In this document: piece after piece, positions 1-64,000 of the stretch
How positions within the stretch are numbered: position 1 is the first letter of the stretch
Layout of the letters: each line of letters opens with the position of its first letter
Source: an uncultured Planctomycetia bacterium
GTDB lineage: Bacteria; Omnitrophota; Gorgyraeia; Gorgyraeales; Gorgyraeaceae
Assembly: GCA_964415355.1 (NCBI GenBank)
Contig: CAYPYS010000004.1
Coordinates: 27,220-91,219 of the forward strand
DNA: 64,000 bases
Direction of reading: 5' to 3'
Program-made: the position numbers and the translations under genes
Notes under the pieces: generated by a model
Told to the model about the DNA's origin: nothing
The model's input: the letters and a program-made list of their open reading frames with translations, nothing else
The model's database searches: none

Positions 1-2
1 TT

Positions 3-551
3 GGTTTTTTAGGAGTAGAGGATAGCGAACCTAACGCTGTCATGCATGAACTGGCAATCAAAGGAAGAATAAAGCTTGCGTTATCTGCCGCCTGGCAACA
101 TATCCTGAACCCCGCATATATAAACAGGTCTTTATTTGAAACTTTATTTGCTTACTGGACGACCTATTTAATACGATATAATTTTATCTACCTATGGCAC
201 TATATAGGATGGGAAGAAAATCATATAATATCTATATTAAAAAATGAATATGGTTGGGAGACTGAAAAAGATACGCTACTTACCTGGAGGACTGATGACG
301 GAACTTCTCCATTTTATAATTATATATATTGTACCGTAGCTGGCTTTACAGAAAATGACGCCTTTCGCAGCAATCAGATAAGAGAAGGCATGCTTACTAG
401 AGATGAGGCATTAAGGATCATATCGGAAGAAAACAAACCGCGCCATGACTCCATAAGACGCTATCTAGCAAAAATAGGACTTAACTATAACGAGGTAATG
501 GAAAAAATCAACGCTATCCCTAAGTTGTATAAAGAATCTTCTTATGAATAA
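3..551 (+). CDS. N-acetyl sugar amidotransferase family protein, C-terminal part (5' end lies outside the window)
   Basis: The reading frame is open back to the window edge. Its C-terminal motifs (LTRDEALRIISEEN, IRRYLAKIGLNYNEVMEKI) resemble the WbuX/PseA-type PP-loop amidotransferase C-terminus. Confidence 0.5.
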   Translation, partial: GFLGVEDSEPNAVMHELAIKGRIKLALSAAWQHILNPAYINRSLFETLFAYWTTYLIRYNFIYLWHYIGWEENHIISILKNEYGWETEKDTLLTWRTDDGTSPFYNYIYCTVAGFTENDAFRSNQIREGMLTRDEALRIISEENKPRHDSIRRYLAKIGLNYNEVMEKINAIPKLYKESSYE

Positions 552-1287
552 AACGCAAACAATCTATCTTTTAATTATTTTTATCTTTATGGGTCTGATA
601 TATTTTGCTACATCTTATTTTTCTCAACCTGAAGATATGCTTAAGGTTTACGGGGATATTTTCTACGATGATTACAATGGGGGCGATATCGTAATATTTT
701 GGCGTAAAGATTTAAAAAGAGGTAAACCTGTGGATAGAAATAACCCGTATATTGTCAATGGGCTTCCTGCTAAATATAAAATTTATGTTCCAAGATCTGT
801 TGGAAGTTTTTATGTGTCTGCCCGCTGTATACCGCCTAATAGCACTACCAAAAAATATTCCACTGCATATTTTGTCTCTGACCTGATAACTATTGGTCCT
901 AAAAATGACGGGGTCCATATTGATGTCCACTTAACGACAAGGAAGATGCTGATGGATTCCTACGCAGGCGCAAAGGTAAAAATATCAGGAAGGATCATAT
1001 ATGAAAACTATAAAAAGGGACAGATCGGTATTGCTGTAGAAAGTCCGGAGAATCATAAAAAAGTTTACCTGCCTCCTGATATAGCCCGTAAATTTTACCG
1101 CCTTCCAGGGGTTTATAGCATCGAAATCCCTATTAACGCTGGAGAGGTATATGTCAAGGCTCTGAATTATCCTGACCATAAAGAAATTGCAGGAGATACG
1201 CCGGGAGTTATTTATTCTAGCTATGAATATAACCCTATAAAAGTAGAATCATCTAATATTGAAAATATAGATATTACTCTAAAATAA
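544..1287 (+). CDS. secreted or membrane-anchored protein with two tandem beta-sandwich-like repeats (family A, member 1)
   Basis: It has an N-terminal hydrophobic anchor. It is a paralogue of the ORFs at 3782 and 6901, sharing motifs YDDY..G and ISGR/KISG...GxYxxxxP...V.xKALN that resemble CarboxypepD_reg/Cna-B-like folds. Confidence 0.55.
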   Translation: MNKTQTIYLLIIFIFMGLIYFATSYFSQPEDMLKVYGDIFYDDYNGGDIVIFWRKDLKRGKPVDRNNPYIVNGLPAKYKIYVPRSVGSFYVSARCIPPNSTTKKYSTAYFVSDLITIGPKNDGVHIDVHLTTRKMLMDSYAGAKVKISGRIIYENYKKGQIGIAVESPENHKKVYLPPDIARKFYRLPGVYSIEIPINAGEVYVKALNYPDHKEIAGDTPGVIYSSYEYNPIKVESSNIENIDITLK

Positions 1288-1333
1288 TGGCTAATTTATC
1301 AAAAATCAACAACATATCCCCCCGCGCATACCA

Positions 1334-2689
1334 ATGAAGGCAATATCCTTGAGACAAAAAATAGCCTTAATTCTATTCGGCCTGTATAGCTCCGTAATCC
1401 TTCTCGAACTAGGTCTGCGACTAGGGGGATTTCTATGCTTATCTTTACAAGAATATAGAAACAAGGTCTCCTTAACACAAGCTGGAACATACCGCATAAT
1501 GTGTTTAGGCGAATCTACCACTGCGGTTGGAAAAGAATATTCTTATCCCAGTCAGCTCGAAAATATTTTAAATCAGAGGAACATCGGCATAAAATTTGCG
1601 GTGATAAACAAGGGATTGAGCGGAACAACCACGGGAAGCATAGTATCGCACCTAGAAGATAATCTTAAAAAATATAGCCCTGATATGGTCATTACGATGA
1701 TGGGTATAAACGACGGCAGGCATATGCACGCAGACCGCGAGATAAACAATATGAAATATGAAAATCTTGATACCAAGAAAGTTTTATTGATATTCAGATC
1801 ATCAAGATTATACAAACTAATAAAACTCATCCAGCTTAACATTATACATAAATTAGGAGAAAAAAAAGGGACTGTTCCCCCAGAAGAGATTAAGTTAAAA
1901 AATCTTATAAATTACAAACAGGCAGAAAAAATGTATACGGAGATTATAGCAACGGATCCCGAAAACGACAGAGCGTGTTTCGAATTAGCGCAACTTTATA
2001 TGGATGATGAAAGATATGAAAAGGCCAGGGAGATGTGCGAAAGGGCCATAGAGATAAATCCTCGCAACGATTGGGCCTATTTAGTATTAGGGATCTGCTC
2101 TAAGAAAAAAATTCCGCATGAGGAAACGGCAAAGCTATTCAGAAAAACTTTGGAAATAAATTCAAGTAACTATAGGGCATATATTGAATTAGGGCTGTTG
2201 CATAAGGCTACTGGAGAATATTATAAATGCGAAGAGGTATTTAAAAAAGCTATAAAAATAAGGCCATGGGATGAATTTGCTTATGCAGCATTAATACAAT
2301 GCTATGAGGACCAAGGAAAACATAAGCTAGCCAAAGAATATTCTGGTCTGTTAGATATATTAGGATACGAGTATTATAATCCTGTAACCCACTATAATTA
2401 TCGCAAGCTTAAAGATATAGTAACCCACCACGGAATAAAGCTTGTGTGTGTACAATATCCGGTCCGTAGTTTAGAGTCTTTAAAAAAACTACTAGAACCA
2501 TATGAAAATATTATTTTCGTAGATAATGAAAAGATATTTAAAAATGCGATCAAAAAATCAAGCTACGATGAATATTTTATAGATATATTCGGAGGCAATT
2601 TTGGACATTGTACGCCCAAGGGGGATAGGCTTTTAGCCGAAAATATTGCAAATGCTATCTGTGAAGAAGTAGCCTTCATGAATGAATAA
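1334..2689 (+). CDS. SGNH/GDSL-like hydrolase with inserted TPR repeat array, N-terminal TM anchor
   Basis: SGNH-like blocks are visible (GESTT near the N-terminus, GINDG, C-terminal FGHCTPKGDRLLAEN). The central region has TPR-like helical repeats (AEKMYTEIIATDPENDRACFELAQLY...). Confidence 0.45.
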   Translation: MKAISLRQKIALILFGLYSSVILLELGLRLGGFLCLSLQEYRNKVSLTQAGTYRIMCLGESTTAVGKEYSYPSQLENILNQRNIGIKFAVINKGLSGTTTGSIVSHLEDNLKKYSPDMVITMMGINDGRHMHADREINNMKYENLDTKKVLLIFRSSRLYKLIKLIQLNIIHKLGEKKGTVPPEEIKLKNLINYKQAEKMYTEIIATDPENDRACFELAQLYMDDERYEKAREMCERAIEINPRNDWAYLVLGICSKKKIPHEETAKLFRKTLEINSSNYRAYIELGLLHKATGEYYKCEEVFKKAIKIRPWDEFAYAALIQCYEDQGKHKLAKEYSGLLDILGYEYYNPVTHYNYRKLKDIVTHHGIKLVCVQYPVRSLESLKKLLEPYENIIFVDNEKIFKNAIKKSSYDEYFIDIFGGNFGHCTPKGDRLLAENIANAICEEVAFMNE

Positions 2690-2771
2690 ATTTATTACAT
2701 TGCATAGCGATTTGGCGGTTGATACAATATAGGTAAGCTACAAATAGGAATAGAAAATTAAAAATTTAAGC

Positions 2772-3785
2772 ATGCTGGCAGATATAAACTTTATCTTATT
2801 CTTTATAGCCGTAACTCTGGCTGTAATTTTACTCGCGTTTCATTCCTATCTGACAAATGGTAAGCGGGTAACCTTCACCTTCTTCCTGTTTGCTTTCATC
2901 TGGGCTTTTATGAAAGAAAGCGCCCTGCCATTTTCTCCGATGTCTCCTTATGAATTTCTATTAGAAAATATTTCCATGACCCTGGTAATATTCACGGTTA
3001 TCTTTGGCTGGTTATTTACATTTTATATAAGCTGGCGTATAGCTGACAATATACTTGAAAGAATAGTATTTTTTAAAAAAAGTCTCTTTATGACATTGCT
3101 ATTGGGCATGTGGATTACAGCATCCATATCTTACGCGGTTGAATCAACGGGTATACATACTGATTGGTGGAAATGGAAAATAGACTGTTTAAAATTCTCA
3201 GATTTTCTCGTGCCAGCCTACAGCTATAATGCAGCGGGAGGTTGGATAGATTTTTTTATATATTTTATGTTAGCCTATTTTTTGATAGAGTGCTCAAAAT
3301 ATAAGACTGCCGCATGGAAATCTATATTCTTTTTAATGCCAGTGGCCTTTGTATTATTCTTGAGGGACGTTATCATGGCCAGAATGCTTGTGATTACCGC
3401 TGTAATTGTACTGGCTTTCTTAAATCCTCTGAAGTTATCCTATGAAAAAAATAAGACGAAAACCCTTGCCAAGTACTCGAGTATGATAGATTATCTGCCA
3501 CTAGCAATGACGGTTTTTATGATATTAATTATTGGACTTATAGACATCCTAGTAATAAAACAACCTTTGTTGCTTTTTTCTAAACTACCGATTGCATTTT
3601 GCGTCCTTTTTGCGATAAAAGAAATACCGTTTGTCGCCTTGGTTATATTATCCATTATTCTGCTTGCCCTTGGGGGCAAACTGGTTATTCCGGCTCTCAT
3701 TTTAACAATCTTTATTCTGTTATTAAAAATAATGGATTGGCTGCAAGTCCAGAAAAACAATCTATACGCTAAAATAATAAAGTGA
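2772..3785 (+). CDS. polytopic membrane protein, unknown family B (member 1 of 5)
   Basis: About 10 hydrophobic segments. Conserved motifs HSYxxxGxRxTFxFFLF, ATxxxxxWWxW, YFLIECSKYK, IFFLMP are shared with the ORFs at 23426, 24481, 25500 and 26498. Confidence 0.6.
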   Translation: MLADINFILFFIAVTLAVILLAFHSYLTNGKRVTFTFFLFAFIWAFMKESALPFSPMSPYEFLLENISMTLVIFTVIFGWLFTFYISWRIADNILERIVFFKKSLFMTLLLGMWITASISYAVESTGIHTDWWKWKIDCLKFSDFLVPAYSYNAAGGWIDFFIYFMLAYFLIECSKYKTAAWKSIFFLMPVAFVLFLRDVIMARMLVITAVIVLAFLNPLKLSYEKNKTKTLAKYSSMIDYLPLAMTVFMILIIGLIDILVIKQPLLLFSKLPIAFCVLFAIKEIPFVALVILSIILLALGGKLVIPALILTIFILLLKIMDWLQVQKNNLYAKIIK

Positions 3786-4246
3786 AAAATTTGTATATTC
3801 TTAAGCTAAAGTTACGTTTTATAAAAATTTTTTATACTATGTGCGTGTCTTTTTTAATTATCCTTTCACATTTCATATTGAGTCCGTATAATATTTTTAC
3901 ATTTTTAAGGTACGGCAGAGAAAAAATAACGATATCTGGAAAAGTCGTTTTTGACAACTACGCAAACGGTATAATAAAGATCGGAGCCTGGAGCAATGCG
4001 CTTAACAAAAGACAACCTATGCATCCGCCTGATATATCAAGAACAAAGATATTTAAACCCGGTTCGTTTCAACTCCCTGTCCCCAAGGATAGCGGGTTAA
4101 TCTACCTGTATGCTGTAAGCATGCCCAGGGAATTGCCTTTTTGGATAAGAGATCACCGACATAATTACCCTTTTGGTAGCTATAAAAATAACCCCTTGGA
4201 AGTCAAGGCATCTGATATAAAAGGGGTGCTTGTTGTAATAAAATAA
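3782..4246 (+). CDS. secreted single-repeat protein (family A, member 2)
   Basis: N-terminal hydrophobic segment. The ISGKVVFDNYANGIIKIGAW...GSFQLPVPKDSGLIYLYAV block is homologous to the repeats in the ORFs at 544 and 6901. Confidence 0.5.
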   Translation: MKNLYILKLKLRFIKIFYTMCVSFLIILSHFILSPYNIFTFLRYGREKITISGKVVFDNYANGIIKIGAWSNALNKRQPMHPPDISRTKIFKPGSFQLPVPKDSGLIYLYAVSMPRELPFWIRDHRHNYPFGSYKNNPLEVKASDIKGVLVVIK

Positions 4247-4257
4247 GGGAGATTTCA

Positions 4258-5439
4258 TTGAAACTATCAGTGCCTTTCAATGGCCAAAACGATCTTATAT
4301 CTAGGCTGAAAAAATATCCGGAGGTCACAGAACTCTATAGTAAATTAGCTTCTGATTTTATCGGAGGAGGAAAACATTCCTTCCAAATACCTTCTATATC
4401 CAAGAAAAAATTGGCCTGCAATATCAAGCAGGCTCATGAATACAAATTAAAATTTAACTATCTTTTAAACGCCAGCTGCCTCAATAACATGGAATGGACT
4501 ATTGCTGGCCAAAAAAAAATAACCCGACTCATCGAGTGGCTTGCCGGATTAAAAGTAGACGCGCTTACTGTGGCAACGCCCTACCTCTTGGAATTAATCA
4601 AAAAACGGTACCCTATGTTTAAAGTATGCGTCTCTGATTTAGCATATGTCAATTCCCTACAAAGGGCAAAACACTGGGAAAATTTAGGGGCGGATCGTAT
4701 CACCCTTTTTAACATCGATCTGAACAGGAATTTTACCCTACTTGAAGATATAAGAAAAAACATCAAGTGCGAATTAAAGCTCATTTTAAACGTAAATTGT
4801 CTATACGGGTGTCCTTTTTATATGTATCATGCAAACCTATCTTCCCATGCCTCTCAGTCCGAACATATTCTGAAAGGCTTTGTCATCGACTATTGCCGTA
4901 TAAAGTGTAGATATCAACAGATTATAGATCCAGTGGATTTTATACGAAGCACCTGGATAAGACCGGAGGATGTTGGCCATTATGAAAAAATAGGCATAGA
5001 CTTTTTTAAAATAATAGACCGTGGCATGACTACCCAAACGATAGCGTCCATAGTGAAAGCTTATATCAACAGAAACCACAGCGGCAACTTATTAGACCTA
5101 TTTCCTGATCCTTCAAAGAGCGTAATGTTTGCAAAAAAGGGACTGTCCACAAAAATTAAATATTTCCTGCGGCCGCTTACGGTTAATGTATTTAGATTGA
5201 GAAAATTTGCGAATCTATTCACAAATGCTATCTATATCGACAATAAAAAATTGGATGGTTTTATAGAAAATCTGAAAGATCAAAAATGCGGCAGGCAATC
5301 ATGCGAAGAATGCCAATATTGCCACGAGATGAGCAAAAAGGCGGTCTATATAAACGAAAAGGCCTGTAAAAAAATAAAAAAGCACTACGAAGCCTGTTTA
5401 AAAGACATTGTTTCAGGAAAGCTCTTCAGGTATTTCTAG
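4258..5439 (+). CDS. U32-family (UbiV/UbiU/RlhA-like) protein with Cys-rich C-terminus
   Basis: Probable TTG start. Motifs VTELY....GGG and AHEYKLKFNYLLNA resemble U32 TIM-barrel proteins. A C-terminal CGRQSCEECQYC cluster is present. Confidence 0.5.
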   Translation: MKLSVPFNGQNDLISRLKKYPEVTELYSKLASDFIGGGKHSFQIPSISKKKLACNIKQAHEYKLKFNYLLNASCLNNMEWTIAGQKKITRLIEWLAGLKVDALTVATPYLLELIKKRYPMFKVCVSDLAYVNSLQRAKHWENLGADRITLFNIDLNRNFTLLEDIRKNIKCELKLILNVNCLYGCPFYMYHANLSSHASQSEHILKGFVIDYCRIKCRYQQIIDPVDFIRSTWIRPEDVGHYEKIGIDFFKIIDRGMTTQTIASIVKAYINRNHSGNLLDLFPDPSKSVMFAKKGLSTKIKYFLRPLTVNVFRLRKFANLFTNAIYIDNKKLDGFIENLKDQKCGRQSCEECQYCHEMSKKAVYINEKACKKIKKHYEACLKDIVSGKLFRYF

Positions 5440-5453
5440 ATAAAATAAACTTT

Positions 5454-6923
5454 ATGAAAGTAATTTTAATAAATCCATTATCTGAATTGGCAGAAACAAG
5501 CGACGCTTATTATCATTCTGTTTCTCCGCTTCCACCTTTGGGGCTAGCCTATCTGTCTTCGGCTTTAAAAAATAACGGTTTCGAGGTCTCAGTAGAAGAC
5601 CAATACGCTAGCAGGTTGAGCAATGAGAGACTTATAAAAAAAATAAAAAATGCGTCCCCGCAAGTCGTAGGATTTTCCTGTCTCACAACAGCTATGGATA
5701 ATATAACAAGGTTTGCCAAAAAAATAAAAGCGTCTGATATAAAGACAAAGATCATTTTGGGAAATATCCACCCTACGATTTTCCCGGAGGAAACACTAAA
5801 AAGAGGAATAGCTGATATCGTCGTAAGGGGCGAAGGCGAGCAGACATTGACAGAGGCCATTGTCTCTCTGGATAAAGGGTATGACCTGGCTAATGTAAAG
5901 GGAATCAGTTATATCCGCAATGAGAAGATCATGCATAATCCTGACAGAGAAATTATTGAAGATTTAGACATGCTTTCGTATCCCGACTGGCATTCCCTGG
6001 ACTTAAGGAATTACAAAAACTACCCGCAATTGGGCATCTATAATAGGCTTGTTCTGCCTGTGCAGGCATCAAGGGGGTGCGCTTACGACTGCCTGTTTTG
6101 CTCACAAGATAAGATTTATAAAAAACCACGGTATAGAAATATAAAAAATGTAGTTAATGAAATAGAATATTACTATAAAGAATTCAAAATAGACTATATA
6201 GGTTTTAATGATGCCTATTTTCCTTTTTCGAAAACTTCCTGCTTAGAATTCTGCGATGAAATAATTCGGCGCAAACTGCATAAGAAGATAAAATGGTTCA
6301 CCGAAACACGGGTGGACATGGTTGATGTAGAATCTATCCGGCGTATGAAAGAAGCGGGTCTTTATTTAATTATGTATGGATTTGAAACAGGGAACCAAAA
6401 GGTTCTTGATGCTACAGGTAAAAAAACCACACTAATCCAAGCGAGAAAGGCCATAGAATACACCCGTAGATTTAAAATTCGCACTATGGGCCTATTTATG
6501 CTTGGGTTGCCTGCCGATACAAAAGATACATGCCGTGAAACTATTGGATTTGCCAAGGAACTTGATCCTGATATATGTAAGTTTAATATAGCTGTTCCAT
6601 ACCCGGGCTCTAAATTCTTTGATGAGCAGGATATTAAACTGAACAACATTTATAACGAAACCAATAGATACACAAGCTGGTCTGATTGGTCTTCCTATGA
6701 TGGCGAAATAATCTATAACCCGCCTTCGATGACTAAAAAGGAATTGCTAAATTTGCAAAGAAAAGGCATGTTTAGTTTTTATATGCGGCCCAAGATTATC
6801 TTAAGGTCACTTATTAAAAGAATCTTTTCTTTTCCTGATCTTTGGCATGGCGCTTGTCTTTTATTTAGAAACTATTTAAAAACACTGAAAGGAGGGAGAA
6901 ATGCAAAAAAATATCTTTCTTGA
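5454..6923 (+). CDS. B12-binding domain radical SAM protein (class B)
   Basis: N-terminal VILINP...PPLGLAYLSSAL Rossmann-like B12-binding region. Radical SAM cluster motif SRGCAYDCLFC. Confidence 0.85.
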   Translation: MKVILINPLSELAETSDAYYHSVSPLPPLGLAYLSSALKNNGFEVSVEDQYASRLSNERLIKKIKNASPQVVGFSCLTTAMDNITRFAKKIKASDIKTKIILGNIHPTIFPEETLKRGIADIVVRGEGEQTLTEAIVSLDKGYDLANVKGISYIRNEKIMHNPDREIIEDLDMLSYPDWHSLDLRNYKNYPQLGIYNRLVLPVQASRGCAYDCLFCSQDKIYKKPRYRNIKNVVNEIEYYYKEFKIDYIGFNDAYFPFSKTSCLEFCDEIIRRKLHKKIKWFTETRVDMVDVESIRRMKEAGLYLIMYGFETGNQKVLDATGKKTTLIQARKAIEYTRRFKIRTMGLFMLGLPADTKDTCRETIGFAKELDPDICKFNIAVPYPGSKFFDEQDIKLNNIYNETNRYTSWSDWSSYDGEIIYNPPSMTKKELLNLQRKGMFSFYMRPKIILRSLIKRIFSFPDLWHGACLLFRNYLKTLKGGRNAKKYLS

Positions 6924-7677
6924 TGCGCTTATCACTATAACAATTATTTTTATGAGCATCCAATTGTTTAATGCAAACATCGCTTGGTCTAAGCCAGTTC
7001 CTTCTGAAATCGCTGACAGCAAGACAATCACAGTCAAAGGCAGGATATACTATGATGATTATGATGAGCATAGAGGGGGATACATAATACTATATTGGGA
7101 GAGAATAGTGGGTCGTAGACCCATAGAGGAGAGCCAAGAGGGGGACCAGAAAAAGCCAATGGCAGGGCAGGACCAACCATTGGAAATAATAATCTTGACT
7201 GAACCAGGGGACTTTTCAATAGAAATCCCTAAAAATATGGGCATGGCATATCTAAGTGCCAAGTATCTAATAGATGAGGATTCCCCTGCAGAAGCTAGCG
7301 CTACTCATGAGATAATAGTAGGTTCAGACAACATGATAGTAGATCTACGGTTGGAAGAATGCAAAGAAATTGAATTTTATAAAGGACCCACGATAAAAAT
7401 TAGCGGCGAAGTTATCGTAAAGGATTATGAAATGGGCATTATACGCGTAGCATGCCCTGGCCTGGAGTTTCCAATCAAGCCTACAGATCTATTTGGCCCA
7501 GGGAAATATTCGCTAGAAGTACCTGTAGGAATTGGAAATGTAACGATTAAAGCTCTGAACATACCTGAGGATGATCCTGGTGAAGCAACCGGCGGTATGC
7601 CAGGTACACGCATAGGAACATATGATATATATGTAGAGACATATGATATCGACGGTGTAGATATCATGATAGAATAA
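6901..7677 (+). CDS. secreted protein with two tandem beta-sandwich-like repeats (family A, member 3)
   Basis: Signal/anchor, then VKGRIYYDDYDEHRGGYIILYW and ISGEVIVKDYEMGIIRVAC...GNVTIKALNIPEDDPGE. Clearly homologous to the ORF at 544. Confidence 0.6.
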   Translation: MQKNIFLDALITITIIFMSIQLFNANIAWSKPVPSEIADSKTITVKGRIYYDDYDEHRGGYIILYWERIVGRRPIEESQEGDQKKPMAGQDQPLEIIILTEPGDFSIEIPKNMGMAYLSAKYLIDEDSPAEASATHEIIVGSDNMIVDLRLEECKEIEFYKGPTIKISGEVIVKDYEMGIIRVACPGLEFPIKPTDLFGPGKYSLEVPVGIGNVTIKALNIPEDDPGEATGGMPGTRIGTYDIYVETYDIDGVDIMIE

Positions 7678-7705
7678 AACTAGAATTTAAAAAGGCTGCC
7701 AATAT

Positions 7706-9628
7706 ATGTGTGGGATTGCGGGTATATTATCGTTGGGGTCCTCTCTTCATAATAAAGATATTGAAGAAGCAAAAAATATGACAGAGATGCTTAAGCACAG
7801 AGGACCCGATAGTTCTGATATTTTCAAAGACCAAAAATGCATCCTAGGCAACACGCGGTTAAAAATTATTGATCTATCTGACAACGCCCGCTTACCTATG
7901 TCCAACGAAAACCAAAGCATATGGTTAAACTATAATGGCGAGGTCACTAATTTTAAAGACTTGAAAGAAGAATTCCGTCTGGAGCAAACACATAAATTTC
8001 GCTCAACTTCTGACGCCGAAGTCTTAATCCATTTATACGAGGAGCTTGGTATAAATTTTTTAAAATATCTAACCGGGATGTTTGCATTTTGTCTTTATGA
8101 TAAAAATATCGGGAAGGCCTATCTTGTAAGGGATTTTTACGGAATAAGGCCTTTGTTTTATTTAATTAATAAAAATAAATTCTATTTTGCGTCTGAAATA
8201 AAATCATTTTTAGACCTTTCCTGCTTTAATAACAAGATAGATCATGAAGCTATTTATCATTTTCTTTCTCTAGCATATATACCTGGTAAATTAACTCCGT
8301 TTGAAGATATACATGAAATAGAAGGCGGACATCTGTTAGAAATAGATCTAATAAAAGGGGCCTTTGAAGAAAAAGAATATTATAAAATTGATTATACGCC
8401 TGATTACTCTTTTTCAGAAGAGGCTACCGCTAAAAAATTACATGAAATCTTATTGGACTCTGTCTATAGAAATCTGATATCGGATAGACCAGTAGGATTG
8501 ACGCTCTCAGGCGGGTTTGATACAAGCACGCTTCTTAGTTTGACTAAAGAACTAGGGAAAAGTCAGGATATACATACATATTCTATCAAAATGGGCGAGT
8601 CAAGCTTTGACGAGTCGCACTATCAAAGATTAATGGTTGATTTTGCGAAACCAATACATCATGAAATCGCTGTAAATCCTCAGGATGTATTAGAAGACCT
8701 TGTAAGGCATATGGCTTACATGGATGAACCAAGTGGAGACGGCGCAGCCATCCCTTCTTTTATCTTGGCCAAAGAAGCAAAAAAACATGTCTCAGTTCTT
8801 CTCTCTGGCGAAGGAGGGGACGAGGTCTTTAATGCCTATGAAACGCACATGGCATATAAAATGCGCAAATATTATATCAAACATACAGCCCCCTGGCTAA
8901 GAAATGCAATCAAGGCATTTGCCGACAAACTACCTATTTCCTATAAAAAACTGAGCATTGACTTTCTTATGAAGCGTTTTACGGCCGGCTCGGAAAAGAA
9001 CATTCCGGAAGCGCATTTTTTTTGGCGACATGTGCTTTCTGAAGAAGAGAAAAAAAAATTAATGCCCAATTATTCTAATTTTAAAAAAACTGATTCTTTC
9101 TTTACGGAATTATTTGATTACTTAAGATTTGATGATGATTTAAACAAATTGTCTCTAATCGATATTAAATATTATTTTGTCGGTGACCTAATGGTGAAAA
9201 ATGACAGGACAATAATGGCACATTCTGTTGAAGCTAGATTCCCTTATATGGATAGATATGTTGTGGAATATGCCAGCAGGATTCCAACCAATATGAAGAT
9301 AAAAGGATTTAAGGGGAGGTATATACAGAAATTAGCCATGAAGAACCGTTTGCCTAAACAGATATTCTATAGAAAGAATATGGGATTAGAAATGCCTCAT
9401 TCGATATGGTTTCTCAATGAATTCAAGGATGTGGCTGAAAAATACTTTTCCAAAAAAAATGTAGAAAAGATCGGGGTCTTAGATCATGCAATAATAAAGT
9501 CTCTCTGGGAAGAGCACCTTGGTTTCCGGAGAGATAATGGACGGGCGCTATGGTGTATACTCAACCTCTTGATATGGTTTGATCTATTTATTCACAAAAG
9601 AGACTATAAAAAATATCTAACTCATTAA
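7706..9628 (+). CDS. asparagine synthetase (glutamine-hydrolysing) family amidotransferase, copy 1
   Basis: MCGIAGIL N-terminal nucleophile Cys. PP-loop LSGGFDTSTLL. Length 640 aa. Confidence 0.85.
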   Translation: MCGIAGILSLGSSLHNKDIEEAKNMTEMLKHRGPDSSDIFKDQKCILGNTRLKIIDLSDNARLPMSNENQSIWLNYNGEVTNFKDLKEEFRLEQTHKFRSTSDAEVLIHLYEELGINFLKYLTGMFAFCLYDKNIGKAYLVRDFYGIRPLFYLINKNKFYFASEIKSFLDLSCFNNKIDHEAIYHFLSLAYIPGKLTPFEDIHEIEGGHLLEIDLIKGAFEEKEYYKIDYTPDYSFSEEATAKKLHEILLDSVYRNLISDRPVGLTLSGGFDTSTLLSLTKELGKSQDIHTYSIKMGESSFDESHYQRLMVDFAKPIHHEIAVNPQDVLEDLVRHMAYMDEPSGDGAAIPSFILAKEAKKHVSVLLSGEGGDEVFNAYETHMAYKMRKYYIKHTAPWLRNAIKAFADKLPISYKKLSIDFLMKRFTAGSEKNIPEAHFFWRHVLSEEEKKKLMPNYSNFKKTDSFFTELFDYLRFDDDLNKLSLIDIKYYFVGDLMVKNDRTIMAHSVEARFPYMDRYVVEYASRIPTNMKIKGFKGRYIQKLAMKNRLPKQIFYRKNMGLEMPHSIWFLNEFKDVAEKYFSKKNVEKIGVLDHAIIKSLWEEHLGFRRDNGRALWCILNLLIWFDLFIHKRDYKKYLTH

Positions 9629-9663
9629 AATATACGGAACTATCTTATTTCTATAGTCTTGGA

Positions 9664-11121
9664 TTAAAAAAATGCCTTAAGTGCTAAATTTATAAGCTTG
9701 AATAAATTATTTATTCTTATTCTACGGAAATGTTTTATTATTTGGGATGGCCTTAGATAGAATTCTCTTTGCGCTTTCTTCTGGAGTCCCTTGATCTCTA
9801 AATAAGAGAGTCCCGGCGTAACCCATATCGGATTATTCTTAGTAAAAGATATATAAGACGAGTACCTTTCCCAAACTGAAATATCTACGCTTCCATCCTT
9901 TTTTATCCCGGTATCAAGTCGATTTTTTTCTGATAATTCTGTAAACAACGAAGAACCAGGGTATGGGACCAAGATACTAAATTGCGCCATATCCAAAGGC
10001 AGGCTTTTAGAAAATCGTATAGTCTGTAAAGAATCCTTATATGTCTCTCCGGGCAACCCTAGAATAAACAGACCAACTATATGAATTTTAGAGTATTTCC
10101 TTACTATATTGATGGATTCCTTTATCTGTTCGATCGTTATTTTTTTTCCCGCGCTATCCAATAATCTCTGGACACCTGATTCAATGCCAAAATCAAGAGA
10201 ATAGCAACCTGCTGATTCGATCTCTTCTACCAATCTAGGAGTTATATGATTAACATGGGCATCACAACCCCATTTAATGTTCAGCTGTCTCTTTCTGATT
10301 TCTGAACATATCCTGAGAATGCGGTCTCTATCGCCCATAAAAAGCGGATCTGTTATCGTTATATAAGAAGCCCTGTATTCCTTTTCTAACACCTCCATCT
10401 CATCTACCACTCTTCTGGCGCTGTTGAAACGCTGTTTGCCATTATTGCGCACAACACAAAATATACAGTCATAAAGACATCCCCTGGATGTCGACATCGT
10501 CTTGGATATAGTTCCTTTCTTCCCAACGTAAAACTGATTGCTAATCTCGATTAGATTATACAATCTCTGATTAACTAAATCCCGCGCTGGAAATGGTAAT
10601 GTCGTTAAATCCAGGGTAACTTCTCTATCCGGAATCCTGCAATACATCCTTCCATCGCGAACAAAGGATATCCCCGGAATATCTCTAAGCCCTAACTCTT
10701 TTTTACGAAATTGTATTATTTTCAAGAAGGCAAATTCTCCTTCTCCGTGCACAACAATATCACAGCATCTATTTTCCAAATATTGCTTTGCGTATACAGA
10801 TGCATGCACATTACCTAGAACAACGAGTGCTTCCGGAATATTATTTTTTAACCAGCTGCCTAAATCATAAACTATTGCTCCATTGCAAGTTAAGGTTGAA
10901 ATCCCCACAATATCTGGTTTATAATTTAATATTTGCGTCTTTAAATCAGCTATACGCAATCCTTCGGCATAGGCATCTATGACCGCAACATCATAGCCGT
11001 TTTCTCTGATCACCGCTGCTATATATAGCAAGCCGAGCGGCTCATATCTTTGAACGAACTCTTCCCCTGATCCTAACAAACGTCCTAATCCCGCCGGTGG
11101 ATTCACAAGAAGAACCTTCAC
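9664..11121 (-). CDS. B12-binding domain radical SAM protein (class B)
   Basis: MKVLLVNPP...EPLGLLYIAAVIR B12-binding-like N-terminus. SRGCLYDCIFC motif. Only minus-strand gene in the cluster. Confidence 0.85.
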   Translation of the reverse strand: MKVLLVNPPAGLGRLLGSGEEFVQRYEPLGLLYIAAVIRENGYDVAVIDAYAEGLRIADLKTQILNYKPDIVGISTLTCNGAIVYDLGSWLKNNIPEALVVLGNVHASVYAKQYLENRCCDIVVHGEGEFAFLKIIQFRKKELGLRDIPGISFVRDGRMYCRIPDREVTLDLTTLPFPARDLVNQRLYNLIEISNQFYVGKKGTISKTMSTSRGCLYDCIFCVVRNNGKQRFNSARRVVDEMEVLEKEYRASYITITDPLFMGDRDRILRICSEIRKRQLNIKWGCDAHVNHITPRLVEEIESAGCYSLDFGIESGVQRLLDSAGKKITIEQIKESINIVRKYSKIHIVGLFILGLPGETYKDSLQTIRFSKSLPLDMAQFSILVPYPGSSLFTELSEKNRLDTGIKKDGSVDISVWERYSSYISFTKNNPIWVTPGLSYLEIKGLQKKAQREFYLRPSQIIKHFRRIRINNLFKLINLALKAFF

Positions 11122-11235
11122 TTGACCTCCTTTAAATCTTTAATTTTATTGTATACCAAACTATGGGTCTTTTCAAGGCAAGCATTGCCGATGCCCCGGA
11201 CTATACAAGTTTAAGTTTTGTGCCACTATTACCTG

Positions 11236-11244
11236 TGCTATAAT
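11236..11244 (+). promoter_or_regulatory. extended -10 element TGCTATAAT in the divergent intergenic region upstream of the GT2 gene
   Basis: TGnTATAAT match about 36 nt upstream of the ATG at 11280. Confidence 0.3.
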
Positions 11245-11279
11245 ATAAGAAACACGATGTAACCTGGCTGAGGCAAAAA

Positions 11280-11981
11280 ATGGATAAATGTAAATATTCT
11301 GTGGTTATACCGATATATAACGAGTTTAATTCTATTTTGCCTTTATATAATAATCTATCTTATGAAATGAACAAGCTGCAAGATTCGTATGAGATAATAT
11401 TTGTCAATGATGGTTCTGTTCCTATGGAGGGTATGTGTCATTTAAAAAACAGCATGGATAAAAACATCTCTAAAATCGTAGATCTCCCAAAACGCATGGG
11501 CCAGACAAAAGCCCTGGCCGTAGGATTTAAAGAATCCCGGGGAGACATTATAATTTCCATGGATGGTGACCTGCAGGATAATCCAAAATATATCCCAAAT
11601 TTTATTGAGAAATTTTATCAAGGATTTGATGTCGTATGTGGCTATAGAATCAAGAGAAATTCCGGAAAAATGACGATAATCCTATCGCGCACAGGAAACT
11701 TTTTACAAAGAATGCTTTTTCATACTAAATTACACGATATCTCCTGTACATACCGTATATATAAAAAGGATTGCATTAAAAATCTAAGGCTTATAAGAAA
11801 GGGGTATCATAGATACATCCCGCTACTCTTAATTGCGAAAGGATTTAAACTAACGGAGATCCCTATTAAGCAGGGGAAAAGGCTTTATGGTCATTCGAAA
11901 TATAGTGTTTTTTTCAAAGTACCGAGAATTGTAACCAATCTCCTTCTATTATTATTCGATATAGCTACTAACAAAACATAA
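11280..11981 (+). CDS. family 2 glycosyltransferase, polyprenyl-phosphate sugar synthase type (DPM1/ArnC/GtrB-like)
   Basis: VVIPIYNE, IFVNDGS and MDGDLQDNP (DxD) motifs. 233 aa. Confidence 0.8.
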   Translation: MDKCKYSVVIPIYNEFNSILPLYNNLSYEMNKLQDSYEIIFVNDGSVPMEGMCHLKNSMDKNISKIVDLPKRMGQTKALAVGFKESRGDIIISMDGDLQDNPKYIPNFIEKFYQGFDVVCGYRIKRNSGKMTIILSRTGNFLQRMLFHTKLHDISCTYRIYKKDCIKNLRLIRKGYHRYIPLLLIAKGFKLTEIPIKQGKRLYGHSKYSVFFKVPRIVTNLLLLLFDIATNKT

Positions 11982-11988
11982 GAAGCCT

Positions 11989-13851
11989 ATGTGTAGTATA
12001 TTTGGTTATATAAATTTTGATTCCAAAAAAAATGCCCAAAAAGAAATATTGGTCAAAATGGGGCGATCTATCAAGCGCGGGGAAGCAAACAGTAGCGATC
12101 TTTATATTAAAGATAACGTTGCCTTAGCCCGCCAGCCTATATCAAATGAGGACGGAACAGTCTACCTCGTTCTAAACGGAGAAATATACAACCATGGATA
12201 TCTGTCAGAAGAATTAAAAAAAAGAGGGCACATATTTAAAAGCCGGTCAGACTCAGAGATATTGCTCCATCTTTATGAAGAGGAGGGGATAAAATTCCTT
12301 GATAGGATCCAGGGTATGTTTTCCTTCGCGCTTTGGGATATGAGAACAAAAGATTTTTTCTTAGTGCGTGACAGATTGGGCATAAAACCATTGTATTGCT
12401 ATGCTGGTAAAGATATATTGGTTTTTGCGTCAGAATTAAGGGCTATTCTGGCGCACCCTGCAACAGACAAGGAACTGGACCTTGTGCCCATGCATCACTA
12501 TTTCACCTATGGATATATCCCTGCTCCGATGAGTATTTTTAGAGATATAGAAAAAATACCACCTGCAAATTATTTACACCTTTACAAAAATTCTTTTTCC
12601 CTGAAAAGATACTGGTCATCTGTACCTATAGAAACAAATGGGTCTAAAGAAAAAAACTATGTTGAAAAAATGCTCTACCTATTGGAAAATTCTGTCAAGG
12701 AACAATTAACAGGCAATGTACCTTTGGGTATATTTTTAAGCGGGGGTATTGATTCAAGCATTATAAGCTATCTGGCAGCATCCCAGATGACAGACAACAA
12801 GATTAAAACATTCAATATATCCTCCGATGACCCTGAATACAGCGAATCTCAATATGCGAAATTAATCGCTAATTATTTGAATGTAGAGCATTTTACAAAA
12901 AGGATTTCTTCAAAAGAAATAATTAATAATGCCCGGGGAATTCTTGAGCTACTAGATGAACCCTTGGCAGATTCTTCCTTTATCCCTACATATTTATTAT
13001 CTTCCTTTGCGAGCGAACATGTAAAGGTCTGTTTGAGCGGTGACGGAGGAGATGAAATCTTTGCTGGATATCCGACATATCTGGCACAGCCGATAGCCGA
13101 CGGCTACAGAAAAGTGCCTTTTTTTATGCGAAAACACATCTTTGATAAATTAGCCAATGCTATCCCTATAAAAAATTCAAACAATAAAATTGATTTCTTA
13201 TTAAGGATTTTCCTCAAAGGTATAGATTATGAAGATGTTGAAAGGAATATAATATGGTTTGGGCCCTTTGCGCCACATGAAGCAGATAGCCTATTCAAAG
13301 AGAAAATAGTAGAATATCCAAACAATAATACTGTATTTACGATTGTAAAAGAATATGTAAAAAATAGCGGCGTCCTTGGGAGCTTGGAGAGGCAATTATT
13401 AGTAGACAGGCGATTTTATCTGGCAGGGGCCATGCTCACCAAAACAGGCCAGGCAAGCATGGCTAATTCTTTGGAAGTGCGGGTACCTTTTTTAGACCAT
13501 AGAATAGTTGAATTCTCTGATACACTGCCGAGAAATTTCAAACTGCGTCTATTTACAAATAAATATATTTTGAAAAAGGTATTTCATGGCAAGCTCCCAA
13601 ATAAGATTCTGTATCGCAAGAAACAAGGTTTTAATATTGCGATTGGAAAATTATTAAAACAGGGCCTATTGGATAAATTTATTGATCTTTTGGACAAAAA
13701 TGCTATAAAACGCCAAGGAATATTTGATTACGGTTATATTAAACAAGTGATTTCCGAGCATATGCGTTCAAAAAAAGATAATCGTCGGCAGATATGGGCA
13801 ATCATAGCATTCCAAGTTTGGTTTAACAAATATTTCAAATCGTTAAACTGA
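11989..13851 (+). CDS. asparagine synthetase (glutamine-hydrolysing) family amidotransferase, copy 2
   Basis: MCSIFGYI N-terminus. LSGGIDSSII PP-loop. 620 aa. Confidence 0.85.
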   Translation: MCSIFGYINFDSKKNAQKEILVKMGRSIKRGEANSSDLYIKDNVALARQPISNEDGTVYLVLNGEIYNHGYLSEELKKRGHIFKSRSDSEILLHLYEEEGIKFLDRIQGMFSFALWDMRTKDFFLVRDRLGIKPLYCYAGKDILVFASELRAILAHPATDKELDLVPMHHYFTYGYIPAPMSIFRDIEKIPPANYLHLYKNSFSLKRYWSSVPIETNGSKEKNYVEKMLYLLENSVKEQLTGNVPLGIFLSGGIDSSIISYLAASQMTDNKIKTFNISSDDPEYSESQYAKLIANYLNVEHFTKRISSKEIINNARGILELLDEPLADSSFIPTYLLSSFASEHVKVCLSGDGGDEIFAGYPTYLAQPIADGYRKVPFFMRKHIFDKLANAIPIKNSNNKIDFLLRIFLKGIDYEDVERNIIWFGPFAPHEADSLFKEKIVEYPNNNTVFTIVKEYVKNSGVLGSLERQLLVDRRFYLAGAMLTKTGQASMANSLEVRVPFLDHRIVEFSDTLPRNFKLRLFTNKYILKKVFHGKLPNKILYRKKQGFNIAIGKLLKQGLLDKFIDLLDKNAIKRQGIFDYGYIKQVISEHMRSKKDNRRQIWAIIAFQVWFNKYFKSLN

Positions 13852-13879
13852 TCATGGCATTCTTATCGAAGTCAATTTT

Positions 13880-15418
13880 ATGCGAAAAAATAATAAAATA
13901 ATACTGTTGTTTATTTTATTATACGGTACCTTTTTGAGACTATATTCTCTGGGCAGGGAAAGCCTCTGCGTACTTGAAGTAGTTACTGTGGATGAATCTG
14001 TACGTAGCATATCAAATCTAGTCAAATATTGGGCCTCGGTTGGACATTTTCCGCCTTATTTCCTCATGATGCATTACTGGATGAAATTATTTGGAAAGGG
14101 AGAGTTTATCGTACGTTTTCCCTGTGCAATATTTGGGATTATGTGTATCTATATCATGTTCCTCCTGGGAAAAAGCCTTTATAACAAAAAGACGGGCCTA
14201 TTGGCCAGTTACCTTCTTGCCGTGAGCACAATCAATATATATTATTCTCAATGGGCAGAAGAATACACTATGGCACTATTTTTTACCTTATTATCCTTTT
14301 TGTTTTTATCTGAGGCCTTAAAAAGGGGCATTAACTTGCTCTGGTTGGGTTATATATTATCTACTTTGCTTGCATTGTTTTCGAACCTATCTACCTTACC
14401 AATTCTTATATGCCAGATATTATATGTAATGTTACTATGGGTAAGGCATAAAAAGGATATTAATTTCAAACATATGTTTTTTGTATTTACATGCATTATT
14501 GTCATCTATTCCCCGGGTTTTCTATTCTTTCTCAAGCCTCAATTAAAAAATATACTGTCGTGGCTTTCCCTGCCTTCCTTTAATACTATCGTAAATATCT
14601 TCAATCTATTCGGGCCTAAGATATACACAGTTAATCCAAAATTTCCAATTGAATCGCGTCTAATTTTTCGCTATATCTTTAGCATCGCACTGTTTTTATT
14701 GTGCCTGACGGGGGCATATAATTCTTTTAAATTTAACAAAAAAAATAACGTCCGTTCTAAAGAAAATGGCTTTGAAGCAGGATTGTATCTATTATTATGG
14801 CTTGGCGCACCTATTGTTTTACTGTTTACTTTTTCATATCTTGTCACACCTGTATTTGGGCCGGTAAGATACGTATTATACGCCTCCTGCGCCTACTATC
14901 TACTGATCAGTAAAGGGATAATGTCGCTGAAAGGGAAAGCGCGGATCTTAATAATTGTCTTTGTCGTATTCATGGGGTCTCTGTTCCTGCGAGAATATTA
15001 TCACGTAGAGAAAAGGACAAATTGGATAAAGATATGTGGCTATATCAAAGAAAACATCAAGGATGACGAAAGGACAGCCTTTAAGATGAACGATTTTCTG
15101 CCCCTTTCATGGGTAGAACACAGGATGTTGCTATATTATTCGGCTCCTCGCATCATAGGAATAAACATACACGAAGATCCTGAAAAAATAATAGCGGATA
15201 CACCTTACAGCAGAACGTTAAAATCAGTAAAATGGGAATGGCATAATATAGAAGATCTAGATTTTGGTGGCATATGGCTGATTATAGCCGGTTTACGAGA
15301 TAGTCATAAAGATATCATAAAGATGTTCCAGGATAAATATATTCTGGTAGAGGAACGGGTATTTTATGACGTCAGTCTATACCATCTTCGATTAAATAAT
15401 AGTCGGCATTTTTATTAA
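13880..15418 (+). CDS. GT-C fold membrane glycosyltransferase (ArnT/PMT_2-like)
   Basis: Multi-TM N-terminal half with ArnT-like loop pattern, plus a large C-terminal soluble domain. Sits next to the GT2 donor-synthase gene. Confidence 0.5.
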   Translation: MRKNNKIILLFILLYGTFLRLYSLGRESLCVLEVVTVDESVRSISNLVKYWASVGHFPPYFLMMHYWMKLFGKGEFIVRFPCAIFGIMCIYIMFLLGKSLYNKKTGLLASYLLAVSTINIYYSQWAEEYTMALFFTLLSFLFLSEALKRGINLLWLGYILSTLLALFSNLSTLPILICQILYVMLLWVRHKKDINFKHMFFVFTCIIVIYSPGFLFFLKPQLKNILSWLSLPSFNTIVNIFNLFGPKIYTVNPKFPIESRLIFRYIFSIALFLLCLTGAYNSFKFNKKNNVRSKENGFEAGLYLLLWLGAPIVLLFTFSYLVTPVFGPVRYVLYASCAYYLLISKGIMSLKGKARILIIVFVVFMGSLFLREYYHVEKRTNWIKICGYIKENIKDDERTAFKMNDFLPLSWVEHRMLLYYSAPRIIGINIHEDPEKIIADTPYSRTLKSVKWEWHNIEDLDFGGIWLIIAGLRDSHKDIIKMFQDKYILVEERVFYDVSLYHLRLNNSRHFY

Positions 15419-15442
15419 AAATCGATATCTAATACGAAACAG

Positions 15443-16867
15443 ATGAAAGTCCTTCTTATAAATCCTAAAAATACACATGTAATTAAATCAAACTTTCCCG
15501 CAGAAATAGATAAAGAGACAGGGCCATTCGCCCCTCTTGGGCTTTTATACATTGCTGCCTTTTTAAAAAAAAGTTCTCGACACGCAGTAGACGTATTAGA
15601 TATGGAGATGGAAGATATTGATTTCTTCCATCTAGAAAATATTATAAAGGAAGATAAACCAGATATCGTAGGTATTTACACCACGACATTCACTTTGATA
15701 GACGTATATTTAACAGCACAGATAATCAAGGAAGCTGATAATACTATTCATATAACGCTTGGGGGGCCGCATATAAATATATACCCCGATGAATCTATAA
15801 GCAATAAAAACATTGACTCTATCATCCTGGGAGAAGGGGAAGTTGCCTTCTCGCGACTGGTTGACGCCTTGGAAAAAAAAATAGGCCTAGGTCACATAAA
15901 TGGCTTGGTGTATAAAGATAAACGCGGGGTAATAAAAACATCGGCCCCGAGACCGATTTATGATTTAGATGCCCTTCCATACCCTGATCGTACGATGATC
16001 TCTTACGAATCTTACGGCAACATATTAAGCCATGATCTACCTTCTGCTACTATGATCAGCGGCCGGGGATGTCCTCATAGCTGTATATTCTGTTATCATT
16101 CAAGCTTGGGAAAAGATGTTCGTTTACGCAGCGTTGATAACATTATATCTGAAATAGAAAACTGTTTAAACCTGGGCATAAAAGATATCTTTTTCTACGA
16201 TGATACATTTGTCCTGAATAAACAGAGAACAATTGATATATGCAATGCTATTATAGATCGCGGCTTCAAAATGCCCTGGGGAATCAGGACAAGAATAGAT
16301 AGCGTAAATAAAGATATACTTACAAAGCTAAAACAGGCGGGTTGCCAAAGAATCCATTTTGGAGTAGAGGCAGGTACTTCAAAAATACTATCTGTATTAA
16401 ACAGGCGTATGTCAATTGCTCAGATAAAAGAAGGCTTTAGATTGACCAGAGAGACTGGTATTAAAACCTTGGCCTATTTTATGATAGGCTCACCAACAGA
16501 ACAACTCGAAGATATACAGGAAACCATTGATTTTGCTATTATGCTAAAACCGGATTATGCCCATTTTTCTATAACTATGCCGCTTCCGGGTACGGATCTA
16601 TATAAAATGGGTTTGGAAACACGGCTCTTTAAAAATGATTTTTGGAAAGAATTCGCGATAAGTCCTAGCAATATATTCTCACCTCAGTTCTGGGATAAAG
16701 AGCTATCACAAGAAAAAATGAATCAACTCTTAAAATATGCTAATAGACGTTTTTATTTTAGACCTTATTATATTTTTAAAACACTGTTAAGAACAACTTC
16801 CTTAAGGGATCTAAGGAAAAAGATGAAGATGGGCCTGGGGCTTATCAAATTCATATCTAATTGTTAG
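15443..16867 (+). CDS. B12-binding domain radical SAM protein (class B)
   Basis: MKVLLINP...FAPLGLLYIAAFL. SGRGCPHSCIFC. Confidence 0.85.
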   Translation: MKVLLINPKNTHVIKSNFPAEIDKETGPFAPLGLLYIAAFLKKSSRHAVDVLDMEMEDIDFFHLENIIKEDKPDIVGIYTTTFTLIDVYLTAQIIKEADNTIHITLGGPHINIYPDESISNKNIDSIILGEGEVAFSRLVDALEKKIGLGHINGLVYKDKRGVIKTSAPRPIYDLDALPYPDRTMISYESYGNILSHDLPSATMISGRGCPHSCIFCYHSSLGKDVRLRSVDNIISEIENCLNLGIKDIFFYDDTFVLNKQRTIDICNAIIDRGFKMPWGIRTRIDSVNKDILTKLKQAGCQRIHFGVEAGTSKILSVLNRRMSIAQIKEGFRLTRETGIKTLAYFMIGSPTEQLEDIQETIDFAIMLKPDYAHFSITMPLPGTDLYKMGLETRLFKNDFWKEFAISPSNIFSPQFWDKELSQEKMNQLLKYANRRFYFRPYYIFKTLLRTTSLRDLRKKMKMGLGLIKFISNC

Positions 16868-16878
16868 GCAGGATAAAA

Positions 16879-18420
16879 ATGAATGCAAAATGGGTTTTGG
16901 TTTCTATTGTCGCTCTTGGATTTATATTGAGGGCTTTTTGCATTTTTCATCACTTGCCAGACTTTCCTCAGATAGAGGAAAATTTAGTACTAGGGAGCAT
17001 TTCGAATCTTAAGCCTTCGGATCTCAATCCTCATGATTTTATATACCCAGGGTTATTTTATTATTTACTCTTGCCTCTAGTTTCAGCTTGTAAGTTATTT
17101 TTATCATATCTTTCTATAAATTTGGTTAGTCCTGATATAATCATCGGTAGATGCGTCATTCTTACATTGTCGATATTCCATATAATTATTGTTTACATTA
17201 TTGGTAAAAGGCTTTTTGACTATAGATTAGGGCTCATTGCTGCTTTATTCTTAGCGCTAAACCCCTTGCACGCGTCTTTATCATATATCGCTAAACCGGA
17301 TATGTTGATGTCATTATTGATATCAATGGCTTTTTTATTTGCTTATAAATTATATGATAAAAAAACTCCGGAGAGCTGTGATTATATCATGGCTGGCTTA
17401 TTTGCTGGTCTGGCAGCCGCAGCAAAGTATAATGGGTTATTGGGGATAATGCCCCTCTTGGTCTCGCACTTCTTAAAATCTAACGGCAAGAGTCCCTTTA
17501 TAGGTAAAAATCTATTCTTGGCATTGTTTTCTTTAGGGTTAGTTTTTTTTCTCGCCAATCCTTTTATTATATTAGACTTTCAGCATTTTATTAAAGATAT
17601 TACAGGCGAGCTTAACGTATATCTATACGGATTTTTTAGAAATCCGTGGGCCAATAGGCAGGGGTGGATAAACTACCCCTTAGCGCTTAATAGCGTACTC
17701 GGCGCAGGAATCTTTATCTTATCAATTCCAGCATTAAGCCTGGCTATTTATAGACATTCAAAAAAAGATATCCTGATCTTATCTTTCCCTGTAGTTTATT
17801 ATATTATTATGGGAGCGAGCAAAAACAGTCCGGCGTGGTATCTGTTGCCTATAGTCCCTTTTATCCTACTCCTGGCAGCTAGATTCCTGATAATATTGGG
17901 TGACAAGGTCCATCGAATCATGCCGTTTAAAAAAATACGATACATAACCATTCCTTTATTATGCCTTATCTTTGGACTGCCATCGTTACATGACATTGCC
18001 CGATATAATAGGTGGGTCACTCAAAAAGATACACGCGTGGCGGCGCGCGAGTGGATCCTGAATAATATTAGTCCAGGAGAAAGAATCCTTATGGATGGGG
18101 TCAGCGGAGATATTCCTTTCATATTTGGAAAAAAGCGAGCCCATTACAACATAGATATCATTGATTGGGAAAAAGAAATTGATTACCAAAGCTTCTTTAA
18201 AGAAAACCGGTTCGATTTTATCATAATTGATTCGGACCTCAGGAATAAACCTAACAGCGTAATACCGCTATATGATTTTATAAACGATAAATTTGCTATA
18301 ATTCGAGAATTTATGCCTAGTATCGATAAGCCTAGGTCGCCTTTTATATATAATCCTTTATATCATCCTTATATAAAAATATATAACGGCAATGCTAACG
18401 TAAACATGAAATTCCTCTAG
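16879..18420 (+). CDS. GT-C fold membrane glycosyltransferase (ArnT/PMT_2-like)
   Basis: YPGLFYYLLLP, GKRLFDYRLGLIAALFLALNPLHASLSY. Start chosen at the ATG (MNAKW); the track's TTG at 16861 overlaps the upstream gene. Confidence 0.5.
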   Translation: MNAKWVLVSIVALGFILRAFCIFHHLPDFPQIEENLVLGSISNLKPSDLNPHDFIYPGLFYYLLLPLVSACKLFLSYLSINLVSPDIIIGRCVILTLSIFHIIIVYIIGKRLFDYRLGLIAALFLALNPLHASLSYIAKPDMLMSLLISMAFLFAYKLYDKKTPESCDYIMAGLFAGLAAAAKYNGLLGIMPLLVSHFLKSNGKSPFIGKNLFLALFSLGLVFFLANPFIILDFQHFIKDITGELNVYLYGFFRNPWANRQGWINYPLALNSVLGAGIFILSIPALSLAIYRHSKKDILILSFPVVYYIIMGASKNSPAWYLLPIVPFILLLAARFLIILGDKVHRIMPFKKIRYITIPLLCLIFGLPSLHDIARYNRWVTQKDTRVAAREWILNNISPGERILMDGVSGDIPFIFGKKRAHYNIDIIDWEKEIDYQSFFKENRFDFIIIDSDLRNKPNSVIPLYDFINDKFAIIREFMPSIDKPRSPFIYNPLYHPYIKIYNGNANVNMKFL

Positions 18421-18437
18421 AATTAAAATATTAATAT

Positions 18438-19934
18438 ATGGCTATACATAAAATCTCCACCTTTAAACCTAGGCCTGCATTATTGATTATCATAAGTGCG
18501 GTTCCGATATTCGGTTTATGTATCTGGATGATATCAGACACTGTGAAGGCAGGTATCCTGGACAGACAAATCCTTTATTGTGTCGATGAATTATTTAGAT
18601 ACAATTATATAGAAATGTCCCTTTATAATCCATATATACTATTAAATCCTTATCTAAAAGTGGGCTATGGGACATTACATGCGCTATTCTTGCATCTTTT
18701 GCCTCTGGGGATATCTTCATTGCGAACGCTCAATGCTATCTTTTCCATAGGAACGCTTCTTTTGATCTATAAGATAACGCAAAAGACGCGGCTTCCCGAA
18801 AGGGCCTCGGCATTTGCAATATTGCTGGCCTTTACCTTTCCTGTATATTTTCTTGTTTCTATCTCCACTTTGGCAGAAATTATATTTTGCTTTTTCCTTA
18901 TCCTAGCTATCTACCTAATATATTGCCAAAGGTATTTTTTATCCACTCTGGTGATAGCTTTTTTACCAACGGTTAGACAGGAGGGGATAATATTTTTAGC
19001 AATATGGCTTTTTTTGTTACCAAAAGGGCTTAAGGTCAAACATGGGTTGCTGCTTATCGCGCCATTTTTAACCTGGAGCATATTGAATAAGGTCTTGCTG
19101 GGGCATAGATTTCTTTACACTTTTTTCTGTAATCTGCCTGATAAGGCTCCTCCTTATTGTCTAGCGCCTGCCTCGCAATTCTTTCATACATTAGGACTCC
19201 TATGTCTTCACCCCATATTCCTGACCTGCCTTATAGGATTGGCCCTTAATCGCAGAAACCCTAAATATCGATATCTCTTTATCTGTTTTGTTTCTTATGT
19301 AACCATAATATTAATAGCCAATATCCTGCACCTTATAGATGCAAAGGCCTTTTCCCGAGAAATAAGGTTTTTGGTGCCATTGGTCCCTTTTATGGCAATC
19401 TACGGGGCTTCGGCAATAGAACATTTTTTAAGAAATAAAAAAACAAAAAAAAGTTTTTTTCTCTTTAGTATAACTACGCTTCTTGTCATCGGCGCATATC
19501 AGACGCAAGAATTACAGAAGGATCCCGAAATTCTTAAGGACTCTGTCTCTGCGGCGGAAGAACTGTCTATAAAAAGATTGGGGTCCTGGCTAAAAGATTT
19601 CATTGAAAAAGAAGACGTTGTGGATATTTATATCCCAGGAGAGAAATCAATAGATAAAATTTACCGCAGGCTGTGGGGGCATTTACCTGGTAATATAAAT
19701 TATTACGCCATAATTGGGACCATGGAATCATATCGATTAGACACTACGCAGCCCCTGGATATGGCTACATATACTATTGTGCCGTTCAAAAAAAATACAA
19801 AAGGCCTGTTTATTGCGTACGATAGATATGATAAGATCGGAAGCAGGCTAAACAATGTCGATTATAGACTCTTGAGGACAGAGCAGTCGTTATCTTTGTA
19901 TATTTACCTTATGGAATACGGTAATGATAAGTAA
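18438..19934 (+). CDS. polytopic membrane protein (family C, member 1), possible GT-C-like
   Basis: About 10 TM segments. Paralogue of the ORF at 28923 (DRQILYCVDELFRYNY versus DRYILFSMAETSRFNY). Confidence 0.45.
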   Translation: MAIHKISTFKPRPALLIIISAVPIFGLCIWMISDTVKAGILDRQILYCVDELFRYNYIEMSLYNPYILLNPYLKVGYGTLHALFLHLLPLGISSLRTLNAIFSIGTLLLIYKITQKTRLPERASAFAILLAFTFPVYFLVSISTLAEIIFCFFLILAIYLIYCQRYFLSTLVIAFLPTVRQEGIIFLAIWLFLLPKGLKVKHGLLLIAPFLTWSILNKVLLGHRFLYTFFCNLPDKAPPYCLAPASQFFHTLGLLCLHPIFLTCLIGLALNRRNPKYRYLFICFVSYVTIILIANILHLIDAKAFSREIRFLVPLVPFMAIYGASAIEHFLRNKKTKKSFFLFSITTLLVIGAYQTQELQKDPEILKDSVSAAEELSIKRLGSWLKDFIEKEDVVDIYIPGEKSIDKIYRRLWGHLPGNINYYAIIGTMESYRLDTTQPLDMATYTIVPFKKNTKGLFIAYDRYDKIGSRLNNVDYRLLRTEQSLSLYIYLMEYGNDK

Positions 19935-19946
19935 CAGGATAGGATC

Positions 19947-21002
19947 ATGAATATCGTAGCGCCTGTAAGCAGAATTAGCGATGTAATGGCTGTTATCGAA
20001 GCTGGTGCGGATGAAATATACTGCGGCCTTTTAACTAACGACCAGCTAGATAATTATACAAATATTAATTGTCTTAACCGTAGATCAGAACCATCATCCA
20101 ATATTACCAGTTATAGCGAGCTTAAAGAAGTCATAAAGATAGCTCGTTCGAAAAACATCCCTATCAATTTCACCTTAAACGAATTCTATAACCAAGAACA
20201 AACCACTATAGCCCTAAGGCAACTCGAAAAGATCCTGGAGTGCGGCATAAAAAGATTTATAGTATCGGATCTAGGGCTTCTACATGAAATAAGAAAAAGA
20301 AAATATCCCGATTTAAAACTGCACATAAGTTCCTGCGCCTCCATATTAAACTCTGAAGCCATGCGATATTACAAAGATTTCAACCCTTCAAGAATAATAT
20401 TAAACAGGCAGTTAAGTCTTTCGGAAATCGACCACATGCGACTACAATTCCCAACATTAGAAATGGAGGTGATTATTCTAAACGAAAGGTGTCATTACAT
20501 AGACGGGATGTGTGGTTTTCTTCATGGCAGACTGTCGCCCGCTTATAATCTTTTCGTACGCTCGATATTGGAAAAGATATCCAATAGAGATAAATATCCT
20601 ATCCCGCGTTTTCTATTAAAAAAATTGCACCTCTATGTGCTAAAAAATAATAATAGCTGCTGCTTTCCATACCATGTGCAATATTGTTCCACAAGAACCG
20701 TCCGAGGGAGAAAGACATCTAAAGAGAAGATATTTTTTAATAAGGCCGGGGTTTTTCTACAGGCCTGTGGTCTCTGTGCCATATACGATTTTTATAAGAT
20801 AGGGATAAAATATTTTAAGATCTCAGGACGATCCCTGTTGGCAGAAAAGACCATGGCCGTCAAACTAGTGAAAGAAGCCGCAAATATAGTGCGAGAAAAT
20901 TTAACAAAAAATGACTCTCAGGAAAGAATCAAGGATATTGCCCGAAATAAATATCGCAAGGCTTGCTCTCCAGAATATTGTTACTACTGCGATAACCTTT
21001 AA
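19947..21002 (+). CDS. U32-family protein (UbiU/RlhA-like)
   Basis: MNIVAPVSRISDVMAVIEAGADEIYCGL matches the U32 N-terminus (ELLAPAG..A...GADAVY.G). Cys motifs CHYIDGMCGF and LQACGLC are present. Confidence 0.6.
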   Translation: MNIVAPVSRISDVMAVIEAGADEIYCGLLTNDQLDNYTNINCLNRRSEPSSNITSYSELKEVIKIARSKNIPINFTLNEFYNQEQTTIALRQLEKILECGIKRFIVSDLGLLHEIRKRKYPDLKLHISSCASILNSEAMRYYKDFNPSRIILNRQLSLSEIDHMRLQFPTLEMEVIILNERCHYIDGMCGFLHGRLSPAYNLFVRSILEKISNRDKYPIPRFLLKKLHLYVLKNNNSCCFPYHVQYCSTRTVRGRKTSKEKIFFNKAGVFLQACGLCAIYDFYKIGIKYFKISGRSLLAEKTMAVKLVKEAANIVRENLTKNDSQERIKDIARNKYRKACSPEYCYYCDNL

Positions 21003-21012
21003 TAAAATTTAT

Positions 21013-21804
21013 ATGGAATATGCTATTTATTTTTCAAAAATCGACAAATTAAAGGCGTGCGATTTGGATAAATACGAAAGGGTATATTTTGGCAATGAAT
21101 TCTGCGACCAGTTGATACCGTCCATAGCGAAATTTGAGGATGCGCTTTCTTTTGTCAAAAAAATGGAGAAACGTATTAGTTTTGTTACATGCTACGTAAG
21201 TGAACATAACATAAAAAAATATCACCCCCTTATAGAATTATTAGCCAAAAATGCCCCGGACAGCGAGGTAATCATAAATGACTTGGGGCTATTGAGGATA
21301 TGTCTTCAAAACAATCTGACGCCTGTTCTAGGAAGATTGCTTGTAAAACAGAAGCGAGATCCCCGTATAGCCAAGTTTATAGGCTCCCTTTCTCCCAGGG
21401 AAAAATTACACATGCAACAGGCTGGCCTCAATAAGTATTTTATAGACTTTTTGAAACGAAAGAATATAAATAGGATAGAGCTAGACAATTTGCTGCAAAA
21501 CATAGATATAAATGAATTACAAGATTCTGGATTTTCATTCTCTCTTTATGTGCCATACGGTTATATAACCACTACCAGGTTGTGTCTCTTCCGCAATAAA
21601 AACAAAGAGGACAGCGGAAGGCTAGACCTCATGCCTTGTAACCGTGAGTGCGCCAGGGGACCGGTCAAGCTGCACAATAAACGGCTGAAAGAAATCTTAT
21701 TTATGAAAGGCAATACTATATTCTTCAAAAATACGTCCGAAGATCTCTTGCGACACAACTCAAAGATCGACAGAGTGATTCATCAACCAGAAATTCCAGA
21801 TTAA
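21013..21804 (+). CDS. U32-family-like protein (UbiV-like partner?)
   Basis: RVYFGNEFCDQ, INDLGLLR, and a C-terminal Cys group (LCLFRN...MPCNRECARG). Start taken at ATG 21013 rather than the overlapping 20911. Confidence 0.45.
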   Translation: MEYAIYFSKIDKLKACDLDKYERVYFGNEFCDQLIPSIAKFEDALSFVKKMEKRISFVTCYVSEHNIKKYHPLIELLAKNAPDSEVIINDLGLLRICLQNNLTPVLGRLLVKQKRDPRIAKFIGSLSPREKLHMQQAGLNKYFIDFLKRKNINRIELDNLLQNIDINELQDSGFSFSLYVPYGYITTTRLCLFRNKNKEDSGRLDLMPCNRECARGPVKLHNKRLKEILFMKGNTIFFKNTSEDLLRHNSKIDRVIHQPEIPD

Positions 21805-21807
21805 AAA

Positions 21808-23424
21808 ATGCGTACATCTATAAAACAACATAAAAATACAATATATATGCTCTTATTGGGGCTGGTGCTTCTTGTCGGATTATTTTTAAGATTATACAAC
21901 CTGGATTTTAAAAGTCTCTGGTTTGATGAAGCTGATGTGGTCCTCAGTTCTACAAGCATCTCTGATGCCTCTAAAATCCTGGACTATCACAATCCAATAC
22001 TCTTTTACCGAATATTCATTTTCTACTGGAGACATTTATCTCCTTATGCCAACGAGTGGCTCCTTAGGCTGCCCTCTGTTATTTTCGCATTAGGGGCGAT
22101 AATATTGATATACAAACTGACCTTCATTCTTTTTGGCAACAAACAAGTAGCTTTAATAAGCGCTCTGTTGCTTTGCATATCTCCGCTACATGTTTATTAT
22201 TCGCAAGAAGCGACCTGTTATTCTCTCATAGCCTTTCTTTCTCTGGCAACGGCGTATTGTTTTTTTAACCTGCCTAAGAGACGCGGGATTTATTTTTCCC
22301 TATATGTAGCATTGCATCTGATAGGCGCGTATGCCCATCCAATAATGCTGGTGGTTTTCCTGACACAAAATCTCTTTCTTGTAATCCGGAGAGAGAGATT
22401 CCAAAAGGTTATTGTAAAAATAATATTGTGCGATCTAGTAATAATATTATTATACAGCCCCGCCTTGTACTCAATCCTTTCAGGGCACGAATTTTTATTC
22501 ATCAAAGACCATTTTGCTTTTAAGCGGGCTTCTGTCTGGATACCCGTCCCCGCATGGAGAAGTCTTTTTTTCACTCTTAAAAATTTTACCATAGGGTACA
22601 ATAATCCTGGGTTTCTATATCCCGCAGCCGTGATTTTTTTTCTTGTATCCATCATCAAAGGGATCCTGAATTTAATAAAAAAAGAAAATGGCTTGATGAT
22701 ATTGATTTTTCTTTTAGCGCCGATCCTTTTTATATTTACCGTCGGGAAGATAACGACATTTTCATATTATGTGGATAGATATTTTTTATGTTGTCTTCCT
22801 TTTTTCTGCATGACAGTTGCCTATAGCATACATGCTCTAAATAAAAAATATCTTCAAATTGGGACAATATTTATTATCACGGCCATATCAGCCATCAACC
22901 TGAACAACTATTACCGCAATGTCATACCGGATGATGAGTGCAGGCGCCATCTAGGCGTTGTCGAGAGAAAGGATATAAAAAAAGCTGCCCAATATATCAA
23001 TGAACATCTCGGCCCAGGTGACACCCTGTTCCATACATGCCGCAATACAGCGCTGCCATTTGAGTATTATTTTGATTTTCATTTTAAGAAAACTACGGAC
23101 ATCTTTAAATATTACATTGAACGTACTGACAATAAACAAAAAATCCTATCCTATTTTCCTCAGACTAATAGTTTAAAAGTATACAAATACGCCGTGCTGA
23201 GCGAGGTCTTTCAGGATGAGATAATAGAATTGGATGATTACGAGATCCCGGATAATGGGATCTGGCTGGTTTTTTCATCTTGGCTCACCCCTCGTCCAGA
23301 TGACGCAGAGTCGAACACCCTTAGCTATATGGAAAAAAACTACGCAAAAATACGGGAAAAAAGATTCAAGGGCATCACGGTATATTTATATAGAAAAAAT
23401 AAGGCCTTTGATGATATGATATAA
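21808..23424 (+). CDS. GT-C fold membrane glycosyltransferase (ArnT/PMT_2-like)
   Basis: LGLVLLVGLFLRLYNL...WFDEADVV loop motif, ISPLHVYYSQEATCYSL. Confidence 0.6.
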   Translation: MRTSIKQHKNTIYMLLLGLVLLVGLFLRLYNLDFKSLWFDEADVVLSSTSISDASKILDYHNPILFYRIFIFYWRHLSPYANEWLLRLPSVIFALGAIILIYKLTFILFGNKQVALISALLLCISPLHVYYSQEATCYSLIAFLSLATAYCFFNLPKRRGIYFSLYVALHLIGAYAHPIMLVVFLTQNLFLVIRRERFQKVIVKIILCDLVIILLYSPALYSILSGHEFLFIKDHFAFKRASVWIPVPAWRSLFFTLKNFTIGYNNPGFLYPAAVIFFLVSIIKGILNLIKKENGLMILIFLLAPILFIFTVGKITTFSYYVDRYFLCCLPFFCMTVAYSIHALNKKYLQIGTIFIITAISAINLNNYYRNVIPDDECRRHLGVVERKDIKKAAQYINEHLGPGDTLFHTCRNTALPFEYYFDFHFKKTTDIFKYYIERTDNKQKILSYFPQTNSLKVYKYAVLSEVFQDEIIELDDYEIPDNGIWLVFSSWLTPRPDDAESNTLSYMEKNYAKIREKRFKGITVYLYRKNKAFDDMI

Positions 23425-23425
23425 A

Positions 23426-24484
23426 ATGATGGTTGTATTATTCGCCTTAACTATCTTTTTAGCATTTTACCTCCTCTTATCAATGCGACATTGTCACCTT
23501 AAAAGAGGAGGGAGGCTGACCTTCACCTTTTTCTTTTTTGGCTTCCTCTATATCTCAAGATGGGTAATAAAAAATATGGGGCCTTCGCCGGAATATTTAA
23601 AAACAGCTCGATGCTCGATCTTCTCCGCAAGGACAAGCTTATTGAGTACGCTGTCTAGCGCAAAAGACCCAGCGATAAATTTTATTCATGTGTTATTAGT
23701 GCATATTGTAATTATTATAGGCTGGCTTTGCCTATTCTACGCTGGTTGGTGGCTGGCAGAGAGGATTATGCGACATTTCGATATTTTGCAAAAGCGCCTT
23801 TTCCCTACCTTGCTGCTAAGTTCTTTTATAACCGCTAGCATCGCATATCCTATTGAAGCGACAGGGAGCAGTATTGGCTGGTGGTGGTGGCAATTGCCTG
23901 CTAAATCATTCGATATATTCTTCATCGGCTGCCCAGCACAACCCATGAGGGCTGAATTTTACTCTGTTCTTTTATTTCTGGCAGCGTATTTTTTAATCGA
24001 GTGCTCGAGGTTCAGGCATAAAAGTTGGCGGATGCTCTTTTTCTTATTACCGTTCGTGCATTTCTTTACCATAACTTTTTTCGGTCATGGTCTGCCAAGG
24101 GCCATCGAACGTCTCGGAATCTTTATAACAATCCTGATATTAACATTTTTTAGCAAACTATCCTTAGAAAATACAGGGGAAGATGACCTCTCCACGCTTA
24201 AGAGCGTGGAGGATTTATTGTCCATAGCATTGATTTCTCTGTTATCCCTGTCGTGCCTTGTGCATATATTTATAATCCAAAAGCCGCTATTAGTCTTTTC
24301 AGCATTGCCTGCTTTCTTTTTTTATTTACTGTCTATAAAAAAGGAGCTGTTTGTCCTGGTCCTGATTTTTAGCGTAGCATTGCTATTTTTAGGTAAAACT
24401 ATAGCAGCGCCTCTAATGGTGCCGATATCTATTTTTTTGGTGTTTAAGGCAAGTGACCATTATCAAAAAAGGGTGGCGAAATGA
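23426..24484 (+). CDS. polytopic membrane protein, family B (member 2)
   Basis: Family motifs HCHLKRGGRLTFTFFFF, GWWWWQLP, YFLIECSRFRHK, LFFLLPFVHFF. Confidence 0.6.
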   Translation: MMVVLFALTIFLAFYLLLSMRHCHLKRGGRLTFTFFFFGFLYISRWVIKNMGPSPEYLKTARCSIFSARTSLLSTLSSAKDPAINFIHVLLVHIVIIIGWLCLFYAGWWLAERIMRHFDILQKRLFPTLLLSSFITASIAYPIEATGSSIGWWWWQLPAKSFDIFFIGCPAQPMRAEFYSVLLFLAAYFLIECSRFRHKSWRMLFFLLPFVHFFTITFFGHGLPRAIERLGIFITILILTFFSKLSLENTGEDDLSTLKSVEDLLSIALISLLSLSCLVHIFIIQKPLLVFSALPAFFFYLLSIKKELFVLVLIFSVALLFLGKTIAAPLMVPISIFLVFKASDHYQKRVAK

Positions 24485-25506
24485 ACATATGGCCTGCGTT
24501 TTTAATATGCCTTTTGGGTATCTTGGTATTTATACTGCATTCTTATTCAAGACAGGGCCCGAGATTAACGTTTAATTTTTTCTTTTTTGCCTTCCTTGTC
24601 GCCATCATAAAAGAAGGGCCCATGCGCATAAATGGCTTATTAATGAAAAACCCTTCTATGCCGTATGAGTTTTTAATAAAAGGGGTGCCTGTGGTTGCCA
24701 GTACCACGTTAGTAATACTAGGCTGGGTCTTTACTTTCTATTTGGGCTGGTATATTGGGGGAAGGGTTTCGGAAAGATTGGGCGCATGGCAAAAGCGCAT
24801 CTTCCCGACACTGCTTTTGAGCGGTCTGGTAACAGCAAGCATTGGTTACTGCGTTGAGGCCACAGCAATGGGGCTCGGATGGTGGCACTGGACAATAGAA
24901 GATGCTAGATTAGCCCCTCTTTTAGTAGGCGCCCCTTTCATTGTCTTCGAGACCTGGGTACACTTCCCCACACAATATCTGCTTATGCCTTATTCTTTAA
25001 TAGAATGCTCGAGATTTAAAAGAATGTCCTGGAAGGGTATATTTTTTGTAATACCTTTTATTCACAGCCTTTCCACGCAAGCGCGATTAGAATCTGTAAG
25101 AATAGGGGTTGAGCATGCGGCATTAATGGTCCTGCTGGTCCTCGCCTTTACTAATCCATTACGCTTTGATTACTCAGGGATAAAAAAGCACGAAGGGGTA
25201 TCTTTTCTTAAACCAAAACTATTAGATCAATTGCCGATGGCGGTGATGATAATGTTATTATCTACGCTGGCCCTACTTGACGTGGCAAAGATACATGATG
25301 CGGGACTGGTTATATCGATACTTCCGGCAATGTTTTTTATCCTGCTCGCAATCAAGAGAATACCTTTTTATTGGATAGCGTCCCTTGCGCTTCTGTGCTT
25401 TCTGATATTACAAAAACAGGCGATTATAGCAACGGCTCCAGTCGCTATCGTATTGATTTTCAAAAGCGCGATGAAAATCACGTCTAATTTAAAAGGAGAA
25501 TGCTAA
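24481..25506 (+). CDS. polytopic membrane protein, family B (member 3)
   Basis: ATGA start/stop overlap with the ORF at 23426. Motifs HSYSRQGPRLTFNFFFF, GWWHW, SLIECSRFKRM, PFIH. Confidence 0.6.
   Translation: MNIWPAFLICLLGILVFILHSYSRQGPRLTFNFFFFAFLVAIIKEGPMRINGLLMKNPSMPYEFLIKGVPVVASTTLVILGWVFTFYLGWYIGGRVSERLGAWQKRIFPTLLLSGLVTASIGYCVEATAMGLGWWHWTIEDARLAPLLVGAPFIVFETWVHFPTQYLLMPYSLIECSRFKRMSWKGIFFVIPFIHSLSTQARLESVRIGVEHAALMVLLVLAFTNPLRFDYSGIKKHEGVSFLKPKLLDQLPMAVMIMLLSTLALLDVAKIHDAGLVISILPAMFFILLAIKRIPFYWIASLALLCFLILQKQAIIATAPVAIVLIFKSAMKITSNLKGEC
25111..25391 (+). repeat. 281-bp segment identical to 26100-26381 (copy 1, inside family B member 3)
   Basis: Read base by base: identical from GAGCATGCGGCATTAATGG through GCGTCCCTTGCGCT. 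Confidence 0.85.
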
Positions 25507-26501
25507 TGGTTACTATAAACTTCGTTATTCTTTGCGGTGTTGGAATAATTGCTTGCGTCTTACATTCCTATTTTAAGAGGGGAGGCGCCTTGACGCTGAA
25601 TTTTTTCCTGTTTTCATTCATGCTGACCTTCACCAGGGGTGGAGTACATATTTTCAAATTTATAAACTCATCCGGGCCAAGTTCTATTATAGTTAAGGCA
25701 GCGCTTTCTACATTAATATGGGTGCTCGCATTTTATCTTTCTGTATATATCGCCGAAAAGGTCGCTGACAGGTCGACTCAGATAAAGCACAGGATCTTCC
25801 CTGTGCTATTGTTCGCCGGAATAACTATCTCTGCTATCGCCTATGCCTTCGAGACCACAGCTACAAACATCGGCTGGTGGGCTATTCCCGTTACAGATGT
25901 CGACAGCGGGTTTTTGCTTACCCCTTTTTATGTAATAAGAAAATGGTTTTATTTTTATGTCTATTTTTTAGCTGCTTATTTCCTGATTGCCTGCTCAGAA
26001 TACAAGAGAAAAAACTGGAAGACAATCTTTTTTATACTGCCGTTCGTTCACGCCTGGATACCGCGATTCTTTGGAGAAGGGCTCCCCCAAATTATTGAAG
26101 AGCATGCGGCATTAATGGTCCTGCTGGTCCTCGCCTTTACTAATCCATTACGCTTTGATTACTCAGGGATAAAAAAGCACGAAGGGGTATCTTTTCTTAA
26201 ACCAAAACTATTAGATCAATTGCCGATGGCGGTGATGATAATGTTATTATCTACGCTGGCCCTACTTGACGTGGCAAAGATACATGATGCGGGACTGGTT
26301 ATATCGATACTTCCGGCAATGTTTTTTATCCTGCTCGCAATCAAGAGAATACCTTTTTATTGGATAGCGTCCCTTGCGCTGATATCTCTATTGCTATTAA
26401 AAAAACTGGCACTACCTATTATCGTACCTGTTGGTTTTTTGATCATTTTCTGTTCTATCGTAAAAACGCGTGCTAAAACAACAAACATACCGCTGAAATG
26501 A
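25500..26501 (+). CDS. polytopic membrane protein, family B (member 4)
   Basis: HSYFKRGGALTLNFFLF, GWWAIP, YFLIACSEYKRK, LPFVHAW. Confidence 0.6.
   Translation: MLMVTINFVILCGVGIIACVLHSYFKRGGALTLNFFLFSFMLTFTRGGVHIFKFINSSGPSSIIVKAALSTLIWVLAFYLSVYIAEKVADRSTQIKHRIFPVLLFAGITISAIAYAFETTATNIGWWAIPVTDVDSGFLLTPFYVIRKWFYFYVYFLAAYFLIACSEYKRKNWKTIFFILPFVHAWIPRFFGEGLPQIIEEHAALMVLLVLAFTNPLRFDYSGIKKHEGVSFLKPKLLDQLPMAVMIMLLSTLALLDVAKIHDAGLVISILPAMFFILLAIKRIPFYWIASLALISLLLLKKLALPIIVPVGFLIIFCSIVKTRAKTTNIPLK
26100..26381 (+). repeat. about 281-bp segment identical to 25111-25391 (copy 2, inside family B member 4)
   Basis: Same as above. Encodes the identical protein segment EHAALMVLLVLAFTNPLRFDYSGIKKHEG...RIPFYWIASLAL. 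Confidence 0.85.
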
Positions 26502-27532
26502 GCGTCTTTCATCTATTTTTCTTTGCGTTGATAGGCCTTGCCTTGCTTATAGTCCACTCATATTTCAAGAGGGGGTTCCGTCTTACTTTGAACTTTTTCT
26601 TATTAGCCTTTATCGTCGGATTAAGAAAAGAATCCGGTAGTTTTCTACAGCCCATGTCGGTCAGGACGCAGTACCCCACGCCTTTTATCCATGCCAATGA
26701 CTCACCATTACTTTTCAATGTGATCAATATAACTATAGGCTGGATAATCGTTTTTTATCTCTCCTGGTATATAGCTGAAAATATTATTAAAAAAATACCT
26801 CATGTTAAAGAAAAAATATTCCCTGCGGCATTATTCGCCGGGGTATCCATAGCCGCCTTTTCGTATGCCATCGAGGCGACGGCTATAAATATCGGGTGGT
26901 GGAGATGGATGTTTTTTGAAAAACAATTTTCCGGATTTCTGGTGGGCGGCGTTCATTTCTTTGCACTCAACGCCTGGTTCTCTTTTGGCCTTCACTTCTT
27001 AGTCCCTTTCTTTTTGATAGAGTGTTCGAAGTTTCGCAAGGCGAGCTGGAAATGCATATTCTTTCTCATCCCGTTCTCGAGGACATGCACCATGCTTTTT
27101 CTCGGCTCGCACATACATCGCAGTATACATGAATTCATCTTCTTTCTTGTATTAATAATACTGGTATTTATCCAACCATTACAGTTTAATTACCCGCAAT
27201 TTAAAACAAGATTGTCCGTACATCCTTTCCAGCGCAAATTGATCGAAGCCATCCCCTTAGCCGTAATCCTTATGATCCTGATTGTGCTGAGTTATGTCGA
27301 TCTGATACAGATAAAAAATGTCTACTTGCTAGTCAGTCTTCTTCCTTTTATTGTGCTTGTGTTTTTAGCTTTTAAAAAAATACCGCCGCTATTGATCTTG
27401 TTGTTCACTGCGGCAATATTGTTAAGTCTTGGCAAGGCAGGGATCCCCGCATGCATGCCTGCATTGGCAGTTTTGGGCCTTTTGGGGATAGGAAATCTTA
27501 TGGCCAGCAAAAAATACTCCAAGGCTATATAA
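26498..27532 (+). CDS. polytopic membrane protein, family B (member 5)
   Basis: ATGA overlap with the ORF at 25500. HSYFKRGFRLTLNFFLL, GWWRWMFF, FLIECSKFRKASWK. Confidence 0.6.
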   Translation: MSVFHLFFFALIGLALLIVHSYFKRGFRLTLNFFLLAFIVGLRKESGSFLQPMSVRTQYPTPFIHANDSPLLFNVINITIGWIIVFYLSWYIAENIIKKIPHVKEKIFPAALFAGVSIAAFSYAIEATAINIGWWRWMFFEKQFSGFLVGGVHFFALNAWFSFGLHFLVPFFLIECSKFRKASWKCIFFLIPFSRTCTMLFLGSHIHRSIHEFIFFLVLIILVFIQPLQFNYPQFKTRLSVHPFQRKLIEAIPLAVILMILIVLSYVDLIQIKNVYLLVSLLPFIVLVFLAFKKIPPLLILLFTAAILLSLGKAGIPACMPALAVLGLLGIGNLMASKKYSKAI

Positions 27533-27537
27533 AATAT

Positions 27538-28926
27538 ATGATGGCTAAGGCGTTATTAATATCTTTGGCGACAGATAGCACCAGCGGCCCAGACAAGGGG
27601 AGATTTTTATTTAAGGATTTGCAGCGCAGACCGCTTTTGGGTCTCTTGTATATCTCTTCAGCGCTCGAGTCCAGAGGGATAAAATGCGAGCTCCTAGACC
27701 AGTCTGTGTCTGATTTTTCTATTGACCGATTGATTGACCGGGTCAAAGAAAACAGGCATATCTTTGTCGGCTTCTACTCACAATTAGTAATAAAAGATAA
27801 GGTAAATGAATACATACGTACATTAAAAGTTGCATGCCCCGAGTCAACCATTGTCGTAGGGGGGCCTGGTTTTTTGTATTACAAAGAATTTTTAAATAAC
27901 GGCTGCGACATTGTTTGCCGAGGCGAAGGGGAATCGACCATTGTAGAAATTGTAGACCATTTAAAAGGAAATAGGCGGCTTAATGAAATAGACGGGATTG
28001 TTTATAGGAACAGAAAGACTGGGGCAATCTTTTATAATAAGGACCGAACGCTTGTCAAAAATCTGGATTCCTTGCCTTTCCCAGCCTGGAACAGCGTAAA
28101 TCTGGACCTATACTATGATTATTCCATATTGCCGATGAAGCGCCCTTTCGCCGTCATAATCACTTCGCGGGGGTGTCCGTTCAAATGCAGTTTTTGTAGC
28201 GGCCCTTATTTTTGGAACAATGTCTACCGCACCAGATCTGTAGAAAATGTCCTAAAAGAGATCGATCTTCTGGTATCAAAGCATGGAATCAGGTATCTTC
28301 TCTTTCAAGATGATGTATTTGGCCTGGACAATAATTGGCTTAGAGACTTCTGTCTCTCATTGATCAATAAGCGCTACAAAGACCTGCACTGGATGTGCAT
28401 CCTGCATCCTCTAGCCTTAAAACAAGATCCCTGTGGGCTTATTGGCCTGATGAAAAAAGCGGGGTGCGACCTGTTTGTCTTCGGCCTCCAATCAGCCAAT
28501 ACTAGTATCCTAGAAAAAATCTGCAGGCATCCGTGCGAGCCTGAGACATTGAAAGGCATAATTAAAATTGCGAACAAACTTGGCATCATGAGTTCCGTGG
28601 ATTTCATACTGGGACTGCCGGGCGAGAACAAAGATACTATCCGCGAAAACATGGATTTCGTATTAAAAGCGAGACCATATCTAGTTAACTTTCATGCCTT
28701 ACGATTAGAGCCTGCTTCAAAACTATCGGAGACCTATAAAGACAAAAAAATATGTAAATTTTCTGGGAACGAACTGATACGGCTGTGTCAAATGGCTAAT
28801 CAGAAATTCTATCTTAGGCCCCAAAACGCTATAAGGATTCTCGCGTTCATCCTTAAAAAGAATCCGGCCCTCTTTTTTAAAACGGCTAGGTTCTGCAACC
28901 ACAAGATGTTATCCGAGCTGTCATGA
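27538..28926 (+). CDS. B12-binding domain radical SAM protein (class B)
   Basis: TSRGCPFKCSFC, LLGLLYISSAL. Start placed at MMAKALL (27538) to avoid an 80-nt overlap with the upstream gene. Confidence 0.8.
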   Translation: MMAKALLISLATDSTSGPDKGRFLFKDLQRRPLLGLLYISSALESRGIKCELLDQSVSDFSIDRLIDRVKENRHIFVGFYSQLVIKDKVNEYIRTLKVACPESTIVVGGPGFLYYKEFLNNGCDIVCRGEGESTIVEIVDHLKGNRRLNEIDGIVYRNRKTGAIFYNKDRTLVKNLDSLPFPAWNSVNLDLYYDYSILPMKRPFAVIITSRGCPFKCSFCSGPYFWNNVYRTRSVENVLKEIDLLVSKHGIRYLLFQDDVFGLDNNWLRDFCLSLINKRYKDLHWMCILHPLALKQDPCGLIGLMKKAGCDLFVFGLQSANTSILEKICRHPCEPETLKGIIKIANKLGIMSSVDFILGLPGENKDTIRENMDFVLKARPYLVNFHALRLEPASKLSETYKDKKICKFSGNELIRLCQMANQKFYLRPQNAIRILAFILKKNPALFFKTARFCNHKMLSELS

Positions 28927-30407
28927 TAGATAAAATACGCCTTTTGGCAAAATCTATAACAAGGCGCACGGGCATGCCTTTGTATCTTATAATTATCTTT
29001 TCTTTGCTTCTCGCGATCCTTTTGATATTTGACTGGTTTGTTTCTGATCCTACGCGAGCAGCAAAAATAGATCGTTATATATTATTCTCTATGGCAGAGA
29101 CATCTCGTTTCAATTACGCAAAAGCTGCTATCTGTAATCCCCTTGTCTTTCTTAACCCAAACGCCAAACCGCTCTATATGATAATCGCCAGTATGTTTGT
29201 TTTTATTCTTCCGTTTGGCCTGATTTCCATTAAAATGCTAAATTCTCTGCTGGCAATAGGCATATTGGGGGTTACCTATAAACTGGTACGAAAAACAGGG
29301 TTAGATGATTTTCATGCCTCCATAGCATTAATACTAACATTGACCTCCCCAATGTTTTTCTTGCTTTCCATAGCGGCTTCTACAGAGCTACTGTTTTGTT
29401 TCTTTCTGCTTTTGGCTATTTGTTCCTTTTACGAAAAAAAATATTTTAATTCGGCTCTGCTAATATCTCTGTTGCCGCTTATACGGCAAGAAGGGGTAAT
29501 ATATTTCGCCATCTGTTCATATTTCCTTATAAAAGCAAAAAATGCAAAATACCTGTTTGTTTTACCAATCCCTCTGGCTATATGGATTCTTTTGAATCGT
29601 GTTCTATTGAGTCATTCTTTCGTTTACCCGTTTTTTGTCTTTGTGGATATGCCTGGACCGACCCCTGCTAGTTCAGTAATGTCCCTTGCAGAGCTAAAGA
29701 GCTTTTTGCCGCTGATATTTTGTCATCCTCTGTTTTTCTTATTCCCCATAGGGTTGATGTTTAAGGTGGCGGATAAAAACTATAGACCCATTGTCGTTTC
29801 ACTGATATTACACAGTATCTTCTTTATCGTCGCTGCTATTATACAGTATTTAACGATCAAGCACACATCTTACTATTTTCGCTATATCGTGCCTCTTGTC
29901 CCGCTTATGGCTATTATGGCAGCCACCCTTTTTAGAAAAGTCAAGGATAATGGTCTAAAAATCTCCCTTATTGTTTTAATATTTATTATTTCGCTTGGAA
30001 TGCTTGTCGCAAAAATTAACGCGTTCCAACAACATCCCAGAATTGTCAGCGAAAGCCTTGATGAGCAGGAAGAAAAATCCATCAAAGAAGCAACTGTGTG
30101 GCTGAACGATTATATGCAGAAAAACGGGCTTCGTCATATTTTTTATCCCGGGAACCTGGTAACGCATAAAATAATAAGGCGATTAAGCGTCTATCTGTCT
30201 TTTGGGGCAACAATGTATCCTGTTAAAGACTTTAAGGAGATTTACGACCCGATAACATTCAACGCCCTTGACAAAGACTTTGGAGATCCCGCATATAGAG
30301 GCGTGGTCCTGGTATTGGACCCTGAGAAGGAGGCGGGGTTGATTTCGGGCCAAAGAACGAGTTTCTTAAAAAAATTCCCCCTGGTTTCTATATATCTTCT
30401 TGAATAG
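28923..30407 (+). CDS. polytopic membrane protein (family C, member 2)
   Basis: Paralogue of the ORF at 18438. ATGA overlap with the upstream radical SAM gene. Confidence 0.45.
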   Translation: MIDKIRLLAKSITRRTGMPLYLIIIFSLLLAILLIFDWFVSDPTRAAKIDRYILFSMAETSRFNYAKAAICNPLVFLNPNAKPLYMIIASMFVFILPFGLISIKMLNSLLAIGILGVTYKLVRKTGLDDFHASIALILTLTSPMFFLLSIAASTELLFCFFLLLAICSFYEKKYFNSALLISLLPLIRQEGVIYFAICSYFLIKAKNAKYLFVLPIPLAIWILLNRVLLSHSFVYPFFVFVDMPGPTPASSVMSLAELKSFLPLIFCHPLFFLFPIGLMFKVADKNYRPIVVSLILHSIFFIVAAIIQYLTIKHTSYYFRYIVPLVPLMAIMAATLFRKVKDNGLKISLIVLIFIISLGMLVAKINAFQQHPRIVSESLDEQEEKSIKEATVWLNDYMQKNGLRHIFYPGNLVTHKIIRRLSVYLSFGATMYPVKDFKEIYDPITFNALDKDFGDPAYRGVVLVLDPEKEAGLISGQRTSFLKKFPLVSIYLLE

Positions 30408-30411
30408 GGCA

Positions 30412-30436
30412 AATCAGACTATCTTGGTCTGATTTT
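30412..30436 (+). terminator. candidate intrinsic terminator (AATCAGAC-loop-GTCTGATT followed by TTTT)
   Basis: 8-bp perfect stem with a 7-nt loop and a T-run, 5 nt after the stop at 30407. Confidence 0.3.
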
Positions 30437-30532
30437 ACGCTTCCGAAAAATGTCGCAAAGTGTAAGCTTATTTTATAGACTAAAAACGTGCACCGACCGT
30501 TCAAATAGGACATTTTTCTACCAAGATTTCTC

Positions 30533-30561
30533 TTGAATATACGACTTGCCCTTGTTATAAT
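30533..30561 (+). promoter_or_regulatory. consensus-like sigma70 promoter for dnaA (TTGAAT-17-TGtTATAAT), apparently leaderless
   Basis: -35 TTGAAT at 30533-30538. 17-nt spacer. Extended -10 TGTTATAAT at 30553-30561. The dnaA ATG lies at 30570. Confidence 0.4.
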
Positions 30562-30569
30562 GTGATGCC

Positions 30570-31907
30570 ATGACAGTCGACCTATCCAGTATCTGGGACA
30601 AAATTCTAGAAGAGACAAAGCAGGAAATAGGGGAGAGGGCGTTTGAAAATTGGTTCCGCCAGACAAAACTCTCGTCTATAACCGAGGAAAGCCTCGTGAT
30701 CGAGGTACCGTCTAATTTTTTCAAAGATTGGATCTATGACCACTATAGAGACACATTAAAGATAGCTATATTAAAGACTATCGGCAAGGTTATCCCTGTG
30801 CAGTTTGAAGTGAAAGAGCCGGCTGTTAAGCCCGGCCGCGCCGCTTCAAAGCAAACCACTGTCCCGGGAAAACCGATGCAGAAAAAACCTTTTTATCTAA
30901 ACCCCAGGTACACTTTTGAGGGGTTTGTAGTAGGACCGTCGAACCGGTTCGCCCACGCAGCAACCCTCGCGATCGCTGAATCGCCTGCAAAGGCATACAA
31001 TCCTTTGTTTATATACGGTGGGGTGGGGCTGGGTAAGACGCATCTAATGCAAGCTGCCTGTCATTACGTCTCTGATATGCATAAAAACATGAAACTGTTT
31101 TACACGACGAGTGAAAAATTCACCAACGAGCTCATAAGCGCCATACAGCACAGGACAACCGCTAAGTTCAGGGAGACATACAGGAATGTTGATGTATTGT
31201 TGATAGACGACATACACTTCATCGCTGGCAAGGAATCCACACAGGAAGAATTCTTCCATACGTTCAATTCACTTTACGACGCGCACAAACAAATAGTCCT
31301 GTCCAGCGACCGGCCGCCCAAAACCATACAGGGCCTCGAAGAAAGGCTAGTCTCCAGGTTTGAATGGGGGCTTGTCACGGATGTCCAGCCGCCAGACCTT
31401 GAGACCAGGATAGCCATACTAAAAAAGAAGGCCGAAAGAAATTCCGTTGCCCTGCCGGACGACGCCTTATACTTTATAGCTGAGAAAATAAAGACCAATA
31501 TAAGAGAACTGGAGGGCGCGCTTATCAAGGTAGTGGCTTATTCGTCCATGGAAAACAAGCCCGTGACCCTGGACTCTACAAAAGATATTCTTAAAGATAT
31601 ACTGGCGGAAGGCGACAAGAAAATATCCGTTGATCGGATACAAAAAAAAGTGGCCGGGTATTTTGACATCAAGGTCTCTGAGATGAAGGCGAAGAAAAGA
31701 CACAAGGAAATCGTCTACCCGAGACAGATCGCGATGTACCTGACAAGGGAGCTGACAACGCTGACCCTGCCTGATATAGGCGCGAGTTTCGGGGGGCGGG
31801 ACCATTCCACGGTCATACACGCCTGTGAAAAAATACAGAAGGATTTGAAGAAAAATCAAAATGTGAAGAACTTGATGAATCGCCTGATGACAGAGATAAA
31901 CAGCTGA
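30570..31907 (+). CDS. dnaA: chromosomal replication initiator DnaA
   Basis: AAA+ Walker A GGVGLGKTHL. Box VII/arginine finger region. C-terminal DNA-binding signature HSTVIHACEKI. Confidence 0.95.
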   Translation: MTVDLSSIWDKILEETKQEIGERAFENWFRQTKLSSITEESLVIEVPSNFFKDWIYDHYRDTLKIAILKTIGKVIPVQFEVKEPAVKPGRAASKQTTVPGKPMQKKPFYLNPRYTFEGFVVGPSNRFAHAATLAIAESPAKAYNPLFIYGGVGLGKTHLMQAACHYVSDMHKNMKLFYTTSEKFTNELISAIQHRTTAKFRETYRNVDVLLIDDIHFIAGKESTQEEFFHTFNSLYDAHKQIVLSSDRPPKTIQGLEERLVSRFEWGLVTDVQPPDLETRIAILKKKAERNSVALPDDALYFIAEKIKTNIRELEGALIKVVAYSSMENKPVTLDSTKDILKDILAEGDKKISVDRIQKKVAGYFDIKVSEMKAKKRHKEIVYPRQIAMYLTRELTTLTLPDIGASFGGRDHSTVIHACEKIQKDLKKNQNVKNLMNRLMTEINS

Positions 31908-32079
31908 GTTTTTGGTTATTTTGTAAATAAGTTTTATTTTTTGTGGATTATTTTATTTTTATAACTATAATTAAAGCAGGGGGTTTTGGAGTTTCCCACA
32001 TATAAACAGTTACTACTATTAAAACTACTAGTTTTCTATATAAAAGATAGTAATACAATAGAACCCCGGAGGAATGTGG
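31908..32079. other. candidate oriC segment (dnaA-dnaN intergenic): AT-rich DNA-unwinding stretch plus degenerate DnaA boxes
   Basis: TGTGGATTA at 31942-31950, TTTCCCACA at 31992-32000, TGTGGATGA at 32075-32083. Very AT-rich run TTATTTTATTTTTATAACTATAATTAAA. Confidence 0.35.
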
Positions 32080-33171
32080 ATGAAAATAAAAATACTAAAA
32101 AATAACCTCGTTGAAAATATACAAAACGTACAGAACGTAGTGTCTTCAAGAAGCAGCCTACCGATACTTTTAAATATACTTATAGAAGCGAATAAGGATG
32201 GGATTAGGTTAACAAGCACGGATCTTGACATAGGCGTGACGTCAAGGGTTTCATCGGAGGTCGAAGAAGAAGGGGCTCTTACAGTACCAGCTAAGAGATT
32301 TTACGAAATAGTAAAAGAATTACCAGATGAAGACATTACTATAAACACAATGAAAAACAACTCAATGTCAATAAGGTGCGGCAAATGTTTTTTTAAGATC
32401 CTGGGTTTACCAAAAGAAGATTTTCCAAAACTCCCTGAATTCGAAAACAAACCTCATATCACAATAGGACAGGGTGTTTTAAAGAAGATGCTGGCAATGA
32501 CTCATTTTTCAATGTCGCACGATGAGACAAGATACGTGTTAAACGGGGCTTTGTTTTTATTTAAAGACAAACAATTGACTATAGTTACAACAGACGGCAA
32601 GAGATTAAGCCTTGTAAAAAAAGAAATCAGCAGTGAACCGCTGGATAAAACAATTATCGTGCCTTCAAAAACCGTCTATGAGTTAAACAGGGCCCTCAAA
32701 GGCGAGGGCGAAGTAAAAATAATGCTTAGTGAAAACCAGGTCAAATTTGACGTGGAAAACACTACTATCATCTCCAGGCTTATAGAGGGCGAGTTCCCAA
32801 ATTATGAGCAGGTCGTGCCAAAAGAGGCAAAAGAAAAAATAGCCGTCAACAGAGAACAGCTTTTGCTTGGCGTGAAAAGGGCGGCGCTTTTAGCTACGCA
32901 GGATTCACAATCCATAAAAATAGATGTTTTGAAAAACAAGATGGTGGTTTCAAAATCCAGCCCGAATATTGGCGAGGCAAAAGAAGAGATAGAAACAGGT
33001 TATAAGGGCCCGGAGATAGCCGTTGGTTTTAACCCAACCTATCTTATGGATGTGCTGAAAGTCGTGCCAAAAGACGATCTGGAGATAGAGATCGCAGGAT
33101 CAGATAAGCCAGCGGTTTTAAGAATAGAGGACTGGTATACTTATCTTGTATTGCCCATGCAGTTGGCTTAG
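32080..33171 (+). CDS. dnaN: DNA polymerase III beta sliding clamp
   Basis: MKIKILKNNLVENIQNV...SSLPIL. Start chosen 7 nt after GGAGG; the track's start at 32074 has 1-nt spacing from that GGAGG. Confidence 0.9.
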   Translation: MKIKILKNNLVENIQNVQNVVSSRSSLPILLNILIEANKDGIRLTSTDLDIGVTSRVSSEVEEEGALTVPAKRFYEIVKELPDEDITINTMKNNSMSIRCGKCFFKILGLPKEDFPKLPEFENKPHITIGQGVLKKMLAMTHFSMSHDETRYVLNGALFLFKDKQLTIVTTDGKRLSLVKKEISSEPLDKTIIVPSKTVYELNRALKGEGEVKIMLSENQVKFDVENTTIISRLIEGEFPNYEQVVPKEAKEKIAVNREQLLLGVKRAALLATQDSQSIKIDVLKNKMVVSKSSPNIGEAKEEIETGYKGPEIAVGFNPTYLMDVLKVVPKDDLEIEIAGSDKPAVLRIEDWYTYLVLPMQLA

Positions 33172-33195
33172 TCACGAGGGAGCTGACTTGTTTTT

Positions 33196-33505
33196 ATGAG
33201 AAAGCGAAAAACTGCTCCGGCAGGCATAGGGAACATTCTTGATAAGGTAATAAAGAAGATAGAAAAAAAGGGGCCGGGGAAAAAAGAGAATGTGCTGGCT
33301 GCGTGGCAAAAGGCGGCTGGAAGTAAGGCCGCGGGCCATTCCAGGCCAGCGAACATAAGGCGCAGGGTACTGACAGTAGAGATAGATTCATCCACCTGGT
33401 TTTATGCGTTGAACTTAAAAAAGAGGGGTTTGTTGAAAAGGCTCAAGAAAGAGCTGGGCGAAGAGACCTTAAAAGAAATAAGATTTAGAATGGGCGACAT
33501 AACTT

Positions 33506-33507
<2 letters not shown>
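33196..33507 (+). CDS. DUF721/DciA-like small protein (putative replicative helicase loader class)
   Basis: W..AAG...A.HSRP......VLTVEIDSSTWFYALNLKKRGLLKRL...LGEETLKEIRFRMG pattern typical of DUF721. Sits in the position between dnaN and gyrB. Confidence 0.55.
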
Positions 33508-36035
<2,528 letters not shown>

Positions 36036-36037
<2 letters not shown>

Positions 36038-36070
36038 CTTTACATTTCAACAACGTTAAAGTGTAAAGTT
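36036..36070. repeat. REP/MITE-like element, copy 2 (form A)
   Basis: Overlaps the gyrB TAA stop. Confidence 0.9.
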
Positions 36071-36094
36071 AAGCTATTTTTTAGGAATAATAAT

Positions 36095-39000
36095 ATGTAC
36101 ACGCAGAATGAAAAACTGATACCGGTTTATATCGAAGATGAAATGAAGAATTCCTATCTTACTTACGCCATGAGCGTAATAGTAGGAAGGGCCCTGCCTG
36201 ATGTCAGGGATGGCTTAAAGCCGGTCCACAGGCGCATACTTTATGCCATGATGGACCTTGGCCTGGAGCATAATAAGCCGTATAAGAAATCAGCGAGAAT
36301 AGTCGGAGAAACTTTAGGTAAATACCATCCGCACGGGGATACTGCTGTTTATGATTCTCTTGTCAGGATGGTGCAGGATTTTTCTCTAAGGTATCCTTTG
36401 ATAGACGGCCAGGGTAACTTTGGCTCTGTTGATGGCGACGCCGCAGCGGCGATGCGCTACTGCGTCAGCGGGGATTCTCTTATAGTTACAGAAAAAGGAT
36501 TAGAGAGGATAGGAAAAATATCGCATCATTCGGAAGTTTCTTTTAAAACCTTATCCGCGAACAATAACATAAACCATGTTTCAGAATGGTTTGATTCAGG
36601 AAAGCACCCGACAAAAACAATAAAAACTTATAGAGGTCTTAGTTTGCGCGGAAGCCTTAACCACCCTATTCTCACCTGGCGGAAAGGGGAAAAAGGGAAG
36701 CCGCAGTTCGAGTGGGAATTATTAGGGAAGATTAAAGAAGGTGATTATGCCGTAATCAGCAGAAGCAGTTTATTGTTTCCAAGAAAAGACCCTTCTTTAA
36801 GATCTTATCATCCGCAATTAAAGAAGGCCTGTAAAGATCATAAGCTTCCTATGGCTATGAGTACAGACCTTGCTTTTCTTTTGGGGGCGATAGTCTCAGA
36901 AGGCAATGTTGGCAAAAAGCATATAGGTTTTTGTAACAACGACAGCATTTTCATCAAGAAATTTAAAGCGAGTTTTAAGAGAGTGTTCCCTGATTGCAGG
37001 CTTCACGAATTCGTTAGAAAACCCGCGGGCTACACAAGAAAAAGTTACACTTCTTTGGAAATCCACTCGCTTCATGTTTTGGAATTTTTGAGCAATCTTG
37101 GGTTAAAACCGAGCAGGGCAAAAGATAGAGTTGTGCCGGAAATAATATTTTCATCATCAAAGAAATCTGTTGCCTCTTTTATAAGAGGATATGCTGAAGG
37201 GGATGCCAGTGTATATATGTCCTCTTCTTTAAAGAATATAGAGATATCTTTTATATCGGCCAGCAAAAAGTTAATGCAAGAATTACAGGTTTTATTGTTA
37301 AGATTTGGTATAGATTCTTCTTATAGATGGCAAAGAACAAGAAGTATTTTTAAATTATTTATCCATGGGCACACAAATCTCGATATATTTAAAGACCAAA
37401 TAGATTTTATTACAGATAGAAAATGCAACAAACTGAGAGAGATTTGTAAAAGAAATGAAACCGGCTGGGTTATGTCAAAGACAGATTTTGTGCCATACAT
37501 TTCTGATTACATTAGAAGTAATGGATATGCAGAAAACAGGCAATGGCTTGAAAGGCATAATATTGATAGATATACAAAGATAGAGAAGCATTGGGGAAAC
37601 TTGCAAAAAATACTAAATGAAAAAGATAAACAGCTGTATCAAATGTTGATGGATAATAAATATATATTTGATCCCGTAGTTTCTGTAGAAGATACAGAAA
37701 CGAGCAAAGTTTATTCTATAAAGGTGGACAGCGCTTGTCATTCATTTGTGTCAAATGGCTTTATAAGCCATAACACAGAAGCGAGAATGGACGCCATAGC
37801 GGATGAGCTGCTCGACGACATAGAAAAAGATACGGTAGACTTTGTCCCGAATTTTGATGAGTCTTTGCAGGAGCCCAGTATATTGCCGGCGCGGCTGCCG
37901 AATCTTTTAATAAATGGTTCGAGCGGCATCGCAGTTGGCATGGCCACCAATGTCCCGCCGCACAACCTGACCGAGATAGTGGATGCTATTGTAAAAGTGA
38001 TCTCTGACCCGGACGTCTCCATAAAAGACCTGATGAAAATAGTGAAAGGTCCGGATTTCCCGACAGGCGGCATTATCTGCGGCAGGGACGGGATAAAAGA
38101 GGCGTATGAAAAAGGCAGGGGCAGGCTGAAGCTTCACGCAAAAGCAGCTATAGAACAACAAAAAGGAAACAAGGAATCCATTGTCATAACAGAGATCCCT
38201 TATCAGGTAAATAAATCAAAGCTCATAGAAAACATCGCTGATCTGGTGCAGGAGAAAAAGATCGAGGGCATATCAGACATAAGGGATGAGTCTGATAAAG
38301 AGGGTATGAGGATCGTCATAGATCTGAAGCGCGACCAGAATGCCCAGGTCATATTGAACCAGCTGTATAGACGCACGCAGATGGAGACTACCTTTGGCGT
38401 GATCACGCTAGCGCTTGTCGACGGGAAACCAAAGGTCTTAAATCTAAAAGAGGTCTTAGAGCAGTACATAAAACATAGAGAGGTGATAGTAAGGCGCAGG
38501 ACGCAGTTCGAGCTGGATAAAGCAGAGAGGCGCGCGCATATCTTAGAAGGTCTTAAGATCGCAGTGGACGCGATCAATAAAATCATAAAGACGATAAGGG
38601 AGTCAAAGGATGCCAAGATAGCAAAAGACAGATTGATGAAAAATTTTGACCTGAGCGATGTCCAGGCCCAGGCCATATTAGAGATGCAGCTCCAGAGGCT
38701 CACGGCGCTCGAAAGGAATAAAATAGAAAAGGAATACATGGAGCTGATCAAGAAGATAGAGATGTTCAAGTCTATTTTAAAGAGCGAGAAAAAGATTCTA
38801 GAGATCGTGAAGAACGAGGTCATGGAATTAAAGAAGGAATACGGTGATGAGCGCAGGACAGAGATCGTTGCAAAAGTAGAAGAGATGGAGATAGAAGATC
38901 TGATCGCAGAAGAGGACATGGTCATCACGATCAGCCACGCTGGTTACATAAAGCGATTGCCGATCGCAGCGTACAGGCGTCAGAAAAGGGGAGGCGTGGG

Positions 39001-39841
39001 CGTTACAGGCATTGACATGAAGGATGAAGATTTTGTCGAGCATTTATTCGTCGCCTCTACCCACGAATATATACTTGTATTCACGAATACAGGCAGGGTG
39101 CATTGGTTAAAAGTATATGAGATTCCTCAAGCGAGCCGCGCAGCCAGGGGCAAGGCAATAGTGAATCTGTTGCAGCTTGGCCAGGGCGAAAAGGTTTCTG
39201 CGTGCGTGAGGGTAAAGGATTTCGAAGAGGGCAAATTCCTCGTGATGGCGACAAAGAAAGGCCTGGTCAAAAAGACAGACCTGATGTCGTATTCGAATCC
39301 AAGAAAGGGCGGCATAATCGGCATTACCATTGAAAAAGACGACGAACTTATAGAGGTGAAGTGGACTGATGGCAAACAGGAGGTAATATTTGCCACCAAC
39401 CAGGGCAAGGCTATTCGTTTTCCAGAGGTTCAGGTCAGAGATATGGGCAGGGGCGCAAAAGGCGTCAGAGGGATAGGCCTCGGCAAAAAAGACGAAGTAA
39501 TAGCAATGGAGATCGCGAGAAAAGATGCGACAATTCTTACGGTTACATCGCAGGGGTTTGCGAAGCGCACGCCTGTCGAGCAATATAGAAAACAATCCCG
39601 CGGCGGCAAAGGCATAAAGAATGTAAGCGTAACAAAGAAAAACGGAGAAGCAGTAGGCCTTAAGATAGTCAATGATAAAGACGAGCTTATGGTCATGACC
39701 GAGAAAGGCATGATTGTCCGCTGCTCTGTTAAGGACATACGCACTACTGGCAGGGCTGCCCAGGGAGTTCGCATAATAAAGCTTGATTCAGGTGACAGGG
39801 TGTCAGCAATTGCCCGTGTTATCCCCGAAGAGACAGAGTAA
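36095..39841 (+). CDS. gyrA: DNA gyrase subunit A, intein-containing precursor (mature length about 810 aa)
   Basis: AAMRY active-site Tyr122 is followed by an inserted 438-aa element ending ...SHN|TEARM. The remainder is canonical GyrA including the C-terminal beta-pinwheel repeats. Confidence 0.95.
36461..37774 (+). mobile_element. GyrA intein with LAGLIDADG homing-endonuclease domain (438 aa, gyrA-a insertion site after the catalytic Tyr)
   Basis: Cys1 ([10 protein letters not shown]). Block B LNHPILT. Two LAGLIDADG-like motifs ([26 protein letters not shown]). C-terminal ...VSNGFISHN followed by +1 Thr. Confidence 0.85.
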
Positions 39842-39874
39842 CTTTACACTTTAACGTTGTTGAAATGTAAAGTT
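39840..39874. repeat. REP/MITE-like element, copy 3 (form B)
   Basis: AACTTTACACTTTAACGTTGTTGAAATGTAAAGTT. Overlaps the gyrA TAA stop. Confidence 0.9.
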
Positions 39875-39890
39875 AGGAGCTCATTTCTAC

Positions 39891-39968
39891 GTCCCCATCG
39901 TCTAGTCTGGCCTAGGACATCAGATTTTCGATCTGACGACACCGGTTCGAATCCGGTTGGGGACGCCA
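39891..39968 (+). tRNA. tRNA-Glu (anticodon UUC)
   Basis: Manual cloverleaf. Acceptor GTCCCCA/TGGGGAC. Anticodon stem TCAGA/TCTGA with loop TTTTCGA. T-arm ACCGG TTCGAAT CCGGT. Encoded CCA. Confidence 0.85.
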
Positions 39969-40110
39969 ATCTTTTAACCCTCTAAAATCCAACCAGTTAT
40001 ATCTTAAGTCTAATCAGAAGCAGGAATAGCGTTAATCGCCGATAGCATAGGCTACACATTTATTGTTTAGCTCTCTTTTGATGTGTTTAGATATTTTTAG
40101 ACGCGAAATG

Positions 40111-40127
40111 GTCACTATTTGGTCACT
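40111..40127 (+). repeat. GTCACTATTTGGTCACT direct-repeat motif, left copy (candidate arm-type recombinase site)
   Basis: An identical 17-mer recurs exactly 2100 bp downstream. Each copy contains GTCACT twice. Confidence 0.5.
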
Positions 40128-40310
40128 GGACGTTAGCCCCCCTGGCCTGTCTACATTATTTCAGTACTTAAACATCCATGGAATTTTAGCCATATGGACA
40201 CTTTTTGGACACCAAGACCTGTCTCTGGGAAAGAAGAATTAAACGCCACTTCCGTAACTTCTATAAATACATAGCATTATAAAAACTAATCTTCAAAATC
40301 TTACAGCCCG

Positions 40311-40337
40311 GACATCAGGCTAGATATCTGATGTCCA
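40311..40337. repeat. inverted repeat GGACATCAG-N9-CTGATGTCC built from the tRNA-Glu/att core sequence
   Basis: Its arms are identical to the first 9 nt of the 58-bp direct repeat. Confidence 0.5.
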
Positions 40338-40347
40338 GGATCTCCTT

Positions 40348-40376
40348 TGTGTATATCACAATAATATGATATAATT
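40348..40376 (+). promoter_or_regulatory. candidate promoter TTGTGT-17-TGaTATAAT for the islet MBL-fold gene
   Basis: Extended -10 at 40368-40376. Similar architecture to the promoter at 42428-42457. Confidence 0.35.
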
Positions 40377-40388
40377 ACTATATAAATA

Positions 40389-40444
40389 GACATTTAAGCA
40401 GCATAGCCTTGATAATAGGACAAGGCTATTTTTTTGGGTGGATT
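40389..40444 (+). promoter_or_regulatory. conserved leader with terminator-like hairpin (ATAGCCTTG-loop-CAAGGCTAT + T7), ending 8 nt before the ATG; copy A
   Basis: About 55 nt alignable with 42467-42525 (AATAGAyAT..AAG..ATAGCCTT..GGACAAGGCTATTTTTTTG-8nt-ATG). Confidence 0.4.
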
Positions 40445-42181
40445 ATGATAAAATGTGGAAAAGTAGCTATAATGGTTGTTGTAAGCACAGCCTTTTTATT
40501 TACAAGCACGCTGCATTCTAACATATCTGCAGATACCTTGCGCCTTGAAGTTGGTCAAGGGGACGATACATTAGGGCGAATGGAGAAACTTTTGAAAACA
40601 AGGACATACGCTTATCCTGCCGGTGGCTTTGATGTAAGAGTTCGCAATCCTAATAACAATTATTATAACACTTCTCAAGGAGCTGTTTCTGTCGGGTTAT
40701 CTATGCAACATAGGTTATTATATCCAGATGTTGCAGATTATCCCACCGTAATTATTGCACCTAACGGAGATTGGACCGGCAAAGACGGCACTAATTTAAT
40801 GCAGATTTATTTTGCCATAGCATGTAATTTCTTCTTTCACAAAAGAAATGGAGTGGATAATCCAAAAACCACAATTGTGTGTAGGGCTGACCAGAAAGAT
40901 AGGATAATTGAGTATTTAAAGCTAGGCAACCCTTATTATTTGCCTAATAAGGCTAATTACCCCGAAGAGTTGATTAAGAGATTTGAGCGGGAAGCTATCT
41001 ATTTAGCAGATAGGGCAGTTATAGATGGGCAAATGCAAATGGCGGCACCATATCCTGATATGGTTACATTTGAGACATTCGATGAGAATTTAAATGAAGC
41101 AAGCATTGGGGATGTAGTGATAACAGATAAAAGAAATGGTACGTTTGCAGTTAATGATAAAGGGGAAGCAGAAGGCATCTTGGATGGTAGAAACTTGACA
41201 GAGCTCGAGTTAGAACTAGTAGGCGTAGAGCCTCTTTCTGATATACCAGAATTAGGAGTCACGTTTTTAGGAACTAGCAGTGGGATGGATGCAAATGGAT
41301 TGAGTAGTAGCCAAATTGTATGGGCAGGCGACCATCAGGTATTAGTTGATTTAGGGATAGCTACTGTTGGTGGGCTTAGGGCATTAGGTTTAGCGCCTTC
41401 CGATATTAGTCATATAGCTATTACTCATATGCATGAAGATCATGTTGCAGGTGCATTGCAGTATTTCCATTGGTGTAAGAGTATCGGCCATCCAATTCGT
41501 TTAATAATTGAACCTGGCATCTATGAGTTGTTCAAGGAACAGGCAAAACAAATATTAAATAATGACTTAGAGTCTGTTTATGATGTCGAGCTTGTCCCAA
41601 TAAAATTTTATGCAGCTATTGAGCTAGGCAAAGGAAGTGAAAAAGTTACAATAGAAGCTATCCCTGGATTTCACGGTACACCAGTGATGATGAATCGCTA
41701 TACTTACAAAGGAAAAACAATTAGCCATTCTAGCGATACTACATTTGACCCAATTCGTTTTGATAAGATTTTAGAGAACGACATGCCCGATAATATAAGA
41801 AAAGACTTATCGAGAGAGCTCGGGGTTGATAAAAATGTTCGCGTGTTTAATAAAGCTAGAGCAGATGAGCTTGCAGGTGTATTATTTGGGAGCAATGCTA
41901 CTGGAAACATGCCGTCCATTGTTATTTATGAAGGGGGCAATGCTGCAGCCTTGGGAGAGAATGCAAGCAATCATACAACGCCTTTTGCCTTTCAGACATT
42001 GACAGAATATGAGCAGAGGACAATATGGGTGAATCATGCTGCCAAATTGCCTGGAGACCAAGAGTTTCTCGTTAAACATGCTGCCCCAATAAGTACCTTA
42101 GCAGTAGATCTTAGGGAACTTACTGTTCAAGATGTAAATGTTATGTTATCAAATACTAAGGAGCTGCAGAGAAGCCTGTAA
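40445..42181 (+). CDS. secreted metallo-beta-lactamase-fold protein with about 300-aa N-terminal domain of unknown function
   Basis: Signal peptide MIKCGKVAIMVVVSTAFLFTSTLHS. HxHxDH motif (ITHMHEDHVAGA). Start chosen at ATG 40445; the ORF track's TTG at 40409 lies within the leader hairpin. Confidence 0.6.
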   Translation: MIKCGKVAIMVVVSTAFLFTSTLHSNISADTLRLEVGQGDDTLGRMEKLLKTRTYAYPAGGFDVRVRNPNNNYYNTSQGAVSVGLSMQHRLLYPDVADYPTVIIAPNGDWTGKDGTNLMQIYFAIACNFFFHKRNGVDNPKTTIVCRADQKDRIIEYLKLGNPYYLPNKANYPEELIKRFEREAIYLADRAVIDGQMQMAAPYPDMVTFETFDENLNEASIGDVVITDKRNGTFAVNDKGEAEGILDGRNLTELELELVGVEPLSDIPELGVTFLGTSSGMDANGLSSSQIVWAGDHQVLVDLGIATVGGLRALGLAPSDISHIAITHMHEDHVAGALQYFHWCKSIGHPIRLIIEPGIYELFKEQAKQILNNDLESVYDVELVPIKFYAAIELGKGSEKVTIEAIPGFHGTPVMMNRYTYKGKTISHSSDTTFDPIRFDKILENDMPDNIRKDLSRELGVDKNVRVFNKARADELAGVLFGSNATGNMPSIVIYEGGNAAALGENASNHTTPFAFQTLTEYEQRTIWVNHAAKLPGDQEFLVKHAAPISTLAVDLRELTVQDVNVMLSNTKELQRSL

Positions 42182-42210
42182 TACGAGTTATTATTAAAGA
42201 ATTTTTACCA

Positions 42211-42227
42211 GTCACTATTTGGTCACT
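42211..42227 (+). repeat. GTCACTATTTGGTCACT direct-repeat motif, right copy
   Basis: Identical to 40111-40127. Lies 76 nt before the right-hand 58-bp repeat. Confidence 0.5.
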
Positions 42228-42302
42228 AGCGATAATCTCCAAAATCATTATTTCATATAACTCACTATAAAATAATAAGTTACAATAACACAATCTCGTA
42301 TA

Positions 42303-42356
42303 GACATCAGATTTTCGATCTGACGACACCGGTTCGAATCCGGTTGGGGACGCCAA
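42303..42356 (+). pseudogene. tRNA-Glu 3' fragment (displaced att repeat; 3' 53 nt of the tRNA, no 5' half)
   Basis: Identical to positions 39916-39968 of the intact tRNA-Glu. The upstream sequence is unrelated to the tRNA. Confidence 0.8.
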
Positions 42357-42375
42357 TCTTGCCAGCCCCATACTT

Positions 42376-42410
42376 AACTTTACACTTTAACGTTGTTGAA
42401 ATGTAAAGTT
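42376..42410. repeat. REP/MITE-like element, copy 4 (form B)
   Basis: Exact 35-mer flanked by TA. Confidence 0.9.
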
Positions 42411-42427
42411 AAGGGCTTATTTTTTGC

Positions 42428-42457
42428 TTGCCCAATACCCCGCTATTATGGTATAAT
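42428..42457 (+). promoter_or_regulatory. candidate promoter TTGCCC-18-TGgTATAAT for the giant ORF
   Basis: Extended -10 TGGTATAAT at 42449-42457. Predicted transcription start about 62 nt before the ATG, as for the islet gene. Confidence 0.35.
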
Positions 42458-42466
42458 TATCAACAA

Positions 42467-42525
42467 TAGATATAAGAACAATATAGCCTTTATATCAAGG
42501 ACAAGGCTATTTTTTTGCCTAGCTT
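42467..42525 (+). promoter_or_regulatory. conserved leader with terminator-like hairpin (ATAGCCTT-loop-AAGGCTAT + T7), ending 8 nt before the ATG; copy B
   Basis: Alignable with 40389-40444. Confidence 0.4.
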
Positions 42526-45500
42526 ATGTTAAACTTTAAAAAACTATTAACTTGTAAGATCGTATCAGCATTTTTGGCTCTAACATTATGCCTTACATCT
42601 ACATGCTATGGCATAGAGCTACCTAAAAGATCCCACCTAAGAGCCCCGATTATGGGGAATTCCGAAAAAGGCAGAGAAAGGCTAGAAGATACCCTATCTG
42701 TTGTTTCTGGGATAAAAGATGCGGCAGATGCGAAGATTATCAAGAAAGACATCAGGAAGATATTATTAATAAATGCTGCGCCTAGGGCAAAGGGGCTGGA
42801 TGTCCGGCCGCCTTTTTCTTTGTATGGCTTATACATGGTTTTAAAGAAAGAATTTGGCGACAGGGTAGAGATTAAAGTTTTGGATCTTGCTATACAAGAT
42901 GCGGATTTCAAGATAAAAGATTATCTTATTCAAGAAGGACCAGATCTCGTTGGGGTTTCGACCAGTTGTTCATTTTATGCTGGTTTTGCCGAAGAAATGT
43001 CAAGAGTGGCTAAAGAAGCTCTCCCTGAGACAGTGTTAGTTAATGGAGGCATTCATGCCTCAGTGGTGCCATTTGAGGTTGTCCAAGAGAGCCCGCTGGA
43101 TTTTCTTGTTCAGGGCGACGGAGAGATTGTTTTCCCTGAGGCATTAAGGGTCATCATGGATGGCGATGGCGATATAAGTAAAGTGGGGGGTATTTGGTAT
43201 ATAGATTCTAATGGTCAGCCAGCTAGCACCGGTAATCCTGTGTTCCCGTCCCTTGACGATTTACCATTGGGTGTCCCAGATATATTGGACGAGGTAATAG
43301 GGAAATACGATTTATCATCTCCTTATTTTGGAGGAGAAAAGGCCTGGCAGTTATTTTGCAGCCGCGGCTGCCCTGTGGGGTGTAAGTTCTGCGCTGTAGA
43401 GGCTATATCAGGTCAAAAAATCCGCGCGATGAGCCCTGAGAGGGTTGTTGCAGAAATAAAACATATTGTAAGAAGATATAATATACATAATTTTAATTTT
43501 ACCGACGACTTTTTCACATTCAATATAGAGCGGGCCAGAAAGATCAGCGAGCTAATTCTCCAGGATCAGGAACTTTCTAATGTGAAATGGAAGATCACCA
43601 CAAGGGCTGACAGGCTTCCTGAGGATTTGGTAGAGATCATGGCAAGGGCAGGCTTGATACATATTAGTTTTGGAATAGAGAGCCCAGATCCTACAGTTTT
43701 AAAAGCGATACAGAAGAGCGCATCAGTAGGTTCTTATAAAAAAGCCACAGCGTTAGCGCATAAATATGGGATAAGGGTAAGGCATCTTTTGATGGCGGGG
43801 TTGCCTGAGCAGGATGAGCAGAGCATTGATAAAACAATAGATTTTTTAGAAGAGGCTAGGCCTGATGAAATATTTGTCGCTATATATACACCTTTTCCCG
43901 GAAGCGAATATTCTAAAAACCCGGAGTTATACGGCTTTCTACCCACTCATATAAGTTATGAAGATATGATTATGAGGGAAGTTGTACAAGAAGGAGACAT
44001 TGTTAAGCCGGTCGTCGCTGTGCCAACAAGATGGATGACAGCCGAAGAAATTTTAAGAGCGCGAGACAAAATCGTCACGGCGTTTGAAGAAATACAGAAA
44101 AAGGATATCAGGGGTCTCTTGAAAAACTTAAGGAGTCCTGATATGGAGACCCGCAAGATAGCAGCGCGGAGATTGCGTTACGTTAGTAGCGCACAACCAA
44201 AAACGTGTGAAGATGTGCTTGAAGAAGCGTCCCAGGGTTTAGTGGAAAGATTTCGAGATAAAAACAGGTTGGTTCTCGCGCTGGCTGGCCCAGGGGCTTC
44301 TGGAAAATTTACATTATACGCAGAACGTTTTAAAGCTTTCTTCAGTAGGGCTCTTTCTGTAACGCCGGATTCCGTTGTTATGCTTACCGACAATAATTAC
44401 CTCCTGCCGATATCAGAACGAAGGGATTTAGATTACTTGAGCAAATTTGAGATAGATAGATGGTTTAAAAATATAAGACTTTTACAAGAAGGGGAGGCGA
44501 TTTATTCGCCGCTATACGACAGGCTCAGGAACGATCGTTTAAGGATAGATGAAGAGATTATTGCGGAAATACTACAGAACAGAGGGGGTGAGTTGCAAGA
44601 CGGGACAGAGCCTGTCTATAGATTTGAGATAGAGGGCATAGAGATGGAGGGCGAGGAACTGGAGGAGATATACATCGACATCAATCCCGCAAATAATAGT
44701 GTCCGGGGTGAATTTGACATTCTGGAGAAGATTGATCCAGAAGGAAAGATTATTGTTGTCAAGGCAACCATTTGCTTATTGGACCCAGAGATAAATGATG
44801 GATACGATGAGAGATTTTTCGTGCAGTCAGATTTCAGTACTAGATTGATTAGGGGCGTGAAGCGCTGGAGAAAAGGAATGGGCAGGCAGCCGAGAGAAGC
44901 TGAATACATAGATATTCTCAAAAAAAGGCGGGCTATAGAGGATGATCCATATATTCTCCCTACAAGGATGGCTGCCAGATTTGTGATAGAAAATAATATT
45001 ACAACCCTAGAGCTAGAAGAAGCGCTAAGGGACAGCAATCCAGAAGTACGACGAATAGCGAATGAATTATCGGCATCTATGTCATCGTTGCATGCCTCTG
45101 GCAAAACGTCTCCCAAGGAATCACGCAATATTTACAATCCTCTGGTATCCCTGCGCGAAAATCGCGACCTGGAAACTTTTATTGAAATATGGCTGACCAG
45201 GCGCTATGACTCTTGGGGGCTCCGCGAAGACTTAGCAAAAGATATACTAGAGACCCTTTTACGTTACGCAGAGGATCTGGAACAAGCCATAAATCGTTTA
45301 TATTCGGAGGTCATTGATTTTGAGACTGATGAGGCGTGGCAAGAAGCATATAGCCGCTATAAGGAAGAGGTGAAATACGCAGATACCTATAATCAGATGG
45401 ATGTATATCTCGGGGGCCTGCCGGATGACTCAGTCATTGTTGACGTTGGGGCCGGGAATAATATGCTAGGTAAACTAATCGCAACTAAGCACCCCGGTTT

Positions 45501-48500
45501 TTCTGTGATAGGGACGGATGCGTATGATTATCATGAAGAACATGGCCTTGAGAATCTTGTCTTTCTCGTTCAACCAAGGCCTTTAAATATCCCATTGGAC
45601 GATAGATCCGCGGATATCGTGATTATGAATGCGATGTTACATCATGTGTCTCCGGATGACATGGGGGCTTTTTTACAGGAAATTCGCAGAGTGCTTAAAC
45701 CGGGAGGAAAAGTGATTCTGGTCGAGGACACTTACTCAATAACCCTCCCAGTTGAAAATGAGGCAACTGATAGTGAACTAACCAGCGAATTCTTAGACCT
45801 AGTTCGAGAACATGGCGATGCATTTGCGAAGCAATTTTTTGTTTTTGATGATTGGTATAGTAATTTGGTGGTGCATAAATGGCTCGGCATGTCTGTTCCA
45901 TACAATTTCCATTCAATGGAAGAATGGCAGGAGATATTTCAGTCCCATGGATTTGAGTTGGCACATGCGCGTCATACTGGTTTTCCGCAGAGGTCATTTC
46001 ACAAGCCGAATGTCGGAGTTCTGTTGTTTACAAATACCCAGGGTATTGAGGCTGATGCGATTACAATGGCAGCAGAAGCTGTGGATGAGTTTTTGGGCAC
46101 AGGGGAGCAGTTTGCCAAGCTTGCGCAGAAATATCCTTACGTAATTAAGATTGCAACAGAGGCGCTAGATAGGTCTGCTGCTGAATTTGCCTACGGCCTG
46201 AAGATCCTGGGCTCTTCGCCTGGAGAATTGCGCAAAGGAGTTTTGGAACTCGATGCGCTTTTCGCAGAGAGTCTTGGTCTTTCTGAGCCAGACACAGTCG
46301 ATGCCCTTAGGGAGATCATGCAAGCGGTCTTTGATAAGGCAGATCCCAAAGATGGCTATTTCTTAAAAGAGGAAAAACTTCAGGAGCTCCTTTACGAGCA
46401 TCCTCCGTTGCAGTTGTTAAAAGATGCAGGAATGTCCCTGGATCAGGTAATCCAGGAATATGGGGTCTATGAGGTCTTCAGCGTTGTCAGGCTTACTGAG
46501 CCGCTTGAGCATCTCGAGAGACTCTTAGAGGCGTATAACGCGCTCACGCCAGAAGATTTTGAAAAAAGGCCTCTCAAGCTGTTCGCGTTTTCCAGAGACC
46601 GTTATCCGGCCGCGCTAAAGATACTTGATAAAAAATTGACGGTTTGCAACGATAAACTCGCAGGGACTGTTATAGCAGTTCCATATAGCCCGGACCATGA
46701 TGAGCAATACGCTGCGCGCACGCTTAGAATATTGGGGCGGACAGTACACTATCTTTATGAGGTAATGACGTATTCAGATTTTTATGAGTCGCTTGTCTTG
46801 CTGGACCGAGAACATTTTGGCGCGCGTCTGGCAGATGCGATGCGGGGATACGGCCATCTCTACGGCGACGACCTAACGCTTAAGTCATCTGTTGTGCCAT
46901 TTTTCCACCCGCATCATCTACAGGAGATCATGTGCTGGGAATCCAGCGTGGAGTTATTGCATGTGCTTGCTTCAGACATACCGGGGCTGGATGGAACTCT
47001 TGCGAAGTATCAGAATACGCTCAGGGCGCTGGAGTTTTTGTCAGGAGAACAAGAGGAGCGCCTTGTGTCATTGGGCCTCCTGGACCTGATCTCCATCGCC
47101 ACGAAATCCTATGACACCACATACCTTACTCGCGAGATGGTCCGCGCGGATATCTATGCGCGGGCTGTAGGCGACAAGGGAGAAGCCTACTTGCTTGTAA
47201 AGCACAATCTTGATAAATTTGACATAGCAGATCTTTTGTCGCCAGATTCTGTGCGCAATCCTGCAAATCCAGAAACGCAGATCTTTAAAGATGTTCTCAG
47301 GGCAGTAAAAGAAAAGGATTACGACTTTTTAAGAAAAACCATTCCTGCGCTTATGCAGATGATGGAAGAGGCTCTTAAAGAAGAAAATGAAAATGCTGCG
47401 CATGACATCTATACCCACCTGATATATTCTATACACGCGTTAGAGAGAAGAGATGGCAGAAAAGGGGTTGAAAGATTTCATGCCAGGGCCGCGGCTCTTC
47501 ATATAGAGTTAAGAGCTCTGGCTGAAAAAATAAGCGCATCTTCGGAGCCTGTCTCTATCGAAAGAATCAAAGAGCTTATCATCGAAAATTTTATAGGCGA
47601 GCGAGAGTTAAGCTATTGGTCTATAGCTGAAAAACTGGGGATCAAGACATTTTATGTTATGGAGGCAATGGATGCGCTTGCAAAGGAAGGAAGGCTTATT
47701 AAGAGAGAGACCGATGAGGCGATTACGTATATCTGGGCTATTTCCGGCGGGTCAGGGCAAGACCATGAACAGGAGGAAGTCAAGGGCTCTCCTCCGGCAG
47801 TATTTGGCGTGTTGTCTGATGGTAAGCCGCGCACCAAAGAAGAAATCGCCGCCGCATTGAACCGCGCTGTCCGCACGATCGAGCCGGATCTCTACTTTTT
47901 GCGCGACTCTATGCTGCTTGATATAGGCAAAAGGCAGGGGAAAAACACATACGCTGTTAAAGCAGGGTTACTTAAAGAGCAAGGACTGATAACGATAATA
48001 CAGGAGATCCTGGATAGGGAATTTCAACCCGGCAGCATAACGAAAAATCTCAGAAATAGAGACAGGAGAGAAAGAATCAAAGAAACAATATTAGATGAGA
48101 TTACATCTTTTGAAAGCCCGAATGTCCTGGGCGATTTGTTTTCCGAAGACAAGCAGGCGGTCTACGAGGTATTCAGCGACGAGAAAGAGCTGGGCGATAT
48201 AGCAGAGTCGAGCAGCAGTTATGTGAGCAGGGTCGAGGAGAAAAAGTTTTTTACGCCTGCGCCTTTAGAAGGGTTGGCGGAAAGACACATTATGTGGGAT
48301 TTTATCAGGAGCCCGTCAACTGATCTGACGCAGATAATAAAAAGACAGGATTTATTAGAGGCCCTGGAAAAATCAAGCTCATTGCAGCTTGCCACTGATC
48401 TGAAAAACAGGTCTTACCTTATTCATAAAGGCATCGAAGGGCTTTTTGCCCCGGTTGACGTGAGTGAATATCATCGGGAGCCGGCCTTATATGCATACAG

Positions 48501-51500
48501 GCACGGTCACGGCGATACGCATTATATAAGGCAGCATGTAATGGGATGTCTGGATAGTATAAAAGAGGGGAAAGATGCTTTAGGTGAACTTATCGAAACG
48601 CTCTCGGGCATAGATGCGGTAATTATTAAGGAAGTGGTCGGAGTCCTTGAAAAAGGCCTGGCGAGCGTCGAGTATTTGAATAATGATTATTTTCTTGATC
48701 AAGCATATGACGAGTGGGACGCCAAGCGTTTAAGCGGCGGACTTAATAATAATTTAATGCGCCTGGGCGCGATGATAGAATTCGCGAATATTATAGTGAA
48801 GGACGGATATTCTAGGGCTGATTTTCACGCTGACCAGGCTGCCGGATACAAAGGGGGCTGGAATTTTGTGAGAGAGAAAAAAGGCGATAAGCCGCAGTCT
48901 CTGAATGATTCACCAAAGGACACGCTTATAACTATCCTGTGCGGGGCGAATATGGGAGGAAAGTCCTTTCATCTCGCGCAGAATTTCTATATGCAGCTCC
49001 TGGCGCAGAGCTTCGGATACGTGCCTGCTAAAAAAGGCAACTTCAGGATATACGATTCATTTCTATATCTAGACAGGGCGTCTACAGAGTCTTATTATGA
49101 CCTGAGCGCCTATGGTGTTGATATCACGCACTGGGTGGCGGCATTGGAGAAGATGACGGGCAGGACATTTATGCTCGTCGACGAAGGCCTTTCTACCACT
49201 TCGGCAGAAGATCAGTATTATATGCTTATGGCCATAGCAGAATACCTTAAAGGCCGCGGCGGAAGGACGCTCCTGGCAACGCATAACGAGGCATTTATAA
49301 ATAATTACACGCAGGAGAAAGATGCGGGTATATATCATTTCCCATTTACGATCGAGGAAAAAGAAGACGACGGCAAAGAGATAAACTATTCTTATAAACT
49401 GACACAGGGCCCGGGTGATTCCAGGGCGCTGGATGTGGCAGAGGCGTTGGGCCTGCCCGAGGAATTGATAGAGCTGGCCGCGCAATATCTCCGAGACGCA
49501 GTTAAAGAGGTAAGGCCGCTGGTTGATTCTGAATGGAGAAATCCCGAGCGTTATACAGAAGAGGAGCGCCAGGCCTTAAAGAAACAAGGATACAGAACGA
49601 TTTTTGGCACAGAGAAGGAAGAAGAGGAAAAGGCATTTCAATTATTCAGCAAAGACCGTGAATTTCAGCATTCGTTTTTTACAGGGACTCACATTGAAAC
49701 AGGAGAGAGATTTGAGGATAGAAAGTTCGGAGGGTGGCGTTACGATGGCTCTATGCTGGGAGGCTCTTTGATCCTTCAGCTATTGACAGAGAATAAGAGG
49801 CTTGAGCCACAGGAGATCCTGGAGCGCCAGAGGATGTTCGGGGAATTGTCCGAGAATGACAGGTATGAAGAATTAAAAGACATAGGATATAAGCTTGTCT
49901 GGATGCTGGAATTTATACCTATGTATTATATGCTAACAGGCAACAGTGGATTTTTGGATTTTAACAGGGTATTAAAACCACAGAGCTCTGAGCTGCGTCC
50001 TGGCAACGAGCGCATGCTGAGCACGCTGGAATACTGCATTATGTTTCTGCGGATGAACCAGAAGATATTAGGCGAAGATTTCTCCGAGAGATTCACCGAA
50101 TTACTCAAGAGGCTTGAGAGAGGCAAAGAGCTTTTGCTCTCCTACGAAGAACATGTTGCGAATCAGGACATACTTGAGATACAGGCATTGCAAGCGGATG
50201 AGTATGACCGAGAGATAACCGACGAGGAAATAATCAGGGAGTATCTCGAGCTTGCCAGCGATGAACCTGACAGGGAAAAGTGGCAGGGCCGGCTGACGCG
50301 GCGCAGGATAAGAGAATATATGACGTGGCTCAAGGAACATGATAGAGAGAGATGGAGAGAGATAGAGTGGTGGCATTATGACGGGAACCATCCTCTGAGG
50401 GAGCTGATAAATAAAGTCATGCTGGGGTATAGTGCGATATCGGTTATGCATGATAGAGGAGGGGATTTTGACGCAGAGCAGGTAAGAGATGAATTTATTG
50501 CGCTCGCTGATGAAGAGCCGCTGGAGGCAAAGGAAAGGTGGGGGCACAGGATAACAGTCGGGAGGATCCAGGAATACCTGGATTTCCTACTGCAGAAGCA
50601 TGGTCACTATACGCGCGATGAGAATACAAAGGAAAAGATAAATACTGTCAATGATTTAAGGCATAATGTCTCTTCTACGCAGAGAGGGTTGGGCATCGAG
50701 GATAAAGAGATTCGCGCGATATTCGATTCTTTATTCGGCATAAAAGGCGATTACAATGACAGGGTGTTTGATGACAGGATATTTCGTTCCCTTACCGATC
50801 TTTTTCAGGCGTTTGAGCATATCAATAAAAAGATGCCTCCGAAGTCGATATTCGAATGCGATTTAGAATCTATCAAGGAAGAGATACGCTTTTTTGCGAG
50901 CTATTATAGAGAAAGATACAAAGAAGCAGATCTCGCGTATGACAGTAGATGGCCCAGGCCTCTGGTCCTTAGTTTTATTTTGGAGATGCTCGTGGAAGAG
51001 AAAGACTGGATCCGGGAATTTCTCGGCATATTAAGAAGCTATGACTCAGTGCATCTGCATCAGATGGCTGGTTCTCTCGAGGCAGGATTCAGGGATCTTC
51101 TATCAATAATCAAAGAAGACTGGTGGTTTAGAGAAAGCAAGGTGCTTTTTGGCTTTGAAGAAGAAACCCTGGTAGAGCTTATTAGAAATGATATAAAAGA
51201 GGCCAGGAGATATTTTAAAAGACAGAAAGAAAATATAGAGCCTTTATGTACAAGAGAGGAACTGGAGGCAATCGAGCTAGAATTAGAACAGGGTTCCAGC
51301 GAGAAATTGCTTAACCTGATCGACAGATTTAACGGCATGGGGCCCGAGGCATTGTATGAGATATTAAATTCAGTTTATGAAAGCCAGATGGAAGAGATGT
51401 TGCGTGATTACGCCGGTGTCTCGCGCGCATACAGCAGGATTTTTGCAGAGCACTATTTTCTGGGAAGCAGTGAAAGCGTCAAGTATATCAGGACTATCTT

Positions 51501-52758
51501 AAAAAGTCGGGGAACGACAGATTCTAGAAAGATACGCGATTTTGCCCAGAACTTTAGATGGCTTACCAACAGGGATTATGATGGCCGGTTGTTCCCCTAT
51601 CATGAGATCGAAAAGGACAAGTCAAAGAGGCAAAAGGAGGCAGAAAGCTTTAGGGTATTTTATCAGAGAGAGGTTATAGACACAGGCCTGATAGAGGAGA
51701 TAGAGGCAGCGTTAGGAGAGCTGGATGATGCATACAGGAAAGTAGAGGCCTTTGTCAGGAAATATAATATTAAATTCAAAGACCGCGAGGGCCGCAATGT
51801 AAATAAAGAGACGATGAAGAGAATCAGAAAAAATGGTGATCTGTATAGGCTCGAAGAGAAGGTATTTGGTATGTATGGAAATGCAATGTATTCGGTGCTT
51901 GATAGTTATAGCTTGCGAGATAAAGTGAAATCGCTTAATGGCGCCATATATGAGACCCAGGCCATTGCCCTTTTCGGTCACATGATAGCAACTCAGGGGT
52001 TTAATGCAGTGGATTTTAATTCAGACGGCTCAGTTGATATTAAGGGCATGTTCAGCATGTTCAAGCCCGGGTCTGAGCAGGAGCTGAATGACGTTCATTT
52101 TGGCGAGGATGAATACGCAAGGCTTATAGCTGCGCCAAATATGTCCGGTAAGACATTTTATCTAAAGGCGCTTGTAATGGCAATGCTCTCGGCGCTAAAT
52201 ACCGGATTTATCCCGGCAGAGTCTGCGACCATGCCGTTATTCGATTTCGTGATATATTTCGACAGGGTGACCGCAAAGCTGGACAGAAATCTGAGCGCAC
52301 TTGGAAACGAGGTCGAGCTATGGAAAAAGTTCTTTAATATCTTAAAAAGTGAAACGAGGGTCTTTGCCGCTGCTTGCGTTGACGAGGCGTTTTCTACTAC
52401 CTCTCCGGGGTATCAGGCGTCGCTTGTGTATGCGATAGTGATGGAGATGATAAGAAACGGCCAATACCTGGCAATCGCCACACACAATCATGATGTCCTG
52501 CAGGTCTTGAGGGAGCTGGAAAAGGATTTACTGAAGGCCTATACCCTGAAGATCCGCATCGATGAGGAAAGCGGCGGAGTAGATTTTAGCTATGAATTAG
52601 AGGAGCTCGAAGAAGGCGAGATGACATTTTCTGAGGCAATAGCAGTTGCCAGGACCCTGGGCATGCCTGAAGAGATCTTGCGTACGGCAGAGGAATTAAA
52701 GCTGAACGCAGAGGTCCAGTCACCTCTATACCACGTCGCACCCCAAACCGACCTCTAA
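42526..52758 (+). CDS. giant multidomain protein (3410 aa): N-terminal signal-like segment, B12-binding radical SAM, P-loop (uridine-kinase/PRK-like), class I SAM methyltransferase, long helical regions, two MutS-like (core + domain V ABC ATPase) modules
   Basis: Uninterrupted ORF. Radical SAM motif CSRGCPVGCKFC (aa 278-289). P-loop LALAGPGASGKFT and SPLYDRLRNDR. Methyltransferase motifs VIVDVGAGNNMLGK, ADIVIMNAMLHH, LKPGGKVILVED. First MutS-like module: GANMGGKS (aa 2140-2147), MLVDEGLSTTS, TLLATHN, GLPEELIELA. Second MutS-like module: APNMSGKT (aa 3203-3210), CVDEAFSTTS, AIATHN, GMPEEILRTAEEL. Confidence 0.8.
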   Translation: MLNFKKLLTCKIVSAFLALTLCLTSTCYGIELPKRSHLRAPIMGNSEKGRERLEDTLSVVSGIKDAADAKIIKKDIRKILLINAAPRAKGLDVRPPFSLYGLYMVLKKEFGDRVEIKVLDLAIQDADFKIKDYLIQEGPDLVGVSTSCSFYAGFAEEMSRVAKEALPETVLVNGGIHASVVPFEVVQESPLDFLVQGDGEIVFPEALRVIMDGDGDISKVGGIWYIDSNGQPASTGNPVFPSLDDLPLGVPDILDEVIGKYDLSSPYFGGEKAWQLFCSRGCPVGCKFCAVEAISGQKIRAMSPERVVAEIKHIVRRYNIHNFNFTDDFFTFNIERARKISELILQDQELSNVKWKITTRADRLPEDLVEIMARAGLIHISFGIESPDPTVLKAIQKSASVGSYKKATALAHKYGIRVRHLLMAGLPEQDEQSIDKTIDFLEEARPDEIFVAIYTPFPGSEYSKNPELYGFLPTHISYEDMIMREVVQEGDIVKPVVAVPTRWMTAEEILRARDKIVTAFEEIQKKDIRGLLKNLRSPDMETRKIAARRLRYVSSAQPKTCEDVLEEASQGLVERFRDKNRLVLALAGPGASGKFTLYAERFKAFFSRALSVTPDSVVMLTDNNYLLPISERRDLDYLSKFEIDRWFKNIRLLQEGEAIYSPLYDRLRNDRLRIDEEIIAEILQNRGGELQDGTEPVYRFEIEGIEMEGEELEEIYIDINPANNSVRGEFDILEKIDPEGKIIVVKATICLLDPEINDGYDERFFVQSDFSTRLIRGVKRWRKGMGRQPREAEYIDILKKRRAIEDDPYILPTRMAARFVIENNITTLELEEALRDSNPEVRRIANELSASMSSLHASGKTSPKESRNIYNPLVSLRENRDLETFIEIWLTRRYDSWGLREDLAKDILETLLRYAEDLEQAINRLYSEVIDFETDEAWQEAYSRYKEEVKYADTYNQMDVYLGGLPDDSVIVDVGAGNNMLGKLIATKHPGFSVIGTDAYDYHEEHGLENLVFLVQPRPLNIPLDDRSADIVIMNAMLHHVSPDDMGAFLQEIRRVLKPGGKVILVEDTYSITLPVENEATDSELTSEFLDLVREHGDAFAKQFFVFDDWYSNLVVHKWLGMSVPYNFHSMEEWQEIFQSHGFELAHARHTGFPQRSFHKPNVGVLLFTNTQGIEADAITMAAEAVDEFLGTGEQFAKLAQKYPYVIKIATEALDRSAAEFAYGLKILGSSPGELRKGVLELDALFAESLGLSEPDTVDALREIMQAVFDKADPKDGYFLKEEKLQELLYEHPPLQLLKDAGMSLDQVIQEYGVYEVFSVVRLTEPLEHLERLLEAYNALTPEDFEKRPLKLFAFSRDRYPAALKILDKKLTVCNDKLAGTVIAVPYSPDHDEQYAARTLRILGRTVHYLYEVMTYSDFYESLVLLDREHFGARLADAMRGYGHLYGDDLTLKSSVVPFFHPHHLQEIMCWESSVELLHVLASDIPGLDGTLAKYQNTLRALEFLSGEQEERLVSLGLLDLISIATKSYDTTYLTREMVRADIYARAVGDKGEAYLLVKHNLDKFDIADLLSPDSVRNPANPETQIFKDVLRAVKEKDYDFLRKTIPALMQMMEEALKEENENAAHDIYTHLIYSIHALERRDGRKGVERFHARAAALHIELRALAEKISASSEPVSIERIKELIIENFIGERELSYWSIAEKLGIKTFYVMEAMDALAKEGRLIKRETDEAITYIWAISGGSGQDHEQEEVKGSPPAVFGVLSDGKPRTKEEIAAALNRAVRTIEPDLYFLRDSMLLDIGKRQGKNTYAVKAGLLKEQGLITIIQEILDREFQPGSITKNLRNRDRRERIKETILDEITSFESPNVLGDLFSEDKQAVYEVFSDEKELGDIAESSSSYVSRVEEKKFFTPAPLEGLAERHIMWDFIRSPSTDLTQIIKRQDLLEALEKSSSLQLATDLKNRSYLIHKGIEGLFAPVDVSEYHREPALYAYRHGHGDTHYIRQHVMGCLDSIKEGKDALGELIETLSGIDAVIIKEVVGVLEKGLASVEYLNNDYFLDQAYDEWDAKRLSGGLNNNLMRLGAMIEFANIIVKDGYSRADFHADQAAGYKGGWNFVREKKGDKPQSLNDSPKDTLITILCGANMGGKSFHLAQNFYMQLLAQSFGYVPAKKGNFRIYDSFLYLDRASTESYYDLSAYGVDITHWVAALEKMTGRTFMLVDEGLSTTSAEDQYYMLMAIAEYLKGRGGRTLLATHNEAFINNYTQEKDAGIYHFPFTIEEKEDDGKEINYSYKLTQGPGDSRALDVAEALGLPEELIELAAQYLRDAVKEVRPLVDSEWRNPERYTEEERQALKKQGYRTIFGTEKEEEEKAFQLFSKDREFQHSFFTGTHIETGERFEDRKFGGWRYDGSMLGGSLILQLLTENKRLEPQEILERQRMFGELSENDRYEELKDIGYKLVWMLEFIPMYYMLTGNSGFLDFNRVLKPQSSELRPGNERMLSTLEYCIMFLRMNQKILGEDFSERFTELLKRLERGKELLLSYEEHVANQDILEIQALQADEYDREITDEEIIREYLELASDEPDREKWQGRLTRRRIREYMTWLKEHDRERWREIEWWHYDGNHPLRELINKVMLGYSAISVMHDRGGDFDAEQVRDEFIALADEEPLEAKERWGHRITVGRIQEYLDFLLQKHGHYTRDENTKEKINTVNDLRHNVSSTQRGLGIEDKEIRAIFDSLFGIKGDYNDRVFDDRIFRSLTDLFQAFEHINKKMPPKSIFECDLESIKEEIRFFASYYRERYKEADLAYDSRWPRPLVLSFILEMLVEEKDWIREFLGILRSYDSVHLHQMAGSLEAGFRDLLSIIKEDWWFRESKVLFGFEEETLVELIRNDIKEARRYFKRQKENIEPLCTREELEAIELELEQGSSEKLLNLIDRFNGMGPEALYEILNSVYESQMEEMLRDYAGVSRAYSRIFAEHYFLGSSESVKYIRTILKSRGTTDSRKIRDFAQNFRWLTNRDYDGRLFPYHEIEKDKSKRQKEAESFRVFYQREVIDTGLIEEIEAALGELDDAYRKVEAFVRKYNIKFKDREGRNVNKETMKRIRKNGDLYRLEEKVFGMYGNAMYSVLDSYSLRDKVKSLNGAIYETQAIALFGHMIATQGFNAVDFNSDGSVDIKGMFSMFKPGSEQELNDVHFGEDEYARLIAAPNMSGKTFYLKALVMAMLSALNTGFIPAESATMPLFDFVIYFDRVTAKLDRNLSALGNEVELWKKFFNILKSETRVFAAACVDEAFSTTSPGYQASLVYAIVMEMIRNGQYLAIATHNHDVLQVLRELEKDLLKAYTLKIRIDEESGGVDFSYELEELEEGEMTFSEAIAVARTLGMPEEILRTAEELKLNAEVQSPLYHVAPQTDL

Positions 52759-52780
52759 CTTCACACCTTAATTTTTTCAT

Positions 52781-52815
52781 AACTTTACACTTCAACAATG
52801 TTGAAGTGTAAAGTT
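52781..52815. repeat. REP/MITE-like element, copy 5 (variant; perfectly palindromic core), preceded by a degenerate half-copy at 52756-52769
   Basis: AACTTTACACTTCAACAATGTTGAAGTGTAAAGTT. Confidence 0.8.
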
Positions 52816-52844
52816 AGCGGGGGTCATTATTTTGCGTATCTAAG

Positions 52845-53519
52845 TTATTTCGGGCGGCGTTTTTCGTCTAAGTAGTCGAGGTCAGAAAGCGGCAGCACCA
52901 CAGACGAGGCGATATTTACTAGGTGCGCCACTATGCGCTTGAAATATCTTGCCGTAAGCGCGAAGCACACAGCCTCATTAACGGAGAGTTTGCTTTTTGC
53001 AGTCTTTTCTATGATCTCGTCGCAGCGTTTTCCGAGTTTTGCTTCATAGTCCCAGGACTCTTTGGCTATTGTTTCATCAGATTCTATAAAGGCTGCTTTT
53101 GTTTTTTTGAAGAGATCCGCGATTTCCTTGTCTATGCTATTAAACCATTCACTGTATAACTTTTTATCCGTGGGTTTTTGTAAATATCGCGATACCTCTA
53201 GTAAATTTTTAGAATAATCCCCCAGTCTCTCAGCGTCTTTTACAACGCTCATCAATAGAAGGCTCGTAGACATATCGACGGATGGTTGCATAGACAGATG
53301 CTCTACAATCCTTTTTCTGATGTCTCTCTGCAGCTCATTGACCTTTTTATCGATGGCATAAACATTCTTTTCCAGGCCAGGCTCTTCTTCGTTATATATG
53401 AGCCTTTTGCATACAGAGCCAAACATCTTTTCCGTGTCGTCCAGCATCTTTTTGAATTCGTCAAGCACCTGACTTAAAAAATCCTTGCCCTTCCAGAAGT
53501 GTAATAGATTTTTAAACAT
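52845..53519 (-). CDS. PhoU-like / DUF47 phosphate-transport-associated regulator
   Basis: 224-aa all-helical protein with DUF47/PhoU-like repeat pattern. Immediately downstream of the Na/Pi cotransporter on the same strand. Confidence 0.55.
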   Translation of the reverse strand: MFKNLLHFWKGKDFLSQVLDEFKKMLDDTEKMFGSVCKRLIYNEEEPGLEKNVYAIDKKVNELQRDIRKRIVEHLSMQPSVDMSTSLLLMSVVKDAERLGDYSKNLLEVSRYLQKPTDKKLYSEWFNSIDKEIADLFKKTKAAFIESDETIAKESWDYEAKLGKRCDEIIEKTAKSKLSVNEAVCFALTARYFKRIVAHLVNIASSVVLPLSDLDYLDEKRRPK

Positions 53520-53530
53520 TTTGCGCCTCC

Positions 53531-54655
53531 TTATTTGAATAATCTCGAGATAAATATCAGGATACCGGGTATCAAAAAGAACGCGGATGATACGTAGATG
53601 AACGCATACCTGCGCTTCTTTAATGCAAGATTACCTAAGCCTTTGGCCAGGGTTATCGGTATTTTTCTAAACAATGGTATGGGATAAAAGAAAACAGCGC
53701 CTATCGTGTTGAAAAGAAAATGCGTAAAGGCAACAGTAATCGCCGCGATGTTCCCTGTCGCGAATGAGGCCAGGATAGCAGTTACGGTCGTTCCTATATT
53801 TGCGCCCAGGACAATCGGAAAAATCGACTCGACTGTCAAGACGCCAGAGGCTACCAGGGGCACCATTAGAGAAGTAGTTATAGAGCTGCTTTGTACGAAG
53901 GCGGTGAACATAATGCTGGCAATGATAGCCAGGATGCCGTGTTTACCGAGCACATTGTTAAAAACGATTTCCACGCGGCCGATTATAATAGACTTCATCA
54001 GCCGCACAATGAAATAGAGGCAGATGAACAGCAGCGCTATGGACAAAATCAGGAGCAATATATAGACAATATTTTCCGGGATGCTCGTTTCCAGCAGAGC
54101 ATGTTTTATAAAATTTATAGGTGGCTTTGTGGCTGTTTTTAAAGGGCTGGTAAATTTCACTCCTCCGACATTGGAAAACAAAAAAGACATTTTAATCGCC
54201 AGTTTTTCCAGGAAACCAGTGGCGACCTGGAGAGGAAAGAGTACCGCGACGCACAGTATATTAAAAAAGTCATGCACTGTAGAGCCTGTGATGGCGCGCT
54301 TAAACTCTTCGCGTCGGGTCACGTGGGCCAGTGATACGAGAGCGGCTGTTACCGTGGTTCCTATATTTGCGCCCATGATAATGGGAATCGCATTTGAGAT
54401 CGTTATAACTCCGGAGCCCACCATTCCCACTACAATAGAGGTCGTCGTGGAAGAGGATTGCACTATGCTTGTCGCGAGGATGCCGATAAAGAGACCTATG
54501 AATGGATTTGATGTGGCCTTGATTAGATTTTCGGCGAATTCCTTGCCAAAACCCTTGAACGCAGTGCCCATCAAACCAATGCTTACGAGAAATAAATAGA
54601 CAAGGATTATTACGAGAAGTATTCTGCAGGATATGGTGATTATGTTTCTATGCAT
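53531..54655 (-). CDS. Na+/phosphate cotransporter (NptA/PF02690 family) with internal duplication
   Basis: Duplicated motifs ...SGVITISNAIPIIMGANIGTTVTAALVS... and ...SGVLTVESIFPIVLGANIGTTVTAILAS.... 11-12 TM segments. Confidence 0.8.
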   Translation of the reverse strand: MHRNIITISCRILLVIILVYLFLVSIGLMGTAFKGFGKEFAENLIKATSNPFIGLFIGILATSIVQSSSTTTSIVVGMVGSGVITISNAIPIIMGANIGTTVTAALVSLAHVTRREEFKRAITGSTVHDFFNILCVAVLFPLQVATGFLEKLAIKMSFLFSNVGGVKFTSPLKTATKPPINFIKHALLETSIPENIVYILLLILSIALLFICLYFIVRLMKSIIIGRVEIVFNNVLGKHGILAIIASIMFTAFVQSSSITTSLMVPLVASGVLTVESIFPIVLGANIGTTVTAILASFATGNIAAITVAFTHFLFNTIGAVFFYPIPLFRKIPITLAKGLGNLALKKRRYAFIYVSSAFFLIPGILIFISRLFK

Positions 54656-54794
54656 AAAATATGTAGGAGTTCAAGGTGAATTATAAATCAAGAATCACTT
54701 CGCGTCAAACAAAATCACGGTTATTTTATGATTGCATAAATATTTGTTTGACTGTAGAATAAGAGTAATCATAAATTCGCAAAAGAAAGGCTAG

Positions 54795-54911
54795 ATGAAG
54801 AGAAAAAAACACAGGTTTGTCAGGCTCAGCAAGGTCCGGGCCTACCTTTTGCTGAAGAGCATCAAAAGGCAGCTTAAGTCGCAGGAAAAAAAGCTCTCCC
54901 ATCACGCCTAA
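54795..54911 (+). CDS. possible 38-aa Arg/Lys-rich small protein (MKRKKHRFVRLSKVRAYLLLKSIKRQLKSQEKKLSHHA)
   Basis: The ORF ends in a TAA supplied by REP copy 6, like many real genes here. No strong Shine-Dalgarno sequence; it could be spurious. Confidence 0.2.
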   Translation: MKRKKHRFVRLSKVRAYLLLKSIKRQLKSQEKKLSHHA

Positions 54912-54944
54912 CTTTACACTTTAACGTTGTTGAAATGTAAAGTT
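54910..54944. repeat. REP/MITE-like element, copy 6 (form B)
   Basis: Exact 35-mer. Confidence 0.9.
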
Positions 54945-54970
54945 AGGACAGATTAGCCGTAAATTTCCCC

Positions 54971-54999
54971 TTTACAAAATGTTAGCAAGCTTGTATAAT
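54971..54999 (+). promoter_or_regulatory. consensus sigma70-like promoter TTTACA-17-TGtATAAT for hisG, apparently leaderless
   Basis: -35 TTTACA at 54971-54976. Extended -10 TGTATAAT at 54992-54999. ATG at 55009. Same geometry as the dnaA promoter. Confidence 0.4.
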
Positions 55000-55008
55000 G
55001 ATTTCGCT

Positions 55009-55884
55009 ATGAATAAGCTAAAACTAGGTCTACCTAAAGGTAGCTTGCAAGAAGCTACCACCCGGATGTTTAAAAAAGCAGGGTTTAATGTTTCTGTGGG
55101 CTCCAGGAGCTATTTCCCGTCAATAGATGATGAGGAGATAGGCCCGTTTTTGCTGCGCGCGCAGGAGATGGCAAGATACGTGGCTGACGGCGCCATTGAC
55201 TGCGGCATTACAGGCGCAGACTGGACAGCTGAAAGCGGCAGGGACGTGGTGAAGGTGGAGGAGCTTATCTACGGGAAGCAGGGCTTGAGGCCGGTGCGAT
55301 GGGTCCTGGCAGTGCCGAATGGCTCTAAGATCAGAAGCGCGAAAGACCTCAAGGGCAAAAGGGTCGCCACTGAGCTTGTGAACGTCACGAAAAAGTATTT
55401 TAAGAAAAAGAATATTAGCATAGATATAGAATTTAGCTGGGGCGCGACAGAGGCAAAGGTCGGGGCCGGGTTAGTGGATGCGATAGTGGAGCTTACTGAG
55501 ACAGGGGCGAGCCTGAAGGCAAATAATCTCCGCATAATAGATACCCTATGCGAATCCACGACGCTGTTGATAGCGAATAAGAGCGCCTGGAAGAACGCAT
55601 GGAAGAGAAAAAAGCTAGAAAGCCTCGCGCTCCTTTTGAGAGGCGCGCTGGCTGCAGAAGAAAAAGTCGGGCTGAAAATGAACGTGGAGCAAAAGAATCT
55701 GAAAAAGGTAATTTCCATTCTGCCAGCCATGAAAAAACCCACCATATCTACTTTGTCTCAAAAAGGCTGGTGTGCCATTGAGACGATAGTCGACGAGCGA
55801 ATCGTAAGAGTCATTATTCCAAAGCTAAAGCAAAGCGGGGCTCAGGGCATAATAGAGTACCCGTTGAATAAAGTAATAAGCTAG
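55009..55884 (+). CDS. hisG: ATP phosphoribosyltransferase, long form
   Basis: MNKLKLGLPKGSL N-terminus, with catalytic and C-terminal regulatory domains. Start at 55009 because the ORF-track start at 54979 lies inside the predicted promoter. Confidence 0.85.
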   Translation: MNKLKLGLPKGSLQEATTRMFKKAGFNVSVGSRSYFPSIDDEEIGPFLLRAQEMARYVADGAIDCGITGADWTAESGRDVVKVEELIYGKQGLRPVRWVLAVPNGSKIRSAKDLKGKRVATELVNVTKKYFKKKNISIDIEFSWGATEAKVGAGLVDAIVELTETGASLKANNLRIIDTLCESTTLLIANKSAWKNAWKRKKLESLALLLRGALAAEEKVGLKMNVEQKNLKKVISILPAMKKPTISTLSQKGWCAIETIVDERIVRVIIPKLKQSGAQGIIEYPLNKVIS

Positions 55885-55897
55885 GAGGTAGCAAGAG

Positions 55898-55987
55898 ATG
55901 CCGTGTGGTAGAAAGAGAAAAAGAAGAAAGATATCGACGCATAAAAGAAAAAAGAGAAGAAGAAGAGACAGGCACAAGAAGAAATAG
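55898..55987 (+). CDS. 29-aa highly basic peptide (MPCGRKRKRRKISTHKRKKRRRRDRHKKK), bS22-like ribosomal-type small protein?
   Basis: Perfect GGAGGT 7 nt upstream. Composition and pattern (RRK.IS.HKRKK) resemble short Arg/Lys-rich bS22-class peptides. Not in the ORF track (under 60 aa). Confidence 0.35.
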   Translation: MPCGRKRKRRKISTHKRKKRRRRDRHKKK

Positions 55988-56004
55988 TCGCTTAACCGCG
56001 CTCT

Positions 56005-56039
56005 AACTTTACATTTCAACAACGTTAAAGTGTAAACTT
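56005..56039. repeat. REP/MITE-like element, copy 7 (form A, AAACTT variant)
   Basis: AACTTTACATTTCAACAACGTTAAAGTGTAAACTT. Confidence 0.85.
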
Positions 56040-56069
56040 AGGAGGCGCGCTCGAGCGGTCTTTACATCG

Positions 56070-57611
56070 GTGGTAATGACTCCGAGATTTTTTGTTACAC
56101 TAGCAGTGGTAGGGATATCAGCTTTGTGTGTATCAGGTTGCGCGTCTACGCCAAGGCTTAAAAAGAGTGCTATACGTAGCCCCGGGCAAGAGATTTTAAA
56201 GATAGCGAAAACAAAATCAAGCCCTCCCTCAATTTCCCCTAAGGCCTACGCCCATTACTCGATGGGAATGATTTATGACAACGAGGGCAGGATCGACCAG
56301 GCAATAGAGGAATATCTTAAAGCTATTGAATTTGATTCGCAGGCCGCCCCGGTATATTACAGGCTGGGTTCGGCATATTTGAAACTGGGAGATGTTGAGT
56401 CGTCGATCTCCGCATTAAATAAGGCAGTTGAGCTTAATGAGGAAAACGCGCGAGCCAGGTTTCTCTTGGCCCTTGTATACACCTCTCAAAAAAAATACGA
56501 CGAGGCGGCAAAGGAATACGAGGAGATTTTAAAGAGCGAACCGAATGACCTTGCAACTCTTTCGTCTCTGGCTGACATTTATATTTTAGGCCAGAACGTC
56601 GAAAAGGCCATAGAAATATACGAGGGCCTTTTAGAGGAAAAAAGTGATTCGCCCGTCATCCATTTTAATCTGGGCATTGTTTATGCCAGGGCTGCCCGGC
56701 CGGATGACGCGAAGACTCAATTAGAAAAGGCAGTGGAGCTAAAGCCAGATTATCTTGAGGCGCATTTGGCTCTGGCTGTGCTCTTTGAAATGACAGATGA
56801 ATTGGACGAAGCAATAAAGCATTACAAGGAAGCCATCCGCCTTGACCCTGTAAATACAAAACTTTATCGACAGCTGGGGAGATTGTATTTTCAGAAAGAG
56901 GACACAGGAGAAGCAGAGCGGCAGTATAAGCTTTTATTGAAATTCGATCCAGAGGATGTGGTCGCATACATAGAACTGAGTTATCTATATGTCGCAGGGT
57001 CAAGAATAGACGAGGCGATAGAGATCCTGGAAGAGGCGTTGACCCTGGACAGAAGGCCGCAGGACGTATACATGGCCTTGGGTTTTTGTTATAACGAAAA
57101 AGGCGAAAAGGACGAGGCAATAAAGCAATACGAAAAGAGCATTGAGATCGACCCGTTCAATGCAAGGCCGCATTTTTATTTGGGCGCGATGCTTGAGGAG
57201 ATGGGAAAAAGAAAAGCCGCGATATTGCAGCTGGAGAGGGCGGTGGAGCTGAACTCTCAAGACCCGGAGGCATTGAATTACCTGGGGTATGTCTACGCTG
57301 AAGAAGGGACAAAGCTCGACGAGGCAGAAGCGCTTATCTCTAAGGCGCTTGAGATGGACCCAGACAATGGTGCGTACATAGATAGTCTGGGATGGGTTTA
57401 TTATAAAAAAGGCATGTTCGAAGAAGCAAGGGAGCAGCTTGAAAAAGCGCAGAAGTTAGTCGGAGACGACGCAGTTGTATATGACCATTTAGGAGACGCG
57501 CATTTTAAGGTAGGAAGCTTTGACAGTGCGAAGGAGGCCTGGCAGAAATCTTTGGAGATAGAGAATAATGACGAGGTAAGGAAAAAACTAGAGGAGCTAG
57601 GGAAAGAATAA
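56070..57611 (+). CDS. TPR-repeat lipoprotein
   Basis: Signal peptide with lipobox LCVSGC. More than 10 TPR repeats. Start GTG 56070 or ATG 56076. Confidence 0.7.
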   Translation: MVMTPRFFVTLAVVGISALCVSGCASTPRLKKSAIRSPGQEILKIAKTKSSPPSISPKAYAHYSMGMIYDNEGRIDQAIEEYLKAIEFDSQAAPVYYRLGSAYLKLGDVESSISALNKAVELNEENARARFLLALVYTSQKKYDEAAKEYEEILKSEPNDLATLSSLADIYILGQNVEKAIEIYEGLLEEKSDSPVIHFNLGIVYARAARPDDAKTQLEKAVELKPDYLEAHLALAVLFEMTDELDEAIKHYKEAIRLDPVNTKLYRQLGRLYFQKEDTGEAERQYKLLLKFDPEDVVAYIELSYLYVAGSRIDEAIEILEEALTLDRRPQDVYMALGFCYNEKGEKDEAIKQYEKSIEIDPFNARPHFYLGAMLEEMGKRKAAILQLERAVELNSQDPEALNYLGYVYAEEGTKLDEAEALISKALEMDPDNGAYIDSLGWVYYKKGMFEEAREQLEKAQKLVGDDAVVYDHLGDAHFKVGSFDSAKEAWQKSLEIENNDEVRKKLEELGKE

Positions 57612-57617
57612 TACGCT

Positions 57618-58442
57618 ATGACAAAAAAATCCGATGTTAAAAAATTAGAAAACATAGCAAGGGAAGTTCGCGTTGAGATTTTAAAGATGCTAGCGTGCGC
57701 CGGCTCTGGCCATACAGGAGGTTCTCTTTCAATGGTAGAGCTTTTGGTCGGCCTGTATTTTTATAAATTTAAATGCGAGCCTGAAAAGCCTTTATGTCAT
57801 ACCCGCGACATCTTTGTTCTATCCAAAGGACACGGCTGTCCTGCGCTGTATGCTGTTCTCGCGCATATGAATTTTTTTGACAAAGAGGAATTATGCACTC
57901 TGAGAAAAGTCGGTACCAGGCTGCAGGGTCATCCTCAGAGAGGTCTTCCTGGCGTAGAGGTCTCCAGCGGTTCTCTGGGTCAGGGACTTTCTATTGCGAA
58001 TGGTTTTGCGCTGGCAGCGAGACTGGATAAAGATAAGAATAAGAGCGTCTATTGCATGATGGGCGACGGAGAGCTCGACGAGGGCCAGATATGGGAGGCT
58101 GTTCTCACGGCGAGTCATTATAAATTAGACAATGTGTGCGGTATAGTTGATTACAATAAATTTCAGATAGACGGAAGGATCGAAGACATCAAGGGGCTTG
58201 AGCCTTTAAAGGATAAATGGGAGGCGTTTGGCTGGGAAGTCCTGGAGATCGACGGCCACGATATCGGAGAAGTGATAAACGCCTATGATAAGGCAGAGAC
58301 CATAAAGGGGAAGCCAACGCTTGTTTTGGCGCACACTGTAAAAGGCAAAGGTGTTTCATTTTTTGAAAATAAAAATAAGTATCACGGTGTGTCTCCGAGC
58401 AAAGAGGAATTAGACCGCGCCTTAAAAGAACTAGGCGCCTAA
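57618..58442 (+). CDS. transketolase, N-terminal (TPP-binding) subunit of split enzyme
   Basis: GSGHTGGSLSMVELL, GDGELDEGQIWEA motifs. 274 aa. Confidence 0.85.
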   Translation: MTKKSDVKKLENIAREVRVEILKMLACAGSGHTGGSLSMVELLVGLYFYKFKCEPEKPLCHTRDIFVLSKGHGCPALYAVLAHMNFFDKEELCTLRKVGTRLQGHPQRGLPGVEVSSGSLGQGLSIANGFALAARLDKDKNKSVYCMMGDGELDEGQIWEAVLTASHYKLDNVCGIVDYNKFQIDGRIEDIKGLEPLKDKWEAFGWEVLEIDGHDIGEVINAYDKAETIKGKPTLVLAHTVKGKGVSFFENKNKYHGVSPSKEELDRALKELGA

Positions 58443-58475
58443 CTTTACATTTCAACAACGTTAAAGTGTAAAGTT
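58441..58475. repeat. REP/MITE-like element, copy 8 (form A)
   Basis: Overlaps the TAA stop of the transketolase N subunit. Separates the two transketolase subunit genes. Confidence 0.9.
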
Positions 58476-58510
58476 AAACGATGCGCATGCATTTAGGGAG
58501 TTATAGATAT

Positions 58511-59452
58511 ATGGACAAAAAGCCGACTAGAGATGGATTTGGCGAGGGCATTGTAGAGTTGGGGGAGAAGAGAAAAGACGTGGTTGTGCTTTCAGCTGAC
58601 CTCACTGAATCTACGCGAGCAGCGTGGTTCAAGGAAAAGTTTCCTGAGAGATTTTTCGCAATGGGCGTGAGCGAACAGGATATGATCTGCACGGCTGCCG
58701 GTCTCGCGCTGTCAGGCAAGATTCCTTACGCATGTACCTTCGGCGTATTTGCTGCTGGCAGGGCATGGGACCAGATCAGGGTGTCGGTCGCCTATATGGA
58801 TTTGAATGTGCGAATAGTCGGGACACATGGCGGTATTTCAGTGGGTCCGGACGGGCCAACGCACCAGGCGATAGAAGAGATAGCGCTGATGCGCGTCTTG
58901 CCTAACATGACTGTAGTTGTTCCTTGCGATGCAATAGAGGCGAAAAAGGCAACCATTGCCAGTGCTTCTTACAAAGGACCGGTTTATTTCAGGCTGGGCA
59001 GAAGCAAGGTCCCCGTGATCACTAGTGACAAAGATGTTTTTGAAATAGGCAAGGCCAAGGTATTGAGAGATGGCGGAGATGTTGCGATCATAGCATGTGG
59101 TTACGAGGTCTACGAGTCGCTCGTTGCTTGCGATATTTTGAAAAAAGAAGGCATAGAGGCCAGACTTATTAATCTGCATACTATAAAACCGATAGATAGC
59201 GATGTCATTAAAGCTGCTGCCAGGGACACAGGTGCGGTTGTCACGGCAGAGGAGCATACGATAATAGGTGGCCTGGGTAGCGCTTGTAGCGAGGTATTGG
59301 CGCAGGAATTTCCAGTGCCGATGGAATTTGTTGGCGTAAAGGATAGATTCGGCGAGTCAGGTTCTCCGGATAAGCTTTTCGAGATCTTTGGACTGACAGC
59401 GAAACACATTGCTGCGGCAGCAAAGAGGGCAATCGCCCGCAAGAAAAACTAA
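58511..59452 (+). CDS. transketolase, C-terminal (pyrimidine-binding) subunit
   Basis: MDKKPTRDGFGEGIVELG start with RBS TAGGGAG. The ORF-track start at 58481 would begin inside the REP element. Confidence 0.85.
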   Translation: MDKKPTRDGFGEGIVELGEKRKDVVVLSADLTESTRAAWFKEKFPERFFAMGVSEQDMICTAAGLALSGKIPYACTFGVFAAGRAWDQIRVSVAYMDLNVRIVGTHGGISVGPDGPTHQAIEEIALMRVLPNMTVVVPCDAIEAKKATIASASYKGPVYFRLGRSKVPVITSDKDVFEIGKAKVLRDGGDVAIIACGYEVYESLVACDILKKEGIEARLINLHTIKPIDSDVIKAAARDTGAVVTAEEHTIIGGLGSACSEVLAQEFPVPMEFVGVKDRFGESGSPDKLFEIFGLTAKHIAAAAKRAIARKKN

Positions 59453-59485
59453 CTTTACATTTCAACAACGTTAAAGTGTAAACTT
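59451..59485. repeat. REP/MITE-like element, copy 9 (form A, AAACTT variant)
   Basis: Overlaps the TAA stop of the transketolase C subunit. Confidence 0.85.
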
Positions 59486-59507
59486 AGAGAATGCGGACGC
59501 TGAGATC

Positions 59508-60389
59508 ATGCGTGAATTCACAGTTATTGCGCCGGCAAAGTTGAATTTATATCTGGATGTTTTGGAAAAAAGGCCTGACGGCTATCATAATATAGAAACG
59601 CTCTTTGAAAAAATAGACCTGAAGGATGAGCTAATCATAAGAGAGGCGAAAAAAGGCGTTGATGTAAAAGTTGAGCCGCGTCTTTGTCCTGAAGGAAAAA
59701 ATAATATAGTCTATAAGGCAGTCCAGGCACTTTTTAAAGCTAGCAACGCGAGTTTTGGCCTGGACATTGTTATCAAAAAAGGAATTCCAGTGGCAGCTGG
59801 TTTAGGCGGCGGCTCTAGTGATGCAGCATCAGCACTGCGTTCGATAAATGATAAGTTCGAACTGGGCGTGTCGTCCGAAGAACTTTTTTCTATAGCGGAA
59901 GACATAGGAAAAGATGTCCCATTTTTTATGTCGGATGAACCTTTTGCAATAGCTAAGGGTGCGGGCGAACTTCTAGAACCGATAAAGACCGAATGTGCTC
60001 TTTCGCATATTGTAATAAAGCCAGAGATATCAGTTTCAACTGCTGAGATGTATAAGAGGCTCGATGAATCTAGCGGCGCCAGGAAAAATAATCTAGGGAA
60101 ATTGGTTTCAGCGCTTAAAGCGGGAGACGTAGCTTCCTTAGAAGCATGTTGTTATAACGCATTTGAAAAAGTTTTAGGCAATTACAGCTCGCATATAAAT
60201 GAGGCAAAGTCTTTATTATCAAGAGTGACCAAGCGAGTGTGTTTTTTGTCTGGGAGCGGCCCATCGGTCTTCTGCACAGCGAAAAACAGAGAGGAGGCGG
60301 TCAAGATCAGGCAGGATTTAACTGCAGCAGGCGCTGTGGATGTTTTTTTAGCTGCAACTTACAAAGGAGGCATCTATGGAGATAACTGA
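59508..60389 (+). CDS. ispE: 4-diphosphocytidyl-2-C-methyl-D-erythritol kinase
   Basis: GHMP kinase motifs (PVAAGLGGGSSDAASAL). N-terminal APAKLNLYLDV. Confidence 0.85.
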   Translation: MREFTVIAPAKLNLYLDVLEKRPDGYHNIETLFEKIDLKDELIIREAKKGVDVKVEPRLCPEGKNNIVYKAVQALFKASNASFGLDIVIKKGIPVAAGLGGGSSDAASALRSINDKFELGVSSEELFSIAEDIGKDVPFFMSDEPFAIAKGAGELLEPIKTECALSHIVIKPEISVSTAEMYKRLDESSGARKNNLGKLVSALKAGDVASLEACCYNAFEKVLGNYSSHINEAKSLLSRVTKRVCFLSGSGPSVFCTAKNREEAVKIRQDLTAAGAVDVFLAATYKGGIYGDN

Positions 60390-60768
60390 AGTCAGGATTT
60401 TTCCAAAAGAAGGGCTTAACAATAAACTAAAGGCCTATGCCACCATAACTATCGAGAATGCATTTGTCGTGAGGAATATAAAGGTCATAGAGGGCAAAAA
60501 CGGTCTTTTCGTTGCGATGCCGTCGCGCAAGATGAAAGACTCTTGTCCAAAATGTCACCATAAAAACGAAGTGAGAAGCAAGTTTTGCAATGAATGCGGC
60601 ACAGGCCTGCCTCCTAAAAAAGAAGAACCTGTGACGCCTGAGGCGCAGCACGACGCTCGTCAATCAGAGCACAAAGACATTGCCCATCCTATAAGCGCTG
60701 AGTGTCGTGAATATATACAGACAAAGGTCTTGCAGGCGTATGAGTCAGAAAAAGGAAAACCCGCTTAA
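60376..60768 (+). CDS. spoVG: SpoVG-family protein with inserted zinc-ribbon segment
   Basis: MEITEVRIFP...ATITIENAFVVRNIKVIEGKNGLFVAMPSRK. Then inserted CPKCHHKNEVRSKFCNECG. Then DIAHPISAECREYIQTKVL. Strong RBS AAGGAGG. Confidence 0.8.
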   Translation: MEITEVRIFPKEGLNNKLKAYATITIENAFVVRNIKVIEGKNGLFVAMPSRKMKDSCPKCHHKNEVRSKFCNECGTGLPPKKEEPVTPEAQHDARQSEHKDIAHPISAECREYIQTKVLQAYESEKGKPA

Positions 60769-60801
60769 GTTTACATTTTAACGTTGTTAAAGTGTAAACT
60801 T
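60767..60801. repeat. REP/MITE-like element, copy 10 (divergent variant)
   Basis: AAGTTTACATTTTAACGTTGTTAAAGTGTAAACTT. Overlaps the spoVG TAA stop. Confidence 0.7.
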
Positions 60802-60805
60802 AGCT

Positions 60806-60840
60806 AACTTTACATTTCAACAACGTTAAAATGTAAAGTT
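60806..60840. repeat. REP/MITE-like element, copy 11 (form A, AAAATG variant), in tandem with copy 10
   Basis: AACTTTACATTTCAACAACGTTAAAATGTAAAGTT. Confidence 0.85.
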
Positions 60841-60849
60841 AGGATACAT

Positions 60850-60923
60850 TGGGACGTCGTCCAATGGTAGGACGCAAGATTTTGGATCTTGTTATTGTGG
60901 TTCGAATCCACACGTCCCAGCCA
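60850..60923 (+). tRNA. tRNA-Gln (anticodon UUG)
   Basis: Manual cloverleaf. Acceptor TGGGACG/CGTCCCA. D-arm GTCC AATGGTA GGAC. Anticodon stem CAAGA/TCTTG with loop TTTTGGA. T-arm TGTGG TTCGAAT CCACA. CCA encoded. Confidence 0.8.
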
Positions 60924-60945
60924 ACATATGAAAACGGAGTTTAGT

Positions 60946-62208
60946 ATGGATAATATAATATGTGTGGTTCTTGCTGCTGGCGAAGGAACGAGGATGAAGT
61001 CAACTCTTCCAAAGGTGCTTCATCCTATCTGCGGCAGGCCAATGATCGAGTATCTGATCGAAAGCATAAATTCCATTGGTGTTAGAAAAATAATAGTTGT
61101 CGTGGGGCACAAAGCAGATCTGGTCAAAAAGAATTTGCAAGGCGTGAAATTCGTAACACAGGACAAACTGCTCGGGACCGGAGACGCTGTATCCAGGACA
61201 AAGAAGTTAATCTTGAAAGATACCAAAATCGACGCTGTTATGGTCCTCTACGGAGACGTGCCTCTTTTGAGCAGAACTACGCTAAAAAAGATCTTAGACA
61301 GGCATTTTGCAACTCGAGCCGGATGCACGCTTTTGACATCACATTTGAAGAATCCTACTGGCTATGGCCGGATTTTACGCGGCTCAAACAACAAGATCGT
61401 TAAAGTTATCGAGGAGCTCGAGGCGAGCATATATGAAAAGGTGATAGAGGAGATCAATGTCGGAGTTTATTGTTTTAGCAAAACCGCACTTTTTGATTCC
61501 CTCGGGAAGATAAAGACCGCCAATAGAAAAAATGAGAAATACCTTACAGATGCGATAGAGATTTTGGCAAAGTCGAACATCGCTATAGATTCGGTTTCTA
61601 CGGATGATCCTGAGGAATTTCTCGGGGTGAATACGCGCAATGATCTAATGCGCGCGGGCAAGGTTTTAAATAAAAGGATCATATCGAGGCTTATAGACAA
61701 AGGCGTGACCGTAATCGACCCTGATAACACCTATATTGAAGAAGGTGTCCAGATCAAAAAAGACACAATAATATATCCCTATACTTTTATAGAAAAGGGT
61801 GTTAGAATAGGTCCCGGATGTAGCATTGGCCCGCTTGCGAGGCTCAGGTCTGGCACTGTATTGGCAGACGAAGCTAGTATAGGTAATTTTGTCGAAATAG
61901 TGCGCTCCAGCATAGGTAGCCGTACCAAAATAAGACATAAATGCTATATAGGCGATACTGTGATTGGCAAAGATGTCAATGTCGGCGCTGGCACCATCAT
62001 CGCCAATTATGACGGGAAGCGCAAACATAAGACTGTCATAGAAGACTCTTGTTTTATCGGAACCGGCACGATTTTGATAGCGCCTGTAAAAATAGGCAAG
62101 GGCGCTACGACCGGTGCCGGCAGTGTTATTACCAAGAACAAAAATGTCCCTGCAGGAAAGACCGTAGTGGGCGTGCCTGCTAGGATACTCAGGAAGAAAC
62201 AGAGATAA
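60946..62208 (+). CDS. glmU: bifunctional UDP-N-acetylglucosamine pyrophosphorylase / glucosamine-1-phosphate N-acetyltransferase
   Basis: VVLAAGEGTRMKS nucleotidyltransferase motif. C-terminal left-handed beta-helix hexapeptide repeats. Start at the ATG preceded by GGAG; the track's earlier start overlaps the tRNA. Confidence 0.9.
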   Translation: MDNIICVVLAAGEGTRMKSTLPKVLHPICGRPMIEYLIESINSIGVRKIIVVVGHKADLVKKNLQGVKFVTQDKLLGTGDAVSRTKKLILKDTKIDAVMVLYGDVPLLSRTTLKKILDRHFATRAGCTLLTSHLKNPTGYGRILRGSNNKIVKVIEELEASIYEKVIEEINVGVYCFSKTALFDSLGKIKTANRKNEKYLTDAIEILAKSNIAIDSVSTDDPEEFLGVNTRNDLMRAGKVLNKRIISRLIDKGVTVIDPDNTYIEEGVQIKKDTIIYPYTFIEKGVRIGPGCSIGPLARLRSGTVLADEASIGNFVEIVRSSIGSRTKIRHKCYIGDTVIGKDVNVGAGTIIANYDGKRKHKTVIEDSCFIGTGTILIAPVKIGKGATTGAGSVITKNKNVPAGKTVVGVPARILRKKQR

Positions 62209-62241
62209 CTTTACACTTTAACGTTGTTGAAATGTAAAGTT
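62207..62241. repeat. REP/MITE-like element, copy 12 (form B)
   Basis: Overlaps the glmU TAA stop. Contains TTGAAA positioned 17 nt upstream of TATAAC ahead of prs. Confidence 0.9.
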
Positions 62242-62268
62242 AGAGCCATTATAACAAGGAGCGTATAT

Positions 62269-63207
62269 ATGAATAAGACTGCTGCTATTTTTACTGGTAA
62301 TTCCAATCCGGTGCTGACTAAAGAAATAGCCAGATGCTTGAAGATGCCTATGGGCAAGGCTTCGGTTGGGGCCTTCAGCGAGGGAGAGATAAAGGTAAAG
62401 ATAGAAGAGAATACCAGGGGCAAAGATGTCTTTGTGGTGCAGTCTACATGTCCGCCTCCAAATAGGAATCTGATGGAACTTTTGATCTTGATTGACGCGC
62501 TCAAGAGGGCATCTGCGAAGAGGATTACAGCGGTGCTGCCTTATTTTGGATATGCAAGGCAGGATCGCAAGGACCAGCCTCGCGTCCCGATCACTGCAAA
62601 ACTCGTGGCAAATCTATTGACGACTGCAGGTGCGGACAGGGTGCTGACAATAGACCTGCACGCAGGTCAGATCCAGGGATTTTTTGACATACCTTTGGAT
62701 CATTTATTTGCGATTAACGTTTTTGTAGATTATTTCAAAGAGCTCAAAGTGAAAAACATAGTGCTGGTTTCTCCTGATGTAGGAGGCATAAAGACGGCGA
62801 GGGCCTACGCAAAGAGGTTTAAAGCACCCCTGGCTATAGTTGATAAACGCAGGGTTTCGACGGATGACATAGAGGTGATGAATATATTGGGAGAGGTTAA
62901 AGGTAAAAACGTTGTAATAGTAGATGATCTCGTGGCAACTGCAGGATCTCTGGTGGAAGCTGCAAGCGCATTGAAAAAGGCCGGGGCTAAAGATATATAC
63001 GCGACTGTGACGCACGCCGTGCTTTCAGGTCCTGCAATAAAACGCATTGAAAATTCTCCTATAAAGAAGTTATTCGTGACAAACACTATTCCCGTAGAAG
63101 ACGGGAAGAAGCATAAAAAGATAAAGGTGCTTTCTATAGCACCTCTTTTGGCTGATGCAATAAAAAGGATCCACAACGAAGAGTCAGTAAGTTGTTTATT
63201 TGACTAA
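62269..63207 (+). CDS. prs: ribose-phosphate pyrophosphokinase
   Basis: RBS AAGGAG. MNKTAAIFTGNSNP.. PRPP-binding motif VVIVDDLVATAGS. Confidence 0.9.
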   Translation: MNKTAAIFTGNSNPVLTKEIARCLKMPMGKASVGAFSEGEIKVKIEENTRGKDVFVVQSTCPPPNRNLMELLILIDALKRASAKRITAVLPYFGYARQDRKDQPRVPITAKLVANLLTTAGADRVLTIDLHAGQIQGFFDIPLDHLFAINVFVDYFKELKVKNIVLVSPDVGGIKTARAYAKRFKAPLAIVDKRRVSTDDIEVMNILGEVKGKNVVIVDDLVATAGSLVEAASALKKAGAKDIYATVTHAVLSGPAIKRIENSPIKKLFVTNTIPVEDGKKHKKIKVLSIAPLLADAIKRIHNEESVSCLFD

Positions 63208-63219
63208 CTGCAAAGCCTT

Positions 63220-63254
63220 AACTTTACACTTTAACGTTGTTGAAATGTAAAGTT
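63220..63254. repeat. REP/MITE-like element, copy 13 (form B)
   Basis: Exact 35-mer, 13 nt after the prs stop. Confidence 0.9.
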
Positions 63255-63277
63255 AAGTTTAGGGGGAGTGAGAGGCA

Positions 63278-63991
63278 ATGGATTTCGTAGATCTTAATGT
63301 TAGTTTGAGAGAAGGAACAGGAAAAGAGTCCAACAAAAAGCTTAGAATCGCTGGTCTTGTCCCGGGGGTTGTTTACAAAAAAGGCGAACCCACCGCAAGC
63401 CTGAATGTGGATAGAAAGAATTTTTCAAAGGCTATTCACACTGAGGCAGGAGAGAACGTCATTATAAAACTCCATATGGACGGGGCAAAGAAGAGGAAAG
63501 AGCGTACGGTTATAATAAAAGAGATACAGAAAGATCCGGTGAAGGATCACTTTTTACATGTTGATTTTCAGGAGATCTCTTTAACCGAAACTCTTAAGGT
63601 AAAGGTGCCGATAGAAGGAAAAGGCGAAGCCATTGGCGTGAAACAGGATGGCGGCGTATTGCAACATGTGATGTGGGAGACAGAAATAGAATGTCTTCCG
63701 ACCGATATTCCTGAGAAGATAGAGGTGGATGTCGCAAATCTTAAAATCGGAGATTCGTTGCACGCGAAGGATCTGACGCCGCCTGCTGGCGTAAATATAT
63801 TGGCTGATCCTGAGGCAGTAGTGTTTAGCGTAGAACATCCTAAGACAGTCGAAGAAGCAGTTGCGGCGCCTGCAGAAGGAGAAATGACAGAGCCGGAAGT
63901 TATAAAGGAAAAGAAGGAAAAGGAAGAGGAAGCGCCGGCTGAAGAGCCTGAGAAAAAACCCGCTCCCGAGAAGAAAGAAGAAGGAAAATAA
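63278..63991 (+). CDS. rplY: 50S ribosomal protein bL25 (Ctc/general stress protein form) with Glu/Lys/Pro-rich C-terminal tail
   Basis: Conserved bL25 N-domain (LNVSLREGTGKESNKKLR..G.VPGVVY) and Ctc beta-barrel. Low-complexity tail EEKKEKEEEAPAEEPEKKPAPEKKEEGK. Confidence 0.8.
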   Translation: MDFVDLNVSLREGTGKESNKKLRIAGLVPGVVYKKGEPTASLNVDRKNFSKAIHTEAGENVIIKLHMDGAKKRKERTVIIKEIQKDPVKDHFLHVDFQEISLTETLKVKVPIEGKGEAIGVKQDGGVLQHVMWETEIECLPTDIPEKIEVDVANLKIGDSLHAKDLTPPAGVNILADPEAVVFSVEHPKTVEEAVAAPAEGEMTEPEVIKEKKEKEEEAPAEEPEKKPAPEKKEEGK

Positions 63992-64000
63992 ATCTTAACT

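Follow-up and report, generated by a model that had tools for sequence, protein, structure and literature searches.

The two ~95-nt units that precede the genes for a 578-aa MBL-fold protein and a 3410-aa protein in the window (the whole stretch of 64 kb that was analysed) are, as judged from sequence comparison, a real, non-chance and conserved cis element, and represent a lineage-specific promoter-plus-leader cassette of a clade of uncultured bacteria, probably Omnitrophota, in which it stands before genes for exported and often very large proteins. The cassette is most likely a leader control element without an earlier description. In the reading that we favour, with a probability of roughly 45%, a terminator in the leader would throttle a strong promoter, and the U-tract of the same terminator would also serve translation. 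The features of the two units and the genes behind them are the following.

40353-40444 (+): first unit (copy 1)
40367-40375 (+): extended -10 of copy 1, TGATATAAT, read from the sequence and kept in relatives
40383..40402 (+): 5' part of the copy 1 leader, a predicted RNA (AAATAGACAT...), partly conserved
40403..40429 (+): leader hairpin of copy 1, arms ATAGCCTTG/CAAGGCTAT, predicted -9.4 kcal/mol; 5' arm 40403-40411, loop 40412-40420, 3' arm 40421-40429
40429-40435 (+): T-run of copy 1, seven T (U7), the first T being the last base of the 3' arm
40436-40444 (+): 9-nt spacer of copy 1, GGGTGGATT, with GGGTGG at -9..-4
40445 (+): start codon ATG of copy 1
40445..42181 (+): islet-borne gene for the 578-aa MBL-fold protein, with a signal-peptide-like N-terminus
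42435-42525 (+): second unit (copy 2)
42449-42457 (+): extended -10 of copy 2, TGGTATAAT (TTGCCC-18-TATAAT with TG)
42483..42510 (+): leader hairpin of copy 2, arms ATAGCCTT/AAGGCTAT, predicted -6.0 kcal/mol; 5' arm 42483-42490, loop 42491-42502, 3' arm 42503-42510
42510-42516 (+): T-run of copy 2, seven T (U7)
42517-42525 (+): 9-nt spacer of copy 2, GCCTAGCTT, without a Shine-Dalgarno-like sequence
42526 (+): start codon ATG of copy 2
42526..52758 (+): gene for the 3410-aa protein, described from its Pfam domains and an N-terminal comparison

Both units follow the same order, in which an extended -10 promoter is succeeded after ~25 nt by the hairpin ATAGCCTT/AAGGCTAT, then by T7, 9 nt and the ATG. 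An earlier note on this DNA had described such an architecture of promoter, hairpin, T7 and ATG, and it is present in both places; the T-run, however, ends 9 nt from the ATG and not 8 nt as proposed there, and the units, taken to be near-identical, are ~80% identical by alignment, the longest identical block being 20 nt (AGGACAAGGCTATTTTTTTG). The loops indeed differ between the copies, with 9 nt and AGGA at the loop end in copy 1 and 12 nt and AAGGAC at the loop end in copy 2, and there is indeed no room for a promoter downstream of the hairpin. A second promoter with TATTTT as its -10 is unlikely, as it would lie 11 nt from the ATG without a TG or a -35 and would leave the 5' arm unexplained. 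The transcription start of the copy 1 leader was set from the position of the -10 and is accordingly a predicted one. The GGGTGG in the copy 1 spacer resembles a weakened GGAGG and occupies the usual Shine-Dalgarno (SD) position of this genome. The pattern ATAGCCTT-N5-16-AAGGCTATTTTT has two matches in the 64-kb window versus 0.00 expected from 100 shuffles, and a covariance model of seven copies gives the two sites 101 and 94 bits, versus 18 bits for the next-best match in the 64 kb.

The window has the gene order dnaA-dnaN-dciA-gyrB-gyrA-tRNA-Glu, with an intein in gyrA, and the two units have the following surroundings.

39891-39968 (+): tRNA-Glu(UUC)
39916..39973 (+): left copy of a perfect 58-nt direct repeat, comprising the 3' part of tRNA-Glu(UUC) plus 5 nt
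40307..40339 (+): hairpin upstream of promoter 1, CCCGGACATCAG...CTGATGTCCAGG, -17.4 kcal/mol, z -2.85
42303..42360 (+): the same 58-nt repeat at the right border, a tRNA remnant
42375..42425 (+): REP-like palindrome H' with GGGCTTATTTTTT behind it, terminator-like, upstream of promoter 2, -20.5 kcal/mol, z -5.1

The 58-nt repeats bracket a 2.3-kb islet that contains copy 1 and the MBL gene only, and copy 2 lies outside, in agreement with the earlier description of one copy as islet-borne and the other as not. The islet, with repeats of a tRNA 3' end at both borders, is real. It has no integrase or recombinase gene, the MBL gene being the sole plus-strand ORF of at least 60 aa within 39974-42302. 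The minus-strand ORFs of the islet are 65-87 aa long and lie inside the MBL gene or at its 3' end. The hairpin at 40307..40339 has no T-run and is similar to the portion of the tRNA-Glu repeat that holds the anticodon arm. Since each promoter is preceded by a hairpin of its own, the leader hairpins do not appear to be terminators of the upstream genes. Further upstream, GCTATTTTTT (36070-36082) follows a REP hairpin between gyrB and gyrA in the way that GGGCTTATTTTTT (42413-42425) follows H', and the essential gyrA itself has a hairpin and U6 placed 12 nt before its start (U6 + AGGA + ATG), in a gyrB-gyrA intergenic space of 57 nt without an obvious promoter.

The unit recurs in relatives. Altogether 12 copies are found on nine contig lineages, the window and eight further ones (L numbers below), each directly upstream of a start codon, which is ATG in 11 copies and AAG in the remaining one, a pseudo-copy in L155. 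With eight further lineages and several unrelated downstream proteins, the earlier proposal that the motif is conserved and not a recent local duplication is borne out. The contigs L121-L134, from the same strain, carry an identical MBL protein and give no comparative signal: L126, the one that was aligned, does not differ at any base of the two units, and the 18-nt core is found in L121-L125. In L137, as in the window, two successive genes are each preceded by a copy; the two copies of L137 share a further ~130 nt of upstream sequence, and GCTTTATT-GA-AATAAAGC-GTTTTTT stands directly before the promoter. A full variant with an extra G between the arms is present in L154. In L155, two tandem leader copies lie behind one promoter, the first with its ATG changed to AAG; the arms CATAGC/GGCTAT enclose 38 nt, and the 3503-aa gene is preceded by the spacer variant GCCTAnATT, as in copy 2 of the window. 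L156 has a different hairpin interior followed by T8, and its second giant gene, 38 nt after the first, encodes the same N-terminal leader and retains the ACATTATGA context and a tract rich in U but has neither hairpin nor T-run, so that the element goes with a promoter-proximal position. The closest named MBL orthologue (62%, in the Candidatus Omnitrophota MAG of L150) has a reduced unit, AGCCT-AGGAA-GGGCT-ATTTTTTT-GGGTGGATT-ATG, directly after a tRNA-Leu, and the 55% MBL orthologue of L151 has a canonical SD, AAGGAG, together with a decayed hairpin and a broken U-run. In L157 the unit is absent and the SD is normal; the unit is likewise absent where the giant protein (47%, 33%) or the MBL protein (52-55%) is only distantly related, and some of these homologues either look leaderless or carry an ordinary SD.

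Wider scans separate the bare hairpin from the whole unit. A stricter pattern gave 11 loci in metagenomes, seven of them ordinary terminators in unrelated DNA and four with the complete succession of promoter, hairpin, T7, GGGTGGATT-like spacer, ATG and an ORF with a signal-peptide-like start. In genome contigs, at least 120 unrelated terminators, often bidirectional, are among the matches listed for the bare hairpin pattern, and no full unit is among them; the possibility raised earlier that the motif is an ordinary terminator elsewhere thus holds for the bare hairpin, which occurs in many unrelated genomes, but not for the unit as a whole. The unit matches none of the viral contigs, and a homologue search with the 611-aa ORF of L136 returned only the query itself.

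The geometry of the unit is fixed in several respects. First, CTA followed by T7-8, exactly 9 nt and a start codon is found in 12 of 12 copies, with the U7-8 at -16..-10 relative to the start codon in every one, although the spacer itself varies at its constant 9 nt (GGGTGGATT, GGGTAGATT, AGGTAGATT, GCCTAGCTT, GCCTACATT, GTACAGATT and AACACTATT). Next, the distance from the -10 (TGnTATAAT or GGGTATACT) to the T-run is 52-54 nt in the seven main-type copies. Finally, the closing stem AUAG(C)/(G)CUAU is present in all copies but the reduced one of L150, while the interior of the hairpin ranges from 5 to 38 nt and includes different inner hairpins, both arms being retained. The spacing between ATAGCCTT and AAGGCTAT is 11, 12, 12, 11, 11, 11 and 13 nt; L150 has 5 nt and L156/L155 have 22-38 nt, and this inconstancy (5 to 38 nt) led to the rejection of an operator for a dimeric DNA-binding protein. 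The loop ends in A(A)GGA(C/G) in nine of the 12 copies, including the minimal 5-bp/AGGAA version of L150; the AGGAC loop motif is absent in the divergent lineages L155 and L156. A second GGA (TGGATT), 22 nt downstream, occurs in five of the 12 copies and is absent from the copy at the giant gene of the window. Conservation is lowest in the 5' segment of the leader, where it is only partial. A mini-ORF, UUG-NNN-NNN-UUA-UGA, overlaps the ATG in 10 of the 12 copies, L141 and L156 being without it. A coding role of the leader was rejected: the TTG-started ORF at 40409 spans the copy 1 hairpin, but the same frame contains TAG in copy 2, L136 and L141.

The hairpin is predicted from the complementarity of the arms and from their retention despite replacement of the interior, which fits an RNA hairpin abutting a U-tract. 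The stem is 8-9 bp long; three of its pairs are G-C, or four in copy 1, and AU pairs form its base. Predicted energies are -6 to -9.7 kcal/mol, the loops are mostly 9-13 nt, and a run of U6-7 starts at the stem. According to the alignment, the next position upstream of the stem is mismatched in every copy inspected, and the hairpin therefore would not extend into the U-tract. Of the canonical terminator geometry claimed earlier, the GC-containing stem followed by a U-run stands, but with loops of 9 and 12 nt and -9.4 and -6.0 kcal/mol the hairpins of the window fall short of it, and a consensus terminator scanner left them uncalled, owing to the modest stems and long loops. Folding and covariation across relatives, to which the earlier note had looked for a check, revealed no covariation among the aligned copies: six of the eight stem pairs never vary, and because the stem is invariant the counts speak neither for nor against it. 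The stem variants seen are one uncompensated C·A mismatch and one change of U-A to U·G, and the minimum-free-energy folds of L155 and L156 are without a clean hairpin before the U-tract. RNAalifold gives the hairpin alone, ~20 nt precede it, and the leader contains neither an antiterminator alternative nor a sensor domain; no conserved pairing of the 9-nt segment between U7 and ATG was found. The sole competing pairing, as read from the alignment, is one of 3-5 bp between CCUU of the 5' arm and the first AAGG in the loop. Rfam has no match in the window at gathering thresholds, and at E<=10 the region 39800-42700 yields only tRNAs and noise. Sites of the HutP, TRAP, ANTAR or RAT type were rejected by inspection, the UAG repeats being irregular and without a closed hexaloop.

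The proteins behind the copies all have a signal-peptide-like N-terminus, and most of them have in common an N-terminal leader without an earlier description. The 3410-aa protein consists, in order, of an N-terminal export leader, B12-binding/radical SAM, methyltransferase and MutS domain V regions, and it is 39% identical to the MBL protein over aa 1-61 and unrelated to it beyond. A search with its first 75 aa against 1.84 billion cluster representatives gave 61 matches, of which ~57 align at their own residues 1 to ~60; these proteins are 69 to 3503 aa long and bear no relation to each other beyond the leader. L154, L155, L156 and L157 are the contigs of four of them. The N-terminal leader, which is in neither Pfam nor NCBIfam, runs over ~60 aa and comprises M-x-K/N-F-K-K, a hydrophobic stretch and YGI-D/E-L-x-K-S-H-L-R-A-P-L-x-G-N. 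As the encoded N-terminus is conserved in relatives, the first ATG is the true start, and some automatic gene calls set the start 9 and 42 codons too far downstream. The 3' half of the unit is far better conserved than the adjoining coding sequence, which has 39-55% amino-acid identity between lineages. How the unit is built, that it recurs with a fixed geometry and that it goes with start codons and signal-peptide proteins is directly observed, and the steps below are a model built upon this. Of the earlier interpretation, the conserved motif is thereby supported, whereas a shared attenuator or a target of an RNA-binding protein is a possible role.

In the favoured model, transcription would begin from the strong extended -10 promoter, and the first ~50 nt of the RNA would form a hairpin with AUAGCC/GGCUAU as its closing stem, followed immediately by U7 and, exactly 9 nt on, by the start codon. 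Most transcripts would end at the U-tract as a ~52-nt RNA, and a fraction would read through to give the mRNA, in which the U-tract at -16..-10, before a weak or absent SD, might act as a landing site for the ribosome through S1. The net effect would be a common, throttled and potentially adjustable output of all genes that bear the cassette. All of this is predicted from sequence: the start of transcription, termination and read-through at the U-tract, the part of the U-tract in translation and any factor that acts in trans. Termination is favoured by the terminator geometry of a conserved stem with a perfect U-run right behind it, which keeps a fixed distance to a strong promoter, by the similar T-tails after the REP hairpins of this genome (GCTATTTTTT, GGGCTTATTTTTT) and by the promoter-proximal position that the element goes with. 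The model as a whole is also favoured by the arms being kept while the interior varies, by the tandem leaders of L155 and the terminator-like tail in L137, and by an SD that is weakened (GGGTGG) or absent (GCCTAGCTT) in the spacer at the SD position of the genome. Against it, the hairpins are weak for terminators and were passed over by the scanner, the stem shows no covariation and one uncompensated mismatch, and the folds of L155 and L156 lack a clean hairpin. A pure terminator would also leave the invariant 9-nt spacing unexplained; this constant distance speaks for translation initiation no less than for termination. The hairpin and U6 in the 57-nt space before gyrA likewise imply that such signals may be leaky, or may not be terminators, in this organism. 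Because neither an antiterminator nor a sensor is present, regulated read-through would need an extra factor, for which the pairing of the second loop AAGG with the 5'-arm CCUU, available in most main-type copies and in L154, is a possible handle.

The architecture of the leader is, by analogy, already precedented. The abortive-infection gene abiD1 of Lactococcus lactis has a 76-nt TIR with a terminator, from which a 50-nt RNA is the visible product and the mRNA arises by read-through, and the poly-U of the terminator provides an S1 site ahead of the RBS (PMC2661086). The cassette shares with it a leader of less than 80 nt (76 there, ~62-70 here), a promoter-proximal terminator just before the gene and a poly-U directly before the RBS, so that by analogy a ~50-nt transcript and low read-through expression would be expected here. 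In contrast, a second stem-loop in abiD1 sequesters the RBS and the poly-U and is opened by a phage protein or by cold, whereas the window leader has only 9 nt and no such structure; abiD1 is moreover a single gene, while the cassette is multi-copy, cross-lineage and tied to an N-terminal export leader, and there is no sequence similarity between the two leaders. Because termination and translation features coexist in the abiD1 leader, they are read together in the model above. The second precedent is the U8 enhancer of E. coli rnd (Zhang and Deutscher 1992, PNAS 89:2605, as cited in PMC2176067, PMC3575828 and PMC2661086), which likewise has a U-run immediately upstream of a weak initiation site at a distance that matters. 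The cassette stands before many genes, with its U-run fixed 9 nt from an ATG and often no SD, whereas rnd is a single gene of a single species that starts with UUG and has a canonical SD. In the work of Zhang and Deutscher the rnd U-run reportedly follows a terminator-like hairpin. The RAT-terminators of BglG/SacY and the leader of B. subtilis pyrG are factor-dependent attenuators without a ligand sensor. They resemble the cassette in that a short 5' leader holds a terminator hairpin and a U-run and that a factor at the 5' side of the hairpin would decide on read-through, but the cassette has no RAT-like structure over its 5' arm and no G-run start, and no cognate regulator gene was found.

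The foremost alternative, possible but in our estimate rather unlikely, is that the unit is purely translational, with no termination at all: U7 would be an S1-binding enhancer that replaces the SD, and the hairpin would only keep the U-tract single-stranded and protect the 5' end, much like the leader of E. coli rnd. The exact 9 nt from U-tract to start codon in all 12 copies, despite the varying sequence, and the weak or absent SD in the spacer would be explained directly, and a terminator U8 directly before the RBS raises translation in a distance-dependent manner (PMC3575828). The same reading would account for L151, where a canonical AAGGAG goes with a decayed hairpin and a broken U-run, for the operon-internal giant gene of L156, which keeps the U-rich tract and ACATTATGA without the hairpin, and for gyrA with its U6 + AGGA + ATG. 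However, a translational enhancer needs only A/U-richness (PMC2176067), yet a perfect U7 abuts the stem in every promoter-proximal copy; the distance from promoter to U-tract is also fixed, at 52-54 nt, which translation would not need, and the arms of the hairpin are conserved across lineages.

An improbable alternative is a target of a CsrA-type RNA-binding protein, in which AGGA(C) of the loop and the second GGA at the ribosome site would couple translation to secretion. GGA in hairpin loops is recognised by CsrA, which is common in the neighbouring Planctomycetota (PMC13443453, PMC7652899, PMC4894983), and the flagellin leaders under CsrA control (hag of B. subtilis, flaA of C. jejuni; PMC4894983, PMC7652899) resemble the cassette in having a loop GGA upstream of the start of an exported protein, as all target genes here encode predicted exported proteins, and some cassette copies add a second GGA at the ribosome site. 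The A(A)GGA(C/G) at the loop end in 9/12 copies and the TGGATT 22 nt downstream in five would fit, but the loop motif, which is the strongest argument for a protein target, is missing in L155 and L156 and the second GGA in 7/12 copies, among them that of the giant gene of the window. A perfect U7, which the flagellin leaders do not have, would stay unexplained; no csrA/fliW context was seen here, and no csrA is among the Pfam-scanned products of the window, a scan that covered the window genes other than ~15 at 11280-30407 and the short ORFs.

Two further readings are very improbable, to a similar degree. If the unit were a small RNA gene, a ~52-nt RNA would act in trans and the downstream gene would be read through passively; bacterial sRNA genes are typically laid out as a promoter, ~50 nt and a hairpin with U7, and abiD1 yields a 50-nt RNA (PMC2661086), but the element always stands exactly 9 nt before the start codon of one class of proteins, its single-stranded 5' part, where a seed would be sited, is the least conserved, and there are many near-identical copies per lineage. 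Alternatively, the cassette may have no function at the RNA level and may be copied by recombination or gene conversion, as in the 5' ends of polymorphic effectors, the hairpin being a hitch-hiking relic of an upstream terminator. The ~60 N-terminal aa common to otherwise unrelated proteins, the tandem duplication of the L155 leader with its dead start codon and the further ~130 nt shared by the L137 copies are in line with such copying. Conversion would, however, homogenise the leader and the adjoining coding sequence alike, and the 3' half of the leader is almost invariant beside coding sequence at 39-55%; the fixed geometry also outlasts the replacement of the hairpin interior. Finally, an ordinary terminator of the upstream gene that stands before the next gene by chance, as the bare hairpin and T-run in at least 120 unrelated genomes and seven unrelated metagenome contigs might suggest, can be practically dismissed and is refuted as far as sequence can do so, given the order of promoter, hairpin and ATG in 11/12 copies, the separate hairpin or terminator already in front of the promoter (40307-40339, 42375-42425 and L137) and the unidirectional nature of the unit.

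The Omnitrophota are uncultured, and the giant proteins that they encode, most of them secreted or directed to the membrane, are considered to go with a predatory way of life or with dependence on a host (bioRxiv 10.1101/2023.11.21.568195, 10.64898/2026.06.07.730766; PMC10066038); the Omnitrophota literature searched makes no mention of promoters, UTRs, terminators, CsrA, Hfq or NusG. What is new against abiD1 and rnd is a leader motif that is multi-copy, found across lineages and tied to the N-terminal export leader of many proteins, several of them giant. The cassette fixes the true start codons of its genes and provides a concrete RNA element for testing in vitro or in metatranscriptomes, and the short and readily searched signature TGnTATAAT ... 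AUAGCC-loop-GGCUAU-U7-N9-ATG, combined with the N-terminal leader, allows the putatively co-controlled exported proteins to be listed from metagenomes. A bolder extension, which we regard as doubtful, is that the cassette would be the cis half of a dedicated switch, either a leader attenuator or a translation gate, that is read by a trans-acting factor and co-regulates exported, often giant proteins with the ~60-aa N-terminal leader in common, and it would then mark the "attack" or surface-remodelling set of a presumably host-dependent clade of Omnitrophota.

In the two leader copies of the window, which precede the genes for the MBL-fold protein and the 3410-aa giant protein, the U-run's final two U's and the next G form a UUG codon (window 40434-40448 and 42515-42532), which is in frame with a UUA-UGA that overlaps the main ATG (ATGA), giving a mini-ORF of 4-5 codons. 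A possible SD sequence for it, AAGG, lies 8 nt upstream in the 3′ arm of the hairpin. The mini-ORF is found in 10 of the 12 copies of the unit, being missing from those of contigs L141 and L156, and is probably a side effect of the constant distance between U-run and ATG.

On contig L155 (9786-10005) the leader is duplicated in tandem as a unit of ~110 nt, with one TGGTATACT promoter ahead of both copies, the first of which has AAG as the start codon and keeps the first seven codons. A further ~130 nt upstream, rich in G/A/T and poor in C, are common to three units, two on contig L137 and one on L140; in L137a a small terminator, GCTTTATT-GA-AATAAAGC-GTTTTTT, forms the last part of this extension, directly before the promoter.

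Features of the window and of related contigs
L137 420-560 and 1920-2033 (- strand), L140 612-760: units with the common ~130-nt upstream extension
36036-36070, 39840-39874, 42376-42410, 58441-58475, 62207-62241: example copies of the REP-like palindrome
39974-42302: 2.3-kb islet at tRNA-Glu(UUC), with a perfect 58-nt flanking repeat
42526-42705: ~60-aa N-terminal leader of the giant protein, also in proteins P0028-P0086

The 57-nt gap between gyrB and gyrA (window 36038-36094) is made up of a REP hairpin and GCTATTTTTT, with AGGAATAATAAT and the ATG coming next, and therefore places a terminator-like signal 12 nt upstream of the essential gyrA; no obvious promoter is present in the gap. At about aa 148-560 the gyrA gene itself (36095-39841) contains an intein that includes a LAGLIDADG endonuclease domain. 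A -10 element closely precedes the starts of dnaA (window 30549-30572, TTGTTATAAT-GTGATGCC-ATG) and of a gene on contig L146 that is distantly homologous to the giant gene (2411-2432, TGATATACT-TATTTTC-ATG), with 7-8 nt from the element to the ATG, and judging by sequence both mRNAs look leaderless.

The REP-like palindrome, AACTTTACACTTTAACGTTGTTGAAATGTAAAGTT, is 35 nt long and occurs in both orientations, with 12 copies at ≤3 mismatches within window 33506-63254 and a tandem 13th near 60765. It is present in nearly all intergenic gaps right of dnaN, several copies apparently overlapping the TAA stop codon of the preceding gene, and a related palindrome stands at the start of contig L156. No copies are found in window 1-33 kb. 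Left of dnaA (1-30400) the G+C content is lower, 0.34-0.41 vs 0.39-0.48 in 30500-64000, the cumulative GC skew is flat, and all ORFs of at least 150 aa lie on the + strand with the sole exception of 9664-11121; these ORFs include two B12/radical-SAM enzymes, an asparagine synthase and a TPR protein.

The tRNA-Glu islet is without an integrase. The only two copies of GTCACTATTTGGTCACT in the window lie close to its ends (40111 and 42211), with a degenerate third version at 40197, and tRNA genes also adjoin MBL orthologues on contigs L150, tRNA-Leu(CAA), and L152, tRNA-Glu(CUC).

Finally, the N-terminal leader of the giant protein, for which no Pfam or NCBIfam model was found, is undescribed. 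It comprises a signal-peptide-like stretch followed by YGI-D/E-L..K-SHLRAP-L-GN..ERL, and is common to about 57 protein clusters, with lengths of 69-3503 aa, that are otherwise unrelated in sequence.

What the first reader, a model, noticed from the sequence alone, without database searches (positions are those of the whole stretch)
42526..52758. Uninterrupted 3410-aa ORF fusing a B12-radical SAM enzyme, a P-loop kinase-like domain, a SAM methyltransferase and two MutS-like ATPase modules
The sequence shows one 10.2-kb open frame with these successive domains:
- a hydrophobic N-terminal signal-like segment
- a B12-binding-like Rossmann region and a radical SAM core (CSRGCPVGCKFC, Cys at nt 43369-43398)
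- a P-loop LALAGPGASGKFT with a downstream SPLYDRLRNDR block that resembles uridine kinase/phosphoribulokinase
- a class I SAM methyltransferase (VIVDVGAGNNMLGK, ADIVIMNAMLHH, LKPGGKVILVED; about nt 45400-46030)
- long helical linkers
- two modules each with a MutS-like core/lever segment and a domain V ABC ATPase (GANMGGKS...MLVDEGLSTTS...TLLATHN...GLPEELIELA, and APNMSGKT...CVDEAFSTTS...AIATHN...GMPEEILRTAEEL).

There is no MutS mismatch-binding domain I and no Smr domain. From established knowledge, MutS-like domain V modules are DNA-dependent sliding-clamp ATPases, and B12-radical SAM enzymes and class I methyltransferases are modifying enzymes.

From this I infer a single polypeptide coupling nucleic-acid or polymer tracking (2x MutS-like) to covalent modification chemistry (radical SAM, methyltransferase, kinase-like). 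I know of no described equivalent.

The gene sits immediately beside a tRNA-Glu integration hotspot. It also shares promoter/leader architecture with the islet cargo gene, which fits either a defence or DNA/RNA-modification role or a giant surface-associated multi-enzyme like those seen in ultra-small episymbiotic bacteria.
Basis: partly seen in the sequence, partly recalled or inferred. Interest (0 to 1): 0.88.

Follow-up and report, generated by a model that had tools for sequence, protein, structure and literature searches.

The report
Mosaic giant enzyme with tandem MutS-like ATPases
The 10.2-kb gene is real and encodes one protein that strings together units found as separate proteins elsewhere, including a previously undescribed "two MutS ATPases in one chain" unit, but nothing shows that the parts work together as a DNA-scanning modification machine.

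Summary
The ORF 42526-52758 (3410 aa) is real. It is intact in at least five independent assemblies, and strain differences within it are 13 synonymous to 1 non-synonymous.

The "linkers" are conserved domains in their own right: a ~400-aa domain of unassigned fold, two probable winged-helix domains, and a conserved inter-ATPase region.

The protein is a mosaic of units that stand alone elsewhere:
- aa 70-863 is 48% identical to a 1253-aa rSAM-kinase protein.
- aa 1181-1614 is 47% identical to a 621-aa protein.
- aa 1856-3392 is 50% identical and collinear with a 1593-aa "tandem MutS-like" protein.

The tandem MutS-like family has more than 100 members in Omnitrophota, Margulisbacteria/Saganbacteria and CPR MAGs, all annotated as hypothetical. 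It is predicted to fold as a single-chain MutS pseudo-dimer.

The fusion was found only in this species. A relative with 87% DNA identity has a 340-aa gene at the same tRNA-Glu/phoU site instead. None of about 30 other tandem-MutS loci has the other units adjacent.

My reading is co-targeted autonomous modules behind one shared N-terminal leader, not a proven "track-and-modify" machine.

The parts
39891..39968 (+). Intact tRNA-Glu (UUC); left border of the variable region
   Evidence: ARAGORN; Rfam 60.5 bits
39916..39973 (+). Copy 1 of the 58-nt exact direct repeat (3' part of tRNA-Glu), att-like
   Evidence: the repeat finder family D2, 100% identity
40445..42181 (+). Islet cargo gene: metallo-beta-lactamase-fold protein with a leader-like N-terminus. 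Atypical composition (GC 39.7%, GC3 32%)
   Evidence: Pfam Lactamase_B; weak Apyc1 hit. Composition. N-terminus
42303..42360 (+). Copy 2 of the 58-nt tRNA-Glu 3' fragment; right border of the 2.4-kb islet, immediately upstream of the giant gene
   Evidence: weak Rfam tRNA hit at 42279-42352
42375..42411 (.). 37-nt REP-like palindrome. A genome-wide intergenic element, not a cassette border
   Evidence: 13 copies, all intergenic, between 33.5 and 63.3 kb
42428..42525 (+). Promoter-like site (TTGCCC-18-TATAAT with TG) and a leader hairpin ATAGCCTT..AAGGCTAT followed by T7. Collinear with the region upstream of the islet gene, with the ATG at the same offset
42526..52758 (+). Giant ORF, 3410 aa
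42526..42690 (+). N-terminal leader (aa 1-55): signal-peptide-like segment (C-Y-G at positions -3 to -1) followed by a conserved IELP..HLR..MGNSE.G.ERL motif. Shared with otherwise unrelated large proteins P0189, P0178, P0174 and P0190
42733..45114 (+). rSAM-kinase unit (aa 70-863): B12-binding domain (aa 113-206), radical SAM core (aa 278-441; Cys 282/286/289), HEAT-like motif, uridine-kinase/PRK-like domain (about aa 579-830; P-loop GPGASGKF), HEAT-like motif
   Evidence: 48% identity over 799 aa to stand-alone P0012. Pfam and NCBIfam hits. PDB uridine kinase
45418..45966 (+). Class I SAM methyltransferase (aa 965-1147), of the small-molecule Methyltransf_11/25/23 type
46066..47325 (+). Conserved ~400-aa domain of unassigned function (aa 1181-1600). 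Invariant motifs in alignment A1: DFExR, HYxxE, PHxxxE
47560..48114 (+). Two probable winged-helix domains (about aa 1679-1745 and 1751-1863). The second (..TIEPDLYFLRD..) is 51-58% identical in five otherwise different proteins
   Evidence: Weak Pfam GntR and HVO_A0114 hits.. Weak PDB profile hits, all winged-helix proteins. Same order in P0190
48091..52701 (+). Tandem MutS-like unit (aa 1856-3392), collinear with stand-alone proteins of 1200-1700 aa
   Evidence: 50% identity over 1552 aa to P0042. Family
48934..49491 (+). MutS domain V ATPase 1 (aa 2137-2322): GANMGGKS, VDEGLSTTS, ATHN
   Evidence: 13 synonymous strain SNPs lie in aa 2086-2308
49603..51825 (+). Conserved, mostly helical region between the ATPases (about aa 2360-3100), including the core/lever of module 2
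   Evidence: Collinear conservation. Helical block 613-956 in the AF2 model of P0081
52123..52698 (+). MutS domain V ATPase 2 (aa 3200-3391): APNMSGKT, VDEAFSTTS, ATHN
52780..52816 (.). REP-like palindrome 22 nt after the stop codon

Best explanation
This is a genuine, selectively maintained, lineage-specific mosaic protein. One N-terminal leader is followed by units that in related organisms are separate proteins, several of them carrying a similar leader:
1. A class-B (cobalamin) radical SAM enzyme joined to a uridine-kinase/PRK-like nucleotide-binding domain.
2. A small-molecule-type SAM methyltransferase.
3. A conserved ~400-aa domain with invariant His/Glu/Asp motifs.
4. Two probable winged-helix domains.
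5. A complete tandem MutS-like ATPase.

Shown: the modular homologies, the intact reading frame and the strain-level purifying selection.

Inferred:
- The leader anchors or targets the chain. The bulk most likely stays on the cytoplasmic face, where ATP, SAM, Fe-S clusters and B12 are available.
- The units act largely autonomously, and the fusion serves co-targeting and co-expression. This matches the multi-enzyme long proteins described for Omnitrophota.
- The C-terminal unit folds as a single-chain MutS pseudo-heterodimer. Its two ATPase domains, both with intact Walker A, Walker B and H-loop, pair head to head. Each is preceded by a MutS core/lever.
- That unit works as an ATP-gated clamp or sensor on a nucleic acid, more likely DNA than ribosomes. 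It does not recognise mismatches, because domain I is absent.
For: Integrity and selection:
- The ORF is intact in at least five assemblies.
- Strain SNPs in the gene are 13 synonymous and 1 non-synonymous.
- Codon usage is host-like (r=0.85 with flanking core genes).

Modularity:
- P0012 (rSAM-kinase, 48% identity, complete gene with unrelated neighbours).
- P0051 and about 10 stand-alone 380-450-aa homologues of the 400-aa domain.
- P0042 and more than 100 tandem MutS-like proteins (110 hits below 1e-30).

No conserved linkage:
- tblastn of the N-terminal units against all other loci found nothing adjacent to tandem-MutS genes.
- A different fusion partner set occurs in the L013 5287-aa ORF.

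Shared leader:
- The giant, P0189, P0178, P0174 and P0190 share it. Degenerate versions occur in P0012, P0051, P0156, P0042 and the neighbouring MBL protein.
- The 5' DNA cassette is shared with the MBL gene, with the ATG in register.

Pseudo-dimer:
- AF2 model of family member P0081: pLDDT 87.1, pTM 0.86.
- Tandem-ABC proteins (UvrA, ABC-F) align over 300-338 residues at 3.2-3.7 A. That length requires both ATPase domains in the canonical relative orientation.
- Walker A Lys, Walker B Asp-Glu and the H-loop His are invariant in both modules across 20 members. In the 80-sequence alignment both Walker A lysines, the H-loop histidines and module 1's Walker B Asp-Glu are invariant, and module 2's Asp-Glu is nearly so (at least 90%).

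DNA lean: winged-helix domains in the giant and a Fis-type HTH fused to the tandem unit in L013.

Precedent: Omnitrophota multi-enzyme long proteins with methyltransferase, radical SAM, kinase and HEAT content, mostly unique in sequence and read as membrane-anchored with cytoplasmic bulk (bioRxiv 10.64898/2026.06.07.730766).
Against: - A fusion kept under selection is classically taken as evidence of functional coupling, and I cannot exclude that here.
- The leader obeys the -3/-1 rule of a cleavable Sec signal. That would put the protein outside the cell, which conflicts with a cytoplasmic reading. Topology was not tested.
- The organism's phylum was not established. Only the nearest homologues are from Omnitrophota MAGs.
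- At 3.4 kAA the protein is far shorter than the >=10 kAA proteins covered by the cited preprint.
- The pseudo-dimer model is of a 29%-identical family member, not the giant itself. I could not inspect its coordinates.
- The winged-helix domains also occur in leader-tagged proteins that lack MutS units, so they are not specific partners of the ATPase unit.
- No substrate is known for any module.
Confidence: 0.5

Rival explanations
1. Track-and-modify machine. The tandem MutS-like clamp, helped by the winged-helix domains, loads on DNA or RNA and holds the radical SAM, methyltransferase and kinase-like domains on the polymer to modify it. The role would be defence or epigenetic marking.
For: - The fusion itself is under purifying selection.
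- It has probable nucleic-acid-binding winged-helix domains.
- It sits in a strain-variable region at a tRNA hotspot. The neighbour is an MBL gene weakly similar to anti-Pycsar Apyc1. The relative carries an HTH/HATPase_c_2/DUF4325 gene with weak Csa3/CARF hits at the same site.
- Generic PADLOC hits: rSAM to PDC-M51A (E=9e-12) and the methyltransferase to mad2 (E=1e-10).
Against: - No co-occurrence of the units in about 30 other loci.
- The tandem unit lies in housekeeping contexts elsewhere: efp, recJ, murD, aminoacyl-tRNA synthetases.
- The methyltransferase is of the UbiE/Methyltransf_11 type, with no DNA-methylase family hit.
- No PADLOC model matches the MutS units.
- The kinase P-loop lacks the Ser/Thr after Lys (GKF).
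- The giant has host-like composition, unlike the adjacent islet.
Confidence: 0.17
2. Translation-linked ATPase. The tandem MutS-like unit acts like MutS2 on stalled or collided ribosomes or on RNA, and the N-terminal enzymes are unrelated passengers.
For: - efp lies adjacent or close in 4 of 27 loci.
- The MutS family is known to function in translation as well as repair (abstract of PMC12292046).
Against: - No Smr or KOW domain.
- Msh2, Msh3 and Msh6 score at least as well as MutS2.
- The efp linkage is limited to a few, partly related, lineages.
- HTH-type domains are fused to the unit in two lineages.
Confidence: 0.12
3. Exported or delivered effector polyprotein. The leader is a cleavable secretion signal, and the chain is exported to the surface or into a host or prey cell, where host ATP and SAM are used.
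For: - The leader has n-, h- and c-regions with C/V/A-Y-G/A at positions -3 to -1, followed by a conserved post-signal motif. It is shared by several large multi-domain proteins and, in degenerate form, by the neighbouring MBL protein.
- Giant proteins of predatory or episymbiotic Omnitrophota are mostly predicted to be extracellular (bioRxiv 10.1101/2023.11.21.568195).
Against: - Radical SAM (Fe-S cluster, B12), two ATPases, a nucleotide-binding domain and a SAM methyltransferase all need cytoplasmic cofactors and cofactor loading.
- Most tandem MutS-like and 400-aa-domain homologues in other phyla have no hydrophobic N-terminus.
- West-Roberts et al. themselves call some predicted localisations unlikely.
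- The 2026 preprint reads such enzyme content as membrane-anchored and cytoplasmic.
Confidence: 0.1
4. Built-in cobalamin chaperone or reactivase. The MutS-like ATPases service the B12 cofactor of the fused radical SAM domain, by analogy with KamC of lysine 5,6-aminomutase.
For: - The best NCBIfam hit of both ATPase modules is NF052383, "lysine 5,6-aminomutase reactivase ATPase KamC": 80.3 and 74.9 bits, against 73.7 and 61.4 for MutS1.
- The same chain carries a B12-binding domain.
- The window holds four more B12-rSAM paralogues.
Against: - The hits cover only the ATPase part of the KamC model (positions 309-508 of 508). They are far below its cut-off of 300 bits, and the margin over MutS1 is small.
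- Tandem MutS-like genes are not next to B12 enzymes elsewhere.
- The rSAM-kinase unit stands alone without any MutS in L003.
- From general knowledge, class B radical SAM enzymes are not known to need reactivases.
- No literature on KamC could be retrieved.
Confidence: 0.06
5. Artefact: a frameshifted operon, a chimeric assembly or a decaying pseudogene.
For: - One JGI assembly gives a product (P0007) that ends out of frame near aa 1766.
- Two ENA scaffolds break at the same position, 45656.
Against: - The full frame is identical in JGI (three contigs), ENA and NCBI records.
- The ENA "splits" are runs of N.
- Strain SNPs are 13 synonymous to 1 non-synonymous.
- Both halves are 48-50% identical to intact homologues over their whole length.
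Confidence: 0.03

Closest known systems
MutS2 (Bacillus subtilis, Thermus and Thermotoga; PDB 7qv3, 7vuf, 9kce)
   Different: No Smr nuclease or KOW domain. Two non-identical modules sit in one chain instead of forming a homodimer. About 740 conserved residues lie between the two ATPases. Scores 102 bits against a TIGR01069 cut-off of 400.
MutS1 homodimer and eukaryotic Msh2-Msh6 / Msh2-Msh3 heterodimers
   Different: The two subunits are covalently joined in one chain. There is no domain I (Phe-X-Glu) or domain II. Sequence similarity is limited to the last lever helix plus domain V (Taq residues 485-760). Scores 126 bits against a TIGR01070 cut-off of 642.
UvrA and ABC-F proteins (single-chain tandem ABC ATPases acting on DNA or ribosomes)
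   Different: The ATPase subfamily is different (MutS type). The inserted domains differ: a MutS core/lever rather than UvrA zinc modules or the ABC-F linker.
Class B (cobalamin-dependent) radical SAM enzymes: BchE, HpnJ, ApyD, P-methyltransferases
   Same: An N-terminal B12-binding domain plus a CxxxCxxC radical SAM core. NCBIfam E-values from 1e-41 to 1e-34.
   Different: Below every equivalog cut-off (for example BchE, 141 vs 481 bits). Uniquely followed by a uridine-kinase/PRK-like domain, a pairing conserved in P0012. The substrate is unknown.
Omnitrophota multi-enzyme long proteins (bioRxiv 10.64898/2026.06.07.730766; 10.1101/2023.11.21.568195)
   Same: Many unrelated enzyme domains tiled along one chain (methyltransferase, radical SAM, kinase, HEAT-like spacers), an N-terminal hydrophobic anchor or signal, uniqueness in sequence, and nearest homologues in Omnitrophota MAGs.
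   Different: Only 3.4 kAA, whereas those studies treat proteins of 10 kAA or more. MutS is not mentioned in either paper. The phylum of this organism was not established.
KamC, reactivase ATPase of lysine 5,6-aminomutase (NCBIfam NF052383)
   Same: A MutS-type ATPase associated with a B12 enzyme. It is the top NCBIfam hit for both modules.
   Different: Only the ATPase half of the model matches. 149 bits for the whole protein against a cut-off of 300. No supporting genomic association in the wider family.

Membership tests
MutS family (Pfam MutS_V, ABC-type ATPase) | Domain V passes the curated score; Walker A GxxxxGK[ST], Walker B DE and H-loop His are present | tested here: met
   PF00488 132.6 bits (cut-off 30.2), two stretches. 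K, DE and H are invariant in both modules across 20 family members.
MutS family | Helical core/lever (domain III) N-terminal to the ATPase | tested here: inconclusive
   In the giant, MutS_III scores only E=0.03. Some family members reach E=5e-4. In the AF2 model of family member P0081, 407-436 residues superpose on Msh2, Msh6 and Taq MutS, more than domain V alone. The giant's own unit was not modelled.
MutS1 (mismatch repair MutS, TIGR01070) | Mismatch-binding domain I (Phe-X-Glu), connector domain II, and the equivalog score | tested here: not met
   No MutS_I or MutS_II hit at E<=1. 126.5 bits against a cut-off of 641.7.
MutS2 (TIGR01069) | C-terminal Smr nuclease domain and the equivalog score | tested here: not met
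   No Smr hit. 102.4 bits against a cut-off of 400.
KamC reactivase ATPase (NF052383) | Full-length match above the curated cut-off; association with lysine 5,6-aminomutase genes | tested here: not met
   149 bits against a cut-off of 300; only model positions 309-508 of 508 match. No kamD or kamE in the window.
Tandem MutS-like family (defined here: P0042, P0043, P0045 and others) | Collinear match over both modules and the region between them | tested here: met
   50% identity over 1552 aa to P0042; 30-45% to more than 15 others.
Class B radical SAM (B12-binding) | B12-binding domain plus a radical SAM core with CxxxCxxC | tested here: met
   PF02310 41.7 bits (cut-off 32.1); PF04055 95.1 bits (cut-off 29.5); C282-x3-C286-x2-C289.
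Specific rSAM equivalogs (BchE, HpnJ, ApyD, PhpK-type, HpnR) | Curated equivalog score | tested here: not met
   The best is BchE, 141 bits against 481. All are below cut-off.
Phosphoribulokinase / uridine kinase family (PF00485) | Pfam gathering score; canonical Walker A GK[ST]; lid arginines | tested here: inconclusive
   No Pfam hit in the giant. NCBIfam uridine kinase gives E=2.7e-9 but 36.8 bits against a cut-off of 180. The ortholog P0012 passes PF00485 (25.4 vs 22). The P-loop reads GKF rather than GK[ST] in both proteins. The Asp of the DxxY motif, the P.YD motif and the lid arginines align with Thermus uridine kinase.
Class I SAM-dependent methyltransferase | Pfam score; motif I (VDVGxGxG-like) | tested here: met
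   Methyltransf_11 49 bits (cut-off 21.2); Methyltransf_25 45.6 bits (cut-off 27); motif VIVDVGAGNN.
Known anti-phage defence systems (PADLOC 2.0) | A match to system-specific protein models | tested here: not met
   Only generic radical SAM and methyltransferase hits. Nothing matches the MutS units.
tRNA-associated genomic island | Direct repeat of the tRNA 3' part; absence from a close relative; integrase; atypical composition | tested here: inconclusive
   The 58-nt exact repeat flanks only the 2.4-kb MBL islet. Both the islet and the giant gene are absent from the relative with 87% DNA identity, which has tRNA-Glu, a 340-aa gene and phoU. No integrase was seen. The islet has atypical composition; the giant gene is host-like.
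Omnitrophota multi-enzyme long proteins | At least 10 kAA; many distinct Pfams tiled along the chain; Omnitrophota host | tested here: inconclusive
   Domain tiling is met. Length is not met (3.4 kAA). Host phylum is not established; the nearest homologues are from Omnitrophota MAGs.

The most novel reading that the evidence does not exclude
The tandem MutS-like unit represents an undescribed MutS paralogue. It would be a single-chain pseudo-heterodimeric clamp without a mismatch-binding domain, conserved in ultra-small bacteria (CPR, Omnitrophota, Margulisbacteria). In this organism it would be physically coupled to a cobalamin radical SAM enzyme, a methyltransferase and a kinase-like domain, forming a machine that scans a nucleic acid and chemically modifies it.
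Probability: 0.15. Interest if true: 0.85.

Novelty: new variant of a known kind. Interest (0 to 1): 0.55.

Why it matters
Three things would matter if followed up.

1. **A new branch of the MutS family.** The C-terminal 1540 aa belongs to a sizeable family that is annotated everywhere as "hypothetical" or loosely as "MutS". It has two diverged MutS ATPase modules in one chain and is predicted to form an intramolecular dimer. It is conserved in reduced genomes of CPR, Omnitrophota and Margulisbacteria. Neither of the two Omnitrophota giant-protein papers I searched mentions MutS, and a search for MutS-like together with radical SAM and B12 found no paper. I did not open the MutS classification papers found. 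It is a tractable target: test whether its ATPase responds to DNA or to ribosomes.

2. **A dissectable model for very long multi-enzyme proteins.** Here every bead of the chain has a stand-alone homologue for comparison. Several of those homologues carry the same N-terminal leader. That makes co-targeting a testable reason for the fusion.

3. **A possible lineage-specific sorting signal.** The conserved leader, and the promoter/leader DNA cassette shared with the neighbouring islet gene, point to one.

The specific "scan-and-modify" idea would be striking, but it is currently unsupported.

Tried and rejected
- **Whole-protein word-based search**. It returned only the protein itself, so segment searches were needed.
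- **KamC / B12-reactivase lead.** Three literature searches found nothing usable. Genomic association is absent. I kept it only as a low-probability rival.
- **Defence system.** PADLOC gave only generic hits.
- **Palindromes as cassette borders.** The palindromes flanking the gene looked like borders, but the element occurs 13 times in intergenic regions of the window. It is also present in the relative. It is a REP-like genome element.
- **Split ORFs as evidence of an operon.** The splits in ENA records are N gaps from scaffolding.
- **Metagenome scan with the winged-helix domain.** Found one locus only, the contig encoding P0190.
- **Host taxonomy.** The window's genome is not among the GTDB representatives hit. 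Cluster look-ups of seven housekeeping proteins returned no names. The phylum remains unproven.
- **Pfam scans of other large carriers of the tandem unit or the winged-helix domain** (P0073, P0074, P0174, P0189, P0178) added little.

Full report

The window contains one ATG-initiated ORF, 42526-52758 (+), of 3410 codons without a stop. Profile searches confirm every named domain.
- B12-binding, aa 113-206.
- Radical_SAM, aa 278-441, with C282-x3-C286-x2-C289.
- Class I methyltransferase, aa 965-1147.
- Two MutS domain V ATPases, aa 2137-2322 and about 3200-3391.

The P-loop domain gets no Pfam hit in the giant. It matches NCBIfam uridine kinase (E=2.7e-9, below the family cut-off). It also aligns collinearly with Thermus and human uridine kinases (E about 2e-3). 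Its 43%-identical counterpart in the homologue P0012 passes the Pfam PRK gathering score. The P-loop is atypical in both proteins, GKF rather than GK[ST]. I therefore call it kinase-like, not a proven kinase.

No MutS domain I, II or IV and no Smr domain is detected.

The ORF is not an assembly artefact.
- The same protein occurs on three JGI contigs from at least two samples (3300009314 and 3300009374), and in ENA and NCBI records.
- Two ENA "split" versions are caused by runs of N.
- Among four other assemblies, the differences inside the gene are 13 synonymous and 1 non-synonymous.
- One JGI variant (P0007) ends out of frame near aa 1766 and remains unexplained.

**2. What the "linkers" are**

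A sensitive search with aa 1151-2350, followed by pairwise comparisons, shows that the protein is a string of units, each with stand-alone homologues.

- **rSAM-kinase unit.** aa 70-863 is 48% identical over 799 aa to P0012. P0012 is a complete 1253-aa gene flanked by cvpA, NIF3, dnaG and rpoD, with no MutS or methyltransferase nearby.
- **Winged-helix pair.** aa 1679-1745 and 1751-1863 look like winged-helix domains. The evidence is weak but consistent: GntR, HVO_A0114, Z-alpha, ArsR and TFE hits. The second domain (..TIEPDLYFLRD..) is 51-58% identical in five otherwise unrelated proteins.
- **Tandem MutS-like unit.** aa 1856-3392 is collinear and 50% identical with P0042 (1593 aa), and 30-45% identical to many others.

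**3. The tandem MutS-like family**

- 110 cluster representatives score below 1e-30.
- Named members come from Omnitrophota, Margulisiibacteriota/Saganbacteria, Peregrinibacteria/Peribacteria, Gracilibacteria, Levybacteria, Buchananbacteria and Saccharimonas MAGs, plus some MAGs labelled Planctomycetales.
- All are annotated as "hypothetical" or generically as "MutS".
- The two modules are 27% identical to each other. Orthologous modules are 30-50% identical, so the duplication predates the family's spread.
- Walker A Lys, Walker B Asp-Glu and the H-loop His are invariant in both modules across 20 members. The broader 80-sequence alignment retains both lysines, the H-loop histidines and module 1's Asp-Glu as invariant; module 2's Asp-Glu is conserved in at least 90%.
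- A profile of the family matches solved MutS structures only from the last lever helix through domain V (Taq residues 485-760).

- Single-chain tandem ABC proteins (UvrA, ABC-F) superpose over 300-338 residues at 3.2-3.7 A.

The last result requires both ATPase domains to be in the canonical head-to-head arrangement. I infer a single-chain MutS pseudo-heterodimer made of two core-plus-ATPase modules.

Gene neighbourhoods are housekeeping and not conserved. efp is adjacent or near in 4 of 27 loci.

**4. Is the fusion conserved?**

No.
- tblastn of all N-terminal units against about 36 fetched loci found none next to a tandem MutS-like gene.
- The 90%-identity cluster of the giant holds only strain variants. 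No diverged full-length relative appeared in the 5.8-billion-cluster search.
- In a MAG labelled Planctomycetales, the tandem unit is embedded in a different 5287-aa ORF. That ORF carries TPR repeats, a 5-formyl-THF cyclo-ligase domain and a C-terminal Fis-type HTH.

The tandem unit is therefore fused promiscuously, and twice with HTH-type domains.

**5. Genomic setting**

- The window spans the replication origin region: dnaA at 30570, then gyrB and gyrA. GC skew rises from about 30 kb.
- The giant gene lies between tRNA-Glu and phoU.
- A 58-nt exact repeat of the tRNA 3' part (39916-39973 and 42303-42360) brackets a 2.4-kb islet. The islet carries only an MBL-fold gene of atypical composition.
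- A relative with 87% DNA identity keeps the synteny hisG, Na/Pi transporter, phoU. Between phoU and tRNA-Glu it has a single 340-aa HTH/HATPase_c_2/DUF4325 gene. It has neither the islet nor the giant.
The giant gene itself has host-like GC and codon usage (r=0.85).
- The 37-nt palindromes on both sides of the gene are a REP-like element found in 13 intergenic regions.

**6. Leader**

The giant gene and the islet gene share a collinear ~100-nt 5' cassette. It consists of an extended -10 element, a hairpin followed by T7, and an ATG at the same offset.

The encoded N-terminus has a signal-peptide-like segment with C-Y-G at positions -3 to -1. It is followed by IELP..HLR..MGNSE.G.ERL. This N-terminus is 28-50% identical to the N-termini of P0189, P0178, P0174 and P0190, which are otherwise unrelated large proteins. 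This supports Met1 as the start, not the Met43 chosen by the JGI gene call.

Degenerate versions (a hydrophobic segment followed by an S/T-L-R motif) head several proteins:
- the MBL protein
- P0012
- P0156
- P0184

P0051 and P0042, the closest stand-alone homologues of two units, also begin with a hydrophobic segment, but I did not identify the motif in them. Most homologues in other phyla lack any hydrophobic N-terminus.

I infer that in this lineage these enzymes share one destination. The fusion places several of them behind a single leader.

**7. Comparison with the known**

Two preprints describe Omnitrophota long proteins. The 2026 preprint defines a class of "multi-enzyme metabolic clusters" with methyltransferase, radical SAM, kinase and HEAT content. 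Most are sequence singletons and are read as membrane-anchored with cytoplasmic bulk. Neither paper mentions MutS. The present protein looks like a small, fully dissectable example of that phenomenon, but the host phylum is unproven.

**8. Verdict**

- The interpretation as a coupled "tracking plus modification" machine is not supported, though it is not excluded.
- The most solid new item is the tandem MutS-like family.
- KamC is the top NCBIfam hit for both ATPase modules. I treat that as a lead only: the hit covers just the ATPase part, is below cut-off, and has no supporting association in the wider family.

Noticed in passing
window 33503-63257 (for example 33506-33540, 36036-36070, 39839-39875, 42375-42411, 52780-52816, 54910-54944, 62207-62241): A 37-nt REP-like palindrome (TAACTTTACACTTTAAC..GTTGAAATGTAAAGTTA) sits in 13 intergenic regions of the 33.5-63.3 kb half of the window. 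There is none in the first 33 kb. It is also present in the relative with 87% DNA identity (L037-L040).
   Followed up: partly
window 1-30400: A lower-GC block (35-41% against 43-48% elsewhere) without the palindrome. It holds four further B12-binding radical SAM paralogues (5454-6923, 9664-11121 on the minus strand, 15443-16867, 27451-28926), each 25-28% identical to the giant's rSAM domain. It also holds two asparagine synthases, three PMT_2/ArnT-like glycosyltransferases and a GDSL-lipase/TPR protein. It looks like a surface-glycan or lipid modification island.
   Followed up: partly
window 30570-39841: The replication-origin neighbourhood: dnaA (30570-31907), a probable dnaN (32074-33171, not scanned), gyrB and gyrA. 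Cumulative GC skew rises steadily from about 30 kb. The giant gene lies about 12 kb from dnaA and is co-oriented with replication.
   Followed up: partly
window 36095-39841: gyrA is interrupted by an intein with a LAGLIDADG homing-endonuclease domain (Intein_splicing plus LAGLIDADG_3, about aa 148-560). A 1713-aa variant of this GyrA exists in ENA records (P0206), which may indicate a second insertion.
   Followed up: no
window 39974-42302; MBL gene 40445-42181: A 2.4-kb islet bracketed by the 58-nt tRNA-Glu repeat. It has no integrase and carries one MBL-fold gene weakly similar to anti-Pycsar Apyc1 (25.9 bits, cut-off 50). The motif GTCACTATTTGGTCACT occurs exactly at 40111 and 42211, the first just inside the islet's left end and the second about 90 nt inside its right end.
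   Followed up: partly
window 40365-40455 and 42445-42535: A shared promoter, leader and start-codon cassette: TGnTATAAT, a hairpin ATAGCCTT..AAGGCTAT followed by T7, and an ATG 28 nt after AGGACAAGGC. It occurs only upstream of the islet gene and the giant gene. The terminator-like hairpin directly before the start codon could be an attenuator; this was not tested.
   Followed up: partly
giant aa 1-55 (window 42526-42690); P0189, P0178, P0174, P0190 (L043 3290-3445): A conserved N-terminal leader, consisting of a signal-like segment plus the HLR..MGNSE.G.ERL motif. It heads several otherwise unrelated large multi-domain proteins. This may be a lineage-specific sorting signal.
   Followed up: partly
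L037 10796-11818, L038 3328-4350 (relative of the window organism): At the position of the giant gene, the related species carries a 340-aa HTH/HATPase_c_2/DUF4325 gene with weak Csa3/CARF-type PADLOC hits. It directly abuts tRNA-Glu.
   Followed up: partly
L006 5353-14290 and L007 1168-10105: Two tandem MutS-like genes (1546 and 1429 aa) lie side by side, followed by a 206-aa unknown gene and a NYN-domain gene.
   Followed up: no
L013 107-15970: A 5287-aa ORF in a MAG labelled Planctomycetales. It combines TPR repeats, a 5-formyl-THF cyclo-ligase domain, a tandem MutS-like unit and a C-terminal Fis-type HTH.
   Followed up: partly
window 45656 (L041 5911-5945, L042 5722-5766): Two independent ENA scaffolds have an N gap at exactly the same position inside the methyltransferase domain. 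This suggests a local assembly problem or strain heterogeneity there.
   Followed up: no
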